DNA of 61,917 bases, filler included. It is 8 parts of 8 records of this genome, joined end to end, with 100 filler letters (N's around TTAATTAATTAA, not from the genome) between each part and the next. Parts side by side here need not be neighbours in the genome. Positions count along the whole stretch, not along the records: positions 55,896 to 61,917 come from SRR31156797_59850; 7 more parts are not named here. One strand, 5' to 3'. Shown here in pieces: positions 1 through 61,917 of this stretch; position 1 is the first letter of the stretch, and every line of letters starts with the position of its first letter. Under the pieces are notes generated by a model. It saw only the letters and a list, made by a program, of their open reading frames with translations, was not told where the DNA came from and did not search any database. The position numbers and the translations under genes were made by a program.

Positions 1-2
1 GC

Positions 3-782
3 ACTTTCGCTGACATTATGGGCGGAAATGGCATCATCAATATCTTCCTGGAACCCGGCTCCCAATTCATCCAGGCCATGGGCGGTTCCATCGGCATTAT
101 GAGTGGCGATATCGGAATCAATTTCCGTCCGGATCGCCGGGTGGGCACCGGAATCGGAGTCGTGAACCGTAATGTCGTCATCGATTTCCGCTCGGATCGC
201 GGGATGGGCATCGCCATCGGCGTTATGTGTCGCAATGTCGGCATCAATCTCGGCGCTAATCGCGGCCCGAATCACTGTATGCGCTGAAGCATCGGCGTTA
301 TGTTCGTCTAAATCGGTGTCTGTCAGGTAATGGTCACCATCGATTGTGACCGTTACGTTTGTCGCATTCGAAATCACCGTCACAAGATCAATAATTTGCT
401 CTACAGCTGTGGCCCCACCGGCCGCGGGGAGGTAATCCGGGTTTGAAGCGTATGCGATGGCATAAAGGATTTCGGCTTCCGCATCGTCCGGGTCTTCCGC
501 GAAAAGGCCTATCTCTCGGATGAAAAACCCTGATGCCATACCCGTATTGGTCAAAGTTCCGCGTATTGTTACCGTCCCGTCAGCCGGGTCCGGTATAATT
601 GCGGAAGTGGGAGCAATCGATTTTTTCTCGCTTTCCAGTGCGGTATAGCCTTCCAACCCGCCACTCGCTAATGTGCCATCGCCTAATGCAATCCGTGTGA
701 AATTCAACAATTCACCTGATTGCACTTGCGCCTGAAGATTCTTTCCTACATCGGTTAAAACCATGCCGCCAAAATCTGCCAT
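3..782 (-). CDS. Phage tail fibre protein, N-terminal part (tail-collar/DUF3751-like domain followed by His-containing repeats); runs off the window edge
   Basis: Missing from the ORF track because it has no stop. ATG at 782, 3 nt after the stop of 786..1502. Reads MADFGGMVLTDVGKNLQAQVQSGELLNFTRIALGDG...GFFIREIGLFAEDPD...ILYAIA, typical of tail-fibre N-termini. Frame is open to position 3. Confidence 0.85.
   Translation of the reverse strand, partial: MADFGGMVLTDVGKNLQAQVQSGELLNFTRIALGDGTLASGGLEGYTALESEKKSIAPTSAIIPDPADGTVTIRGTLTNTGMASGFFIREIGLFAEDPDDAEAEILYAIAYASNPDYLPAAGGATAVEQIIDLVTVISNATNVTVTIDGDHYLTDTDLDEHNADASAHTVIRAAISAEIDADIATHNADGDAHPAIRAEIDDDITVHDSDSGAHPAIRTEIDSDIATHNADGTAHGLDELGAGFQEDIDDAISAHNVSES
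76..312 (-). repeat. About four imperfect ~60-72-nt coding repeats, H(N/D)xDxxAHxxIRxEIDxDIxx, in the tail fibre
   Basis: Translation: HNADASAHTVIRAAISAEIDADIAT / HNADGDAHPAIRAEIDDDITV / HDSDSGAHPAIRTEIDSDIAT / HNADGTAH. Confidence 0.85.
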
Positions 783-785
783 CGT

Positions 786-1502
786 TTATGCTCCTTGTGA
801 GATGGTTATGGTGCTACCGAACCGAATACCCCCCCCAAAGTTTAAGTCCAGGGTTCCGTCTACATTTGGCATTGGGGGTTGAATGGTGTACGTTGTGCTG
901 AAAAATGGCGCGATCCCAATATAAATGGGATTCGTTCGTTTTCTGTTATAAACGGCCCCGTCATAGATGATATGCAGGGGCTTTATGGTATCCATCCGGT
1001 CATCCACATGGGCCTGGAAATCCTCTATGGAAATCCCCCGGGAAGTCATGTCGTCAATGTTGACGTTCAACCGGCCCCGGGAAGTCATGTGGTAACCCGA
1101 AAAATCGGATATCTCATCTTCCGGATAAAATGCATCCCCGTAGGCATCCGTCTTTTTCGCCCACAAAGGCATCCAGGTCACTTCCAATCCCAAGAACTTA
1201 CGGGCGAAGGTGGAAACAATGATGAATTCCGTATCCTTATAAAGCAGTTCCAGCTTCCGCCATGCCACGGCAATAGCCAGGTCCTCAGCCTTTGGTATGG
1301 CCTGGAAGAAATCCCCTAATTCTCCGATCTCCCTTTGAAGATCCACGGTATCAGCCGTATAGATGGACTTTGCACGTTTCATACGGTCAAGATCCGGGTC
1401 AAAGTTCTCTTCCCAGAGCTCTTGAATCGCTTCCGCAAACTGTATCCACCGAGGGGTATCAGCCTTGACAGGCGAGAGCCTCTTTTTCAGCCAATCAATC
1501 AT
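786..1502 (-). CDS. Baseplate/tail protein, P1 gp16-like
   Basis: 238 aa. Motifs WxxxRLxxxK, KSI, ELGxFF, TSRG and PLHIxxDG match P1 gp16 as recalled. Lies directly after the BplA-like gene. Confidence 0.75.
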   Translation of the reverse strand: MIDWLKKRLSPVKADTPRWIQFAEAIQELWEENFDPDLDRMKRAKSIYTADTVDLQREIGELGDFFQAIPKAEDLAIAVAWRKLELLYKDTEFIIVSTFARKFLGLEVTWMPLWAKKTDAYGDAFYPEDEISDFSGYHMTSRGRLNVNIDDMTSRGISIEDFQAHVDDRMDTIKPLHIIYDGAVYNRKRTNPIYIGIAPFFSTTYTIQPPMPNVDGTLDLNFGGGIRFGSTITISQGA

Positions 1503-3062
1503 TTACACATACTCCAGGGAAATGGTTGTGGTAGCCATATTGATATGAACCATATCGTTTAAATCAGTTGGGGTTGTGTCACCGGTAATGGTGATATTGT
1601 AATAAGCGCCTGAGTCACCAAAATATCCGGTTTCGCTGATCAAATCGTAAAAGTCTTTCAGGAAGATGTCCGTCTTCCGGTTCCTGGAATCCTTCCCGTA
1701 ATTGTTCGTCAAAATATCAATTATGGTCTGTTCCACGGTCGCTAAAACCAGGGTCCTCGAAACCTTCCCGGTTATCGCCAGGGAAAAGGTAACAAAATTC
1801 GGATCCGTCCATTCGTATTTCCGATTCAGAAGGGGCACGCCTCTGAGCGCTTCAAGGCATCTGTCTTCCAGGGTTTCAAATAACGCCCAATTGGTATCGG
1901 CGCCGGTCGGTTCCGTGTCACCACTGGTATGCGCGGTCACGCAGACAAGGGCCGTTCCATCGGTGATCAGCACCGTGTCATCAACCGCGTAAGCCGTATC
2001 GGCCGTCCAGTCACCTTGGGAGTTGTTCTGTTCATAGGCGGATATGAAAATCTTGTTGATGAAATCCACGTTCGCGGATCCGGCCGCCTCTTCCGCCTCT
2101 TCCTCCCCCCATACTTTGCACCAAAGGATATTTGGGAACTGCCTTCTCAGGAAAAAACGATAGTCTTCCCGCCATACCAGCCGTTCATTGTAAATAGGCC
2201 AGTAATGCAGGTTCTTTCTGAGTTCTTCGCCTTCCTCGCCTGATACACCACCCGTAATGGAGTTGATTGACGAAATACTCAGCACAACCTGCTCTTCATT
2301 GGAATCCAGAAGATCCCCAATAACATGCAATTCCTGCCCTGCAGCAAGGAAGGTAGGCCCTTCGGTCAACCACATATCAATCTGAACAATTGCACCCGCC
2401 GGCAGCATGGCGCCAAAAATGCCATTCCCGAATCGAATGCCGGTTTGCCCCGTGTGGGAGTAGAATTCATCAAAGACCAAAGCGTCCGCGTCTACGTTCT
2501 GGAAAAGTCTGGAATATGTCATCCCCTGGAAACCGTCACCATCCTGTAGGTCAACCGTGACAGAAAAAGAATTCAGCTTTTTTGTCACATCAACATCAAA
2601 CAGGGTCTCGTAAAAGGCTTTCTCTTCCGTAATCGTGTGGGAAATGACATTTTCTTTGATCTGTGCAATTTCAAGCGTTCCGCTTCCGCCGGAGGCCAGT
2701 ACCAAAGGGGCCATGGCCGCGTAATGAAACTGGGATCCGGATTCAAAGGCTTGCCCTTGCGGAATCGAAATTTGATATGCCCCATTATTGATGACCTGGG
2801 CAATACCGCTTGAAGCAATCGGTTTCCGGGGAAGGTATTCCCGGTCTTCCGCGTGAGCCCGAATACTGGATTCATTCAAGGCGGTTGATAGGAAAAATTC
2901 CTGCATGGACCTTTCAACATCATACATGCCTTGCCGAAGCGCCCAGCTTTGGAAGATGGAAAGATGATCGACAAATTGCGACCCTTTCAAGGCCGTCCAA
3001 TCAGCCTTTCCTTCCAGGATTTCCTGAAACTTGGCAAGTGCCTCTTCTTTACTGATCATCAT
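1503..3062 (-). CDS. Baseplate wedge protein, P1 BplA-like, with a CBM5/12-like insertion
   Basis: 519 aa. GSQFV, FLSTAxxxSSI, GIRFGNGIFG, LVWxxDYxFFL, KVWGE and INKIFIS follow P1 BplA as recalled. Confidence 0.8.
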   Translation of the reverse strand: MMISKEEALAKFQEILEGKADWTALKGSQFVDHLSIFQSWALRQGMYDVERSMQEFFLSTALNESSIRAHAEDREYLPRKPIASSGIAQVINNGAYQISIPQGQAFESGSQFHYAAMAPLVLASGGSGTLEIAQIKENVISHTITEEKAFYETLFDVDVTKKLNSFSVTVDLQDGDGFQGMTYSRLFQNVDADALVFDEFYSHTGQTGIRFGNGIFGAMLPAGAIVQIDMWLTEGPTFLAAGQELHVIGDLLDSNEEQVVLSISSINSITGGVSGEEGEELRKNLHYWPIYNERLVWREDYRFFLRRQFPNILWCKVWGEEEAEEAAGSANVDFINKIFISAYEQNNSQGDWTADTAYAVDDTVLITDGTALVCVTAHTSGDTEPTGADTNWALFETLEDRCLEALRGVPLLNRKYEWTDPNFVTFSLAITGKVSRTLVLATVEQTIIDILTNNYGKDSRNRKTDIFLKDFYDLISETGYFGDSGAYYNITITGDTTPTDLNDMVHINMATTTISLEYV

Positions 3063-3406
3063 AAAAGTACCTCACCTGCGGATGTTCCGATCTGGTGATT
3101 GATAATCACCTTGCAACGGTAGATGTCTATGGGTTCCACTGCGACGCTTTGGAGGACGATATCCCGGATATCCACCGGTAATTTATTCAGGATGGCCAGT
3201 TTGATTTTAATCTCAAGAATCGCGTCCAAAGGGTCATGTTTGAACTGCCCTAAGTTGTGTCCCCATGATGGATGATCGGCTACGGACCCTTCCGGGGTTT
3301 CGAACCATTCGTTAATCCGGTCATCCATTGCCGGGCCGTCAAACAGATGTTCAATACCGGTATCGGGGTCAATGTTGATTAAATGATGTAGCTCTTCAAT
3401 ACCCAT
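3059..3406 (-). CDS. Baseplate gp25/GPW-like wedge initiator (P1 PmgA-like)
   Basis: 115 aa with WFETPEGSVADHPSWGHNL. Size and position between tape measure and baseplate fit; overlaps both neighbours. Confidence 0.75.
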   Translation of the reverse strand: MGIEELHHLINIDPDTGIEHLFDGPAMDDRINEWFETPEGSVADHPSWGHNLGQFKHDPLDAILEIKIKLAILNKLPVDIRDIVLQSVAVEPIDIYRCKVIINHQIGTSAGEVLL

Positions 3407-5466
3407 CAGATCCTGTCATATGCCATGAGCGTTAACATGGAGTCCTCGAAATCCGCCTTGAGGTTGCTTTTTGCCGCGGTCGGTTGCTGGTCAGGGCTTA
3501 CGGATGTAGATGGTGCTTTCTGGTTTTTTTCAAGCGCCCGGATCAGTCGGTTCAGTTTGGTATTATCTACTTTTTCAGGTGCCCTTCCGGGTTTTGCCGT
3601 TTCGGGTTGTGTCCTCCGGTCTTTTATCCGGTCAACTTTCGGTAGGGGTTCCTTATGGATTTTTGTAACGGGAGCCCCGGGGGATTTTTGAGACGCAATG
3701 GGTTGCGGGGCAACCGCGGCCACCGCAACCTGTGCCTTTGCCTCATCCTGCCCGGTCAACCATTTGAAGATGGATTTTACACTTTCGGTAACGGTCGCAA
3801 TCGGTTCTGAAATAGCCTGTTGAACCGCATCTTTTTCACCATCCTTTTCATCCGTAAGGCCTAAAGCGCCGCCAATCCATGACCCGGCCCCATGAATGCC
3901 TTTGGCGATGTCGGCTGTATCCGTGTCTATGCCAAACATGCTTAAAAGCCCGGTTCCAAGGCCGCCCATGTCAAGCACATTCGCCAGTGATGAGGATGCT
4001 TTTTGCCCGGTTGTAGCCTCTTGCCCTTCCTTCAGGTCAAAGGCCCGGGCCTGCATGTCTTTATCGTTCCATCCCTGGAAAGCGTCATAGCCCGCCATGC
4101 CCACGGCCGCCAGGGGCCCTAAAGCCCGCAACCCGAACCCGGCGCCCTTCATCCCCAGCTTGGCAGCACCTTTTAAGCCGACCTTGGATGCTGTTTGGGT
4201 CGCCGGTTTGGCCGCGGCCGGCACCGCTTTTGCCGTTGCCATGGTGGAAGAAACGGCTTTTTCTGTCACCATGTCGGTAACAGGGGAATCTTCCCCTCCC
4301 AAAAGACCGCTCAGGAGCCCGCCGCCGATCCCGAGGCCGCCAATAAGACCGGCAATCTTCCCTATCTTTCCACGTCCGCCCGATTTGGAGGTGGGTAATG
4401 ATGTCCCGGCTTTAGGCGTTTTAATGGTCCCCATGGCACCCTTACGCCGTTTGCGTTCAACCATTTCGCCCGGGCGGGCTTTTTTATCTTTTGTGGGTTT
4501 GGTGGTAGTCTGATCCGGTTTCTGGTTGATGTTTCGTACCGCATCCAGGGTCGTCTTTTGGTCCTTTTGAATTTGGGTAATGTTTTTGGAATTCTGTCGC
4601 CGGATGCCGTCTCTTTGAATGCGCGGTTTCCCCCTTGATACATTCGCTTTCCGGGCTTTCTTGGCTTTCCGGTCCTTTACACTACGGAAAGCATCTCGCC
4701 CACGGCGCAACATTCCCAGCTTTCCGCCCATGCTGATCCCCTTTACAGCGGCAATCAATTCCTTATGGCGCGAATCCTCTTCTCGGTCGGAATCTTTCAG
4801 GGATTCAACCGTCTGTATCCCAAGATCAGACAATTTGAGGGCAACCTGTTTTTGTTCCTCAATGTTCGCCGCGTTTTTCCGGTCGCGCACCCTGGTTTTT
4901 GCATCCGGTTTCGTGGCGGATTTAGCGCCTTTGGTGGCGATATAATGGCCTTTCGCATCCCGCAGCCGGCCTTTTGCATCCCTTTTGGCGCCGGCGGGGA
5001 TTTTCTCCTTATCGCCTCTCCCTTTCAGCATGCCCTTGACGTTTTTCAGCTTTCCAAAATCCGTGTTGTCTTTAACTTCTTTGACTTCCTTGACAACATC
5101 CCACAAGGGGCCGCCCACGGCCGTGCCCACGATATCGGTAAGATCCTGATCCTGAAGTGCATTGGCGGCAACACCAACGCCCGCGGACCCAACATTAACC
5201 ATGGCATCCTTGACACCGCCAAGGAGTTTCCGGTCTTTAACTCGCTCAGTTTCAGCATGACGGGCGTCCAGTGCTTTCTGACTGGCTGTCTGTGCCTTTT
5301 CCTGTTTTTTGACAGGCTGTTTCGGTTCAGCCTTTTGGGTGGGGGTTACTTTGCTTGTCTGTGCTTTCCCTGGGGCTTTCGCTTCTGTTTTCGGGGCCTG
5401 AATTCGCCTTACTGTGGGCTGATCTGTTTTGACGAATACTTCCGCCCTGGGTTCAGGGGAGCGGCC
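3406..5466 (-). CDS. Tape-measure-like protein (P1 Sit-like), 5'-truncated
   Basis: The frame of ORF 3406..5202 stays open up to the contig end at 5466. Contains the blocks GTAVGGPLW and GQEATTGQKASSSLANVLDMGG. Gly/Ala/Lys-rich. Confidence 0.7.
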   Translation of the reverse strand, partial: GRSPEPRAEVFVKTDQPTVRRIQAPKTEAKAPGKAQTSKVTPTQKAEPKQPVKKQEKAQTASQKALDARHAETERVKDRKLLGGVKDAMVNVGSAGVGVAANALQDQDLTDIVGTAVGGPLWDVVKEVKEVKDNTDFGKLKNVKGMLKGRGDKEKIPAGAKRDAKGRLRDAKGHYIATKGAKSATKPDAKTRVRDRKNAANIEEQKQVALKLSDLGIQTVESLKDSDREEDSRHKELIAAVKGISMGGKLGMLRRGRDAFRSVKDRKAKKARKANVSRGKPRIQRDGIRRQNSKNITQIQKDQKTTLDAVRNINQKPDQTTTKPTKDKKARPGEMVERKRRKGAMGTIKTPKAGTSLPTSKSGGRGKIGKIAGLIGGLGIGGGLLSGLLGGEDSPVTDMVTEKAVSSTMATAKAVPAAAKPATQTASKVGLKGAAKLGMKGAGFGLRALGPLAAVGMAGYDAFQGWNDKDMQARAFDLKEGQEATTGQKASSSLANVLDMGGLGTGLLSMFGIDTDTADIAKGIHGAGSWIGGALGLTDEKDGEKDAVQQAISEPIATVTESVKSIFKWLTGQDEAKAQVAVAAVAPQPIASQKSPGAPVTKIHKEPLPKVDRIKDRRTQPETAKPGRAPEKVDNTKLNRLIRALEKNQKAPSTSVSPDQQPTAAKSNLKADFEDSMLTLMAYDRI

Positions 5467-5467
5467 C

Positions 5468-5567
5468 NNNNNNNNNNNNNNNNNNNNNNNNNNNNNNNNN
5501 NNNNNNNNNNNTTAATTAATTAANNNNNNNNNNNNNNNNNNNNNNNNNNNNNNNNNNNNNNNNNNNN
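5468..5567. other. Artificial contig spacer
   Basis: N run, TTAATTAATTAA (stops in all six frames), N run; 100 nt. Confidence 0.99.
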
Positions 5568-7010
5568 GTCCTCGGCCATGCGCTTGGTCAGGGTGGTGAC
5601 CAGGACGCGCTCGGCCCGCGCCGCGCAGGCCTTGGCTTCGGCCAGCAGGTCGTCGACCTGGGTTTCGACCGGGCGGATTTCGCACAAGGGATCGATCAGG
5701 CCGGTCGGCCGTACCACCTGATCGATGCATTCGCCGCCGGTCTGTTCCAGTTCCCACGGCCCCGGTGTGGCCGAAACGAACACCGTTTGCGGCCGCATGC
5801 GTTCCCATTCCTCGAAGCGGAGCGGCCGATTGTCGATACAACTGGGCAGGCGGAAGCCGAATTCGGCCAGGGTTGCCTTGCGGTTGAAGTCGCCCCGGAA
5901 CATGCCGCCCAGCTGTGGCACCGTGACGTGGCTTTCATCGACCACCAGCAATGCGTTTTCAGGCAGGTATTCGAACAGGGTCGGCGGCGGTTCGCCCGGA
6001 TTGCGCCCGGTCAGGTAGCGCGAATAGTTTTCGATGCCGGAACAGAACCCCTGAGTTTCCAGCATTTCGAGATCGAAGGTCGTGCGTTCCTCGATGCGTT
6101 GCGCCTCGATGAACCTGCCGGCCGCCGTGAAATCCTCGATTCTCGCCTTCAGTTCCTTTCTGATCGCCGGCATGGCTTGTAACAGCGTCGGGCGCGGCGT
6201 CACGTAGTGGCTGTTCGGATAGATGGTGACGGTTTCCAGCGTCCCGGTCTTTTCGCCGGTCAGGGGATCGATTTCCCAGATCGCTTCCAGATCGTCGCCG
6301 AAAAAGCTGAGGCGCCAGGCCCGGTCCTCGTAGTGCGACGGAAACAGTTCGATCACATCGCCGCGGACCCGGAAGGCGCCGCGGTGCAGGTCGTTGTCGT
6401 TGCGCCGGTATTGCAGTTCGACCAGGCTTTTCATCAGGTCGCGCACCGGCACCGCCGTGCCGGCGGCCAGTTCGATGACCATCTGGGAATAGGTTTCGAC
6501 CGAGCCGATGCCGTAGATGCAGGAGACCGAGGCGACGATGATGACGTCGTTGCGTTCCAAGAGCGCCCGGGTCGCCGAATGGCGCATGCGGTCGATCTGT
6601 TCGTTGACCGACGAATCCTTCTCGATATAGGTGTCCGAGCGCGGCACGTAGGCTTCGGGCTGGTAATAGTCGTAATAGGAAACGAAATATTCGACCGCGT
6701 TTTCCGGGAAGAAGCTTTTCATTTCGCCGTAAAGCTGGGCGGCCAGGGTCTTGTTCGGCGCCAGCACCAGGGCCGGGCGCTGGGCTGCGGCAATGACGTG
6801 GGCCATGGTGAAGGTCTTGCCCGATCCGGTAACGCCGAGCAGCACCTGGTTGACCTCGCCGTTGGTGACGCCTTCCAACAGCTTTTCGATCGCCTGCGGC
6901 TGATCGCCGGCGGGCTCGAACTCGCTGACCAGCTTGAAGGGCGTGCCGCCGGATACGGCGGCGCGGCGCGGCGGGCTGAATTCGGGAAAGACATCGATTT
7001 CCGGGCGCAT
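5568..7010 (-). CDS. uvrB: Excinuclease ABC subunit B, 3'-truncated
   Basis: [44 protein letters not shown]. Start placed at ATG 7010 from promoter geometry; the track gives 7025. Confidence 0.97.
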
Positions 7011-7016
7011 GGGATT

Positions 7017-7045
7017 CATGTGCACCCTGAAGGCGCACGTGTCAA
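7017..7045 (-). promoter_or_regulatory. sigma70-type promoter of uvrB, probably leaderless
   Basis: Minus strand TTGACA-17 nt-CACATG, then 6 nt to ATG 7010; no Shine-Dalgarno. Confidence 0.5.
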
Positions 7046-7153
7046 CGGGGGGGGGCGTTACATCGAGCGCTTCGAATGGGTTCGATCGTTACCTTCCTGT
7101 TTCGTTGAAGGCGGATACCATGAAATTCATGGTTGCACGGCATTGCCGAACGG

Positions 7154-7192
7154 CGTATGAAGCAATCATACGAATTAATTTTTTGTCATACG
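7154..7192 (+). promoter_or_regulatory. Three CGTATGA/TCATACG half-sites (NikR-like operator candidate)
   Basis: CGTATGA 7154-7160, TCATACG 7166-7172 and TCATACG 7186-7192, just before the methyltransferase-ABC operon. Confidence 0.4.
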
Positions 7193-7198
7193 AACTGA

Positions 7199-8068
7199 AT
7201 GCCCGACATTTCCAACTCTTTCCCGAAACGCCATGCGCGCGTCTGTTCCGAGGTTGGGCAGGCGGCTGAACCGGATTGCGGAGCCCTTTGGCTTGACGGG
7301 CGCAAGGGGTCGACCTGGGGACGGCGTCACACCTATTCTCCGGCGGTATGGGACGCCCATTGGAGGCGGCAAAACCGGACATTCGATCAGTCGGCGCGAA
7401 TGGCCTGGATACTTGAACGGCTGCCCCTGGCGTCGCGATCGAACATCCTTGATGTCGCCTGCGGCGCCGGCCTGTTGGTCCTGCCGTTGGCACGGGCGGG
7501 ACATTCGGTAACAGGCGTCGATGTGTCTGCCGCCGGCATCGAACGCCTGAACAAGGCATCCCGGGCAGAGGGTCTGGAAAACCTGCGAACCATCGTTGGT
7601 GACTGGCTGCGCCTCGATTTCGATTCTCTCGGAGGACCGTTCGATCTTGCGGTGGTTTCCTACGGTCTGGGCGCCGTCACGCCGCGCCCCTTTCTGGAAC
7701 GCATGTTCGCGGTTGCCGGTACGGTCGCCGTGATCGAGCCGGCCGGTCCGCGCCACTGGCATCATCCCGAATTCTGGCCTCTTCTCGACGGGCAGCGCTT
7801 CGAACCGGGGCCGGATCATACGATGATCGAGGCTCTGCTGCGGCAGATGGGATACGCGCCGCGCGTCGATACCGGCGTCTACGACACGGCTATTTCCTTT
7901 TCCGATTTCAACGAGGCCGTCGGCTGGTTGCTGGGTTGCGTGGGTGTCGCGCCGGAATCCGGCCTGGAAGCGGCGCATCAATACCTGAAGCCGCTGTTGC
8001 GGCGTTCGGGGAACGGGTTCGTTCTCGAACAACGACAGTCCATCGCCATGCTTACCGTAGCGCCATAA
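7199..8068 (+). CDS. Class I SAM-dependent methyltransferase
   Basis: ILDVACGAG motif I, VTGVDVS, FDLAV. First gene of the ABC operon. Confidence 0.88.
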   Translation: MPDISNSFPKRHARVCSEVGQAAEPDCGALWLDGRKGSTWGRRHTYSPAVWDAHWRRQNRTFDQSARMAWILERLPLASRSNILDVACGAGLLVLPLARAGHSVTGVDVSAAGIERLNKASRAEGLENLRTIVGDWLRLDFDSLGGPFDLAVVSYGLGAVTPRPFLERMFAVAGTVAVIEPAGPRHWHHPEFWPLLDGQRFEPGPDHTMIEALLRQMGYAPRVDTGVYDTAISFSDFNEAVGWLLGCVGVAPESGLEAAHQYLKPLLRRSGNGFVLEQRQSIAMLTVAP

Positions 8069-8084
8069 ACGACGGAGGAAACAC

Positions 8085-9119
8085 ATGCGTTCACGCCGGT
8101 TTCTGTATGCCCTTTTTGCCCTGATTTTGGCGGCTCCGGCCGCCTGGGCCGGACCGATATCCCTGATCGACAGCAACGACCGGACGGTGATCTTGCCCGG
8201 TCCGGCCAAACGGGTGGTTTCGTTGATGATGGAAACGACCACCGTGATGTTGACGATGGGGATGGCGGACCGCCTGGTGGGTGTCGATAAAAGGTCCGCC
8301 GAGGATCTGGTCAACCGCATGGTCCGGTTCGACGAGAAACCCGTCCCGGCGGTCGGCGAGACCAAGGAACCGAATGTCGAACTCATCGTCTCGCTTCAGC
8401 CCGACCTGATCCTGACCTGGGGCGGGTACGGAACGGAATTGGCCGATTCCATTCAGGAACGCAGCGGCATTCCGGTCCTGTGTCTCCATACGCTGACGCG
8501 TTTCGACGGCCTGCGGGCCAACTATCGCCTGACCGCCGAAGCCCTGGGTATTCCGGAGGCGGCCGACGCACCGCTTGCCTACATGGACAGCGTCATCGGG
8601 CGCGTCACGACCGTTACCGACACGATTCCCATGGCCGAACGGCCGCGCGTGCATCTGTTGTTCTGGAGCTTCTGGAACGGGGTATCCCGCATTCCGATCT
8701 ATTACGATCCGGTCAAGGCGGCCGGCGGCATCAATATCGCCGGCGGGCAGACCGCCAATGTTTACGGCTATTCGGTGAAGGTGCCGGTCGAACAGGTGAT
8801 TGTCTGGAATCCCGATATCATCCTGATTCACGGGACACCGAAGTCTTCCAAGGTCAAGACCGAGCAGATCCTGCATGACCCGCGGATGGCCGACGTCAAC
8901 GCGGTTCTCAAGGGGCAGGTGCATTATACGCTGGGTATGCAAAGCGGTTGGCACATGCCGCGCAACCTGACCGAGATGCTGTACATGGCCAAGCGATTCC
9001 ACCCCGACAGGTTCGCGGATCTCGATCCGCAGGCCGAGGGGAATGCCATTTACGAACGGCTTTACGGCAAGCCGGGTTTGTGGACTGCGCGGGGTCGGGA
9101 ACTTGGTTTCATTGACTGA
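8085..9119 (+). CDS. Iron-siderophore/cobalamin-type ABC transporter substrate-binding protein
   Basis: Signal peptide, PAKRVVSL, PNVELIVSLQPDLIL, WNPDIIL, VNAVLKGQVH; GGAGG RBS. Confidence 0.92.
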   Translation: MRSRRFLYALFALILAAPAAWAGPISLIDSNDRTVILPGPAKRVVSLMMETTTVMLTMGMADRLVGVDKRSAEDLVNRMVRFDEKPVPAVGETKEPNVELIVSLQPDLILTWGGYGTELADSIQERSGIPVLCLHTLTRFDGLRANYRLTAEALGIPEAADAPLAYMDSVIGRVTTVTDTIPMAERPRVHLLFWSFWNGVSRIPIYYDPVKAAGGINIAGGQTANVYGYSVKVPVEQVIVWNPDIILIHGTPKSSKVKTEQILHDPRMADVNAVLKGQVHYTLGMQSGWHMPRNLTEMLYMAKRFHPDRFADLDPQAEGNAIYERLYGKPGLWTARGRELGFID

Positions 9120-10170
9120 TACCGCCGTCGCCCGTTTGAACGGGGCGAGGGCCGGAGCATTTGGCGAAGCGGCGATCCTTTTGGTGCTTGCCGCCACGAC
9201 CGTCGTGCTCGGTCTCTGGGCGGCGACCATCGGTCCCGCCAACATCGGATTTGCCGAAGCCACGCGTACGGTTTCGGGCTGGCTTGTGCCCGGTTCGTTC
9301 GACGTTCCGAAAATGACCCACACGGTGATCGTAAACATTCGCCTGCCACGCATTCTGATGGCGGACCTTGCCGGGTTCGGGCTGGGCATGTCGGGTTTCG
9401 CCATGCAGGCGGTGCTGCGCAATCCCCTGGCCAGCCCCTACACCCTGGGTATATCGGCGGCAGCCGGTTTCGGCGCGTCCTTGGCCATCGTGCTCGGGGT
9501 CGGCATCCTGTCTTCGCAGTACATGATTGTCGGCAACGCGTTCTTCTTCGCGCTGGTGGCATCGTGTTTGGTGCTGATGCTGGCGATGCGGGACAACTCC
9601 AACACGGAAACGGTGATCCTGACCGGTGTCGCCATGATGTTCCTGTTTTCGGCGGGGATCACGTTGCTGCAGTATATCGGCGACCCCTACGCCGTACAGT
9701 CGGTCGTATTCTGGCTTATCGGCGATGTCGGCCGGGCATCCTGGCCGAAGCTGGGCCTGCTGGCGGGCGTCATCGGGATTGCCGCGCCGTATCTGGTCTA
9801 CAAGGGATGGGATATCGGCATCATGCGTTTCGGCGACGACACCGCCGCCAGTCTGGGGGTGCCGGTCGGTTGGACGCGCGTCGGCGTGATGGCTGCGTGC
9901 TCGTTGACGACGGCCTGTCTGGTTTCCTTCGTCGGGACCATCGCGTTTGTCGGCCTGGTGGCACCCCACATCGTCAAGCTGGCCGGGCAGGCGAACGAAC
10001 GTTTCGGCCTGATCGCCTCCGGTCTGATCGGAGCCATTCTGCTCGCTGCCGCCGATATGGTGGCGTTGACCGCCCTCAAACCCAACGTGTTGCCGATCGG
10101 CGTGGTCACGGCGTTTTTGGGGGTCCCGTTGTTTCTGGTGCTGATTCGCCGCGGGAGACGCAGGACATGA
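9103..10170 (+). CDS. FecCD/BtuC-family ABC permease
   Basis: IRLPRI, QAVLRNPLASPYTLG, FVGLVAPH, LPIGVVTAFLGVPLF. TTG start inferred from overlap with the upstream gene. Confidence 0.93.
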   Translation: MVSLTDTAVARLNGARAGAFGEAAILLVLAATTVVLGLWAATIGPANIGFAEATRTVSGWLVPGSFDVPKMTHTVIVNIRLPRILMADLAGFGLGMSGFAMQAVLRNPLASPYTLGISAAAGFGASLAIVLGVGILSSQYMIVGNAFFFALVASCLVLMLAMRDNSNTETVILTGVAMMFLFSAGITLLQYIGDPYAVQSVVFWLIGDVGRASWPKLGLLAGVIGIAAPYLVYKGWDIGIMRFGDDTAASLGVPVGWTRVGVMAACSLTTACLVSFVGTIAFVGLVAPHIVKLAGQANERFGLIASGLIGAILLAAADMVALTALKPNVLPIGVVTAFLGVPLFLVLIRRGRRRT

Positions 10171-10949
10171 AGCTTCGTGTCGAAGGGCTGTGTTTTTCCT
10201 ATCCGGGAAACGAGGTCCTGAGGGAAATCGAAATGGACCTGGTACCGCACGAAGTGCTGGCGGTTATCGGTCCCAACGGTTCGGGGAAATCGACTTTAAT
10301 GAGATGCCTGAACCGAATCCTCGTGCCATCGGCCGGTGCCGTATGGATTGGCCAGGAGATGGCCGATTCCCTCGGTCGGCGGGAGATCGCCCGGTGCCTT
10401 GGTTACGTGCCGCAGAATACGCCCGTCGAGGCCGACATTTCGGTGCTCGATGTCGTGCTTATGGGGCGCCGTCCCCATGCCTCGTGGCGGGCTGGCGACG
10501 CCGATCGTGAGATGGCAGTGCGTGCCCTCAAGCTGATGAACCTCGAGGATTTTGCAGAGCGGAATTTCGGGCATCTCTCAGGCGGTGAGCGTCAACGGGT
10601 TCTGCTGGCCCGCGCCCTGGCTCAGGAAGCGCGTATCCTGCTGCTTGACGAACCGACCGCGAGTCTCGACATCCGACACCAGATCGAGGTCATGCGCACG
10701 GTTCGCTGGTTGGCCGATTCGTCCGCCGTCAGCGTGATTGTCGTCGCGCACGATCTCAACCTGGCGGCACGTTTTTCCGATCGGATGGTTTTGATGCAGG
10801 ATGGGCGGATTCGCGCCGCCGGGACGGCGGCCCAGGTTTTGACTCCCGAGACCATCTCAAGCGTCTATGGCGTTAGAGCGAAAGTCCGGTTCGAGGACGG
10901 CTATCCATTTGTGCTGGTTTCCGATGTCGGGCGGGCCGAAGTGACTTGA
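10167..10949 (+). CDS. ABC transporter ATP-binding protein (FecE/BtuD-like)
   Basis: ATGA overlap with the permease stop; GPNGSGKS, LSGGERQR, LLLDEPT, HDLNLA. Confidence 0.95.
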   Translation: MKLRVEGLCFSYPGNEVLREIEMDLVPHEVLAVIGPNGSGKSTLMRCLNRILVPSAGAVWIGQEMADSLGRREIARCLGYVPQNTPVEADISVLDVVLMGRRPHASWRAGDADREMAVRALKLMNLEDFAERNFGHLSGGERQRVLLARALAQEARILLLDEPTASLDIRHQIEVMRTVRWLADSSAVSVIVVAHDLNLAARFSDRMVLMQDGRIRAAGTAAQVLTPETISSVYGVRAKVRFEDGYPFVLVSDVGRAEVT

Positions 10950-10985
10950 ATCAAACGCCGATCGAAAGGGGCAACCGCACGACGG

Positions 10986-11648
10986 TCAAACCGACTGGGC
11001 TGGCAGGATGTGAAAGGCGATGGCGGCGAAAAAACAGGCGCTTCCGGCGACGACGAACAGGTGCCATACCGCCTGATTGAACGGCAGCCGATTCCAGACA
11101 TAAAAAACGATGCCGGTGGTATAGGCGAGGCCGCCCGAAACCAGGAAGACGGTTCCCGAAAAATCGAGGCCTTCGTAGATCGGCCGGGCCCAGGCGATGA
11201 CGAGCCAGCCGAGCGCCAGGTACAGGCCGACGCGCAGTTTGGTCAGACGGCGCGGCAATAGAATCCGAAGAAGGATTCCGGCCAGGGCAAGCGTCCAGAC
11301 CGCCGTCATCAGGATCCAACCCGATCGGTGCCCGAGAACGAGCAGGGCGACCGGCGTATAGGTTCCGGCGATCAGCAAATAGATGGTGCAGTGGTCGACG
11401 GTGCGCAGGATGCGCTTGGCCTGCGCATGCCGAACGGCGTGATAGAGGGTCGAGGCCGAAAAGGCGAGGACGAGCGCGGCGCCGTATATGGCGACGCTTG
11501 CGATCGTCAAGGCGCCGTGGGGAATGGCCAGCACGATGATGACGACCAGACCGACGACGCTGATCACGGTACCCAGCGCCTGAACCGCGGTACTTGCAAA
11601 TTCCTCGGCGGGTCTGCCGAGTGCCCGTTTTTCCGCCAACGGTGTCAT
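10986..11648 (-). CDS. Hemolysin III / PAQR-family membrane protein
   Basis: STLYHA, DHCTIYLLIAGTYTP, WHLFVVAGS; about seven TM segments. Start set at MTPLAEK. Confidence 0.92.
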   Translation of the reverse strand: MTPLAEKRALGRPAEEFASTAVQALGTVISVVGLVVIIVLAIPHGALTIASVAIYGAALVLAFSASTLYHAVRHAQAKRILRTVDHCTIYLLIAGTYTPVALLVLGHRSGWILMTAVWTLALAGILLRILLPRRLTKLRVGLYLALGWLVIAWARPIYEGLDFSGTVFLVSGGLAYTTGIVFYVWNRLPFNQAVWHLFVVAGSACFFAAIAFHILPAQSV

Positions 11649-11759
11649 CGAATCCACTCCGGGATGGCCCCGCACCGGCGATAGCCGATCCATTGGGAGG
11701 AAGAGCATCAAGTATGGTCCCGCGCGGACGATGCGCCAAGTGCGGATCGGGTGTGCCCG

Positions 11760-11801
11760 GAAAAAAAACGGCGAATTGATAGGCGGCTTTTTATCGTCGC
11801 C
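11760..11801 (-). terminator. Probable intrinsic terminator after the 66-aa gene
   Basis: Minus strand GGCGA...TCGCC stem followed by GTTTTTTTT. Confidence 0.5.
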
Positions 11802-11844
11802 AGGATTGCGATCGACGGGCGTTAGACTCAAACGCTGGCTGGTT

Positions 11845-12045
11845 CTAACTTCCGGCGGCCTCTTCTTCGGCTTTTTTGTCGGCCGCTTCTTTGGCCAGGC
11901 GGAGAGACCGCAGGTTGGAAATGTGTTCCTCGCGCTCGCGGCGCGCCTTTTCCTTTTCCTGCAGGGCCTGCTTGTCTTTCTTCTGGATCGCGGCGAATTT
12001 TTCCTCGGCCTTCGATTTCAATGAATCCGGCATATCGGCATTCAT
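11845..12045 (-). CDS. Small charged helical protein (66 aa) of alphaproteobacterial type
   Basis: AAGGAG RBS; C-terminal LRSLRLAKEA motif typical of a conserved small-protein family. Confidence 0.75.
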   Translation of the reverse strand: MNADMPDSLKSKAEEKFAAIQKKDKQALQEKEKARREREEHISNLRSLRLAKEAADKKAEEEAAGS

Positions 12046-12120
12046 CTCCTTCTGTTCGGGGCGCGTCGGCCGGAGTTACCGGCTTCGGAATGCGGGCAGG
12101 ACAGCCTTCCGGGTGGTGCG

Positions 12121-12163
12121 AAAAAAAACGACCCCGGTGCGGCGCGTGGCGCCGGTTTTCGTT
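12121..12163 (-). terminator. Intrinsic terminator of a truncated upstream gene (C-terminus ...GEAIFNRRKA, stop at 12222)
   Basis: Minus strand ACGA..CCGGCGC-loop-GCACCGG..TCGT followed by T8. Confidence 0.6.
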
Positions 12164-12269
12164 GTTCGATTGTGGCTGTCGTCGAAGAACGCGCGGCGGA
12201 ACGCTGCGCGCACATTCTTCCTTACGCCTTGCGACGATTGAAAATCGCCTCGCCGAGGGCGGGCGGCGG

Positions 12270-12369
12270 NNNNNNNNNNNNNNNNNNNNNNNNNNNNNNN
12301 NNNNNNNNNNNNNTTAATTAATTAANNNNNNNNNNNNNNNNNNNNNNNNNNNNNNNNNNNNNNNNNNNN
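12270..12369. other. Artificial contig spacer
   Basis: N run, TTAATTAATTAA, N run. Confidence 0.99.
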
Positions 12370-12852
12370 CTCTATGAAGACGGAACGCCCGTAAGCGCTG
12401 CCGAATCCAGGGATAAATTCAACAATACCGAGTTCGGCGCCATGGGAGGCGCCAGCGTGGCCAAGAACGTGCACGCCATGCTCTGCGATGCCTTCGAAGG
12501 GGCGCGGGGTGAGTTTCAGATTACCGAATCCCTTATCATGAGCGCCTTCGACCGGGCGGAGCGGGAGGATCTGGACCGGGCCTACGCCTGCGGCGAAGAG
12601 GCCGTTCGACTGGCCGCCGAAGGGCAGAGCGGCGTCATGGTGAGCATCCTGCGCCATCAGGACGGCTTTAGCCTCGGCACAGCCCCGCTGGAGGATGTGG
12701 CCGTCCGGGCCAAGGCTATGCCCCGGGAGTATCTCAATGACGCGGGTAACGATGTAACCCCGGCCTTTATGGACTATATCAGGCCCCTTCTCTCCCCTTT
12801 GCCCGAGTTCGTCGAACTGGAGAACAAATTCTTTAAGGCCCCTCAGTCCTGA
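12370..12852 (+). CDS. 6-phosphofructokinase (PfkA family, possibly PPi-dependent), C-terminal part
   Basis: Frame open from the contig start; DLDRAYACGEEAV, GQSGVMVSI, PLEDVA, GNDVTPAFMDYIRPL. Confidence 0.85.
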   Translation, partial: LYEDGTPVSAAESRDKFNNTEFGAMGGASVAKNVHAMLCDAFEGARGEFQITESLIMSAFDRAEREDLDRAYACGEEAVRLAAEGQSGVMVSILRHQDGFSLGTAPLEDVAVRAKAMPREYLNDAGNDVTPAFMDYIRPLLSPLPEFVELENKFFKAPQS

Positions 12853-12907
12853 ACTGAAGATCCGTCGGGACGGTTTTCCTGTTCCGACGAGGTGGAAGGA
12901 GTATAAA

Positions 12908-13672
12908 ATGGAATCTTTTAAAAAGAATATTCTTGTGGTACAGGCTCATCCCGATGACGCTGAGGCCTGGTCCGGAGGAACTCTGAAGCTTCTCAGCGAT
13001 GCGGGGTATAAAATCTCCATCGTCACCATGACCGCAGGGGGAATGGGCGGTATGAGCGGCAGCGAGGAAGAGACCGTGGCGGTACGCAAGAAGGAGGCCG
13101 AAAAAGCGGCCGCCCTGATCGGCGCCGACTACTACTGTCTGGATCAGGGGGACGGCTTTCTCTTCGATGCCCCGGAGCTCCGTCTGAAGCTGGTCTCCCT
13201 GATGCGGCGCGTCGAGGCGGGGATCATCATTACCCATATGCAGAATGATTATCATCCCGATCACAGGGCCGCTTCGCTTATCTGCTTCGCGTCGGCGATC
13301 ATCTCTTCCCTGCCCAATGTGCCGGTGGAAGAGGCGCCTCTTGACGTGACCCCCCTGCTGTACTACAGCGCTCCCATGAGCATGTCCGGCCCCCTGGGCG
13401 AGCCTATCGCCGATCCCCATTTCTATGTGGACATAACGTCTCAGATAGATACGAAGCTGGAGATGCTGGGATGTCACGAGTCCCAGAAGATGCTGATGAA
13501 GCATATGCATAAGATAGACGATTTTTTCGGTGAGATGAGAAAATTCAGCGCCGAGCTGGGCGTCAGATCGGGATGCGGTTACGCCGAATGCTACTGGCAG
13601 CATCTGGGCGGAGGCTTCCAGAAGGAGCCGCTGCTTCAAGAGGTATTGAAGGACAATCTTATTGTGAAATAG
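12908..13672 (+). CDS. PIG-L/LmbE-family N-acetylhexosamine deacetylase
   Basis: AHPDDAE and DYHPDH metal motifs; KLEMLGCHESQ. Confidence 0.92.
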   Translation: MESFKKNILVVQAHPDDAEAWSGGTLKLLSDAGYKISIVTMTAGGMGGMSGSEEETVAVRKKEAEKAAALIGADYYCLDQGDGFLFDAPELRLKLVSLMRRVEAGIIITHMQNDYHPDHRAASLICFASAIISSLPNVPVEEAPLDVTPLLYYSAPMSMSGPLGEPIADPHFYVDITSQIDTKLEMLGCHESQKMLMKHMHKIDDFFGEMRKFSAELGVRSGCGYAECYWQHLGGGFQKEPLLQEVLKDNLIVK

Positions 13673-13744
13673 GCCGTGGGGCCTTAAGTGAAAAAAAATC
13701 ACCCGGATCCTTAGGGAGCCCGGGTGGGATAAAGGTGATAAAAA

Positions 13745-14761
13745 ATGAACAGTAAAGAAAAATATCAGAATTTCGCCCTGTGCCGGGAAATGCTGGAAAC
13801 CCCCGGGGTTATCAGGAACTTTCAGGTTCCGCAGCTGGAAGGCTATGTGAAAGGCGCAAAGAGGAAGAAGGACGTTCTCTTGACCGGAGAGGGGTCGAGC
13901 CGCATATTCCCCGCCAAACGGGCGATCACACAGGCCCTGAAGGGCGCGGAAGGCATCCGCTTCATCACGGAGGGAGCCACCCAGGCCATGGAGTATAAGC
14001 TGGGCGACGCGGCGGTCTTCGGCGCCTCCAACTCAGGGAGAACCAAAGAGCTGGTCCGTCTGTTTACAAAGCTGAAGGGGGAGGGGCACGGCGAACTCTA
14101 CGGCGTTACCGCCGCCGAAAACTCCACCCTCGAATCCCTGAGCGCCTCAACCTTCGTACTGGATTGCGGAGCGGAAGACGCGGTAGCCGCCACCAAGAGC
14201 GTGGCCGAGCAGGCCCTCTTCTTCGACGCCCTGCGCGCCGGTCTGAGGGGAGAAACCCTGGCGGGCCTGGAAAAGGCGGCGGATGCGGTGGAAAAGGCTC
14301 TGACCCTTGAGATCGATCCCGGGATCACCGAACTGGCGGCGAAGGCCGGAATGATCTACTTCGCGGGACGCAACAACGGCGTGGCCGAAGAGCTGACCCT
14401 GAAAACCAATGAGATCACAAGAAAGAAATCCGACTACCTGGAGGGGACCTACGCGGCTCACGGCATCGAGGAGGTCATGAATCCCGATGACGTTCTTATT
14501 GTCGTCGATCCCTTTGAAGAGGAGGAAGAGAAGTTCGCCGAGTGCCTGACCGGGGGCGTAGGGGTGCAGATCATCGCCATATCGAAGCGGAAAACATCCT
14601 TTCCCTATAATATCGTGATTCCCGAAGCGGGAGAGTTTGATAACTTTGTGGAGCTGGCGGCCGGATGGAATCTGCTGGTAGAGATCGGATTGGCTCTGGG
14701 GATCGATCTGGATACCCCCGTCAGGGCCAGAAAAGTCGGAAACGAGTATACGGGCTCTTAG
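13745..14761 (+). CDS. Double-SIS sugar isomerase (isomerising glucosamine-6-P deaminase-like)
   Basis: EMLETP, TGEGSS, SNSGRTKE, EDAVAATKS, EELTLKTNE, C-terminal DLDTPVRARKV; no glutaminase domain. Confidence 0.85.
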   Translation: MNSKEKYQNFALCREMLETPGVIRNFQVPQLEGYVKGAKRKKDVLLTGEGSSRIFPAKRAITQALKGAEGIRFITEGATQAMEYKLGDAAVFGASNSGRTKELVRLFTKLKGEGHGELYGVTAAENSTLESLSASTFVLDCGAEDAVAATKSVAEQALFFDALRAGLRGETLAGLEKAADAVEKALTLEIDPGITELAAKAGMIYFAGRNNGVAEELTLKTNEITRKKSDYLEGTYAAHGIEEVMNPDDVLIVVDPFEEEEEKFAECLTGGVGVQIIAISKRKTSFPYNIVIPEAGEFDNFVELAAGWNLLVEIGLALGIDLDTPVRARKVGNEYTGS

Positions 14762-14801
14762 GATCGGATCCTCAGGGCGTTTGCCCGGGAAGGGGCGGGG
14801 A

Positions 14802-15254
14802 TCACTCCTCGCCCTGATTCATCAGGATCTCGTATTCGCTGGACGACAGGCTGGCGCTGTCGTCCATGCCGTTGTCCAGTTTTTCACTGATCTCGCGCCG
14901 GATCTGGCGCACGTCTTCCAGATGGGCGGCCATCTTCCGCTTCAGTTCGGGAAACCGTCCGCTGTCTTCCTCGGAAAAGAAATTCTTCTTGTCTTCCGCC
15001 GCCTCTATCAATGCGGAAAGCTTTGTCTTCAGCTTCTGGATGGAGTAGAGGAAATCATTTCGCCTTATAAGATAGGGATTCTCCTTCAGCAGTTCATAGT
15101 GACGGCTCAGGACTTGGTCCACAGCAAAGATGCGCTTCACCATCTCCGATGCGAAATATTCACTGTCTATGGACAGCTTGAGGCCGTTCTGCATGGTTGT
15201 GATCTCCATATGAAGATAGAAAAGGTTATCTTCATAGTGAACTTTCTCGCTCAT
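14802..15254 (-). CDS. Hypothetical helical protein (spirochaete-type)
   Basis: 150-aa ORF with GGAG RBS, divergent from rpsF. Confidence 0.7.
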   Translation of the reverse strand: MSEKVHYEDNLFYLHMEITTMQNGLKLSIDSEYFASEMVKRIFAVDQVLSRHYELLKENPYLIRRNDFLYSIQKLKTKLSALIEAAEDKKNFFSEEDSGRFPELKRKMAAHLEDVRQIRREISEKLDNGMDDSASLSSSEYEILMNQGEE

Positions 15255-15310
15255 CTTACGCTCCAGCTGACTTTACTCTATTATATGTTTCGGCGCTGTG
15301 AGCACTTAGC

Positions 15311-15339
15311 TTGACACTAAACGGCTCATGTGCTATTTT
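15311..15339 (+). promoter_or_regulatory. sigma70 promoter of the rpsF operon
   Basis: TTGACA-17 nt-TATTTT with an extended -10 TG. Confidence 0.75.
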
Positions 15340-15345
15340 TTTTCA

Positions 15346-15394
15346 GCCTCTTTATTTGCTCTGTAGGAGCAAATCATTAATGTCCGTAAGGAGG
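15346..15394 (+). ncRNA. S6:S18 ribosomal protein leader (autoregulatory RNA) candidate
   Basis: CCTCTT can pair with the SD AGGAGG; inner hairpin ATTTGCTC-TGTAG-GAGCAAAT; unpaired CCG at 15384-15386, the hallmark of this motif. Confidence 0.65.
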
Positions 15395-15399
15395 ATAGA

Positions 15400-15681
15400 A
15401 TGAGATCCTATGAATTTACAGCAGTTTTCCGCGTCAAGGAAGACAACTACGCCACCGGTCTGAAGAATGTGAAAGACATCTTCGCCAAGAACGGTGTGAC
15501 CATTGCTTCCGAAGAAGACATGGGAGACAGGCTGCTGGCCTACCCCGTCAACAAAGAAGAACGCGGTCACTATCAGCTTCTCAATGTAGAAGCAGATCCC
15601 GCATCTCTTGCTAAGATCGAAGAAGCTCTCAAGCTGACTACCGAAGTTCTCAAGTACCTTTTCGTAAAGAAAGAGAAATAA
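15400..15681 (+). CDS. rpsF: 30S ribosomal protein S6
   Basis: MRSYE, MGDRLLAYPV, GHY; rpsF-ssb-rpsR synteny. Confidence 0.97.
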   Translation: MRSYEFTAVFRVKEDNYATGLKNVKDIFAKNGVTIASEEDMGDRLLAYPVNKEERGHYQLLNVEADPASLAKIEEALKLTTEVLKYLFVKKEK

Positions 15682-15691
15682 GAGGGTTCCC

Positions 15692-16180
15692 ATGGCATCA
15701 GATATTAACCGAGTCATTATCGTTGGAAGGCTGACCAGGGACGCCGAGTTGAAATATACGAGCGGCGGCATGGCCATCGCCGACATAAGTCTGGCATGTA
15801 ACAGAAGCAGAAAACAGGGAGACCAATGGGTTGAAGAGGCCAACTTCTTTGATGTTTCGCTGTTTGGACGCAGGGCCGAATCCCTCGTGCAGTACCTCGG
15901 TAAAGGTACGCAGATCGCCGTTGAAGGCCAGCTCCGGCAGGACCGCTGGGAGCAGGACGGCATGAAACGGAGTAAGGTTTCTATCGTCGCAACTGATATA
16001 CAGCTTCTGGGTGGCAGAAGCGACCGGGGCCAGATGGGAGACAACTCCTATCAGAACAACAACACGGGAACACAGGCCCCCCGAAATTCTCAGCCCTTCG
16101 AGTCATACAGCAAGCCTTCCCCCCCGCAGGGCGGACAGGCTCCCGCACCCGATCGGTTTGAGGATGACATTCCGTTTTAA
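15692..16180 (+). CDS. ssb: Single-stranded DNA-binding protein
   Basis: INRVIIVGRLTRDAEL; C-terminal FEDDIPF. Confidence 0.98.
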   Translation: MASDINRVIIVGRLTRDAELKYTSGGMAIADISLACNRSRKQGDQWVEEANFFDVSLFGRRAESLVQYLGKGTQIAVEGQLRQDRWEQDGMKRSKVSIVATDIQLLGGRSDRGQMGDNSYQNNNTGTQAPRNSQPFESYSKPSPPQGGQAPAPDRFEDDIPF

Positions 16181-16255
16181 CACTATGTCAGGCGCCGGAG
16201 CGAAGCTGCCGGTTCGTAACAAAACGGAAAGAAAAGATCCATAAGGAGTAATAAC

Positions 16256-16570
16256 ATGGCTGAAGATACACAGAATGTTGAAACAAAGGCTGCTCAGAGC
16301 ACAGAAAACAATGCTGACAGCAGACCCGCCAGACCCATGGACAGAGGTCCCAGAAGAAGAACTTTCTACAAGAAGAAAGTATGTAAGTTCTGCAAGAACG
16401 GTCTGGAAGTAGACTATAAGAAACCCGATTCACTGCGTCGGTTCATTACCGAAAGAGGTAAGATCCTTCCCAGAAGAATCACCGGAACCTGCGCCAAGCA
16501 CCAGAGAATGCTGACCACCGAGGTCAAGCGCTCCAGAGCTCTGGCCCTGCTGCCCTTCGTCAGCAAGTAA
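16256..16570 (+). CDS. rpsR: 30S ribosomal protein S18 (Zn-ribbon form)
   Basis: [26 protein letters not shown]. Confidence 0.98.
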
Positions 16571-16584
16571 GAGGGACGATTCCA

Positions 16585-17529
16585 TTGGAGCGTGCACGGA
16601 TCAGATCGATCAGCGCGGTGTCCCTTCTTACGGCTCTGCTGTATAATGTGGGCATCCTGACGCCTTTTTTCGCCGTACCGGTGCAGTACTCTGCAAGCTC
16701 CGGCGGCAGGCGTTCGTTTATCGAGTCTGCTTTCGCAGCCGTTTCGATCGTTCTCCTTTTCAGGATGATGCTGCTGGGATCCATGGGAGCCCGGATATTC
16801 ATCGTTCTGGACATCATGATCCTTTTGACGGTGTTCGCGGGACTTTATGTCTGCAACTTCGAACTTAAGGGTCTGAGTCTGCCTGTTCGCGCCGCTGTCG
16901 TGACAGCCGCCGCAGGGTTGCTGGCCGTCGTCCTGTTGATGCCTGTGGCCTCCGGTCTCAAGGCCGGTCTGGTCGCATCTATGGACGCCGTGCTGTCCGC
17001 CGCGGGAGGAAGCATTCCCGGTTCCGGAACGGATCTTGACGGGGAAACCCTCTATCTGATCCTGGCGGATATGGCCGGTAAGACGGTTCTGTTCTGGTAT
17101 TTCGCCTTTCTGGTATTCTCCCGTACCCTGGGAGAGCACCTGGCGAAGCGGATATCCGGAGCGACGCTTGAGACGGAAACGTGGAACCTGCCCGATATAT
17201 GGGTCTGGTTTCTTTTTCTGCCTCTGACCGTTTATCTTCTGAACGGTCCGCTTTCCATGAGGGGGATAGTCCTCCTGAGGGGAGTGAGCGCCTATCTGGT
17301 CAGCAATACGGTTCTGATAAGCTCTGCGGCCTATGCTGTGAGGGGTGTCGGAATCGCAGGGAAATTCCTGTCCTCCAGGGGAGTCCCCTTCAGGACGCAG
17401 AGGATGATCCTGACTGCCTGCGCGTTCCTGGTTTTTGTGCCCGGTGTGAATCTGGCGCTTTTGATACTGACTGCAGGGATCGGTGTATCCGAACTCTGGG
17501 TAAATTACAGATTTAACGACAAGGAGTAA
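16585..17529 (+). CDS. YybS/DUF2232-like membrane protein
   Basis: Multi-pass membrane protein between rpsR and rplI; ends GVSELWVNYR. Confidence 0.75.
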   Translation: MERARIRSISAVSLLTALLYNVGILTPFFAVPVQYSASSGGRRSFIESAFAAVSIVLLFRMMLLGSMGARIFIVLDIMILLTVFAGLYVCNFELKGLSLPVRAAVVTAAAGLLAVVLLMPVASGLKAGLVASMDAVLSAAGGSIPGSGTDLDGETLYLILADMAGKTVLFWYFAFLVFSRTLGEHLAKRISGATLETETWNLPDIWVWFLFLPLTVYLLNGPLSMRGIVLLRGVSAYLVSNTVLISSAAYAVRGVGIAGKFLSSRGVPFRTQRMILTACAFLVFVPGVNLALLILTAGIGVSELWVNYRFNDKE

Positions 17530-17533
17530 ATCC

Positions 17534-18112
17534 ATGAAGATTATATTGAATCAGGATATTTCCAACCTTGGTGAAGAGGGAGATGTAAAGGTCGTAACCG
17601 ACGGATACGCCAGAAACTTCCTGATTCCCAAGAAGATGGCCGTGCCTTACAACAAGGCTAACCTCAACATGTTTGAGCAGAAAAAAGTCGCCATCGAAAA
17701 GAGAAAAGAAGAAAAAAGAAAAGATGCCATGGGCGTTAAGGGAAGACTGGCCGGCGAGGAACTGGTCATCTCCATGCCCGCTGGCGAAAAGGGCAAGCTT
17801 TTCGGTGCCGTCACCCCCGCTACCATCGTTGAGGAGCTGGGCAAGATGGGCATCACCGTAGAGAAAAAGAGGGTGGAGATCCCCGGAAACTCCATCAAGA
17901 TTACCGGTACTTCCACCGTCGTTATCAAGCTCTACGGAGGCGAAGCGGCCGATCTGAAGGTTACCGTTAACGGTATCGTTCCCGAGGGTGAAGCCCGTCC
18001 TGAAAAGGAAGCGGCAAAGGCTGAGGCTCCTGTTGAAGAGGCCGCTGCCGAGGAAGCTCCTGTAGAAGAAGAGGCCGCCGTCGAGGAAGCCGCTGAAGAA
18101 GCAGCAGAGTAA
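17534..18112 (+). CDS. rplI: 50S ribosomal protein L9 with an acidic C-terminal tail
   Basis: MKIIL, LGEEGD, GYARNFLIPK, GKLFGAVT. Confidence 0.97.
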   Translation: MKIILNQDISNLGEEGDVKVVTDGYARNFLIPKKMAVPYNKANLNMFEQKKVAIEKRKEEKRKDAMGVKGRLAGEELVISMPAGEKGKLFGAVTPATIVEELGKMGITVEKKRVEIPGNSIKITGTSTVVIKLYGGEAADLKVTVNGIVPEGEARPEKEAAKAEAPVEEAAAEEAPVEEEAAVEEAAEEAAE

Positions 18113-18124
18113 GCCTGATCCCCT

Positions 18125-18621
18125 ATGGATTCAGGTCTGCTGAAAGATAAGGTGCCCCCCTATAACGAGGAAGCGGAAGCTGCCGTTCTGGGGGCCCTTC
18201 TTATCAACTTCAATCTCGACTCTCTTGATACGGTTCGCATGTATCTGGGGGTCGGCGATTTTTTCCGAACCGCTCACCAGCATATCTTTCAGGCCGTGGA
18301 AGGTCTGGAAAAGAAGGGGAGCGGTATCGACCTGCTTACGGTTATCGAAGAGCTGAAGTCGGAAGGGCTTCTGGAAAAATCAGGCGGCGTGGCCTATGTC
18401 ACGGGTTTGACCTCTTCGGTTCCCACAACAGCCAACATCGAGTACTATTCCCGGATCGTTCAGGAAGCCAGCATCAGGCGCAGGCTCCTGAATATTTCCG
18501 CAGAGATCCATGCCAAGGCCCATGACGATTCCAAGGACACCTCGGAAATCCTTGAAGACGTGGAACGTTCGGTCTTTGAGATCAATGATCAGCGTTCCGT
18601 CGATTCCATGCAGTCCGCCGG
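18125..18621 (+). CDS. dnaB: Replicative DNA helicase, N-terminal part
   Basis: PPYNEEAEAAVLGALL, DFFRTAHQHIF, PTTANIEYY; follows rplI. Confidence 0.95.
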
Positions 18622-18721
18622 NNNNNNNNNNNNNNNNNNNNNNNNNNNNNNNNNNNNNNNNNNNNTTAATTAATTAANNNNNNNNNNNNNNNNNNNNNNN
18701 NNNNNNNNNNNNNNNNNNNNN
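18622..18721. other. Artificial contig spacer
   Basis: N run, TTAATTAATTAA, N run. Confidence 0.99.
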
Positions 18722-18723
18722 AT

Positions 18724-18751
18724 TCTGGATTCCGGGTCAAGCCCGGAATGA
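18724..18751. repeat. REP-like palindromic element
   Basis: CTGG-ATTCCGGG-TCAAG-CCCGGAAT-GA with a perfect 8-bp stem, at a contig end. Confidence 0.7.
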
Positions 18752-18889
18752 TGGCATCTTTACGACATTACAGTTATGACAGAGCACTAGCAGATTGGTT
18801 TTGAAGCGATTTCGTCTATGGATTTGACGACTGGAGTTTTTCAATTCAAGGTGTTTCATGTTTTGTGCGTTTATGCACCTCGAACAAAT

Positions 18890-21373
18890 TCAATGGGCAC
18901 ATGCAATTTCCCTCAATTTACTTGAGAGTTCCGTAACGGTGAAAGGCTTTTGAATAAACCCCCGACAGCCCCGCTGTAATATCTCGGTTGCCTGAGAATT
19001 CATACTGTATCCGCTTGAAAGGAGGACTTTGACCGAATTATCGATCCGTTTCAGTCCTTCAAAGGTTTCGCCGCCCCCCATCCCCGGCATGATCATGTCG
19101 AGAACTACCATATCGATGGCGGCCTCGCTTTCCTTGAAAATTTTTAAGGCTTCTTCTCCACTCCTCGCCACCAACACATTGTACCCGATTTTTTCCAAAA
19201 TAAGGGTCCCCACTTCAGCGATCATCTCCTCATCATCCACAACAAGAACCGTCCCTTCTCCTTTCTGGATCATTATCTCCTTGCCCCGTTCGCTTTCATG
19301 GGTTGCCGTTTCCGGTTTCTTAACGGGCAGGTAGAGGTTAAATGTGGTCCCCTTCCCGACTTCACTGTAGACATCAATGAAACCGCCGTGGTTTTTCATG
19401 ATCCCGTAGGCAGAGGCCAATCCCAGACCGGTTCCTCTGCCGATCTCCTTGGTGGTAAAAAAGGGTTCAAAGATCCTTTTTATGGTCTCTTCATCCATCC
19501 CCACACCCGTATCCGTAATGGAGATTCTGACATATTCCCCCTCTTTTCCCTGGTGTGAACGAACATGATTTTCATCCACCATCACATTTTCCGTCCTGAG
19601 ATAGAGATCCCCCCCGTCCGGCATGGCATGCCAGGCATTCACATACATATTCATCAGTACCTGCTCAATTTGACCCTGATCCGCCGCCACCATCCCGGAT
19701 TTTTTTTCAAATGATGTATGAATCTCTATCTCTTTTTTGGTCCTGCCGAACATATGGCTGCTCTTCTTAACCACTTCATTGAGGTCCAGCGTCTTGACCT
19801 CATATTTTCCACCCCTGGCAAAACCCAGCAGCTGTCGGGTCAGTGCGGAACCGCTCTCGACATATTCCTCGATATGTTCCAACCTTTCATGGTGGGGATT
19901 GTTGGAATCAAGGTCCATTTTCACCAGCGTTGCGTTGCCCAGAATACCCATGAGCAGATTGTTAAAATCATGGGCAACCCCTCCGGCAAGAGTACCGACT
20001 GCTTCCATTTTTTCCGCATGCTGAAGATGGCGTTTCAACCGCTCCTGATCGGTAATATCTCTTAGGGTTCCTTGAATGACGGTTTTTCCCTGGTCCGTAA
20101 CAACGGATGTGGAGGTTTCAGCACAAAAGGTCGAGCCATCCTTGCGTACAGCGGTGCAGGTGAAAGGAATCCTGTCTGAAGATTGCTTTCCCATTTGGGG
20201 ATTGAAATTTTCCTTCAGTATTTCCAGGTCTTCGGAGGCCATGAACTCCCATAGGGATTTCTGATATGCTTCTGCCGGAAGGTAACCCAATAATTCGCAG
20301 ATTCTACGATTCAGAAACAGGATCTCGCCCGAAGGATATCCAAAAACGAAATAGCCATCCAGTGTGTTTTCAACCAGGGAACGATAACGCGCCTCGCTCT
20401 GAAGGAGAGCCTTCCGAGCCTCCTGACGTATCCGGACTTCGGCTTCAAGATCCTTGTTTTTTCGGGAAAGCTGAGCGGTTTTGGTTTGGACCTGACGTTT
20501 GAGAACAACGCCCATACCGACTGCGATAATCAAAAGAACAAGTGCAATGCCGATGCCAAGGATTAGCCATCCGGCGACCTTGGAATTGCCGGACATTCCG
20601 AAGATTCGGTTAATCAAACCGTAATAAATCGAATCGGGATTCCCTTTCAAGTCTTCCAGATGGTAATCGAGCGCATCGATCAAGTTCCCATTGCGTCCCT
20701 TTGGCGCCGCAAACCGCAGTTCAACGGGAGACAGAATAATGGGTGTCCTCTTTACATTATATTGTCCCTGATGCCGTGCGCCGTAGAGCCGGTCCACAAC
20801 CCCAGCGTTTACCCAACCTTTTTCAATGCCTTTGAACACCTTCCCTGAATGATTGAACTCCACAAATTTGCACTGAATATTAAATCGCTTCAGCGTTTCT
20901 CTCAATTCCCGGTTGTAGGGATCATCTCTCACGACGCCCAGGGTGAGCCCGGCCAGGTCCAGAAGCGATCCCATCTCAACGTTTTCAGTGCCGTATACCT
21001 GCCCCCAGGTTGATATAACCGTCTCCCGGGTAAAGTCGTTTTCCAGGGCCTTTTCTTTTGAATATGCCGCCGCGGCAAAAAGATGGATGTCGCCTCGACT
21101 GAGCTTTTCAAGGCACTCGGCCAAGGATCCTCCCACATAGTCAATGTTCCATTGCTCCTGCGCGGCAATATATTCGAGAAGGTCGATGAAAAAGCCCCCG
21201 CGTTCTTTTCCTCCACCGGTACGGCACAGGGGTTCAATGTCATAAATACCGACTCTGATCCGCTCTTTTGACGCCTCTGACCAAGTCGTATCTGCCAAAA
21301 TAACGAGTGCCGCTGATATGAGAATGAGCTTTGTGAACCGCGGAACAAAAAGAAAGCGTGCAAGATTTTTCAC
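18890..21373 (-). CDS. Hybrid sensor histidine kinase (periplasmic solute-binding domain, TM, PAS, HisKA, HATPase, REC)
   Basis: GTG start overlaps the pstS stop (GTGA). [40 protein letters not shown]...LDMIMP...KPF. Confidence 0.92.
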
Positions 21374-22440
21374 TTCGGGTCCTCGGGTGTCTTTTCCATA
21401 ATGGGTTTTCCACCAAAACGCATGGATCGGATAATCGCTTCCGCTCTGGTGATGGCACACCGGGGCAGGGCGGCATAAAAGAGTTCGCTGTTGTATTGCT
21501 GACCTCCATGGATGGTCCACCACAGAAAGCGTCCAATTTCAGAGGCTTTGTCGTAGGTCCTTTGGTCATAGGCCTGCTCTTTGTAGAAAATTAGCCAGGT
21601 AAATGCACTGATGGGATATCCATCCGGGGACAGGGTGTCGGTAATGAGAATTCGGGTATCCGGCGGGAGTGAGACATCTGCTGCGCTGGAAACCGATTTC
21701 AAGGTGGGTGCGATAAAACGGCCGGATCTATTTTTAATCATGGCCACGGGGATATGGTTGTGCTTTGCGTAGGAAAGCTCTACATAGCCGATACTGCCTG
21801 AAATCTTTTTAACCAATTCGGCGACGTTGGGATTTCCTTCAACACCCATTCCCGTTAACCACCGTACTTTTTTTCCGCGGCCCACCTTTTCCCGCCAATC
21901 AGGATTGACCTTGGTGAGATAATCGGTAAAAATGAATGTTGTGCCGCTTCCTTCCGAACGGTGAACAACCGAAATTTCCAGATCCGGGAAAGGGATTCCG
22001 GGGTTGATTTCCGCAATCTTTTTATCCGACCAAAGGGTTATCCTCCCCAGGAATATATCCGCGATAAGCTTTGGCGTGAATTTCAGCACAGGATTTTCAG
22101 GAAGATGGTAGATGATCGATACGGCGCCCATGCATGTGGGGATATGGAGGATATCCCCGTCAGCCTGTTTCATCTCATCATGAGAAAGGAACGCATCCGT
22201 TCCTCCGAAATCGATCTCCCGATTCAGCAGTTTTCGAATGCCCGATCCTGACCCAACTGCCTGGTAGCCCACACGAACTCCGGTTTTTTCCCGGTACACA
22301 TCAATCCATTTTTCATAGAGGGGATATGGAAAGGTTGCACCGGCCCCTTTTAATATGGTATCGGCCCCTTCACCCGAAGAAACAAAAAACAGAAGGCCAA
22401 ATACCCACCACCAACCATACCATGGAATCTTTTTCAACAT
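21370..22440 (-). CDS. pstS: Phosphate ABC transporter substrate-binding protein
   Basis: GAGATFPYP, GSGSG, DFGGTD, HRSEGSGTT, GYVE, YPISAFTW. Confidence 0.95.
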   Translation of the reverse strand: MLKKIPWYGWWWVFGLLFFVSSGEGADTILKGAGATFPYPLYEKWIDVYREKTGVRVGYQAVGSGSGIRKLLNREIDFGGTDAFLSHDEMKQADGDILHIPTCMGAVSIIYHLPENPVLKFTPKLIADIFLGRITLWSDKKIAEINPGIPFPDLEISVVHRSEGSGTTFIFTDYLTKVNPDWREKVGRGKKVRWLTGMGVEGNPNVAELVKKISGSIGYVELSYAKHNHIPVAMIKNRSGRFIAPTLKSVSSAADVSLPPDTRILITDTLSPDGYPISAFTWLIFYKEQAYDQRTYDKASEIGRFLWWTIHGGQQYNSELFYAALPRCAITRAEAIIRSMRFGGKPIMEKTPEDPK

Positions 22441-22529
22441 GCTACCGATCTCCCATTACTCCAAAGCCCCTTGATCAGAGATTGACCATGACCCTTTAGG
22501 TGGGCCGGGAACCGGTATAACGAGACATC

Positions 22530-22545
22530 GTTAGAAAAGGATTAG
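22530..22545 (-). promoter_or_regulatory. Pho-box-like 11-bp direct repeats upstream of pstS
   Basis: Minus strand CTAAT and CTAAC, 11 bp apart. Confidence 0.55.
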
Positions 22546-22608
22546 ATTTTTTGAAAAAATCAACCTCCCGGAAAATCAGATTGATAAATTCTCATGTTCA
22601 GTTAGGAT

Positions 22609-22788
22609 TCAATAAGGGGCCAATTGAAAATAAGACCCCATGTTTTCAACGGACCCATTTATGGAATCCGGTTCGCCGCCCGGTTCCATAAGGATCTCTA
22701 CGGTACATTCAGGAAACAACTCTTCAATCATGGCCATGATATTGGCATGATTTCCCGATTCTCGGCATACCAGAATAATTTTTTCCAT
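22609..22788 (-). CDS. Small hypothetical protein (59 aa)
   Basis: GGAGG RBS before MEKIILVCRESGNHANIMAMIEELFPECTVEIL. Confidence 0.6.
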   Translation of the reverse strand: MEKIILVCRESGNHANIMAMIEELFPECTVEILMEPGGEPDSINGSVENMGSYFQLAPY

Positions 22789-23057
22789 CAGACGCCCTCC
22801 GTTGTATTTCCAATGAATCCATTCCTTTCTATTGACTCCGGTTCGTTTTCCGCGCACGCCTCGCAATGCAATCCATTTATAGGGTTACCCGCCAGCAACG
22901 TCTCTGTTGAAGGATTCCGATGCCTGCCGTATCGGATACGTACTGTTTCATGATTTGACTCCTTAATAAATTAAGACTGTATTTAACAAAAATATCCTTA
23001 TGGAAGGCATTTTTCATACGGGCTGTTTGGTTTGAATTAAATAGGGATTTTCTTTTT

Positions 23058-23084
23058 GTTAATGGTTCGTTAGAAAAAGATGAG
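23058..23084 (-). promoter_or_regulatory. Pho-box-like 11-bp direct repeats
   Basis: Minus strand CTCAT, CTAAC and TTAAC at 11-bp period. Confidence 0.55.
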
Positions 23085-23218
23085 TAATGGGGCGGCCATG
23101 CGTTTCAGGCGAAGGTCTTTGTCCAATTGCGATTTTTCCGTAGATTCAGGGCCGGGAGCATTGCCCCAATGCTCCTGAAAAGAACCTGACGCCTGCTTTC
23201 CATAAGCCAAACCATCAT

Positions 23219-23245
23219 CTAACGCACTGCTAATCGGCTTTTAAC
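23219..23245 (+). promoter_or_regulatory. Pho-box-like 11-bp direct repeats upstream of the EAL-GGDEF gene
   Basis: CTAAC 23219, CTAAT 23230, TTAAC 23241. Confidence 0.6.
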
Positions 23246-23376
23246 ATTTTCATCCAAAAATCTATCCGGACCCTCCGGCAGAGATTCACTTTTCAGGCTG
23301 CCCCCCATAGGTGGGCTTCTTTCCGCTCAGGCGGACCTTAGGGGTGACGGTCGACATCAAAAAGGAACAACAAAAA

Positions 23377-25215
23377 ATGGAATTACAACCTTTGTTTAAA
23401 ACCTCGGGCATGTTCCACGCCAACGGAGAAGAGATTCTTGGACCCCGAAATCGAGACTGCGCATTAAACGAGGAGTATGTGGAACTTATTGACATTCTTC
23501 GTCGAAAACGGATCAAAACCGTTTTTCAGCCCATTTTTGATCTTCAGGCCGGTGAGGTTTATGCCTATGAGTGTCTGACCCGAATCACTGGCTGCAGCTG
23601 TTTTTCCGGTCCTGAAAAACTTTTTGAGGCCGCGGCTCACGCCTCTCTTACTGAAGAATTGGAAACCCTTTGCCGATCCCGCGCCATCAAGACCGCCGAG
23701 CAGATGGGAATCGAAACACGCCTCACCTTGAATGTGTCGCCTTCCCTTTTCCAGGAAAACGGCTGCCAAGGAAACTGCGATCTGTTTCGGGACAAGGCGC
23801 TTTTCGCCCTTCGGGAGCGGGTTGTTCTGGAGTTAACCGAAAAGTGTGTCATCCACGATGCCGCGTGTTTTAAAAAAACGCTCAACACTTTTAGAGACGA
23901 AGGGTTCCAGATTGCCATTGACGATCTGGGAGCGGGTTTTGCGGGCCTTAAAATGCTGGCGGAACTGGAGCCCGGAATGGTCAAGATTGATCGATTTCTC
24001 ATTTCTCATATTGCCAAATCCACCAAAAGACGCATGCTGGTGGAATCACTGGTCTCCTTCTGCCATAAAATCAATGCTCAGGTGGTCGCCGAGGGAATTG
24101 AAACCGAAGAGGACCTGGCGGTTATCCTCTCCATGAGCGTAGATCTGGCACAGGGGTTCTATCTTGGAGAACCGACGGAGGTTCTTAGGGAATGCCGGCC
24201 TTCGGCAAAAGCGCTCATACTCAAAAAACGCGAGGTTTCACCTCTTGTCAGAATGGATGAACGTCGAATTGGTTCACTATCCCGGCATGCAATGCCGGCG
24301 GAGGCGGATGAATTGACGGAAAATATCATTCATCTCTTTGAATCGAATGCGGATCTTTCCTCCGTTCCCATTGTGAGAAATCGCGTACCTGTCGGAATGA
24401 TAGAAAAGACACGTCTTTTTTTTAAACTGGGAAAACAGTACGGTTATTCCGTCTATAGCCGCAGACCTGTTGAAACGGTCATGGAACATGCGCTGATATT
24501 TGAATCCGAAACGCCCCTTGAAAAAGTCTCCGAAAAAGTCCTGAAACGGGATGAAAGCACCTTTCACGATTCCATCATTGTGGTTCAGCAAGGTCTTTAT
24601 GTGGGAATTGTCAAAATACGTGCACTTTTTGAACGGATCTCTCAGCAACGGCTCCATTTGGCCATGCAAGCCAACCCCCTGACCGGTCTTCCCGGAAACA
24701 ACCTGATAAAGGACGAAATAATTCAGCGTTTGAGCCAGAACCAGCTATTTGCAGTCCTTTATTTTGATTTGGACCACTTTAAACCCTTTAACGATCAATT
24801 CGGATTTGGGCAGGGAGATCGGGTCATCCGGTTTCTGGCAACCCTATTGAAGGATTGTTCGCACAAACGGGACCTAAGAGCCTTTGTAGGTCATATCGGC
24901 GGGGACGATTTCGTCATGGTATGCCATGCACAAAAGATTGAAAGCCTTTGCGAAAAGATTCTCGCCCAATTCCATGAAGGCATGAAAAAATTTCATGATC
25001 CGGACAGTGTAAAGCGGGGTTACTATGAGAGCGTGGATCGCCGCGGTCAATCGCGGCGATTTTCTCTCTTGAGCGTTTCAATCGGGGTGGTCACAACATT
25101 AAACCGGTCTTTTACTTCTTATGGCGAACTGGTGTCGGTGGCATCGGAAGTGAAGAAAAAGGCCAAAAGCATTCCCGGCAACAGTTTTTATCTTGATCAG
25201 CGCAAGTCTCGATGA
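23377..25215 (+). CDS. EAL-CBS-GGDEF c-di-GMP enzyme
   Basis: ECL, LELTE, IDDLGAG, VKID, VAEGIE, QGF; CBS pair; NPLTGLPGN, DLDHFKPFND, GGDDF. Start at ATG 23377 after AAGGA. Confidence 0.92.
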   Translation: MELQPLFKTSGMFHANGEEILGPRNRDCALNEEYVELIDILRRKRIKTVFQPIFDLQAGEVYAYECLTRITGCSCFSGPEKLFEAAAHASLTEELETLCRSRAIKTAEQMGIETRLTLNVSPSLFQENGCQGNCDLFRDKALFALRERVVLELTEKCVIHDAACFKKTLNTFRDEGFQIAIDDLGAGFAGLKMLAELEPGMVKIDRFLISHIAKSTKRRMLVESLVSFCHKINAQVVAEGIETEEDLAVILSMSVDLAQGFYLGEPTEVLRECRPSAKALILKKREVSPLVRMDERRIGSLSRHAMPAEADELTENIIHLFESNADLSSVPIVRNRVPVGMIEKTRLFFKLGKQYGYSVYSRRPVETVMEHALIFESETPLEKVSEKVLKRDESTFHDSIIVVQQGLYVGIVKIRALFERISQQRLHLAMQANPLTGLPGNNLIKDEIIQRLSQNQLFAVLYFDLDHFKPFNDQFGFGQGDRVIRFLATLLKDCSHKRDLRAFVGHIGGDDFVMVCHAQKIESLCEKILAQFHEGMKKFHDPDSVKRGYYESVDRRGQSRRFSLLSVSIGVVTTLNRSFTSYGELVSVASEVKKKAKSIPGNSFYLDQRKSR

Positions 25216-25258
25216 ATGGGTTCACAGTTTTTTTTTAATCCGGTGAAGAGAGATCATT

Positions 25259-26242
25259 ATGGTGGACTTTTTAGTGACGTCAGCGGCGGCCTATTTCGGG
25301 GTTGCAGCGCTGCTCATAGGTTTAGGCAAGCCAAAGAAACAGATGCCCAAAAAAAATCATGGGCCGTCCTTTAAGGAACTTTTTGGAAATTACGAGGGAC
25401 TGCCTGAACTGAAACGGTTTTCCGCCCGCGATGGCAGCAGGCTCGGCTATCGACACTACCCGGCAAAATCCAATAAGGTGCTTATTCTGATACACGGCTC
25501 AGGTTGGCACAGCCGCTATTTTCTTCCCTTGGCCAGATTCATAAGCGATGCTGGGCTGGCCCAGGTGTACACACCCGATCTGCGGGGACATGGCCGGTCG
25601 CCGGAAAGGCGGGGCGATGTAGACTATATCGGCCAATTGGAAGAGGATCTGGCGGTTTTCATTGCCATGATCCAAAAAGATGATGATGAAAAGACCGTCA
25701 TTCTGGGAGGGCATTCATCGGGCGGCGTACTGGTGGTGCGTTTTTCGGGCAGCAAATACCGGTATCTTGCGGATGCCTATCTCCTGTTGTCCCCGTTTCT
25801 CAAATATAATGCACCTACCATGCGCCCCAAATCGGGCGGATGGGCCAATCCCTATACCGGCCGCATCATCGGTCTGACCCTGCTCAGCAATGTGGGTATT
25901 CGATACTTCAATTATCTCCCCGTCATTGACTTCAATATGCCTCAGGAAGCCCGCGACGGAACCGAAACCCTTACCTATTCCTACCGGCTCAACACATCCT
26001 ATGCCCCCCACGACTACAAAAAGGATTTTTCAGCCATTTTTCAACCGCTCATGGTCCTTGTGGGTACGGCCGATGAGGCATTTCTGCCGGACCGGTTTGA
26101 ATCGGCCATATCCCCCTATGCAAAGGCGGAAATCAGATTGTTGAGGGGAATAACCCATATGGGGGTGGTTGCGGATCCCGAAGTCCGCCCGGTCATCGGA
26201 AAATGGCTGGAAGGTATCAGCGCTCGCCACGGCTATGCCTAA
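25259..26242 (+). CDS. Alpha/beta hydrolase with N-terminal membrane anchor
   Basis: IHGSG, DLRGHG, GHSSGG nucleophile, GTADE, ITH. Confidence 0.9.
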   Translation: MVDFLVTSAAAYFGVAALLIGLGKPKKQMPKKNHGPSFKELFGNYEGLPELKRFSARDGSRLGYRHYPAKSNKVLILIHGSGWHSRYFLPLARFISDAGLAQVYTPDLRGHGRSPERRGDVDYIGQLEEDLAVFIAMIQKDDDEKTVILGGHSSGGVLVVRFSGSKYRYLADAYLLLSPFLKYNAPTMRPKSGGWANPYTGRIIGLTLLSNVGIRYFNYLPVIDFNMPQEARDGTETLTYSYRLNTSYAPHDYKKDFSAIFQPLMVLVGTADEAFLPDRFESAISPYAKAEIRLLRGITHMGVVADPEVRPVIGKWLEGISARHGYA

Positions 26243-26284
26243 AGAAGAACAAAAACCTTTTTTGATCCGAAATACCTGATGAAA

Positions 26285-26693
26285 TCAACATCCAAAACGA
26301 TCATTTAAAGCATTCAGCGTTAAATTCACCGCAATCGCATTGTGCGGAATCAGCACATAGCGCCAGGGCTTTCCGCCATGGGTTCGGGCGTGGTCCGAAG
26401 CATGGACGCACCATTTCACGGCCGCTTCTTTTTTGGAGAAGACAATGGGATCTTCCATTTGGTTGCTGGCCTTGGGTTCGAGCATAAATACCGCATCTGC
26501 TGTTTCTGCGACAAAATATGGTCTGCTGGGTCACCAATGGAAATTCGTTTTGAATGGCGTCAAGCAGGGGAGCCGTGTCGGCACCTTTGCCGGGCGGCGC
26601 GATTTCGGTGATGCGATGGAGGATTTCCAATGAGATGCGCTGGGGCGGGCGAAGACTCAGACGGCCGGATACGGCGTTAACATGTCGGTTCAA
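26285..26693 (-). pseudogene. Type III restriction enzyme Res subunit remnant (N- and C-termini only, out of frame)
   Basis: The N-terminus NRHVNAVSGRLSLRPPQRISLEIL is joined near 26525 to the C-terminal nuclease part FVAET...MLEPKA...KWC...GKPWRYVLIPH; the helicase core is absent. Confidence 0.78.
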
Positions 26694-27545
26694 TGATCCC
26701 CCTCCTCTCTTATTTGCTTGTGCAATGCAAATCGTTCTCTTGCTTGAACAAGGGCCTTATGCAGCTCCCGTTCCAAAATTTCCCTGGACGGCAAATCGGT
26801 TAAATACTCAGCCACACGGATAGAACTCTTTTCCAGTTCCAGAAGTTCAACGGTTTCCTGTTTCTTACCGGCACAGAGAATAAGCCCGATAGGCTTTTTT
26901 TCACCGGATTGTCGTTCATATTTATCCAGCCAACGCAGGTAAAGCTCCATCTGGCCTTTATCTGCCGGTTTGAAATCGCCGAGTTTCAGTTCGATGGCCA
27001 CAAGTCGTTTCAGCTTTCTATGGAAAAAGAGCAAATCAAGGTAATAATCATCGTTGTCTACCTGAATCCGTTTCTGCCGGGCAATAAAAGAGAACCCACC
27101 GCCCAATTCCAGAAGAAACTGTTCCAGTTCCCTTAATTTGGCATCTTCAAGGTCCTTCTCCAGATAGCGATCTTTCAGTCCCAGAAAATCGAGGAAATAA
27201 GGGTCTCTAAAGACCAGGTCCGGGGTCAACCGATCTTCTTTGCGAAGGGTACACACACTCCAGCGTTCGATTCGGCACATTTCAGCATGGAAATCACACT
27301 GCAATGGCTTTTCTAGAGGTAAAAGCTCGCGGAAATGAGACCAACTCAATTGTTGCGACAGCGTGGCAACAATGGCCTCATCCGCAAACACCTCGGCAAA
27401 GCGAATCATGGGTCGTATGTTTTTTGTTGAAAAACTGCGGCCATATTCCACCGTCAATTGTCTCGACAGTGTAGAGATAATTACTTCCCCGTATTGGACT
27501 CGGCCCTCTTTCAGGATCTCCGGATTGATCCGTCGACCGATGCGC
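26690..27545 (-). pseudogene. YhcG/DUF1016 PD-(D/E)xK nuclease, 5'-truncated and internally deleted
   Basis: YGxxIISTLSRQL, LSWSHF, FRDPYFLDFL, FLLELGGGF, DLLFFHR, IELK, GQMELYL. Lacks the usual N-terminal helix and the YERT linker. Confidence 0.75.
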
Positions 27546-27682
27546 ACATTCCTGGGAACGGAAACCACATGTTCAATGACACCCTTCGCAAGGGAAATAT
27601 ACGGGTTGGCTATGGAAACCGACGAATCGAAAAAGCCGTCATTTGATTTTTTTAAGGAAATATGGCGTTTCGAGAATAGTGC

Positions 27683-28203
27683 TTAACGACTGATGGGGGC
27701 CAGACTCAAAGCTCCGTCGCGGGCCTGGTTCCGCTCCCGGTGATCCAGCGGAATAAACCCCTTTTGGACCAGATACCCGTCAGGACCGATGGCGCGTTCA
27801 CTGGTGGCCTCATAGAGAAACTTCTGAAGGCCCGGAACAGCCTCCACATGGGGAATTTTAACATACAGATAAATGGGTCTCGAAAGGGGATAGGCGCCGG
27901 TGGAAATGGATTCAGGGGTCGCAGGGGCACCATCGATGGGATTGGTTGCCAGAATATCTTGGTAGTCCCAGTATACCGCATAGTTCAAAAAAACAAAGGC
28001 CTTTTTGGTTTTGTGACAGCCAGTGCAATATTTGAGACGGATATTTCAGGGCTTTAACAAATGTTCCGGAATAGGGTCTGAACATTCGGCAGGAGCGAAT
28101 AAGATCCCACGATTCGAATCTGATTTCGTGCATGGCCTGTACCGCCGGCACCCAACAGGAAAATAACGGTCACCATGACCATGGTTCGCATGAAATCGCC
28201 CAT
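27683..28203 (-). pseudogene. Degraded second PstS-family gene
   Basis: Signal peptide plus ARNQIRIVGS in one frame; YPLSRPIYLYVK...GPDGYL...GFIPL in another; only about 170 codons in total. Confidence 0.75.
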
Positions 28204-28302
28204 AATTTCCCCTCGCCTGTCACAATGTTTCTCCAATTGCCGAATGGTCATCTCATTCCCCGCGAAGGCCCCATATCATTCCGGTTTTCTCCTAAGGCCG
28301 CT

Positions 28303-28821
28303 TCAGTTTCCACGGTATGTCTCGCCCAGGATGATGAAATAGACGTTTTCGGCCAGGTTCTGAATATGATCGCCGATCCGTTCGCAGCACCGCGCAACAA
28401 AGAGTAACGCCGTAAAGGGCTTTGCATGCTCCGCTTCCCCGATCATGGATTCCCGCAGGTCCGACAGTAATCCGGCATATTCCGTGTCAATGCCTTCATC
28501 CTCATGCCACACCTTGCGGGCCAGTTCAGGATCATTCTTTTCGTAGGCGATCATCACGTCCGAGAGCATGGTTTTGGCGATTTCCACCATTCTGATGATG
28601 GCCTCCACCGGTTTTTGAAGATCAAGGCTGTTGAGTTCCATGGAATGTCGTGCAATATTGGCGGAATAATCCCCTATCCGTTCCAGGTCGGACGCCATTT
28701 TGAGCCCTGAAACAATCATCCTCAGATCGAGGGCCATGGGCTGGCGTTTGGCAAGCATCAACAGGGTCAGCTGGTCGATGGCCTCCTGCAGGGCATCGAT
28801 GGGGGCATCGTCTTTCATAAT
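28303..28821 (-). CDS. phoU: Phosphate signalling protein PhoU, 5'-truncated
   Basis: QPMALDLR, DLERIGDY, ERIGDHIQNLAE. Confidence 0.95.
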   Translation of the reverse strand: MMKDDAPIDALQEAIDQLTLLMLAKRQPMALDLRMIVSGLKMASDLERIGDYSANIARHSMELNSLDLQKPVEAIIRMVEIAKTMLSDVMIAYEKNDPELARKVWHEDEGIDTEYAGLLSDLRESMIGEAEHAKPFTALLFVARCCERIGDHIQNLAENVYFIILGETYRGN

Positions 28822-28823
28822 CG

Positions 28824-28923
28824 NNNNNNNNNNNNNNNNNNNNNNNNNNNNNNNNNNNNNNNNNNNNTTAATTAATTAANNNNNNNNNNNNNNNNNNNNN
28901 NNNNNNNNNNNNNNNNNNNNNNN
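28824..28923. other. Artificial contig spacer
   Basis: N run, TTAATTAATTAA, N run. Confidence 0.99.
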
Positions 28924-31900
28924 GAAATCATCCCTTTTAAGCCCTTCGGCCATGCCGAAGGATTGCAGAAACCGGCGATAGCAATCCCAGGCAAACCACT
29001 CTCTTTCACTCGTTCCCTTGGCCATGCCGGCAACAATGTCTTCGTTTATGCCCACATTCAGAAAAGTAGCCAGCATTCCGGGCTGGGAAATGGAAGCGCC
29101 GCTTCGAACAGATAGGAGAAGGGGCTTGTTCGGATCACCGAAAATCCTGCCGGTCTGGCGTTCCAGTATCCCGACCTGCCTGGCCAGAAGCTCGTGAAAA
29201 TGTTCTTTGGCGGGTTCGTAAGTATCAATAACTTCCTTACAACGGAAAACTTCGGTGGTTATAATGAATCCCGGCGGCACGGGCAGGCCCAGAGCCACCA
29301 TTTTTACCAATCCCAGCCCCTTGGCCCCCAAGTGAATGACATCGGAAATTTCTTCCTTTACCGGCGCCAGTAGAGTGAAAGCCTTATCCGGATCGTAATT
29401 GAGCAGCCGGCGCAGCATGTCCCGGGGCAGTTTCTTATCCTGTTTGAAAATTGAGTTAAGTATCCGGGTTATCAGTTGATCCAACTGTTGGAGTCCCAGG
29501 GAGCCGGCAATGCGGTCCCGCAGAAATATTTCCGTGGCCCTGTGGGTGATGTCCTGAACATCCAACGGACCGGCTCCGGGAAGATATTTTGGCAAAAGCC
29601 TTTTAACCGGGGTTCGGCTTATAATGGACGCAAGCTGGTTATGATGGATGTTGTTGAAATGATCATTGACCAGGTTGCTGACCACTTGTGAAAATCCTCG
29701 GAAGATGTCAATGTATTGAGTAAAGGAAAAACCTCTGATATCAAGTGAATAGGCTAAAAGATCTATCTGTTTCTCCATTTCCCTGGAAAAAATGCCGTCC
29801 AGGCGCAAGGCCCGGTTGAAGAGGCGGACGCAATCAAGAATCCGGACAAAGGTCGCCCTGGTTATAAGCTTCAGATCTATTCCGTCTATCAATTCCTGAA
29901 ACAGGGTGTTGGCCAGGGCTTCAAGCCTGAAGGACAGGCCGAGAGCATCGAATTTCATTTCATGGTAACTGCCGTACATGGAAGGGATATCCACAGCAAT
30001 ATGCCTTTTAATGAATATGTCCTCCCTGACTTCGTATTCATGGTCGGACTGTATAATATCCTTGAGCTGTTCAAGGTATTCCAGGATGCCGACGAGCTTT
30101 GACCTGACGTCTTTTTCAGCCAGTGAATCTTTAAGACGGCCCAGGTTGGGCAGGTCAAGGGAGGACATTTGATCGAGATAACCGTCAAGGCCGACAATAT
30201 CCGTATTATATTTCTGGTATAACATCTGGTATAGATTCTGGGCGAGAAGGAATCTTTGCCGGTCAATATCGTCAATGTCGCCTTGTTCAGGAATCAATTC
30301 GAACAATATTGCATCGGGCAGGGACAACAATTCTCCGGCGTTCTCTATTTCATCTGATTTGTAAAGCCCCTGGATCAGGGCGTGCAGGCCGTCAACATCA
30401 GGCCCTTTTTCGCTGATGCTTTCGAATATATCCGGCGGAACCAGGCCTTGCAGCGGCCCTTTTTCCTTTGTCCGCCAGAATTCAAATATCGCCTCCATGA
30501 GCGTTACTGTCTGGGGACTGCTTTCAACATGAGACTGCTTGCGTAGAAAATGGATGAGCGGATCCCTGCGCCTGACAATTTCGTCCAGTTGAGTGGAAAT
30601 ATCCCGCAATTTTCCCTCCGCCCCTATTTCATTGAAATAAGCTGGAAAAAGACGGCAGAGCTGCTTGACCAAGTTATATACCGGCCCGATGTCCCCATTA
30701 AGAAACCGCGTGATGTCCCTTGGAAATATGTCGGTATCCTTGATGAATACGCCATAAAGGGCCAGATGTATAACCAACGCGGATAATAGTTTTTTAGACC
30801 AGCGGGGATTAAGTTCTATTATCTTCATCCAGGTTCTTATGTTTTGGACGTGGGCTGCATTGACCTTTACTTCCCAATCTTCACCCACCCCGCCCAGGTC
30901 GGGCGTTTGGAATCCCAATTCAACCCCGGACTGGATAAAGAATTCCACCAGGTCGCTGTCGTCGGTTCTATAAACGGCCTGTCCCATATTAAGCAGCAGG
31001 TTCAAGGCCGTGTTTGGATATGTTTCGAAACTTTTTTTGAGTATGCGGAAAGTCTGCTCGATTAATGAACGTATGTTTTTTTCATCCTGGTTGTCGATAA
31101 CGCGGGTCAAGGTCCTGTTTATGTCGCGCAATGCTCTTTCATGAACGGAAGAAAGACCGGAAAGATTCATGATATGAAACAAAAATACGAGAAACCACCG
31201 ATCGCCCGCGCCATTAACTTCTCCGGCCTTGGCCAGTTTCCTGGGCAGGGCCTCATAGAGGCTGACGATATCCCTGAAACCGGTAAGCCCGGTCATATGT
31301 TTGAGCACATCCCGGGCGCCGTCGCCCGAACCGATTTTAATGCGGCCCAGACTGCTTTGGTTTTTTTTCAATTGCTCGTGTGAGACCGCGGTAAAAAGAT
31401 CAACCAGCCCTTTTTTGATCCCATCTTCCTTGCCGTCGGCGCCCACTTCATTCAGGAACCATTTCGCCGGATCCGGTTCGGCCAGCCAATACTTATATGT
31501 GCGATTCAGGTATAGTTTAAGGAGTTTATTGGCGATGGAAAAGTCGGCGCCCGGCTGCGCGATACGGCCGTATTCAAGTATAATCCTGTTAAGGCTGTAA
31601 AAGCTCTTAACTATAAGAAAGAAGGCTTGTCTGTCCAAAGAGATCAATTTTTCAAAGCCATAGTTAATGACCTTGTCGAAGCGACCGATATTATCTTCCG
31701 CTTCAGTGATAATCTGTTCGAGGTAAACCAGCAGGTTGTCCAGGGCGTCGGCCTGAAGCGATTCGTCTCGTGCGGCAGCCGCCCCTTCGAGAAAAATATC
31801 CATAAAGAGCCCGGCCCCTTCCGGCCCTTTGGGATGGTTTTTAAAAAGATTGAAATTATGAAGAGCGAAGCGCCTGGCTTCGACAATGATGTAAGACCAG

Positions 31901-32064
31901 TTTTTGTAAGGGTGACAGACTTCCCTGAGGAGAGAGTTCAGATTTTCCAGCAATCCCTGATAATTGGACGTTATGTCCTGAACAATTACGTATTTCGGAT
32001 CCAGTGTGACTTCACATCGGCTGGCTTCAAGATTTACTTCCAGAGCCTTTGACCAGGTCATCAC
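28924..32064 (-). CDS. Pyruvate phosphate dikinase-like protein with a ~900-aa N-terminal extension, 3'-truncated
   Basis: The PPDK nucleotide-binding domain (LGAKG, LPVPPGFIITTE, PLLLSVRSGA, PGMxxTFLNVG, AWDCYRRFLQ) starts only after residue ~915. Confidence 0.85.
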
Positions 32065-32101
32065 TCCCCCAAACCGTATTTATTGTTTAGTTAATAGTTA
32101 A

Positions 32102-32130
32102 ATAATCCAGCACATAACTTAAACTGTCAA
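32102..32130 (-). promoter_or_regulatory. sigma70-type promoter of the PPDK-like gene
   Basis: Minus strand TTGACA-17 nt-GATTAT. Confidence 0.55.
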
Positions 32131-32147
32131 GGCGGGGGCGATTCGAT

Positions 32148-33602
32148 TCAGGCTGCTTCCGCTTCCTCGCCGTCACGGTATTTTCTTGCAATTTCGATAA
32201 ACTCTCCCTCTATTTCCAGAAACGCGTCAACAATTGCGGGATCAAAATGCTCGCCCCGTTTTTCAAGAATGATTTTTCTCGCTTTTTCGTGAGAAAAAGC
32301 CGGCTTGTAAACCCGCTGGTTAACCAGGGCGTCATATACGTCGGCCAGGGCCATAAGCCGACCCGATTTCGGGATGGCTTCTCCAGCCAATCCCCTGGGG
32401 TAACCGCTGCCGTCCCATTTTTCATGGTGTGAATAAGCAATTTCCCTGGCCAGTCGTAAGAATGAATTGCTGCCAAGTTTTTCTTCCGCAACCAATAATG
32501 CATCCCGCCCCAAGGTGGTATGCGTCTTCATGATTTCAAATTCATCATCGCTTAAACGTGCGGGTTTCAGAAGAATATAATCCGGGATGCCCACTTTGCC
32601 GACGTCGTGCAAAGGCGCCGATTTAAACAACAATTCAATAATTTCTTCCTGCAGATAATCTTTATAATCGGGATGGCTTTTGAGATGTAAGGCCAGCGCC
32701 CTCACATAGCGCTGGGTTCTCAGGATGTGGGCGCCTGTTTCAGGATCCCTTGTTTCAGCCAGTGAGGCCATGGCCAATATGGTTACGTCCTGGGTCTGAA
32801 GCAACTCATCCGTGCGGTTTTTAAGGCATTCGATCATCAGGTTGGTATACTTGGCCATCACTCCGAATTCATCCTTGGTCGCCACGGCGACATGGCTTTC
32901 CAGGTTGCCGTCCGCAACTTCCTTAAGTGCAGAATTTTGGTTTTTTATTATCAATTTCAGATTGGAAGAGTATGAAATAACTATATTTATCAATTCGATG
33001 AGCATTAAGGTCACGATTACTTCAATTTCAATCATTATTTCTTGCACTTTTTTGTTCAGATCGCCTTCAGGGCTGGAAACAATCCATTCCAGATCGACCT
33101 CGACCACCCTTAGAATCATCCAGGTAGTTATGACCGCGGTAATGACGGCCATAAAGGCGAATTTCCTCGTCACCGGCAACAGCCGGTCGTCCAGGGGAAT
33201 TTCACCGTTTGTCGAAGCAATATGGTTTATAACCATTCTTTCCCTTTCAAGAGCCAGGTCGACCGATTCAAAATAACCCAAAACCAGGCATCCGGGCAGA
33301 AAGGCGAGAATATTTTCCAGGGGAAGTTTGTGCTGTAAAAAACTATGGAGTCCCATCAAGAAACCGATAAACAGGTAGAGCGTCAATTCAATAATCAACT
33401 GCCTGCGAACCTGAACTTCAAATTCCGCCTTTTCAACATATCGCCGGATTAAAATTATCCTAACCAGATAGGCGATTAAAAACCATGCAATTAATTTAAG
33501 AGGCAGCCAGAATGAAGCAGCCTCGCTGACCCTGGGCGAGGCTTCGTTTATAAATATCCACATGATAAAAATTGCAGCCAAATAGTGTATTGCCGAGCGC
33601 AT
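32148..33602 (-). CDS. Membrane-bound HAMP plus HD-GYP phosphodiesterase
   Basis: Several TM segments, HAMP (DEFGVMA), RDPETGAH, LHDVGK, HHEKWDGSGYP, DVYDAL. Confidence 0.92.
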   Translation of the reverse strand: MRSAIHYLAAIFIMWIFINEASPRVSEAASFWLPLKLIAWFLIAYLVRIILIRRYVEKAEFEVQVRRQLIIELTLYLFIGFLMGLHSFLQHKLPLENILAFLPGCLVLGYFESVDLALERERMVINHIASTNGEIPLDDRLLPVTRKFAFMAVITAVITTWMILRVVEVDLEWIVSSPEGDLNKKVQEIMIEIEVIVTLMLIELINIVISYSSNLKLIIKNQNSALKEVADGNLESHVAVATKDEFGVMAKYTNLMIECLKNRTDELLQTQDVTILAMASLAETRDPETGAHILRTQRYVRALALHLKSHPDYKDYLQEEIIELLFKSAPLHDVGKVGIPDYILLKPARLSDDEFEIMKTHTTLGRDALLVAEEKLGSNSFLRLAREIAYSHHEKWDGSGYPRGLAGEAIPKSGRLMALADVYDALVNQRVYKPAFSHEKARKIILEKRGEHFDPAIVDAFLEIEGEFIEIARKYRDGEEAEAA

Positions 33603-33888
33603 TGAATAACTCCGGAAAGTATGTAAATTATAATGCCAAGTTAATCGCCCGCGTCGAAATTTGCAAAACCGGCATTAAAAGCGGATAATTGGAAACGTAA
33701 CAATTTTAGTATTTTTACTTGACGTACCGCACCGCGGAACATTATGTCAGAGCATCGAAATAATCATTATTGATTGAATTGGCAGATTATATCACATTGG
33801 TAGTCAAGGGTAGCTTAATTTGGTTAATGTGAACAAAATAAACTGGAAATCAGTTTTATATTTCAACCCGCAGCTTGATAGAACAACA

Positions 33889-35124
33889 ATGAGAGCCAAA
33901 ATGGCGGGTTGGGCCGAAGCGGGCGTGCTTTTCTGCCTGGCAGCGCTGTCCGGATGTCTGCCCTTTGCCGAAATTACAGCTGTGCGGGAAATCAGCCTGA
34001 TCCTGGGCGTCTTTTTCTGGATTATCCGGATGATAATTCTGAAAAAATGGGATGTTATCCGCACGCCGCTCGATTTGCCCCTGGTATTGCTGGCTTTAAC
34101 TGCAATAATATCCTTCTTCACCGCTATTGATCCTCTGTATACGCTTCGCGAGCTTCACATTGAGATGCTTAATTGCATAGTGATTTATTACCTGGCCGTT
34201 AACAATTTGAGAACCGAGGCCAGGGCAAAAGTCGTATTGTGCGCCTTGATTGCCGGCGCCGCGATTATGGATACATACGGCGTCATTAACTATCTGCTTA
34301 GTGATGAAAAGCCCAGGCTGGCCAGTCTGCACGCCAGTGCGCCTCAACTTTGGACCTACCTGATACAGACCGCGCCGTTCCTGATGATAGGTATACTATG
34401 GCTCAAGGGCAAATTCATCCGGTCCTTGTTGATAGTAATCCTGTTGTTGCATGTGGCGTCCCTTTACTTTACGCTGGGCCGGACGGTTATGATCACCCTG
34501 GTATTTGAAATAGCCCTCATTATGTACCTGGTTGGAATTTCATATAAAATACTATTGATCGGAGCATTGGCCGCCTTTTTGGGCGTAGCCGTGTTTTTAC
34601 CTAGGCAAACCTTTGTTTTTGGTGAAAAAAGACCGGATCACCTGTATATCGGCAATGTCGCCATACCGGGCATGAAAGGGACGCGTATGGTGGTATGGCA
34701 AACCGCGATACGACATCTTACCGACCATCCCTTTACCGGCCTCGGTTTTGGCCGAAGAAGTTTTGTCAAGAAATATCCACATGTTATGGAAGCCGAATTT
34801 ACACTATGGCACACCCACAATACTTTTTTGAGCATAGCTGTCGAATTGGGGCTTCAAGGTCTGGTAGTTTTCTGTTTTTTAATCTACCGGATTTTAAGAC
34901 ATTTATGGCCGCGCAAGCCCAGGGGGCCGGATTGGCTTAATAAAGGCATGGCCGGTCCTGTGGCCGCGGCAGCGGCTGTGATGGTTCTGGGCTTCTTTTT
35001 GAGCAATATGACAAACGACTTGTATGTGGATGACACCGCGCTTCTTTTCTGGCTGCTGATCGGTTTTGCCTTTTCTCTAAAACTCCATCCACGTGATGAA
35101 GCCACGGAGCTTAAACCTGAATGA
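33889..35124 (+). CDS. O-antigen ligase (Wzy_C/WaaL) family membrane protein
   Basis: Multi-TM; RMVVW, HPFTGLGFG, HTHNTFLSIAVELGLQG. Start uncertain (33820-33901). Confidence 0.87.
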   Translation: MRAKMAGWAEAGVLFCLAALSGCLPFAEITAVREISLILGVFFWIIRMIILKKWDVIRTPLDLPLVLLALTAIISFFTAIDPLYTLRELHIEMLNCIVIYYLAVNNLRTEARAKVVLCALIAGAAIMDTYGVINYLLSDEKPRLASLHASAPQLWTYLIQTAPFLMIGILWLKGKFIRSLLIVILLLHVASLYFTLGRTVMITLVFEIALIMYLVGISYKILLIGALAAFLGVAVFLPRQTFVFGEKRPDHLYIGNVAIPGMKGTRMVVWQTAIRHLTDHPFTGLGFGRRSFVKKYPHVMEAEFTLWHTHNTFLSIAVELGLQGLVVFCFLIYRILRHLWPRKPRGPDWLNKGMAGPVAAAAAVMVLGFFLSNMTNDLYVDDTALLFWLLIGFAFSLKLHPRDEATELKPE

Positions 35125-35152
35125 AGCTCCCCGCAGCAGGCTACAGGGTATC
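35122..35152. repeat. Degenerate REP/IS200-IS605-end-like palindrome
   Basis: TGAAGCTCCCCGCAGCAGGCTACAGGGTATC, an imperfect hairpin near the contig end. Confidence 0.5.
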
Positions 35153-35175
35153 AAAACGGAAACTTGCCATATAAA

Positions 35176-35275
35176 NNNNNNNNNNNNNNNNNNNNNNNNN
35201 NNNNNNNNNNNNNNNNNNNTTAATTAATTAANNNNNNNNNNNNNNNNNNNNNNNNNNNNNNNNNNNNNNNNNNNN
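35176..35275. other. Artificial contig spacer
   Basis: N run, TTAATTAATTAA, N run. Confidence 0.99.
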
Positions 35276-35291
35276 GGGGGGGGGGGTCGGG

Positions 35292-38200
35292 ATGAAAATA
35301 AAGCAAATATCCATACATGGCTTCAAGTCCTTTCTGGAACGATTGGAAATCACTTTCCCGACCGGCATCAGCGGGGTTGTGGGCCCCAATGGCTGCGGCA
35401 AGAGCAATGTGGTCGATGCCATCAGATGGTGTATGGGAGAACAGAGCCCCAAACAACTCCGGGGCCGCAAAATGGAGGATGTTATCTTCAGCGGTGCCGG
35501 TAACAGCAAACCGCTTGGAATGGCTGAAGTATCGCTCCTTTTTGAAAATGGAACGGGCGACTTCCCACCCGCTTTTGCCGACAACCCGGAATTATCCGTC
35601 ACCCGACGTCTATACAGATCCGGGGAGAGTGAATACCTGCTCAACAATGTTTCGTGCAGGTTAAAGGACATCCAGGAAGTTTTCATGGATACGGGCCTGG
35701 GAAACAAAGCCTATTCCATTATCGGCCAGGGCCAGATCGGAAACATTGTTGAGCAGCGTCCCGAGGAAACCCGCATCATGCTGGAAGAAGCTGCCGGAAT
35801 TACTAAATATAGAAAGAAGGTGGCGTTATCGCAAAGGAAAATCGAGCTTACCGAAACCAACCTGGAACGGGTTAACGATATTTTGATCGAAATCGAAAAA
35901 CAGGTCCGATCACTGAAAAGACAGGCCGGTAAAGCTGAACGTTATAAAGCTCTCAGCCGCGGAATTGAGAATCTGGAATTCAAGTTTTTCGCAAACAGTT
36001 ACCAAAAGCTCATAACCGACGTGGGCCGTAAAATGCACTCCACCGAAGCCCTTATGGATGAAAAGAACAGACTGAATGGAACCCTTTCCCGGCACGAAGC
36101 CAAAATCATCCACATGAACCTGGAACTGGAAGAAGGGGAGGAAGGGCTTTCCGCTTGTCGCAGGATTCACTTTGATTGCCGAGATCGGGTTCAAAAAAGG
36201 GAGGCGGACATACAATCCCTGGAAGGAGACCTCAAAACCCTTGCGCAACTGGCATCCCGTCTCGAAACAGAGCAAGGGGACGTTCGATCAAGAATTGTGG
36301 AACTGGAGAAAAAAAAGGATCACCTGAAAGGGGAAATGATCAGGCTGAAGCGGGAAACCGCCGATCTTGAGCAGGAAGCGCAAATTGAAGAGGAGCGGCT
36401 TAAAACACGAAAACGGCTTTTCAGAGAAATGCGGGGAAACTTTGAAAAGGCAAGGAAAAACATGAGTGTCGGCGAAACCCGCGCTGTGGCGCTTAAACAT
36501 GAAACGGGGTATCTCAACAGGGCATTGGAACAAATTTCCGACAGTCGGTCCAGATTGAAAAATGAACTGACAGAGACCACCGCCAAGGCTGAAAGCATTT
36601 TAAAAACTTCCCAAAGAAAAACCAGGGTCCGTGAAGCGATCATGGAAAAGCTTCAGGAGCTTGAAAACATCATCGGAGAAACGGGTATAAAAACCAAGGA
36701 GCTTGAGCGAATCAAAAAACGTGTTGAGACGGAGACGACAGCGGCGGAATCGGAGTTGAACAGGTGTCGGTCCCGGCTGGCAAGCCTGGAAGGACTCATG
36801 GAAAATTTTGAAGGATACAAAGCGGGGGTTAGAACCATTATGCGGGCCAGGGATTTTGCACCGGGTAATGAGGGTCGTGTTCTGGGGATTCTCGCGGATG
36901 TCATTCGGGTGGACCCTTCATATGAAAAGGCGGTTGAAGCCGTTCTGGCCGATAAGCTGCAATATGTGATCACCATGACAAAAGACGACGCCGCGGCCGC
37001 GGTTCGCTATCTCAAGGAAAAATCCAGGGGAATCGGAAGTTTTGCCCCCTTAGAGGATCTTATTTATTCCCGCAAAGAGAGCAAAACCGATTCAAAATTT
37101 ATACCCTTGCTCAATTTTGTTACCACATCAAAGGAAATTGAACCGCTCATCAAGGACCTTTTGAACAACACCGTTTTGGTCGATGATGTGCCGACGGCCC
37201 TGACCGCGTTGGGAAAACATGGCGGCACATTTTGCTTTGTCACCCCTGAAGGAGATGTGTTGGATCAGCGGGGCGTCATCACGGGCGGTCGGCTTTCCCA
37301 TACCTCAAGGGGTCTTCTGGCCAGAAAAAGGGAAATCGTCGATCTAAAAAAAGAAGTCACGGATAACAAACGAAAATTTGAAACCTTTAGTTTTCAACTG
37401 GAAGAGATTCGCGCTGAAATTGAAGAAAATCAAAGCGCCCTTCAGCGGTTGACCGATGAAAAATGGTCCTGCCGGGACGACATGAGCGATGTTGATAAAA
37501 TACTGTTTCGCCTGGGCCAGGAACTGGACCAGTCTCAAAAACTTTCCCGCAAAATTCAAGACGACCTTAAAGAAAAGGAAATAGACCAAAACAGGCAACG
37601 GCAAAAATTGAAAGCGTTGCAGTCAACACTTCACGAAAGCCGGGAAAAACAAGCCCGTGAAGCGGCTTATTTCCACGAAAAAGAGGTGGAACTCAAAGAG
37701 GCTGAAACAGAATTGGAGCATACCCGGGAAAAGGCTTCAAAGCTCAGGGAGAATTGTCGTCTCCGCGAGGAATCTCAGCGGGGCGTGGCCCGTGAAATGG
37801 ATATGGTGGATAATTACCTGGATGACTCTCTGGAGAGGCTTGCGGCCGTTTTGAAAGATACAGAGAGCGGACAGCACCGGCATCGGGCCTGTGAAACGAA
37901 AAGAAATACCCTTAAAGAATCCCTCAAGAGCCTTTATCGGGAATTACAAGAGGCGGAAGAGGACATGAACCGCAGGGAATCCGATTACCGCACCCGAAAG
38001 GAGGCCGTCCGGGAAGAAGAGCACAGGGTTGGGGAAGTGAAAACTCACATTGATCGTCTCACCGAGGAGATCAACACCAGCAAAATGGCCCAGTCGGAAA
38101 TCCGATTCAGAATCGACAACCTTTTGGAACGGGTCAAGGAAAATTTCGGTGTCGACATGAGGGCGATTTACAAACAATTCCTGCAGGATGACTTCGATGA

Positions 38201-38870
38201 AAAGCAGGCGAAGGAAGAAATTGAAAAACAGAAAGAGAAACGGAAAAATATGGGAGAAGTGAACCTGACAGCCATAAAGGAATATGAGGCACTCAAGGAA
38301 CGCCGTGATTTTATTCTGGGGCAGCGCCAGGATCTGTTGAATTCCATGGAATCCCTGAAGACCGCCATCAAAAAAATAAACCGGACATCCCTGGAAAAGT
38401 TCAACCGGACCTTTCAGGCGGTGGATCAGAAACTCAAAGAAATCTTCCCAATCCTATTCAGCGGCGGCACGGCCGGGCTCAAGCTGACGGATGAACAAAA
38501 ACCCCTTGAAAGTGGCATCCTGGTTGAGGTACAACCTCCCGGAAAACGGTTGAGCCATATGGGCCTTCTTTCGGGTGGTGAAAAAGCCTTGGTGGCAATG
38601 GCCCTTATTTTTGCCATTTACATGATCAAGCCGAGCCCCTTCTGTCTCCTGGACGAAGTGGATGCACCCCTGGACGAAGCCAATATCGATCGATTCAATG
38701 ACCTGTTAAACAAAATAAAAAGGGAATCCCAAATTATCATGGTAACCCACAGCCGAAAAACCATGGCCATCACCGATTGTCTTTTCGGTATCACAATGGA
38801 GCACAAAGGTGTATCAAAGCTTGTATCCGTTGATATTCAGCGCCTGCACGAACAGTTTTCCGCCAACTGA
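35292..38870 (+). CDS. smc: Chromosome segregation protein SMC
   Basis: GFKSF, GPNGCGKSN, coiled coils, hinge (GVITGG), LSGGE, LDEVDAPLD; 1192 aa. Confidence 0.98.
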   Translation: MKIKQISIHGFKSFLERLEITFPTGISGVVGPNGCGKSNVVDAIRWCMGEQSPKQLRGRKMEDVIFSGAGNSKPLGMAEVSLLFENGTGDFPPAFADNPELSVTRRLYRSGESEYLLNNVSCRLKDIQEVFMDTGLGNKAYSIIGQGQIGNIVEQRPEETRIMLEEAAGITKYRKKVALSQRKIELTETNLERVNDILIEIEKQVRSLKRQAGKAERYKALSRGIENLEFKFFANSYQKLITDVGRKMHSTEALMDEKNRLNGTLSRHEAKIIHMNLELEEGEEGLSACRRIHFDCRDRVQKREADIQSLEGDLKTLAQLASRLETEQGDVRSRIVELEKKKDHLKGEMIRLKRETADLEQEAQIEEERLKTRKRLFREMRGNFEKARKNMSVGETRAVALKHETGYLNRALEQISDSRSRLKNELTETTAKAESILKTSQRKTRVREAIMEKLQELENIIGETGIKTKELERIKKRVETETTAAESELNRCRSRLASLEGLMENFEGYKAGVRTIMRARDFAPGNEGRVLGILADVIRVDPSYEKAVEAVLADKLQYVITMTKDDAAAAVRYLKEKSRGIGSFAPLEDLIYSRKESKTDSKFIPLLNFVTTSKEIEPLIKDLLNNTVLVDDVPTALTALGKHGGTFCFVTPEGDVLDQRGVITGGRLSHTSRGLLARKREIVDLKKEVTDNKRKFETFSFQLEEIRAEIEENQSALQRLTDEKWSCRDDMSDVDKILFRLGQELDQSQKLSRKIQDDLKEKEIDQNRQRQKLKALQSTLHESREKQAREAAYFHEKEVELKEAETELEHTREKASKLRENCRLREESQRGVAREMDMVDNYLDDSLERLAAVLKDTESGQHRHRACETKRNTLKESLKSLYRELQEAEEDMNRRESDYRTRKEAVREEEHRVGEVKTHIDRLTEEINTSKMAQSEIRFRIDNLLERVKENFGVDMRAIYKQFLQDDFDEKQAKEEIEKQKEKRKNMGEVNLTAIKEYEALKERRDFILGQRQDLLNSMESLKTAIKKINRTSLEKFNRTFQAVDQKLKEIFPILFSGGTAGLKLTDEQKPLESGILVEVQPPGKRLSHMGLLSGGEKALVAMALIFAIYMIKPSPFCLLDEVDAPLDEANIDRFNDLLNKIKRESQIIMVTHSRKTMAITDCLFGITMEHKGVSKLVSVDIQRLHEQFSAN

Positions 38871-38920
38871 AAACCAAAATACGATTCCCAAATCCTAACC
38901 CTGAGCAAGGAACAACCATA

Positions 38921-39961
38921 ATGGCTATTTTTAGAAAGAAAAAACATGAAAAGGACCCAACCGTCACCCCGGTGGAAACACCACAAAACCCTGATCCCAC
39001 CGTGGACAATGATGTGCAGAATGAAGACACACCTGAAAACCGACGGGAGGGTGTTTTTAAAAGGCTTCGTCACGGCCTTACCAAAACCAGAACCTCTTTC
39101 ACAGGCCGGATTGACACCCTTTTTGCGGGTAAAAAAGAAATTACTGAAAGCTTAATGGATGAACTTGAGGAAATTCTTTTTACATCCGATATCGGTGTAG
39201 GCACGACCCAGACCCTGCTGGATGCCGTCCAGGAAAAGGTAACGCGGAAGGAGCTGAAAGACCCCCGGAAGCTCAAGGAGATGTTGAGAAACCATATCCT
39301 CTCTCTGCTGGATCAGGAACCCGTTGAACATGCACTGCCAAAACCGGGAGACCCCATGGTCATTATGGTTGCCGGGGTAAACGGCGTCGGGAAGACCACC
39401 ACCATCGGCAAGATAGCGAACCGTTTCAGGCACGAAGGAAAAACCGTCATGCTGGTTGCCGCGGACACTTTCAGGGCCGCAGCCGTGGAACAGCTGACCA
39501 TCTGGGGGGAACGGGTGGGCGCCACGGTCATCCGGCAGGGCACGGGTGCGGATCCATCCGCCGTTGCTTTCGACGCCATGACCGCGGCAATTTCCAGGAA
39601 TATGGATGTGGTCCTGGTGGACACGGCCGGAAGGCTGCATACCCAGATCAACCTCATGGAGGAACTCCAGAAAGTGCACCGGGTCATCGGTCGAAAGCTT
39701 CCGGGAGCACCCCATGAGGTATGGCTTGTTCTCGATGCCACAACGGGACAAAACGCCATCTCACAGGCCGAAGCCTTTCAGGAAGCATTGGGATTGACGG
39801 GCATTGTCCTGACCAAACTGGACGGCACCGCAAAGGGGGGCATTGTGATCGGAATCTCCAGCCAGCTTCAAATTCCCATCCGCTTCATCGGCATTGGAGA
39901 GCAGATGGACGATCTCAGGGTTTTTAAGCCCCGGGAATTTGTGCGGGCCATCTTCGATTAG
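38921..39961 (+). CDS. ftsY: Signal recognition particle receptor
   Basis: GVNGVGKTTT, DTFRAAA, DTAGR, TKLDGTAKGG. Confidence 0.98.
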   Translation: MAIFRKKKHEKDPTVTPVETPQNPDPTVDNDVQNEDTPENRREGVFKRLRHGLTKTRTSFTGRIDTLFAGKKEITESLMDELEEILFTSDIGVGTTQTLLDAVQEKVTRKELKDPRKLKEMLRNHILSLLDQEPVEHALPKPGDPMVIMVAGVNGVGKTTTIGKIANRFRHEGKTVMLVAADTFRAAAVEQLTIWGERVGATVIRQGTGADPSAVAFDAMTAAISRNMDVVLVDTAGRLHTQINLMEELQKVHRVIGRKLPGAPHEVWLVLDATTGQNAISQAEAFQEALGLTGIVLTKLDGTAKGGIVIGISSQLQIPIRFIGIGEQMDDLRVFKPREFVRAIFD

Positions 39962-39974
39962 TGAGACAAAGGAT

Positions 39975-40022
39975 TGCCTCATTATGAGATAGATTTCAAA
40001 GGTCCAGTCTCAGCATAAGACA
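39975..40022. promoter_or_regulatory. Two palindromic enhancer (UAS)-like sites, consensus TGTCTCA-N3-TGAGACA
   Basis: TGCCTCA-TTA-TGAGATA at 39975 and AGTCTCA-GCA-TAAGACA at 40006, 31 bp apart; extra half-site TGAGACA at 39962. Confidence 0.6.
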
Positions 40023-40120
40023 TGCTTCGCCATAACGCGATCCCCACAAACACTATTGATACGCATTTTTCATTAGTATATTCATATTGTTATATAAATT
40101 CGACACAACTTGCCCCAACC

Positions 40121-40137
40121 TCGGCACGCCCCTTGCT
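40121..40137 (+). promoter_or_regulatory. sigma54 (-24/-12) promoter
   Basis: CGGCACG-CCCC-TTGCT against the consensus TGGCACG-N4-TTGCW; GG at 40123 and GC at 40135 have the exact spacing. Confidence 0.7.
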
Positions 40138-40243
40138 TTATATAACATTCAAATGCATTGTGAAGTTTCGATACGGAGCAACCCGGGAGCTCCCTTTAAC
40201 CATGTCTTGAAATAATAACCAAAGGTTTTAGGGGAGATGACTA

Positions 40244-40324
40244 ATGAACAAGCTGTGGACTTTTTCAATTAATATGCTGTGTCTGTTTGGTTTCGTATTT
40301 GTGGTATTTGCCCTGCTTTTCTAG
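40244..40324 (+). CDS. Putative 26-aa single-TM micropeptide MNKLWTFSINMLCLFGFVFVVFALLF
   Basis: GGGGAG RBS 7 nt upstream; the only plausible ORF after the sigma54 site; too short for the ORF track. Confidence 0.55.
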   Translation: MNKLWTFSINMLCLFGFVFVVFALLF

Positions 40325-40612
40325 CGCGGGCGTCTAGCCTTCATTCATCGGCGGGAAGAAAAGGGATTTTAAGAATCCGATAGTATGCCATCCATGGCTC
40401 ACTGTCATCTATCGACAATATTTTCGGCATTTATTACGTTAATTCCAACTTCGGTTTCTGTCCCTTTTCTTCACCCCGTCAACTTTTCTTGAATTTTTCC
40501 GTCCCGGTTCCGGTGTACCCTCCCGAATAAGCTTCGCTTTTTCTTTCAAAAGCTTGACTGTTATGTTATCCTGTTTTGATTTTCAACATTCAAGGGTCAA
40601 AATCAATCTGAT

Positions 40613-41794
40613 ATGAGAATTATATTTTTCGCCGGCAAGGGCGGTGTGGGAAAAACAAGCGCGGCAGCGGCCACGGGCATTAAAGCGGCCGAGCGTGGAA
40701 AAAAAACGGTCATCATGAGTCTGGATGTGGCCCATAGCCTGTCGGACATCTTCGACATGGAGAAGAGCCTCATCAACCAAAGCAAGGGTCAGCCCGTCCA
40801 GGTGGGGGAAAACCTGTGGATTCAGGAACTGGATATCCAGGAAGAGATTGAAAAAAACTGGGGGGACATACACAAGTATCTTTCGACGCTCTTGAACACC
40901 ACCGGGCTTGATGAAATCCTTGCCGAGGAATTGGCCATTTTACCGGGAATGGAGGAAGTCAGCCTGCTCCTTCATATCAACCGCTACGCCAGAGACAACA
41001 GCTTTGATGTGGTTCTGCTGGACTGTGCACCCACCGGTGAATCGTTGCGGTTTATCAGCATTCCCACAACCCTTGAATGGTACATCAACAAGATTTTTAA
41101 AATCGAAAAAACCATTGTCAAATATGCCCGTCCCGTGGCCAAACGTTTCTATGATGTGCCCCTGCCGGGCGAAGACTATTTTGACGCCATTGAGCGGCTT
41201 TTTGAAAAACTGCGAGGTGTGGATGCGCTGCTGACGGATCCTGAAATAACCACTGTGCGCCTGGTCACCAATCCCGAGAAAATCGTTTTGAAAGAAACCC
41301 AGCGGGCATTCATGTACTTTTCCCTCTACAAAATGAGCATCGATGCCATCATCATGAATCGCGTGTTGCCCGATGTGGTCAACGAACCCTATTTTAAAAA
41401 CTGGCAGGAAAGTCAGAAACGATATGTACAAGAGGCGGAAGACTATTTTCAGCCCGTACCGCTTTTGCCGGTGAACTTATTCAAGGGCGAAGTTCTGGGC
41501 TATGATAACCTTAAGGCCCTGGGGGACCAGATATACGGTGTGCGCAATCCGCTGGATCGGTTTTTCGAGGGAAAGCCATACGAATTGGCCAAGATTGATG
41601 GAAAATATCAATTGAAAATGAAACTGCCCTTTATTGAAAAGCGGGATGTGGCGCTGCACAAAATCGCTGATGAACTGATTATTCGCATCGGCGGCTTTAA
41701 ACGGTGCGTCATGCTTCCCCGACAGGTGGCTGCCTTAGACTCACTCAAGGCCACCCTTGAAGGGCAGTATTTGTGGATCCATTTTGATACATAA
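40613..41794 (+). CDS. ArsA/Get3-family ATPase with a C-terminal HSP20-like domain
   Basis: GKGGVGKT, SLDVAHSLSD, PGMEE, DCAPTG; C-terminal LKLPF...ELIIRIG. Confidence 0.9.
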   Translation: MRIIFFAGKGGVGKTSAAAATGIKAAERGKKTVIMSLDVAHSLSDIFDMEKSLINQSKGQPVQVGENLWIQELDIQEEIEKNWGDIHKYLSTLLNTTGLDEILAEELAILPGMEEVSLLLHINRYARDNSFDVVLLDCAPTGESLRFISIPTTLEWYINKIFKIEKTIVKYARPVAKRFYDVPLPGEDYFDAIERLFEKLRGVDALLTDPEITTVRLVTNPEKIVLKETQRAFMYFSLYKMSIDAIIMNRVLPDVVNEPYFKNWQESQKRYVQEAEDYFQPVPLLPVNLFKGEVLGYDNLKALGDQIYGVRNPLDRFFEGKPYELAKIDGKYQLKMKLPFIEKRDVALHKIADELIIRIGGFKRCVMLPRQVAALDSLKATLEGQYLWIHFDT

Positions 41795-41806
41795 AAGGAG
41801 TTTGTC

Positions 41807-42043
41807 ATGGCCGGAAAGAAAACCGAGGCCTGCGACGAAAAAACGTTATGCCCTTTGGGCAAAATTTTTAAGGGCCTCCAAGATTTGTCCAAAAGCGCCC
41901 CGGAATTCAAGGAACACCTGGACCGATCACGCCTTGAACTTCTCAAAGCCGTCAAGACCCTGTTGGATTCAAAAATAAAAAGTCTTGAAAAAAAGAGTGC
42001 ACCGGGGAAAAAGAAAGTGGCCAGAAAAATCACAATCGAATAG
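41807..42043 (+). CDS. Small helical protein coupled to the ArsA-like ATPase
   Basis: AAGGAG RBS; 78 aa; CP motif, amphipathic helices, ends RKITIE. Confidence 0.8.
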   Translation: MAGKKTEACDEKTLCPLGKIFKGLQDLSKSAPEFKEHLDRSRLELLKAVKTLLDSKIKSLEKKSAPGKKKVARKITIE

Positions 42044-42089
42044 TCAGTCATAAAAGTATTTTCGCAGTATATTGGGAGCACAGGATCCA

Positions 42090-43349
42090 TTGGAATTTAC
42101 AACACTGAAAGGGTTTAAAGACATCCTTCCCGCCGAATCAGCACGATGGCAAGAGATTGAAGCCAAAGCGCGGGCTTTGTTTTCCGCATTCGGGTACCGG
42201 GAAATCAAAACCCCTGTTCTTGAAAAAACCGAGCTTTTCAGCCGCGGCATCGGCCAGGAAACCGACATCGTATCAAAGGAAATGTACTCCTTTGAAGATG
42301 TAAAAGGACGGGGATTAACCATGCGGCCGGAGGCCACCGCATCTGTGGTCAGGGCCTATATTCAACACCGGTTGTACCAGCAATATCCCATACAGAAACT
42401 CTATGCCATGGGACCCATGTTCAGGCATGAACGGCCTCAAAAGGGGCGCTTTCGGCAGTTTCATCAGATTGATGTTGAACTTTTCGGCGATCCGGGCCCC
42501 AGAAGCGATGCCGAGATGATCATTCTGGCCATGTATCTTTTTGAGACGGTTGGGTTGACGGATATCAGCCTGCATATCAATTCACTGGGATGTCCCGACT
42601 GCCGGCCGGATTTTAAAGAAAAGCTGAAAAGCTATCTGGCCGACAGGACCTCCTCCCTTTGCGCCGACTGTCAAAAAAGGGCCCAATTAAACCCGTTGCG
42701 GGTGTTTGACTGCAAAGTGGAAACCTGCAAATCCATTGTTAAAAACGCGCCCACCATACCCGCATTTCTCTGCCATAACTGCCGGGATCATTTTGGATCC
42801 CTGAAGGCATACCTTGATGGGTTAGATATCCTCTTTGAGGTCAACGATCAGCTGGTCAGGGGGCTTGATTATTACAACCGAACCACATTTGAAATTCAGA
42901 CCGAACACCTGGGCGCCCAGAATGCCGTTGCAGGGGGAGGCAGATACGATGGTCTGGTCAAGACCCTCGGCGGTCCCGACCATCCCGCCATCGGGTTTGC
43001 CGTGGGCGTGGAGAGGGTGGTCGCCCTCCTGGAGGCGTCAAAACCGATAGCGCCACAAAAACCCGACCTTTTTATCGCCGCCCTCGGCGAAAATGTTGGC
43101 CAATTGACTTTTCAATGGATGGCCTCGTTAAGGAAGCAGGGGCTCTGGGTGGAACTGGATTATGGTGGAAAAGGCCTCAAATCACAGATGAAAAAGGCCA
43201 ACCGATTGGGCGCCCACAACGTCCTGATTGTCGGCGACGATGAAGCCGCCGCAAAAAAGGCCGTTTTGCGCAATATGAACACCCGGGAACAGATGGATGT
43301 GGAATTCAACAATCTGGTATCGACTTTAAAGGATATGCTTCAAAAATGA
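42090..43349 (+). CDS. hisS: Histidine--tRNA ligase
   Basis: RPEATAS, FRHERPQKGRFRQFHQ, RGLDYY, GGGRYDGL. TTG start inferred. Confidence 0.98.
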   Translation: MEFTTLKGFKDILPAESARWQEIEAKARALFSAFGYREIKTPVLEKTELFSRGIGQETDIVSKEMYSFEDVKGRGLTMRPEATASVVRAYIQHRLYQQYPIQKLYAMGPMFRHERPQKGRFRQFHQIDVELFGDPGPRSDAEMIILAMYLFETVGLTDISLHINSLGCPDCRPDFKEKLKSYLADRTSSLCADCQKRAQLNPLRVFDCKVETCKSIVKNAPTIPAFLCHNCRDHFGSLKAYLDGLDILFEVNDQLVRGLDYYNRTTFEIQTEHLGAQNAVAGGGRYDGLVKTLGGPDHPAIGFAVGVERVVALLEASKPIAPQKPDLFIAALGENVGQLTFQWMASLRKQGLWVELDYGGKGLKSQMKKANRLGAHNVLIVGDDEAAAKKAVLRNMNTREQMDVEFNNLVSTLKDMLQK

Positions 43350-45169
43350 AAAACGAACAGACCCAAATAACAACCATTGATTCTCTCGGAAATTGGAAAC
43401 GGACCCACGATTGCGGAACCCTCAGGCAAAACCATGTGGACCGGGAAGTCATCCTGATGGGATGGGTGAATCGAAGGCGAGACCTTGGAAACCTTATTTT
43501 CATCGATTTGAGAGACAGGGAAGGCATTACCCAAGTGGTTTTTGACCCCCAGGTCAATACCTCGGCCCATGAAAGGGCCCACATCCTTAGGAATGAGTGG
43601 GTTCTCGCCGTCAAAGGCACGGTAGTTCCCAGACTCGAAGGGCAGGAAAACCGAGATCTTCCCACCGGGCAAATTGAAATAAAAGCCCAAGAAGTTAAAA
43701 TCCTCAACCGGACCGAAACGCCGCCGTTCCAAGTGGACGGAGCTGTGGATGCATCAGAAAACCTTCGGTTGAAATACCGTTATCTGGAACTTCGCAGGCC
43801 ACAGATCTTTGAGAATTTCAGGAAACGTCACGCCATCGCCTCCTGCATCAGGGCGTACCTGAACGAACTCGATTTTATGGAGGTGGAAACACCCTTTCTC
43901 ACCAAGAGCACCCCTGAAGGTGCAAGGGATTATCTGGTACCCAGCCGAACCAACAGTGGCATGTTTTACGCCCTTCCCCAATCCCCCCAGCTCTTTAAAC
44001 AACTTCTCATGATAGCCGGTTTTGATCGGTATTATCAAATGGTCAGGTGTTTCCGGGACGAAGATCTCAGGGCGGACCGACAACCTGAGTTCACCCAGGT
44101 GGACCTGGAGATGGCCTTTGTTGACGAAAAAGCCGTCATGGATATCTTTGAAAACATGATGGGGGCGCTTTTCACCAACATCATGGCCAGAAAAATTTCT
44201 TCCCCCATTCCCCACCTGACCTACCAGGATGCCATGGATCGCTTTGGTACGGATCGGCCGGATTTGCGGTTTGCCATGGAGCTTAAAAACATCACCCATA
44301 TGGCGGAAAAATCGGATTTCAAAGTCTTTAAAGGCGTTGTTGCCGCAGGCGGCATGGTTAAAGCCATTTGTGTGAAAAATGCGGCCGCCGCTTATTCGAG
44401 AAAGGCACTGGATGAATTATCCCTGGTTGCCACCGCTAACGGGGCCAAAGGTCTGGCATGGATCAAGATCGCAGAAGGTAAGTGGCAATCACCCGTGGCG
44501 AAATTTTTTAATGATGAAGCGAAGCTTTCCCTCAATAAACGTCTTGGCGCTGTTCCGGGGGACCTGGTCCTAATGGTTGCGGATCAACCCGCCATTGCCA
44601 ACGCAGCACTGAGTGCACTCCGCCTGGAAATGGCACGGCGCGAGGGATTGATAAAAAAAGGGGAGTACGCCTTCGTCTGGGTGACGGATTTCCCGTTACT
44701 TGAATATGACGACGCCGATGGCAGGTTTATGGCGGTACATCACCCCTTTACGGCCCCTGTGGAGGAAGACCTGGGATTACTCCTTGAGCACCCTGAAAAG
44801 GTCAGGGCCAGGGCGTATGATCTGGTTTTAAACGGATCGGAAATCGGAGGCGGCAGCATCAGGATTCACAATGCAACAACCCAGGAAATGGTGTTTGAGG
44901 TATTGGGCATTTCACAGGAGGAAGCGCGCGCAAAATTCGGATTTCTGATTGATGCCCTGAAACATGGCGCCCCTCCCCATGGGGGCATGGCACTGGGATT
45001 TGACCGTCTTGTGGCAATTATGGCAGGGGTCAATTCCATCCGAGAAGTCATCGCATTTCCCAAAACCACCAGCGGAACTTGTCCCCTCACGGAAGCACCG
45101 TCTCCGGTAAATCCGGATCAGCTGAAAGAGCTGGGACTTAGTATAAACCCGATGGAAGAAGGATCATAA
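43346..45169 (+). CDS. aspS: Aspartate--tRNA ligase
   Basis: RTHDCG, TPEGARDY, LPQSPQ, FRDEDLRADRQPEF, PPHGG, VIAFPK. Confidence 0.98.
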   Translation: MKNEQTQITTIDSLGNWKRTHDCGTLRQNHVDREVILMGWVNRRRDLGNLIFIDLRDREGITQVVFDPQVNTSAHERAHILRNEWVLAVKGTVVPRLEGQENRDLPTGQIEIKAQEVKILNRTETPPFQVDGAVDASENLRLKYRYLELRRPQIFENFRKRHAIASCIRAYLNELDFMEVETPFLTKSTPEGARDYLVPSRTNSGMFYALPQSPQLFKQLLMIAGFDRYYQMVRCFRDEDLRADRQPEFTQVDLEMAFVDEKAVMDIFENMMGALFTNIMARKISSPIPHLTYQDAMDRFGTDRPDLRFAMELKNITHMAEKSDFKVFKGVVAAGGMVKAICVKNAAAAYSRKALDELSLVATANGAKGLAWIKIAEGKWQSPVAKFFNDEAKLSLNKRLGAVPGDLVLMVADQPAIANAALSALRLEMARREGLIKKGEYAFVWVTDFPLLEYDDADGRFMAVHHPFTAPVEEDLGLLLEHPEKVRARAYDLVLNGSEIGGGSIRIHNATTQEMVFEVLGISQEEARAKFGFLIDALKHGAPPHGGMALGFDRLVAIMAGVNSIREVIAFPKTTSGTCPLTEAPSPVNPDQLKELGLSINPMEEGS

Positions 45170-45343
45170 CCCGTGATAATCATTCACAGGGCCATGGGTC
45201 AGGCTTCTCTTGGGAAAAATGCCAAACAGCCACCGACACTTTTTTCCTTGAAATTCCAAACTTCATGTCTATTTTTCTTGACAATTGAGGTTCCATAAGA
45301 CATAAGATCCGGTTTAAAAAATATTTGAGAGGACGTGATTAAA

Positions 45344-45622
45344 ATGGTTTGTACAACAGTAAAAGAGGGTCAGGAGTGCTCTTTCATGAGCAAAAAAGGG
45401 TGTGGATTTAATGGCGGCGCGTGTCACAAGATTGTCGAGGGGTGTGTCGGCTGTCAAAGAATCGTAAATTATACCGACGGTGAATACTGCATGGTATTTC
45501 CGGATCCTTCCGCCAAATGGCGTATCGGCAATTGCAGCATGGCAACCCACCTTAAAGCGGAAACCAGTAAAGGCGCTGCAAAAATCAACCCCATCAAGGC
45601 TTCAAAACGGGGCGGCCATTAG
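45344..45622 (+). CDS. PxxKW-family cysteine-rich protein
   Basis: Eight Cys, PSAKW, NCSMATH, KINPIKASKR; GAGG RBS. Confidence 0.88.
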   Translation: MVCTTVKEGQECSFMSKKGCGFNGGACHKIVEGCVGCQRIVNYTDGEYCMVFPDPSAKWRIGNCSMATHLKAETSKGAAKINPIKASKRGGH

Positions 45623-46428
45623 TCGTTCAGGTGTTCTTCAGCCTCTGATTCAGATTTTACACCCTTTAAAACCGCATCAAAGGCCGAAACACACCGGTCA
45701 TCCCACTTTTTCCCGGCGCCCTTTTTCAAAATATCCAATGCGACTTCAGGTCGCATCCCTTTTTGATAGGGCCTGTCGGTTGTCATGGCATCAAATGCAT
45801 CTGCAACAGCCAGTATCCTGGCGCCCAACGGGATTTGGTCGGCCTTGAGATGGCGGGGGTATCCTTTCCCGTCAGGACGTTCGTGGTGACAATGAACATA
45901 CTCCAGCGCCGGGCCCAGGAAGTCCAGATCCTGAAGAATTTTTGCCCCGGTGCCGGGGTGCCGGGTGATCTGTTTGACCAGGTCGGACGGGTTTTTTTGT
46001 GCATGGGGTTCGAAAAGACGATCGGGAAAACCTATTTTTCCAATGTCATGCAGAATGCCGCCTAATCGAATAAACCCTACTTCCTCTTGCGATAACCCCA
46101 TTTGTCGGGCTATTTTACAGGCTGTATCCGCCACCCGGGCGGCATGCCCCTCCGTATAGGCATCACGGGCTGCCAGCGCATGGGCCATCGTCGAAACCAC
46201 CTGGATGGTGTTCTGCTTGATCTTTTCATTTAACGCTTCCAGCTCTTTGACCATCAGTTCCAGCCGATACTCCCTCGCCTCCACCTTGACCATCATCAGG
46301 CCCATGGCTTCCGCAATGGTTTGCACCGTCTCCGGCTGATCCTCGCAGGTCAGCGCCATGATGTCATTTGAATATTCCCCTGAAGAAATTTTCTGAATGA
46401 TCTCAACGAGTCGATCAATGCCCTGCAT
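45619..46428 (-). CDS. HD-GYP phosphohydrolase with an N-terminal HAMP-like coiled coil
   Basis: RDAYTEGH, LHDIGK, HHERPDGKGYP, DAFDAM, RPY. Confidence 0.9.
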   Translation of the reverse strand: MQGIDRLVEIIQKISSGEYSNDIMALTCEDQPETVQTIAEAMGLMMVKVEAREYRLELMVKELEALNEKIKQNTIQVVSTMAHALAARDAYTEGHAARVADTACKIARQMGLSQEEVGFIRLGGILHDIGKIGFPDRLFEPHAQKNPSDLVKQITRHPGTGAKILQDLDFLGPALEYVHCHHERPDGKGYPRHLKADQIPLGARILAVADAFDAMTTDRPYQKGMRPEVALDILKKGAGKKWDDRCVSAFDAVLKGVKSESEAEEHLND

Positions 46429-46497
46429 TCTCTTTTGTATCTCCTGATCAAGGGCAACGTTTGCCCGTTTTGGTGGAAAACCACTTCTGGGTTGCCG

Positions 46498-47220
46498 CTA
46501 ACGTTCCATATGGATAAAAAACTCGCGGTTACCTTTGGGGCCCAATATGGGAGAAGGAACAACGCCCTGAACGGACCAACCCGATTCTTCGCAAAACATT
46601 TTCAAATCCGCAACAACCGATTCGTGAAGAGCGGGATCCCGCACCACCCCTCCCTTTCCGATCTTTCCTTTGCCCACCTCAAACTGGGGTTTGATCAGGG
46701 CGACCATAAAGGCACGATCCTTAAGGAGGCGGGATACGACGGGAATCACCAGCTTAAGGGAAATAAAAGAAACATCGATGACCGCCCCTTGTGCGAGAAT
46801 TCCGAGATCATCCGCCGTCAGGTACCGAATGTTGGTCTTTTCCATCAAGGTCACGCGGGGGTCTTGACGAAGCTTCCAGGCAAATTGACCGTAACCCACG
46901 TCGATGGCGATGACTCTATCGGCACCCCGTTTCAACAGGCAATCGGTGAAACCACCGGTGGAGGCCCCCACATCCAGCAAAACGAGGGATTGAACATTCA
47001 GCGAAAAGTGCTTGATGGCCCCCTCAAGTTTTATGCCGCCCCTGCTGACAAAGGGCGGGTAGGGCTCTTTGAGGTGAATGGTAGCGGATTCGGGAAACGG
47101 GTGGCCGGCTTTATCCACCTTCGCATCGTCCACACGGACAAGACCCGCCATGATCATGGCCTTGGCCTTTTCACGGCTTTCGACCAACCCCCTTTGAACC
47201 ATTAATTTATCCAATCGCAA
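46498..47220 (-). CDS. tlyA: TlyA-family rRNA methyltransferase
   Basis: S4 domain RLD, FVSRGGIKL, DVGASTGGFTD, DVSFISL, KPQFE, GNREF. Confidence 0.96.
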   Translation of the reverse strand: MRLDKLMVQRGLVESREKAKAMIMAGLVRVDDAKVDKAGHPFPESATIHLKEPYPPFVSRGGIKLEGAIKHFSLNVQSLVLLDVGASTGGFTDCLLKRGADRVIAIDVGYGQFAWKLRQDPRVTLMEKTNIRYLTADDLGILAQGAVIDVSFISLKLVIPVVSRLLKDRAFMVALIKPQFEVGKGKIGKGGVVRDPALHESVVADLKMFCEESGWSVQGVVPSPILGPKGNREFFIHMER

Positions 47221-47230
47221 TTTGCGGTTC

Positions 47231-49135
47231 TCAGGTTTTTTGGCAGAAATCTCTGACCTCCTTCATAATACCTTCCGTATCAAGACCCAAATCCTTGCGA
47301 AGCAGACCCGCCGGGCCCTGTTCAACAAAGAGATCCGGAAGCCCCATCCGCTTAACGCGGATATCCCGCTCCCCAATGTCATTTAAAAGCTCCAGGACAC
47401 CGCCGCCAAGGCCACCCATTCTAACGTTCTCCTCCACCACCAGAAGCCGGCCTGAAGGGGCCGCCAGGGCAGCAATTTTTTTGTCCATGGGTTTTGCAAA
47501 CCGGCAATTCAGAACCCCGGCGGATAACCCCTCCCCTTCCAGGAGACGAGCCGCTTCAAGGGATGGATACACCATGCTGCCCAATGCCAGCACTTGAAGA
47601 TCTTTTCCTTCCTTCAGGATTTCTATTTCCCCCATGGGTAGCTTTTGGTATTCATCATCCAGCGGCACACCCAGACCACTGCCCCGTGGATAACGGATGG
47701 CCACGGGTCCGCTGTGATTCAGTCCCGTAAACAGCATATGCCGCAACTCATTTTCATCCTTTGGTGCCATGATGGTCATGTTGGGCAGGCTTCGCAGATA
47801 GCTCACATCAAACTGCCCATGGTGGGTCGGTCCGTCTTCACCCACGACACCACCGCGATCCAGCGCAAAAACCACAGGCAAATTGGGAAGGCATACATCA
47901 TGGATGATCTGGTCAAAAGCCCTCTGAAGAAACGTGGAGTAAATGGCCACAACGGGATGAAACCCTTCCGTCGCCAGGCCGGCGGCAAAGGTCACGGCAT
48001 GCTGTTCCGCAATTCCCACATCCAGAAATCTTCTTGGAAAGGCCTTTGCATATGCCGTCAAACCGGTCCCCTCGGGCATGGCCGCGGTAATGGCAAACAA
48101 TCGATCGTTTCGGGAGGCCAGATCAATCATGGTCTTGCCGAAAACACCGGTATAGGAAGGAACAGACTTTGTGGGGCTTTTTTCGGGAGGGACTCCGGTT
48201 AGAACATCAAAGGACCCCACCCCGTGAAAATGGGCCGGGTCTTTTTCAGCAAACTCATACCCTTTCCCTTTTTGAGTGAGCACGTGAATCAAAATGGGCC
48301 CGTGCAGATTGTCGGTATTGCCGAAGGTTTCGATCAGGCGATCCAGACGATGCCCTTGAATGGGGCCTATATATTTAAATTTAAAGGCCTCAAACATCAT
48401 TCCCGGCGTAAAAAATGCGAGAAAGGAATCTTCGCTTTTACGCGCAAAATTGAGAATGTTTTCCCCAACACCGGGAAGGGATTTTATGAAATTCTCCAGA
48501 TCTTTTTTGAAATTCACGAATCGCTTGCCGGTCATCTTGCGGCTCAGAAACGATGAAAAGGCCCCCACGTTGGGCGCAATGGACATGGCGTTGTCATTGA
48601 GTACAACGATCAGGTCTTTCTCCGTATGGCCGGCCTGGTTAAGCCCTTCAAAGGCCATCCCCCCGGTCATGGAACCATCTCCGATCACCGAAATAACTTT
48701 CCGTTTCTCTCCCTTGAGGCATTTTGCCGTGGAAATACCCAGGCCCGCGGAAATGGATGTACTGCTGTGTCCTGTGTCGAAGGCGTCGTAGGGACTTTCC
48801 GCCCGCTTTGGAAAGCCGCTGATACCCCCATGGGTTCTCAGGGTATGAAACTGGTTTCTCCGCCCGGTGAGCAATTTGTGGGCATAGGCCTGGTGCCCCA
48901 CGTCCCATATGATTTTGTCCCTGGGGGTGTCAAAAACGTAGTGCAGGGCGATGGACAACTCCACCGTGCCGAGACTGGGCGCCAGGTGCCCGCCTGTTTT
49001 TGATGTTGTCTCTATGATTTTCCAGCGGATTTCCTCTGCCAGATCCTGTAGTTGATTCAAGGAAAGGCCTTTGATATCCGCGGGGCTTTCAATGCTCTTT
49101 AATAAACTCCCTTTTTCAGGTCCGCTTTCGCTCAT
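47231..49135 (-). CDS. dxs: 1-deoxy-D-xylulose-5-phosphate synthase
   Basis: [45 protein letters not shown]. Confidence 0.98.
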
Positions 49136-49797
49136 TTTTTTCTCTCAATGATATAATATGCAATTTGTCGAAGGGGCTCTGCTCTTTCTCCAAACTCTTC
49201 CAAATCCTGAACAGCTTCTTGAACCAGCGCACTTTGGATTTTCTTGGATTCATCCAGGCCCAGAATCGACGGATAGGTGGTTTTTCCCTTTTCTTCATCC
49301 GCCCCCACCATTTTCCCCATGGTTTCGGTGTCCCCTTCCACATCCAGAATGTCATCTGAGATCTGAAATGCCAAACCGATTTTATTTCCATAGGATAAAA
49401 CAGCCCGGACTTGAGATTGCCGGGCACCCACAAGAATGGCTCCGGAAGCGACGGAAGCCGTGATCAGTGCGCCTGTTTTACGGGTATGAAGAAATTTTAC
49501 CGTTTCAAGATCCGCCTTTTTCCCCTCCCACTGCATATCCACCACCTGCCCGCCGACCATTCCGTCATGCCCGGCAGCTCCGGAAATCATCCGGATCGCC
49601 TCCAACAGCAGTCCGTGGGCAATTTGTCCCGTTGCATAAGACGAGGTCATGAGGCTGAATGCTTCGGTCAACAGACCATCACCTGCCAGAAGGGCGATGG
49701 CATCCCCAAATACTTTGTGATTGGTCGGTTTTCCACGCCTGAGATCATCATCATCCATCAAAGGCAGATCATCATGGATCAGGGAATAGGTATGGAT
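49132..49797 (-). CDS. ispA: Farnesyl/geranyl diphosphate synthase, 5'-truncated
   Basis: [18 protein letters not shown], GQxx[16 protein letters not shown]; ispA-dxs-tlyA synteny. Confidence 0.95.
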
Positions 49798-49897
49798 NNN
49801 NNNNNNNNNNNNNNNNNNNNNNNNNNNNNNNNNNNNNNNNNTTAATTAATTAANNNNNNNNNNNNNNNNNNNNNNNNNNNNNNNNNNNNNNNNNNNN
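49798..49897. other. Artificial contig spacer
   Basis: N run, TTAATTAATTAA, N run. Confidence 0.99.
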
Positions 49898-49898
49898 C

Positions 49899-50402
49899 GC
49901 TCCGACAACGAGAACCTACTCGCTGAAGAAATTTCAGGATGTGCCATCGGTGTCCGTCTGGAATGCTGCCGAAAAAGCAGTGTCCGAAAGGTTCCGCATT
50001 GATCGGGATAAAACCCGTCGCCATCAGGGCATCATCATCAGCGAACCCGTAGAGTCGATGGAAACCGTGTCGTCGTTGCGGATGGGCGATGTCCTTGGCG
50101 CGAAACGTCGTGTCAGGCGATATGTCGAAGTGCATGTGTCTACGGGAACGGAAGGGACCAGGGTTTTCTGTAAAGTACCTGTTCAGGTATGGGAGACGGA
50201 AGAGCAGGTTCTTTATTCCAAGCCGTATCGACAATCCACGGACTATCCGGCAGATACGCCGATCGACCATGATGCTGCAACGACGCCGGAGCAGAATGCC
50301 GTCTGGCGAACGCGCAGTCGGGACAAGATTCTTGAAAGAGAAATCCTCGAATCCATCCAGGAGTTGATCAGCGGAAAACCTGTGAAGCAGGAACAGTCGT
50401 AA
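49899..50402 (+). CDS. Hypothetical protein (probably a lipoprotein), 5'-truncated
   Basis: Frame open from the contig start; same strand as the downstream cluster. Confidence 0.6.
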   Translation, partial: APTTRTYSLKKFQDVPSVSVWNAAEKAVSERFRIDRDKTRRHQGIIISEPVESMETVSSLRMGDVLGAKRRVRRYVEVHVSTGTEGTRVFCKVPVQVWETEEQVLYSKPYRQSTDYPADTPIDHDAATTPEQNAVWRTRSRDKILEREILESIQELISGKPVKQEQS

Positions 50403-50425
50403 GTGAAAAAGGTGGGAGGTTTCCT

Positions 50426-51073
50426 GTGAATCTCTTTAGTAAAAAACAGAAAATCATCGAGGGCCTGATTCAGCAATACCTGGAACGGGCAGAAACGTGC
50501 CTGGAATGTTTCCAGTCATGTGTGGTATCGGGAATCAACCAGGAACCGCTGGACGTGATCTCGGAAAAATCGACACAGATTCACCTGGCGGAATCAGCAG
50601 CGGACAATACACGACGCGAAATCGAAATGCTGATGTATGGCAAAGCGCTCTTCCCGGAATCCCGTGGAGATATCCTCGGATTGCTCGAAGCGGCCGATAG
50701 TGTGCCAAACGCGGCTGAGTCTGTCTGTCGAAGGCTTGAGTATCAGCAGCTGGTTATACCGAAAGACCTGGCTTCCGGCACGAAACACCTGGTTCATGAA
50801 GTCATGAACTGCTGTACCGAAATGTTCAAGGCGTTCAAGATCCTCTTCGAAGATTACAACAGTGCATTGCATGTTGCCGACCGGGTGACTGATCTGGAAA
50901 GCCGGGCGGATGAAGCCGAATACATATTGCTTGCGAAGATCTTCCAGACCGAAAGAGAACTTGCAGAGAAAATTCTCCTTCGGGACTTTATTTCACGCAT
51001 CGGCGATATGGCGGACCGTGCTGAAAACGCTGGTGATCGGATCCGAATCATCGCGGCCAAGAGGAGGATCTGA
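50426..51073 (+). CDS. DUF47 PhoU-like PiT accessory protein
   Basis: ESAADxxRR, RGDILGL, ESRADE, DRAENAGD; GGAGG RBS; directly before PiT. Confidence 0.92.
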   Translation: MNLFSKKQKIIEGLIQQYLERAETCLECFQSCVVSGINQEPLDVISEKSTQIHLAESAADNTRREIEMLMYGKALFPESRGDILGLLEAADSVPNAAESVCRRLEYQQLVIPKDLASGTKHLVHEVMNCCTEMFKAFKILFEDYNSALHVADRVTDLESRADEAEYILLAKIFQTERELAEKILLRDFISRIGDMADRAENAGDRIRIIAAKRRI

Positions 51074-51075
51074 CT

Positions 51076-52002
51076 GTGTGGTCTCTTGCTGGAGGTGCTT
51101 TTCTCGGCTGGTCGCTCGGGGCCAATGATGCAGCCAATGTCTTCGGGACTGCGGTGGCATCCCGTATCGTTAAATTCGGTACCGCTGCTGCGCTGTGTGG
51201 AATCTTCCTGGTTCTCGGGGCTGTGCTCGAGGGTGAAAAGGGGATTCATACACTCAGCGCCTTGTCTCAACCCGACCTGACGGCTGCCATTGTTGCTTCG
51301 GTGTCAGCAGCGTTGGTCGTTACGTTCATGACGAGAATGGGTATCCCAGTGTCAGCATCCCAGGCTGTTGTGGGGGCGATCATCGGAATCGGGTTGTACC
51401 TGAATAATCCGCAGTGGGCGGGTCTGGGCAAAATTGTGATCTGCTGGGTGGCAACTCCCATCGGTGCATGCCTGATCGCGATGGTGTTATATCATCTTCT
51501 GGGGTTCTTCCTGAATCGTACGAAAATTTCCATTCTCACGCGGGATAACCTGATGTGGGGTGCGCTGATCGCGGTGGGGATCTACGGTTCATATGCGCTG
51601 GGTGCCAACAATGTTGCGAATGTTACGGGCGTCTATTACGTCACGGGTAAGTTTGATAATCCGAAAATGCTGGCCCTGATTGGTGGTGTGTTTATGGCGC
51701 TGGGGGTAATCACCTACAGCCGCCACGTCATGATGACCGTTGGAGCAAAACTTGTGCAACTGGATGCTTATGCAGCCCTGGTCGCAACAACGTCGGAAGC
51801 ATTAACCGTGCATGTATTTGCCTGGCTCGGCGTGCCGGTTTCAACGTCCCAGGCGATCATCGGGGCGGTCGTCGGGGTTGGGCTCATGCGAGGCTCGCAG
51901 ATCGTCAAAGGACAGATGCTTCAGAACATCGGCATCGCCTGGGTGATGTCCCCGGTGTCGGCAGCGGCTGTAGCGGCAGGGATCTACGCGATCGTGAATT
52001 GA
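51076..52002 (+). CDS. PiT-family inorganic phosphate transporter
   Basis: GANDAAN, GANNVAN, PVSASQ, PVSTSQ. Confidence 0.94.
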   Translation: MWSLAGGAFLGWSLGANDAANVFGTAVASRIVKFGTAAALCGIFLVLGAVLEGEKGIHTLSALSQPDLTAAIVASVSAALVVTFMTRMGIPVSASQAVVGAIIGIGLYLNNPQWAGLGKIVICWVATPIGACLIAMVLYHLLGFFLNRTKISILTRDNLMWGALIAVGIYGSYALGANNVANVTGVYYVTGKFDNPKMLALIGGVFMALGVITYSRHVMMTVGAKLVQLDAYAALVATTSEALTVHVFAWLGVPVSTSQAIIGAVVGVGLMRGSQIVKGQMLQNIGIAWVMSPVSAAAVAAGIYAIVN

Positions 52003-52033
52003 TGTCTTGGTTACGTAAGAAGCAAAAGGTGAG

Positions 52034-52879
52034 ATGATGGTAAAAGGACTTGTCAGGAACACTCGATTGATGTCGCTGCTGGTGGCGATTGTCGTGTCCA
52101 TGTTGGTTGTCGGATGCAATCCGGACAAGCGACGATACAAACATCATTCATTCGTTTCCGAATCCGATGCAGCCGAATACCTCGAAACGGCGCTCGAATC
52201 GAACAATCCGGATGAGCGTCGGGAATGCCTGGCAGAGATCGCAAAAACAAAGTATGTCGATGATCCCGTGATTCGTCAGGCACTCAGATCGGTCGTTTTG
52301 GAGGATTCCAGCAGCCTGGTGCGCAGCACCGCGATTCGGATTCTCGCGGAAGTCGCTGATCCACAAACGGCGGAGATCGCGATTCAGGTCCTTGCTGATC
52401 CGCAGGATCCTGAGCGGAAAATCCCTCCGGCAGGAACTACTCTCAGGAGAGACGCAGCACGTGGATTGGCCGCAATGGTAGGGGCGCAGCAGGTGGATAT
52501 GACGGAGCAGGGAGAGGCGATCCAGCAGACTGCAATCCGGTTGATCAATTCAGATCCTTCACGGGATGTACGCATGGCCTCGGCAGAGATTCTCGGGTGG
52601 TGTCCTTCGCGGAATTCACTGGATACGCTGATCGGAGCTCTTGAGCAGAGGGATTTCGGGATTGTCCACGAATGCGAACGATCCCTGATGCGACTCACGG
52701 GATGCGAGTTCGATCACCACGCTCCGGCCTGGAAGACGTGGCTCGAAGAAACGGAAGAGCCATTTGCCGATGCCGGACGCCTGGACGAAAAACTGGAGCG
52801 GAAGGAAAAAGGGTGGTGGCAGAGAACCGCTGAAATCGCAAAAAGGAATATGGCAAACTTTGCACCGAAAGAAGAGTAA
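52034..52879 (+). CDS. HEAT-repeat lipoprotein
   Basis: Lipobox VVGC; repeats VRSTAIRIL, LRRDAARGL, VRMASAEILG, SLMRLTG. Confidence 0.82.
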   Translation: MMVKGLVRNTRLMSLLVAIVVSMLVVGCNPDKRRYKHHSFVSESDAAEYLETALESNNPDERRECLAEIAKTKYVDDPVIRQALRSVVLEDSSSLVRSTAIRILAEVADPQTAEIAIQVLADPQDPERKIPPAGTTLRRDAARGLAAMVGAQQVDMTEQGEAIQQTAIRLINSDPSRDVRMASAEILGWCPSRNSLDTLIGALEQRDFGIVHECERSLMRLTGCEFDHHAPAWKTWLEETEEPFADAGRLDEKLERKEKGWWQRTAEIAKRNMANFAPKEE

Positions 52880-52902
52880 CCTGAACCAGCAGGGAGTCGA
52901 TC

Positions 52903-53841
52903 ATGAAAAACTCGATGTGTCTTACGTTGTTCGTGGCTGTTTGTTTCTCGGTAGCCTGCACGCCCGAGGTCAAGGAAACCCCGGCGATTCAGCAGGAACC
53001 TCAGGTCGAAAAAAAGGTGGAGCTCAATGTTCCAACCGGAACGTTCGAAGAACTTCGCGAGCGTGCGCTGTATACCTTCAACGAAGCTGATGTGGACCTG
53101 TACCTGAAACACCTTCGGGATATTGAACCGGACCTGTGCCAACGGATTATCCACCTGGGGCGTAAGAATCTCGGGCAACCGTATGAACTGTACCTGCTCG
53201 GAGAGTTTCCGTTTGAACTTTATGATCCGCAGCCACTGTACTGCCTGGATCGTAGCGATTGCGTGGTTTTCAGCGAACACACCTTTGCCATGGCATTGGG
53301 ATATGACTGGCCATCGTTCTTCCGGAATCTTCAGCGTATCCGGTACAAAGATGGGCGTATTGGAGTCGTAACCCGGAATCACTACACCATTGCCGACTGG
53401 GACGTCAACAATGCATGGCTCTTTGAAGACATGACGCAGAAACTGGGTGATGGAAAAGCCTGCGTTCCTCTTCACCAGGTCTGCAAACGGCAGAAGTTTT
53501 TCCGTAAGCGATACAAGATCGAGACCGATATCCCCGACCAGGTGATTAAAGATGCGTATATCCCGGTAGCGAATGTGCCGTCCATTCTTGGTGAACTGAG
53601 GGATGGGGATTTTGTTCACATCATTCGCGGCAATGAGAAAAGCCAGTACGCCGGACATGTTGGATTGATCGCCCTGGCCGAAGATGGGACCGTTGATTTT
53701 CTTCATTCAACTCGACCGAAAGTCAAAGAGCAGCCGTTGATGGAATACCTGACAGCTGGCAAGAAAACAATCGGCATCAAAATCCTCCGACTGCACGACG
53801 ATGCCCAGGCAATCATGGACAGGGAACTCGGGCGGAAATAG
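52903..53841 (+). CDS. DUF1460 (NlpC/P60-like amidase) lipoprotein
   Basis: Lipobox SVAC; LGQPY, DCVVF (catalytic Cys), RNHY, GHVG, HS. Confidence 0.85.
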   Translation: MKNSMCLTLFVAVCFSVACTPEVKETPAIQQEPQVEKKVELNVPTGTFEELRERALYTFNEADVDLYLKHLRDIEPDLCQRIIHLGRKNLGQPYELYLLGEFPFELYDPQPLYCLDRSDCVVFSEHTFAMALGYDWPSFFRNLQRIRYKDGRIGVVTRNHYTIADWDVNNAWLFEDMTQKLGDGKACVPLHQVCKRQKFFRKRYKIETDIPDQVIKDAYIPVANVPSILGELRDGDFVHIIRGNEKSQYAGHVGLIALAEDGTVDFLHSTRPKVKEQPLMEYLTAGKKTIGIKILRLHDDAQAIMDRELGRK

Positions 53842-53866
53842 GGAGTCACAAGAGATCGAGGAAGGC

Positions 53867-55234
53867 TTATCCTTCCTCTTCAAGTGCCTGAAGTCGTCGA
53901 CGAAGTGCACCACGGCTGAGCCCGAGAAACCTTGCTGCCTGGGAGATATTGCCTTCGGCCTTTTCCATGGCTCGTTGAATTGCCCTGTTCTCGACTTCGG
54001 CAAGCGTTAGCCCGTCGATCGTATCACTGCTGTCAGGCAGATCCTGGGTGCCTGCCCCGACCAGGCCAAGATGCTCCGTTCTTATGTCACTGTCTGTCAG
54101 CAGAACCGCACGCTCGAGGACATGCTGGAGTTCACGGACATTGCCCGGCCAGGTGTAGCGTCGAATGTGGTTTTTGGAATCTTCAGATAGCTCAGGTGGA
54201 GTTCTTCGGTACTTTCTCGCAAGCTGTCGAATAAAATGATCTGCCAGAAGGAAGACGTCGTCGCCTCGTTCGCGAAGCGCCGGGAGACTCAGTGTGAATA
54301 CATTCAGTCGATAGTAGAGGTCTTCACGAAACGTTTTATCGTGTACTCTTTCCTGCAGGTCAGCATTGGTCGCTGCGATTATGCGAACATTCACCGAGAG
54401 GTCACGGGTACCGCCGACGTGACGGATGATCTTTCGTTCGAGTGCGGTCAACAGTTTGGATTGTGATTCCAGCGGAAGTTCGCCCAGTTCGTTGAGGAAC
54501 ACCGTGCCCCCGGATGCGATCTCCAGCAAACCTCGCTTGGATGTTTTCGCATCGGTAAAAGCTCCCCGCTCATGTCCGAACAGCTCCGATTCGATCAATT
54601 CCCTGGGAAGCGATGCACAATCGATATGCACAAACGGAGAATCCGCCAGCGGTCCGGAGTTGTGAATATACCGCGCAAGCAGGTCCTTACCGGTCCCGGT
54701 CTCCCCGGTGATCAGGACGGGCGGAAACTCGGACGCTACCGCAACACCAGGTCGTGCGGCGCGATCCGCCAGTTCAAGAATGGACTGGATCGCCTGGCTC
54801 TCACCGATGATCTGTTCCCGCTGATCAGCTGTGCCCTTGGTTCGTTCATAAAGCTCCGCTTTGCCTCGCAATCGCTGCGTCTCGAGGTTGCGCTCGACGA
54901 TAAAACTGAGGTTATCCAGATCAACCGGCTTCTCGATATAATCGTTGGCCCCATCGTGAATTGCACTGACAGCGTTGGGAATAGAACCGAAGGCGGTTAA
55001 TACCACGATTGGGAACTGTTCATCTTCGGATCGCAGCTGGCGGACAAGGTCCAGTCCGTTTCCGTCCGGCAGGCGGATGTCCACAACCATCAGGTCCGGG
55101 GTTTCCTGCTGTAGAAATGCCTTGGCTTCCGCAATGGTCTGAGCACAGTGGCAATCATGAGGCACCCTCGAAAGGCTCAGCTCCATGGAATGAAGCAGAG
55201 AGGTTTCATCATCAATCAGAAGTATCCTGGCCAT
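53867..55234 (-). CDS. NtrC/AtoC-family sigma54-dependent response regulator
   Basis: REC, GETGTGKD, ELFGHERGAFTDA, FLNE, WPGNVREL, Fis-type HTH. Confidence 0.94.
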   Translation of the reverse strand: MARILLIDDETSLLHSMELSLSRVPHDCHCAQTIAEAKAFLQQETPDLMVVDIRLPDGNGLDLVRQLRSEDEQFPIVVLTAFGSIPNAVSAIHDGANDYIEKPVDLDNLSFIVERNLETQRLRGKAELYERTKGTADQREQIIGESQAIQSILELADRAARPGVAVASEFPPVLITGETGTGKDLLARYIHNSGPLADSPFVHIDCASLPRELIESELFGHERGAFTDAKTSKRGLLEIASGGTVFLNELGELPLESQSKLLTALERKIIRHVGGTRDLSVNVRIIAATNADLQERVHDKTFREDLYYRLNVFTLSLPALRERGDDVFLLADHFIRQLARKYRRTPPELSEDSKNHIRRYTWPGNVRELQHVLERAVLLTDSDIRTEHLGLVGAGTQDLPDSSDTIDGLTLAEVENRAIQRAMEKAEGNISQAARFLGLSRGALRRRLQALEEEG

Positions 55235-55793
55235 TGTTATCTCCCATCCAGTTTTCCGCAGGCAGTTTCAAGGTTACGATTGTGCCACCGGATTCGTGAG
55301 AGTCAAACCGGATTTCCCCGCCGTGCGTCTCGATAATCTTTTTCGCCATGAACAAACCGATTCCGGTTCCCCCTGGCTTGGTCGTGAAATAGGGGGAAGC
55401 GATCCTGTCCCGGACCTCATCTGGAATCCCGGAGCCGTAGTCTTTGACGTGGACCAGGACCCACTGCTCGCTCTCCTGCTCGCAGAAAAACTCGATTCGG
55501 CTGTCTGGAGGGGAGGCATCCAGGGCGTTGTCCACAACGATCTGAACCGCCTGTTCGATGTGCCGGACATCTACGCAGACATCCAGGTCGCAGTTGATGT
55601 TCTCCGGGTCAAGATGAATGTTCCTGCGTTCGGCATTGTTTTTCTGGGCTCGAAGAACCGGTTCAATCATGTCGCGAACGGAGATCAGTTGCCAGTGAAG
55701 CTCCAGGGGGCGATTCACCATCAGCAGTTCCTTGATCCAGCGATTCAGCGAGTCAACCGTATCGACAATCAGGATCTGCTTCGAGTAGGTTTC
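55212..55793 (-). CDS. Sensor histidine kinase, C-terminal HATPase part
   Basis: NALDAS, DYGSGI, YFTTK, GTGIGL, HGG. Confidence 0.92.
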   Translation of the reverse strand, partial: ETYSKQILIVDTVDSLNRWIKELLMVNRPLELHWQLISVRDMIEPVLRAQKNNAERRNIHLDPENINCDLDVCVDVRHIEQAVQIVVDNALDASPPDSRIEFFCEQESEQWVLVHVKDYGSGIPDEVRDRIASPYFTTKPGGTGIGLFMAKKIIETHGGEIRFDSHESGGTIVTLKLPAENWMGDNNGQDTSD

Positions 55794-55795
55794 TG

Positions 55796-55895
55796 NNNNN
55801 NNNNNNNNNNNNNNNNNNNNNNNNNNNNNNNNNNNNNNNTTAATTAATTAANNNNNNNNNNNNNNNNNNNNNNNNNNNNNNNNNNNNNNNNNNNN
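55796..55895. other. Artificial contig spacer
   Basis: N run, TTAATTAATTAA, N run. Confidence 0.99.
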
Positions 55896-56056
55896 ATAAT
55901 AACCGTTAAAATTACTGGAAAAGTACCCGGTCCAGCAAAGCTCGTAACGCTGGTACTAAATGGTAATTTTGACGATGCAACAAGCATCCCTAATCCAAAT
56001 AGGAAAAACATTGATGCAACTATTAATTCCATAGTTATTTTCTTCAAAATTTTCAT
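55896..56056 (-). CDS. Tripartite tricarboxylate transporter TctB, N-terminal part
   Basis: TM helix followed by GPGTFP; downstream of the TctC gene. Confidence 0.8.
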
Positions 56057-56208
56057 AACATGAGATCGAGGGATGAACTCGACTCTCTCCTCCTGTTTAC
56101 ATAGCATGATTAAGTCTTTGTCCAAACGCCTTAACCTGCATATATCATGAATAGTCACTCCCGTACCACGTCGGAAGGAGCCCATAAAGAACTACAATCC
56201 GAAAGGAA

Positions 56209-56275
56209 GCGCTGTACCGAGTCATAATCTCTCTGAGCTGATTCAGATCAGAGAACAAATCTCCCGGTACAACGC
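56209..56275 (-). terminator. Long intercistronic hairpin after the TctC gene (terminator or mRNA stabiliser)
   Basis: Outer stem GCGCTGTACCG/CGGTACAACGC, inner stem TCTCTGAGCTGA/TCAGATCAGAGA; followed by TTCCTTT on the minus strand. Confidence 0.6.
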
Positions 56276-56317
56276 ATCCATTATTTTTTCAGAATTAATT
56301 CATCTCCCGGGGGTCTT

Positions 56318-57298
56318 TTATTTTCCCTGGATAGCCTGAATCATATCATGATACATTTCAAAATCCTTATGCCATTTTTCAGTGAAAGCAGTGGTTTCAG
56401 TGTAAACAACAGGACTGTTAATGTTCATCATTTGTTCAACAACTGTCGGATTTCCCAAAGCCTCTTTTATACCATCGTCTAACACATCAAGAATTTCTTT
56501 AGGTGTTCCTGCAGGAGCGGTAAAACCCCACCAGGGTCCGATAACGACATCATATCCCTGCTCCATAAAGGTCGGAACTTCGGGAAACCAGGAATCTCTT
56601 TCCGCTGATGCAATAGCAAGTACTTTCAGATTTCCATCTGCAATGTGATCCGATGTATCACCCGCATCTCCAAGACTGAAAACAATATGTCCACCAAGCA
56701 CGGCTGTAGTTGCTTCCACACCGCTGTCGAAGGGCACCATGTTGAAGAGTCCCGGTTCTCCCAAAGCAGCCTGGAACAATTCACAGGCAACATGTCCGGT
56801 TCCACCGGCTCCTGTGGATGAATATGTCATTTCACCATAGTTTTCTTTTGCAGCCGCAATTAAATCATCTAATGTATCAAATTCGGAATCTGCACTGACA
56901 AACAACATTGTCGGTAAGAAGGAGGTCTGACTAATCGGAGCAAATTCTTCATCCGTATATCCAACATCACCCTGGTTCGGGGTCAACATGGCAGGGCCCA
57001 GAGAAGAAAGGGCAATAGTATAGCCGTCTGGATCAGCGATAGATAATGCATTCATAGCAATAGCACCACCACCACCAGGTCTGTTTTCAACTACAAATGG
57101 AACTCCCAGAATATCACTGAGAGGTTCTGCAATGATTCTTGCCATTAAATCCGTACTTCCACCCGCCGGAAAAGGTACATAGACTGTGACATTACCAGCC
57201 GGATATTCTTCAGGAGTCGCTGCTTCCTGGGATCCGCCTGCAAAAACAAAGGAAAAACCAACCAACATCAATACTAATACTAAACTAATCTTTCTCAT
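56318..57298 (-). CDS. Tripartite tricarboxylate transporter substrate-binding protein (TctC/Bug)
   Basis: PFPAGGSTD, VENRPGGGG, DGYT, VPTFxEQG; spirochaete-style leader FAGGSQE. Confidence 0.93.
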   Translation of the reverse strand: MRKISLVLVLMLVGFSFVFAGGSQEAATPEEYPAGNVTVYVPFPAGGSTDLMARIIAEPLSDILGVPFVVENRPGGGGAIAMNALSIADPDGYTIALSSLGPAMLTPNQGDVGYTDEEFAPISQTSFLPTMLFVSADSEFDTLDDLIAAAKENYGEMTYSSTGAGGTGHVACELFQAALGEPGLFNMVPFDSGVEATTAVLGGHIVFSLGDAGDTSDHIADGNLKVLAIASAERDSWFPEVPTFMEQGYDVVIGPWWGFTAPAGTPKEILDVLDDGIKEALGNPTVVEQMMNINSPVVYTETTAFTEKWHKDFEMYHDMIQAIQGK

Positions 57299-57433
57299 AA
57301 AAAATCCTCCTGTTATTTCTCAAAAACTTTTATTCCGAAACATAAAACTGTTCAAGCCATGTTCAAGTATCGTGCATAGTTCCCTCCTAAACCCGCTATT
57401 GGGGTTCTATAACTCTTGTTTTTATTAAAGTGA

Positions 57434-58645
57434 TCATTTCAAACCGGCGTCGATAACCATTTGTGAAAACTCTTCATCAGTAATTAGACGCCGGAGTTCA
57501 ATACCGCGGCTTTTCACCTTCTGAAGCAGATCATCAACAATTTTTTCATCAGGTGCTTGAATCCCTCTTTTCTTGAGGGAATGGAGAATCGAGAGCTTTC
57601 CACTTTTTTTACCCAATACGACATTTCCTTCTCGACCCATAAGAGAGGGGGCAATGGCAAACATGGCAAGGGGGTTATTTTCCACAAGATCCACTCCAAT
57701 ACCGGATTCTCTTGTAAAGTTCGCCCTTCCGGTTATTGGCTTGTTCTGAGGAAGTCGGATACCCGTAATTTCTTCTGCCATCTCGGACAGTTCAACAAGA
57801 GATTCGATCTTGTAATTTTTATCGTAACCGTAAAGCAGCATCAGACCGACCGCGAGTTCTTCCATCGCAGCATTCCCGGTTCTTTCTCCAAGTCCGTTAA
57901 TACATGAATGAACGACTTCGGCGCCTGCTTCGATCGCTGCGAATTCACAGGCGACGGCTTGTCCAAAATCATTGTGCGTGTGGATCTCCACCGGCAGGTT
58001 AGTCAGTGTTTTAACTTTTTTCACAAGGTATTTGATAGACTCCGGCAGTGCACAACCCATTGTGTCTACAACACCAACGGAATCCGGCGGAGTGTTAGCC
58101 ATGAGTTTTGTCAACAAGTTCTCAAGATCCTCTTCAACCGCCCGGGTTGTGTCGTACGGAAAATAGACCGCATAAAGCCCCTTCTCTTTCGCGTATTCGA
58201 TAGCCGGCGCACTCTTCTCATAAACATTCTCCCAGGTCCATCCGAACTGATCCCGCAGCTTCGGTAGGCCGATGGGAACTTCAATAATGACCCCTGAAGC
58301 CCCGCACTCCACTGCAGCATCAATATCACCTTTCATAGCTCTGGCAAAAGTGAAAATCTGAGAGTCCAGGGATTTCGAAGTGATTTTTTTGATCGCATTA
58401 AAATCATCACTCGAAACGGCAGGCATTCCAGCTTCGATTCGTTCAATTCCGATTTCACTCATTTTAGAGGCCAGACGAACCTTATCTTCAGGTCTCATCA
58501 CAACACCCGGGGTCTGTTCGCCATCTCTGAGAGTGGCATCATGAATAACGACGTCTTGAGGAAGGGATAAATTACCTCTGACCTTGTCAATAAAATTGAA
58601 AGGGCTCACCCACCATTTTTCTTTCTTAAAATACTCTGTATTCAT
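57434..58645 (-). CDS. DRE-TIM metallolyase (homocitrate/isopropylmalate synthase-like) without a regulatory domain
   Basis: DATLRDGEQTPG, DTMG, HTHNDFG, GLGERTGN, LGKKSG; 403 aa. Confidence 0.88.
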   Translation of the reverse strand: MNTEYFKKEKWWVSPFNFIDKVRGNLSLPQDVVIHDATLRDGEQTPGVVMRPEDKVRLASKMSEIGIERIEAGMPAVSSDDFNAIKKITSKSLDSQIFTFARAMKGDIDAAVECGASGVIIEVPIGLPKLRDQFGWTWENVYEKSAPAIEYAKEKGLYAVYFPYDTTRAVEEDLENLLTKLMANTPPDSVGVVDTMGCALPESIKYLVKKVKTLTNLPVEIHTHNDFGQAVACEFAAIEAGAEVVHSCINGLGERTGNAAMEELAVGLMLLYGYDKNYKIESLVELSEMAEEITGIRLPQNKPITGRANFTRESGIGVDLVENNPLAMFAIAPSLMGREGNVVLGKKSGKLSILHSLKKRGIQAPDEKIVDDLLQKVKSRGIELRRLITDEEFSQMVIDAGLK

Positions 58646-58675
58646 TTCAACTCCTTTCGCTCACCCTATGTTCCA

Positions 58676-58688
58676 GTGGTCAGACCAC
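58676..58688. promoter_or_regulatory. FadR-family operator
   Basis: Palindrome GTGGT-CAG-ACCAC about 30 nt upstream of the DRE-TIM gene. Confidence 0.75.
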
Positions 58689-58703
58689 GGCAATGAAAAA
58701 AAA

Positions 58704-59408
58704 TTATGAAATACGTTTATAAACGGATTCAACATGCATTTGCATGTATTTTGCGGCATCCTCAGGATTTTTATCTTCGATTGCCTTCAAAATTTTCTTA
58801 TGAAACTCAATCGTCTCTTCCGATATCCCGAGGACAGGCACGGTTGAATCCCGGCTGATCTTCATTATGTCATGAATTGATATCAAAACACCTGATAAAA
58901 TAGAATTCCCGGCTGATTTTGCAATAGCTTCATGAAATGCAATCTCCAGATCAATCGCCAAATCCCGATTATGATAATTGTCCACTAACCGGGTGAAGAC
59001 GTCTTTCAAATTCGCCAGATCCTCTTCTGTTGCCTTTATCGCGGCCTGCCGGGTGCACTCGACCTCTATCATCTTCCGGAACTCGTACAGTTCCAGTAGC
59101 TTTTCTTTATTTGATGCAATCATAAATGCCAGCGGTCTCAACACCGACATGGAGAGTTTTGAATCATCCAATACCATTCCCTGCCCGTGCTCAACCTTGA
59201 CAATCCCCATCATATCAAGAACTCGTATAGCCTCTCGCAAGGAGGATCTACTAATTAAAAGAGCCTCAGAAAGTTCACGCTCAGCAGGAAGCTTATCTCC
59301 GGCTTTTAGATTCTGGTTTTTCACCAAATCATAAATGCGTTCAATAGCCTGTTCAACAACCGATGTCTTCTTGATTGGTTTTATGGTATATGTTTCATTT
59401 AAACCCAT
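58704..59408 (-). CDS. GntR/FadR-family transcriptional regulator
   Basis: GDKLPAERELS, SRSSLREA; FCD domain with FHEAIAxxxGN. Confidence 0.95.
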   Translation of the reverse strand: MGLNETYTIKPIKKTSVVEQAIERIYDLVKNQNLKAGDKLPAERELSEALLISRSSLREAIRVLDMMGIVKVEHGQGMVLDDSKLSMSVLRPLAFMIASNKEKLLELYEFRKMIEVECTRQAAIKATEEDLANLKDVFTRLVDNYHNRDLAIDLEIAFHEAIAKSAGNSILSGVLISIHDIMKISRDSTVPVLGISEETIEFHKKILKAIEDKNPEDAAKYMQMHVESVYKRIS

Positions 59409-59464
59409 AAGTTAGATTACCATGTAGATGTCTGGTTGTCAAACAAATAAATAATAATGTTCAG

Positions 59465-59477
59465 GTGGTCATACCAC
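59465..59477. promoter_or_regulatory. FadR-family operator (autoregulatory)
   Basis: GTGGT-CAT-ACCAC, 12/13 identical to the 58676 site; a weaker GTTGT-CAA-ACAAA lies near 59434. Confidence 0.75.
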
Positions 59478-59518
59478 TAATTCAATTACAAGATTCTGCT
59501 ACAAAAATTGCATATAGA

Positions 59519-59577
59519 TGTAACCATTGACATTACACCTGATATTCACTACATTTGACGTAACAATTATAGTTACA
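59519..59577 (+). promoter_or_regulatory. sigma70 promoter bracketed by two TGTAAC-N7-GTTACA (Rrf2-type) operators
   Basis: TGTAAC-CATTGAC-ATTACA 59519-59537 covers the -35 TTGACA (59527); -10 TACATT at 59550 (17-nt spacer); CGTAAC-AATTATA-GTTACA 59559-59577 covers the predicted +1. Confidence 0.78.
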
Positions 59578-59613
59578 TCATCGACAAATCCCAGACAAAT
59601 GGAGGGAAACTGA

Positions 59614-60435
59614 ATGAGAGATTACGCGGAAAAGATAAAACTGTTTACAGAATGGAACAGACCGGAGGTTTTTTCAAATCACCAGGACCTTCTTGAGGCC
59701 ATGGATGTAGTTCTCGGCTGGTTTCTGGCTGAACGAGGAGAGACGGTCACACTACCCCAAAAAGGAGATGAGAAGAGCCGCCTCCTGCAGGGCCTGATGA
59801 ATGTCCGTCCCCCCGCCCCGGTGGAGGCGGAAACAGGACGCCTGCTGGACAGAATACTCTGGACCGAAAGAGTGACAGCAGGAGTCGTCAAAGTTGATGA
59901 GATACCAGACCTCTGGCGGGGAGATATCACCCGGCTTGATGCAGATGCCATCGTCAACGCCGCCAACAGTGAACTCCTGGGCTGTTTTCACCCCCTCCAC
60001 AACTGCATCGACAATGCCATCCATTCGGCGGCGGGGCCGGAAATGCGGAATGACTGCCAGGAGATACGCCATATCACCGGAAAGACTGAAGGAACGGGTC
60101 TTGTCAAAATCACAAGGGCCTATAACCTTCCGTCAAAATATGTGCTGCATACCGTCGGCCCCATTGTCCAGGGGGTACTGACCGAGGACCACCGAAAACA
60201 GCTGGTCTCAAGCTACCGGGAGTGCCTTGAGGTGGCCGCACAAAAAGAGGATATCAAGTCCGTCGTCTTCTGCTGCATATCCACCGGTGTCTTCGGATAC
60301 CCCAAAGAGGAGGCGGCACGTACGGCGACTTTAACTGTAAGAGAGTGGGCGAAAAATCACCCAGGAAGATTCGACAGGGTAATCTTCAATGTGTTCACGG
60401 AGGAAGACAATGAAATCTACAAAAGATATCTTTAA
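59614..60435 (+). CDS. Zn-macrodomain protein-ADP-ribose hydrolase (SirTM-associated)
   Basis: WRGDIT, DAIVNAAN, Zn loop LLGCFHPLHNCIDNAIH, HTVGP, CCISTGVFGYP; N-terminal LMNVRPP helical bundle. Confidence 0.93.
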   Translation: MRDYAEKIKLFTEWNRPEVFSNHQDLLEAMDVVLGWFLAERGETVTLPQKGDEKSRLLQGLMNVRPPAPVEAETGRLLDRILWTERVTAGVVKVDEIPDLWRGDITRLDADAIVNAANSELLGCFHPLHNCIDNAIHSAAGPEMRNDCQEIRHITGKTEGTGLVKITRAYNLPSKYVLHTVGPIVQGVLTEDHRKQLVSSYRECLEVAAQKEDIKSVVFCCISTGVFGYPKEEAARTATLTVREWAKNHPGRFDRVIFNVFTEEDNEIYKRYL

Positions 60436-61240
60436 GCTGGTCAGAGAAAGTGAAAATATTCTAATCGGAGCCGGAGCGGGACTCTCGACTGCTGCGGGAC
60501 TGCTCTACACAGATCAGGATTTTTTTGACAATTACTTCCCAGGATACGGAAAGAGGTACGGTCTGACTTTTACCTACGGGGCCGCCTTCCATGAATTCCC
60601 GACCCAGGAAGAACACTACACCTACTGGGCCCGGCACATCAGAAATATGCGGCTGGAATTCCCTGTGGGCGACATCTACCGGAAACTTCTGGATCTGGTG
60701 AAGGAGAAGAACCACTTTATTATTACCACCAATGCCGACGGACAGTTTGAGAAGGCGGGTTTTGATCGGGAGAAGATGTTTACTCCCCAGGGAGACTACT
60801 CCTACTTCCAGTGCCCAACACCCTGCAGTGACGACCTCTACCCGAACACCGAATGGGTTTACAGGATGCTCGACGGTCTGACCGACGACGACTTTTCCGG
60901 GAAGACGGAAAACATTCCCCGCTGCCCCCGGTGTGGAGAGCTGCTGGTCCCCAACCTCCGGAAGGATGACCGGTTCGTGGAAAAGCCCTGGATGGAAAAG
61001 CAGGATGATTATGCCGGGTTCATCAACTCCCTGGAGGGTGAAGAACTCCTCCTCCTGGAACTCGGAGTCGGCTTCAACACCCCGGGTATCATCCGGTTCC
61101 CCTTCGAACAGATTGCCGCCGCCCGGGAGAAGACGACTTTAATCAGAGTGAACCCCGGAGACACGCGTCTGGCCGTCCCGGAAGCCAGGGAGAGGGCGAT
61201 ACTGGTCAAACAGGGAATAGAGGAGTTTTTTACCACTTAA
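60410..61240 (+). CDS. Class M sirtuin (SirTM), NAD-dependent mono-ADP-ribosyltransferase
   Basis: GAGAGLS, TTNADGQF, PQGDY (Gln in place of the catalytic His), CxxxC...CxxC, LELGVGFNTP; overlaps the macrodomain gene. Confidence 0.92.
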   Translation: MKSTKDIFKLVRESENILIGAGAGLSTAAGLLYTDQDFFDNYFPGYGKRYGLTFTYGAAFHEFPTQEEHYTYWARHIRNMRLEFPVGDIYRKLLDLVKEKNHFIITTNADGQFEKAGFDREKMFTPQGDYSYFQCPTPCSDDLYPNTEWVYRMLDGLTDDDFSGKTENIPRCPRCGELLVPNLRKDDRFVEKPWMEKQDDYAGFINSLEGEELLLLELGVGFNTPGIIRFPFEQIAAAREKTTLIRVNPGDTRLAVPEARERAILVKQGIEEFFTT

Positions 61241-61333
61241 AAAGTCTGGACAGGTCCCCGGCGTATAAACCGGATGCTGCAGGAAAGCTGTAGTTGCCGG
61301 AGGACCTGTTTTCCTTTACATTGGTAGTCAGCT

Positions 61334-61759
61334 ATGCAGATCGGTACCAAGTTCTCCGTATCCATTCACATCCTCTTAAGCGTCGAGGTCTTCAAGGTGA
61401 ACTACAAGGTCACCAGCGACTTCATCGCCTCCAGCGTGAACACCAACCCCGTGGTCATCAGGAAACTGATGAGCCAGCTGCGCAGGGCGGAATTGATAAC
61501 AGTCGCCAAGGGAACAGGGGGGATTTCACTGACAAGGCTTCCGGCCCAGATCACCCTCCTCGATATCTACCGGGCCGTCGAACCCCAGTCCGAGATGTTC
61601 CGGATCCATGAGAACAGCGCCCCCGGCTGTCCCGTGGGTGGAAAGATAGAACACCTCCTCCAGCCCCTCTTCTCAAGGCTTCAGACCTCCTTTCAAGAGG
61701 AGCTAAGTTCCACCTCTCTGGCGGATCTGCTGGATGATATGAAAGTCATGAACAATTAA
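61334..61759 (+). CDS. Rrf2-family regulator (HypR/SaiR/YwnA-like, single Cys, no Fe-S triad)
   Basis: KFSVSIHIL, IASSVNTNPVVIR, GTGG, ITLLDIY, HENxxPxCPVG. Confidence 0.93.
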   Translation: MQIGTKFSVSIHILLSVEVFKVNYKVTSDFIASSVNTNPVVIRKLMSQLRRAELITVAKGTGGISLTRLPAQITLLDIYRAVEPQSEMFRIHENSAPGCPVGGKIEHLLQPLFSRLQTSFQEELSSTSLADLLDDMKVMNN

Positions 61760-61917
61760 TCTCCTTGTACACCGCAGGAAAATGGAATCAAGTACACCAA
61801 CTATAAATCAGGAGGCCTTTCCATACACGGCCGGGTAAAGCTGATTGCGGAAGGCAGGCCTTTGATTAGGCGGTGTCCGAATCTGAAACCCTGAAGCTTA
61901 AGGCTTTTGTCGACAGC

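Follow-up and report, generated by a model that had tools for sequence, protein, structure and literature searches.

Some ADP-ribosylation pairs stand apart from the one substrate known for their class. What switches such a pair on, and what does it act on? Class M sirtuins (SirTMs) have a sirtuin fold in which QG takes the place of the catalytic HG motif (PMC4518038), and GcvH-L is the only SirTM substrate known (PMC11490716). In the extended operons of Staphylococcus aureus and Streptococcus pyogenes (gcvH-L, macro, sirTM, lplA2 and the OYE and LLM oxidoreductase genes), gcvH-L and lplA flank the SirTM/Zn-macrodomain pair directly (PMC11490716). Lone SirTM/Zn-macrodomain pairs have also been described (Rack 2015, PMC4518038; Ariza 2024, PMC11490716), Spirochaetaceae and Treponema pedis included; according to the authors who defined these pairs, neither their targets nor their physiological role is known (PMC11490716). 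An earlier, sequence-only reading of the DNA examined here, which appears to come from a spirochaete-type host, described a pair "without the known substrate genes". Because lone pairs with unknown targets were already in print, that feature is not new. What the locus seems to add is regulatory wiring, namely the class of its Rrf2 regulator and a pair of candidate operators; the available text of the published accounts of lone pairs (PMC11490716, PMC4518038) names no regulator for them.

Results

Three genes in a row on a short contig

The window, by which we mean the whole stretch of DNA that was analysed (61,917 bp), consists of eight contigs joined by seven N44-TTAATTAATTAA-N44 spacers, so that the context of the locus is the 6,022 bp of its own contig. 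This contig carries a row of three genes, each lying where the sequence-only reading had placed it. The features used below are as follows.

55896..61917, no strand: contig of the locus, 6,022 bp, preceded by N runs (55796-55839 and 55852-55895) on either side of the TTAATTAATTAA spacer
59519..59537, no strand: putative operator O1, TGTAACCATTGACATTACA, TGTAA-N9-TTACA with 0 mismatches, containing the -35 hexamer
59527..59555, + strand: promoter-like site TTGACA-17-TACATT, 10/12 consensus matches (consensus match only)
59545-59573, + strand: second promoter candidate TTCACT-17-TATAGT, 9/12 consensus matches (consensus match only)
59559..59577, no strand: putative operator O2, CGTAACAATTATAGTTACA, one mismatch, just 3′ of the first -10 and overlapping the second
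59614..60435, + strand: Zn-dependent macrodomain, the eraser, a predicted protein-ADP-ribose hydrolase of 273 aa (from Pfam, NCBIfam and solved relatives)
60410..61240, + strand: class M sirtuin (SirTM), the writer, a predicted mono-ADP-ribosyltransferase, alternative start 60389 (from structure matches and motifs)
61248..61311, + strand: terminator- or attenuator-like hairpin followed by UUUUCCUUU, between SirTM and Rrf2, -37.7 kcal/mol, z -2.94
61334..61759, + strand: YwnA/SifR-class Rrf2 regulator of 141 aa with one Cys, C99 (from PF02082, 1XD7 and alignment)

The likelier SirTM start is the ATG at 60410, which gives 276 aa and is preceded by GGAGGA at 60399-60404; the ATG at 60389 gives 283 aa. 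Depending on the start, the gene overlaps the macrodomain gene by 26 nt or 47 nt. The 3.7 kb upstream of the pair on this contig hold genes for a GntR/FCD regulator, an HMGL-like synthase and TctC on the opposite strand, and the claim that the transcription unit begins at the macrodomain gene is supported. As also described earlier, the contig ends 158 nt after the Rrf2 stop codon, and no reading frame is open across those bases. Because the contig is a 6,022-bp piece, any statement that nothing relevant lies upstream is limited to these 3.7 kb. The earlier remark that gcvH-L and lplA are missing nearby thus holds for the 6-kb contig and does not extend to the genome, where either gene may lie elsewhere. 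Families of the GCV_H or lipoate-ligase type were absent from the best five or fewer Pfam families per protein for the 58 ORFs of the window, and likewise from the best five or fewer families per protein for 150 of the 174 unlabelled ORFs that flank related pairs.

The enzymes resemble those of lone pairs

The sirtuin protein had no match in Pfam. Among solved structures it matched S. pyogenes SirTM (5A3A; 7.9e-33, residues 6-265) and a fungal macro-SirTM fusion (8RSN; 7.9e-32). It carries QG in place of HG, the hallmark of class M, within the sequence PQGDY; Q134 and G135 (numbering of the 283-aa form) are invariant in 27/27 aligned homologues. N115 aligns with the catalytic Asn of SpySirTM, the Asn of TTNAD, whose equivalence to N118 is our reading of the chain numbering. 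In the small domain there is a Cys tetrad of the Zn-binding kind (C142, C146, C179 and C182), of which the first three are invariant and C182 nearly so in the homologue alignment.

The macrodomain protein matched Pfam Macro (E 3.5e-36) and NCBIfam NF003163, "protein-ADP-ribose hydrolase" (299.7 bits, cutoff 272), and its closest solved relatives are Zn-macrodomains (8RSI, 9.8e-67; 5KIV, 4.1e-53). In Zn-Macros a Cx(4)HxC zinc loop replaces the glycine-rich catalytic loop (PMC11490716), and alignment to the solved relatives places this loop at C124-FHPL-H129-N-C131. The protein also keeps NAAN at 115-118 (N115-A-A-N118) and the D133/H137 dyad, and its alignment to MorMacro begins at residue 28, so that an N-terminal extension is present. 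It is nearer to the lone-operon enzyme MorMacro (8RSI, 9.8e-67) than to SauMacro (about 1e-53) or SpyMacro (about 1e-48).

The pair shares with the S. aureus and S. pyogenes operons the enzyme families and the catalytic motifs. By contrast, the features of an extended-operon Zn-Macro are absent from the locus: there are no gcvH-L or lplA2 flanks, and the residues aligned with Arg175/Arg176 of SauMacro are Gln and Gly, so that the basic patch is not kept (a 6-residue numbering offset was inferred for this comparison). In the known lone pairs (Enterococcus faecalis, T. pedis and MorMacro, 8RSI), as here, the macrodomain and sirtuin genes overlap, QG, Cx4HxC, NAAN and the N-terminal extension are present, and gcvH-L and lplA are not adjacent; Spirochaetaceae are already among the hosts. 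By these sequence features, the pair is a lone-type SirTM/Zn-macrodomain writer and eraser. It would differ from the published lone pairs in the YwnA/SifR-class Rrf2 gene that follows it and the twin TGTAA-N9-TTACA sites on its promoter.

A single-cysteine Rrf2 protein

The third protein matched PF02082 (E 1.2e-32), and its best solved relative is Bacillus subtilis YwnA (1XD7, 9.8e-33); the recognition helices, NTNPVVIRKLMS here and NTNPVVVRRMIS in YwnA, are near-identical. C99 is the sole Cys in its 141 residues, as the sequence-only reading had noticed, and there is no three-Cys set of Fe-S ligands. The Cys lies in the context H-x4-P-x-C-P-V-G, in which H92, C99 and P100 are invariant in 17/17 homologues. 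In the SifR class, to which quinone sensing has been traced through an adduct on the Cys, a single conserved Cys sits in HxxPNPxC at a helix N-cap, and YwnA and SifR both fall in SSN cluster 6 (PMC9218516). Compared with this motif, H92-ENSAPG-C99 (HENSAPGC) keeps the His, the second Pro and the Cys, with P-N changed to S-A; Firmicute members of the 17-homologue alignment have HENPNPxC.

Thus, the protein appears to belong to the YwnA/SifR monothiol class. It resembles SifR of S. pneumoniae and YwnA of B. subtilis in fold, in its single Cys, equally placed and with Pro-Val after it, in the recognition helix (YwnA) and, as described below, in the TGTAA-N9-TTACA sites over the promoter that it would control. 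It departs from the class, which is found mainly in Firmicutes and a few Actinobacteria (PMC9218516), in its HENSAPGC motif and its spirochaete host. The best named match in NCBIfam was HypR, a weak one (38.5 bits, cutoff 180). HypR of S. aureus and SaiR of B. anthracis share with the locus the operator core and the equivalent of Cys99, but the intersubunit disulfide switch of HypR requires Cys33 as well as Cys99 (PMC6067689). Because a one-Cys protein of the YwnA/SifR class lacks the two-Cys disulfide of HypR, "electrophile/quinone-sensed" describes the regulator better than the term "redox-switched" used before.

Candidate operators and a hairpin

SifR and HypR bind the operator consensus TGTAA-N9-TTACA (PMC9218516). 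Allowing up to one mismatch, this pattern occurs twice in the 61,917 bp of the window, and both occurrences lie within the 205-bp promoter region of the macrodomain gene; dinucleotide shuffling of this intergenic region gave two or more matches in 13 of 20,000 rounds. The divergent GntR/FCD gene has the same region in common and could use sites there.

The hairpin between SirTM and Rrf2 has a U-rich tail and ends 23 nt before the Rrf2 start, and none of 200 shuffles folded as stably. When the whole contig was scanned against Rfam (E ≤ 1), neither the hairpin nor anything else matched. The stretch from the hairpin to the Rrf2 start has no room, and no consensus match, for a promoter specific to Rrf2. 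The hairpin could end the operon; because such a strong terminator-like structure separates SirTM from Rrf2, simple co-transcription of the three genes is not assured. With the two operator matches at the macrodomain promoter, the Rrf2 protein is a credible thiol-based repressor of macro-SirTM. The idea of a writer/eraser pair under a thiol-sensing repressor stands as far as a lone-type pair and a credible repressor; the candidate targets put forward with it were another lipoyl protein, the Rrf2 itself or nucleic acid.

Regulators and operators at related loci

We kept 80 related loci (1.164 Mb) and counted regulators and partners with HMMs over all of their ORFs; among the matches listed, no relative in these loci is above 56% identity, and the loci of the four closest SirTM relatives are not among them. 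A macrodomain gene lies within 4 kb of SirTM in 60 of the 80. The count of Rrf2 genes went against the linkage to Rrf2 as a general rule: Rrf2 occurs in 3/80 loci, and the usual regulator is of the HxlR family, found within 4 kb in 39/80 loci and in 38 of the 60 with a macrodomain gene. Counting both families, 41 of the 60 examined pairs have an HxlR or Rrf2 regulator no farther than 4 kb away. The N-terminal Cys of HxlR is present in 32/32 aligned members, which resemble the redox factors RrpA and RrpB. The same loci contain genes for PNPOx-like (20), NmrA/YwnB-like (11), SnoaL (6) and cupin (5) proteins, and GntR homologues turned up in none of the 80. Extended-operon and lone-type loci alike are associated with oxidoreductase genes and with a stress response, the oxidoreductases of the related lone loci being PNPOx-like, NmrA-like and similar in place of the OYE and LLM enzymes of the extended operon. 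We found no literature on SirTM with HxlR, and the sole match for SirTM with Rrf2, in the text available, was an S. aureus proteomics study.

The 1.164 Mb contain three sets of twin operator sites within 100 bp of each other, each set immediately upstream of a SirTM/macro operon (L060, L065 and L066), and these twins account for six of the eight perfect sites in the 80 loci. The three distant loci have the same promoter design as the locus studied here, TTGACA being embedded in O1 in all four promoters. L060 and L065 have a YwnA-like Rrf2 gene beside the operators, the gene after the operators in L065 encoding an NmrA/YwnB-like reductase; L066 has the operators with no Rrf2 within the locus. 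L045 has an Rrf2 gene but no good operator, its best sites having 2 mismatches. We rejected L058, L055 and L045 as further operator-bearing loci, their sites all being of the 2-mismatch kind.

The best four SirTM matches (P0001-P0004, 64-71% identity) lie on contigs of 5,015,559, 11,413, 317,619 and 4,012,482 bp, the second being the smallest at 11.4 kb. Homologues of Rrf2 (70-73%) and of the macrodomain protein (56-57%) lie on contigs of the same four sizes, which shows co-residence rather than adjacency; by this measure of contig size, homologues of all three proteins sit on common contigs in four to five relatives. Four other close Rrf2 homologues (P0123, P0126, P0127 and P0128; 69-72%) are on contigs of 9,612, 632, 37,684 and 6,814 bp, sizes that match none of the contigs of the 120 listed SirTM matches.

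Discussion

We think it rather probable that the YwnA/SifR-class Rrf2 protein encoded next to this lone SirTM/Zn-macrodomain operon represses it, that electrophiles or quinones lift the repression, and that the pair is directed at a target other than GcvH-L. The operator matches suggest that an Rrf2 dimer with Cys99 free would occupy O1, at the -35, and O2, in the start region, and shut the macrodomain promoter. By analogy with SifR, an electrophile, most likely of the quinone type, would modify Cys99, and the repressor would leave the DNA. The overlapping macrodomain and SirTM genes would then be co-transcribed, with Rrf2 expressed only by read-through of the attenuating hairpin. To judge from their enzyme classes, SirTM would move ADP-ribose from NAD+ to a protein other than GcvH-L, and the Zn-macrodomain would remove it. 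Target and inducer alike are inferred here, from sequence only. The SifR quinone regulon includes catE, ywnB, yhdA and fre; the regulated unit proposed here is an ADP-ribosylation pair.

The part of this proposal that concerns the inducer meets its most serious competitor in the reading that keeps the regulatory link but takes the signal to be oxidative or disulfide stress (HOCl, diamide or peroxide), as for HypR and SaiR, not quinones or other electrophiles. HypR has the same operator core and conserved Cys, YwnA responds to diamide too (PMC6067689), SirTM systems have been tied to oxidative stress (PMC11490716, PMC4518038), and the weak NCBIfam match named above was to HypR. But HypR needs a Cys33 that is not available to a protein with C99 alone, similarity is far higher to YwnA, the cluster mate of SifR, than to HypR, and the neighbours at related loci (NmrA/YwnB-like, PNPOx-like, cupin and SnoaL) resemble the SifR quinone regulon (PMC9218516), so we regard this reading as unlikely. 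A little less likely still is that Rrf2 is a chance neighbour heading a unit off the contig, for example one with a ywnB-type reductase, and that the pair answers to the GntR/FCD protein or to another Rrf2 paralogue. The strong U-tailed hairpin before Rrf2, the linkage in only 3/80 loci, the operators of L066 without a local Rrf2 and the classical ywnA-ywnB arrangement (PMC9218516, PMC6067689) would fit such a separation. It sits poorly, however, with a window whose only two operator matches fall on the macrodomain promoter, with the lack of room or consensus for a promoter ahead of Rrf2, with the joining of twin operators to an adjacent Rrf2 in L060 and L065, with the absence of GntR homologues from the 80 loci and with the contigs that homologues of the three proteins share in four to five relatives.

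As to what the pair modifies, it could act as in S. aureus and S. pyogenes on a lipoylated GcvH-type carrier encoded off the short contig. Only 6 kb are contiguous with the locus, GcvH-L is the only precedent as a SirTM substrate (PMC11490716), and all catalytic motifs are common to the enzymes of both systems. Yet where an extended operon has gcvH-L and lplA at its flanks (PMC11490716), this locus has an operator-bearing promoter and Rrf2; the family searches over the window and the flanking ORFs returned no GCV_H or lipoate ligase within the scope given above; Arg175/Arg176 are not kept, on the inferred offset; and Zn-Macros that come from pairs or fusions are reported to leave modified GcvH-L as it is, those of lone pairs having failed to demodify it in vitro (PMC11490716). 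We consider a GcvH-type target improbable, slightly more so than a chance neighbour. SIR2 domains and macrodomain antidotes also occur in defence and toxin-antitoxin systems. The overlap of the two genes and a DarT1-associated NADAR gene about 1 kb away in L055 would suit an NAD-consuming pair of SIR2 toxin and macrodomain antidote, in the manner of DarT/DarG or SIR2 defence. Such a role is very hard to credit when PADLOC assigned the three proteins to 0 families at E ≤ 0.01, the sirtuin has a full-length match to a protein-modifying SirTM structure, and the surrounding genes are metabolic, redox or stress-regulatory ones and not defence islands.

Returning to a derepressible lone pair with a target other than GcvH-L, we tentatively extend the proposal to other phyla, at a strength well below that given to the locus itself. 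Lone SirTM/Zn-macrodomain pairs may be outputs of thiol-based electrophile sensors, of the HxlR type in most lineages, with YwnA/SifR-type Rrf2 proteins here and in two or more further places in the SirTM tree. Reversible ADP-ribosylation would then be a branch of the quinone/electrophile response, with a redox or thiol protein, not GcvH-L, as its substrate. The modification possibly caps a reactive residue transiently, the residue being freed later by the Zn-macrodomain. The frequency of HxlR or Rrf2 regulators within 4 kb, often accompanied by genes for small flavin or NAD(P)H oxidoreductases, suggests that the "lone" pairs are not really alone. If true, the proposal names an inducing condition under which the targets of lone pairs might be trapped; the sequence-defined repressor and its recognisable operators provide an inducer that can be tested and a clean point of entry for genetics. 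Spirochaetes, and a new kind of regulated function, would also be added to the range of the SifR/YwnA monothiol class.

Gene organization of the locus

The window is not a single contig: it joins eight pieces through seven N44-TTAATTAATTAA-N44 spacers (5468-5567, 12270-12369, 18622-18721, 28824-28923, 35176-35275, 49798-49897 and 55796-55895). G+C content spreads from about 0.44 to 0.62 across the pieces; they may therefore come from more than one organism. The locus lies on the piece at 55896-61917 (6,022 bp, ~44% G+C).

Features of the locus piece, in window positions
Truncated small ORF, minus strand
56318-57298, minus strand, TctC-type receptor
57434-58645, minus strand, HMGL-like synthase
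58704-59408, minus strand, GntR/FCD regulator
205-bp intergenic region between the GntR/FCD and macrodomain genes
59519-59537, candidate operator O1, no mismatch, TTGACA -35 hexamer inside
59559-59577, candidate operator O2, one mismatch, 3 nt past the -10 (TACATT) that pairs with this -35; TATAGT, a further candidate -10, overlaps the site
59614-60435, plus strand, macrodomain (macro)
60389 or, likelier, 60410 to 61240, plus strand, sirtuin (SirTM)
61334-61759, plus strand, Rrf2 regulator

As the sequence-only reading had stated, the contig ends 158 nt past Rrf2; these last nucleotides hold no open frame. Among the matches listed, Spirochaetota (Oceanispirochaeta crateris, Brucepastera, Breznakiella and Treponema) supply the nearest named homologues for each of the three proteins. 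No listed protein-database match to macro, SirTM or Rrf2 exceeded 74% identity, and therefore the source organism appears to lack a close relative in that database. On other pieces of the window, five long ORFs (238, 519, 115, 598 and 443 aa; 786-5202 and 8091-9422, minus strand) gave no Pfam match at E <= 1e-5.

Classes of the three proteins

The macrodomain protein scored 299.7 bits against the NCBI curated model for protein-ADP-ribose hydrolase (cutoff 272), and its best solved relatives are Zn-macrodomains (8RSI, 9.8e-67; 5KIV/8RSL, about 1e-53; 8RSM, 1.9e-48). Ariza et al. (PMC11490716) define Zn-Macros by a Cx4HxC zinc loop, NAAN, an Asp/His dyad and an N-terminal extension; all four are present here, the loop being formed by C124, H129 and C131. 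The sirtuin had no match in a Pfam search; it aligned over 260 residues with both Streptococcus pyogenes SirTM (5A3A, 7.9e-33) and a fungal macro-SirTM fusion (8RSN, 7.9e-32). The HG of typical sirtuins is replaced by QG, which marks class M (PMC4518038), and the catalytic Asn is present, as is the Cys tetrad. At the level of sequence, the enzyme classes of both proteins are thus established, and the earlier calls of a Zn-macrodomain and a class M sirtuin hold.

Bacillus subtilis YwnA (1XD7, 9.8e-33) is the best solved relative of Rrf2, and a B. cereus homologue (1YLF) comes second. Its sole cysteine is C99, in agreement with the single-Cys regulator first proposed, and H92, C99 and P100 are invariant in 17/17 Rrf2 homologues from four phyla. 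According to Zhang et al. 2022 (PMC9218516), YwnA and SifR share an Rrf2 cluster with a single conserved Cys in an HxxPNPxC motif, and a quinone adduct on this Cys frees SifR from its TGTAA-N9-TTACA operator, whose core is common to SifR and HypR. The window protein, however, reads HENSAPGC, so the motif is kept only in part. We assign Rrf2 to the YwnA/SifR class by sequence.

Candidate operators at the macro promoter

Allowing at most one mismatch, TGTAA-N9-TTACA has exactly two matches in the 61,917-bp window (0.71 expected), and both fall in the macro promoter region. Dinucleotide shuffling of the 205-bp sequence gave at least two sites in 13 of 20,000 runs. Site density was 0.077 per kb over 80 related loci (1,163,980 bp), where twin sites no more than 100 bp apart occurred three times, each immediately upstream of an operon holding SirTM and macro; these twins contain six of the eight perfect sites in all 80 loci.

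Gene order at the loci with twin sites
L060 (Lachnospiraceae): Rrf2, operators, PNPOx-like, SirTM, macro
L065 (Eggerthellaceae): divergent Rrf2, operators, NmrA/YwnB-like, macro, SirTM
L066: operators, macro, SirTM; contig end 384 nt on, without Rrf2

In all four promoters, including that of the window, TTGACA is embedded in O1 and O2 lies 3-13 nt past the -10. The putative operators thus sit on the macro promoter and recur, as sequence matches, at other loci.

Conservation of the Rrf2 link

By gene presence the link is rare: an Rrf2 gene lies within 4 kb of SirTM in 3/80 loci (L045, L060 and L065). Our SirTM tree combines the window protein with five database homologues and the proteins of 75 loci; the other five loci had a SirTM ORF below 230 aa or a matched region without a SirTM profile match. 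The window protein clusters with its four best homologues, P0001-P0004 (support 100); L060, L065 and L066 lie in another clade (support 96) with HxlR-linked L055 and with L058, which has neither regulator; and L045 falls elsewhere. On this tree, the Rrf2/operator association thus shows up in at least three places.

In the nearest relatives, the four best SirTM homologues are on contigs of 5,015,559, 11,413, 317,619 and 4,012,482 bp, and Rrf2 homologues (70-73% identity by alignment) and macro homologues (56-57%) are on contigs of the same four sizes. Brucepastera (3,239,032 bp) gives the same picture. Such matching sizes, 11.4 kb in one case, fit a conserved triplet without proving adjacency. 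Four further close Rrf2 homologues (P0123, P0126, P0127 and P0128; contigs of 9,612, 632, 37,684 and 6,814 bp) had no size match among the 120 SirTM matches listed.

Wider neighbourhood of SirTM genes

Neighbours were counted with HMMs made from neighbouring-ORF clusters, run on every ORF up to 4 kb from each SirTM and named by the Pfam assignment of cluster representatives. Macro was present at 60/80 loci, an HxlR-family regulator at 39 (38 of those with macro), a PNPOx-like FMN protein at 20, an unnamed ~266-aa protein at 16, NAD_binding_10/NmrA (YwnB-like) at 11, DUF1848 at 7, a SnoaL-like protein at 6 and a cupin at 5. HxlR (39 loci between L009 and L072, for example L011:8955-9290) is thus far commoner than Rrf2, and at many of these loci it lies directly upstream of macro-SirTM. 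Its N-terminal Cys, the residue with which YodB/HypR-type DUF24 regulators sense, is kept in 32/32 aligned members; similarity to the redox factors RrpA/RrpB scored below cutoff.

Of the 174 flanking ORFs in the related loci that still had no label, 150 were scanned with Pfam (at most the best five families per protein). The scan gave additional oxidoreductases (ADH_zinc in L006 and L022, Pyr_redox_2 in L058, NmrA in L055), a MarR gene in L027, and no GCV_H or lipoate ligase; extended-operon loci, those with gcvH-L and lplA2, are under-sampled among the 80 because the search patterns were built from lone-type sequences. The sirtuins of eight loci (L073-L080), which lack macro, branch as a clade of their own outside SirTM proper.

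The ~266-aa conserved protein (L016:8256-9056 and 15 further loci) adjoins HxlR just upstream of macro-SirTM and could be a partner or target of the pair; Pfam and NCBIfam gave no match, and a protein-atlas search returned metallo-beta-lactamase fold clusters at 0.94-0.95, which we treat only as a lead. In five termite-gut-type spirochaete records (L001, L003, L004, L008 and L015), SirTM is 44-49% identical to that of the window and neighbours sugar-utilisation genes (LacI, PfkB, GH32), three with a divergent HTH_3 regulator; no macro gene was found within these loci, which look like orphan writers without a nearby eraser. The gene immediately after SirTM-macro in L058 (11645-13033) encodes a pyridine-nucleotide disulfide oxidoreductase of MerA/HypR-regulon-like type, and L055 has a DarT1-associated NADAR antitoxin gene (12686-13459) at a distance of ~1 kb from its pair.

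Discussion

Rack et al. 2015 (PMC4518038) describe bacterial SirTM/macro pairs as independent operons or as extended operons with gcvH-L and lplA2, and list Spirochaetaceae among the hosts; Ariza et al. 2024 (PMC11490716) name Enterococcus faecalis and Treponema pedis as lone-pair carriers. So a lone spirochaete pair without substrate genes is of an already known type. Ariza et al. also state that targets beyond the extended operon are unknown and that Zn-Macros of pairs or fusions do not demodify GcvH-L. Because the window macro has lone-type affinity and has lost the equivalents of Arg175/Arg176 (by alignment, with inferred residue numbering), and because of that published in vitro result, we infer that SirTM would modify a protein other than GcvH-L and that macro would undo the modification.

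We propose that Rrf2 would bind O1/O2 and repress the promoter until an electrophile, most likely a quinone, modifies C99 and lifts repression, whereupon macro and SirTM would be expressed together. A hairpin at 61248-61311 (-37.7 kcal/mol, z -2.94, U-rich tail), which ends 23 nt before the Rrf2 start and has no match in Rfam, may serve in transcription termination, in attenuation or in RNA stability; in this scheme it would lower read-through into Rrf2.

In the literature searched, with supplementary tables outside the search, SirTM was not found together with HxlR, and its pairing with Rrf2 yielded nothing but an unrelated mention; the main text of the SifR paper (PMC9218516) mentions neither sirtuins nor ADP-ribosylation. 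What the present locus adds is the regulatory wiring around a lone pair of known type, wiring not found in that literature, and it offers a concrete route toward the question of what lone pairs modify.
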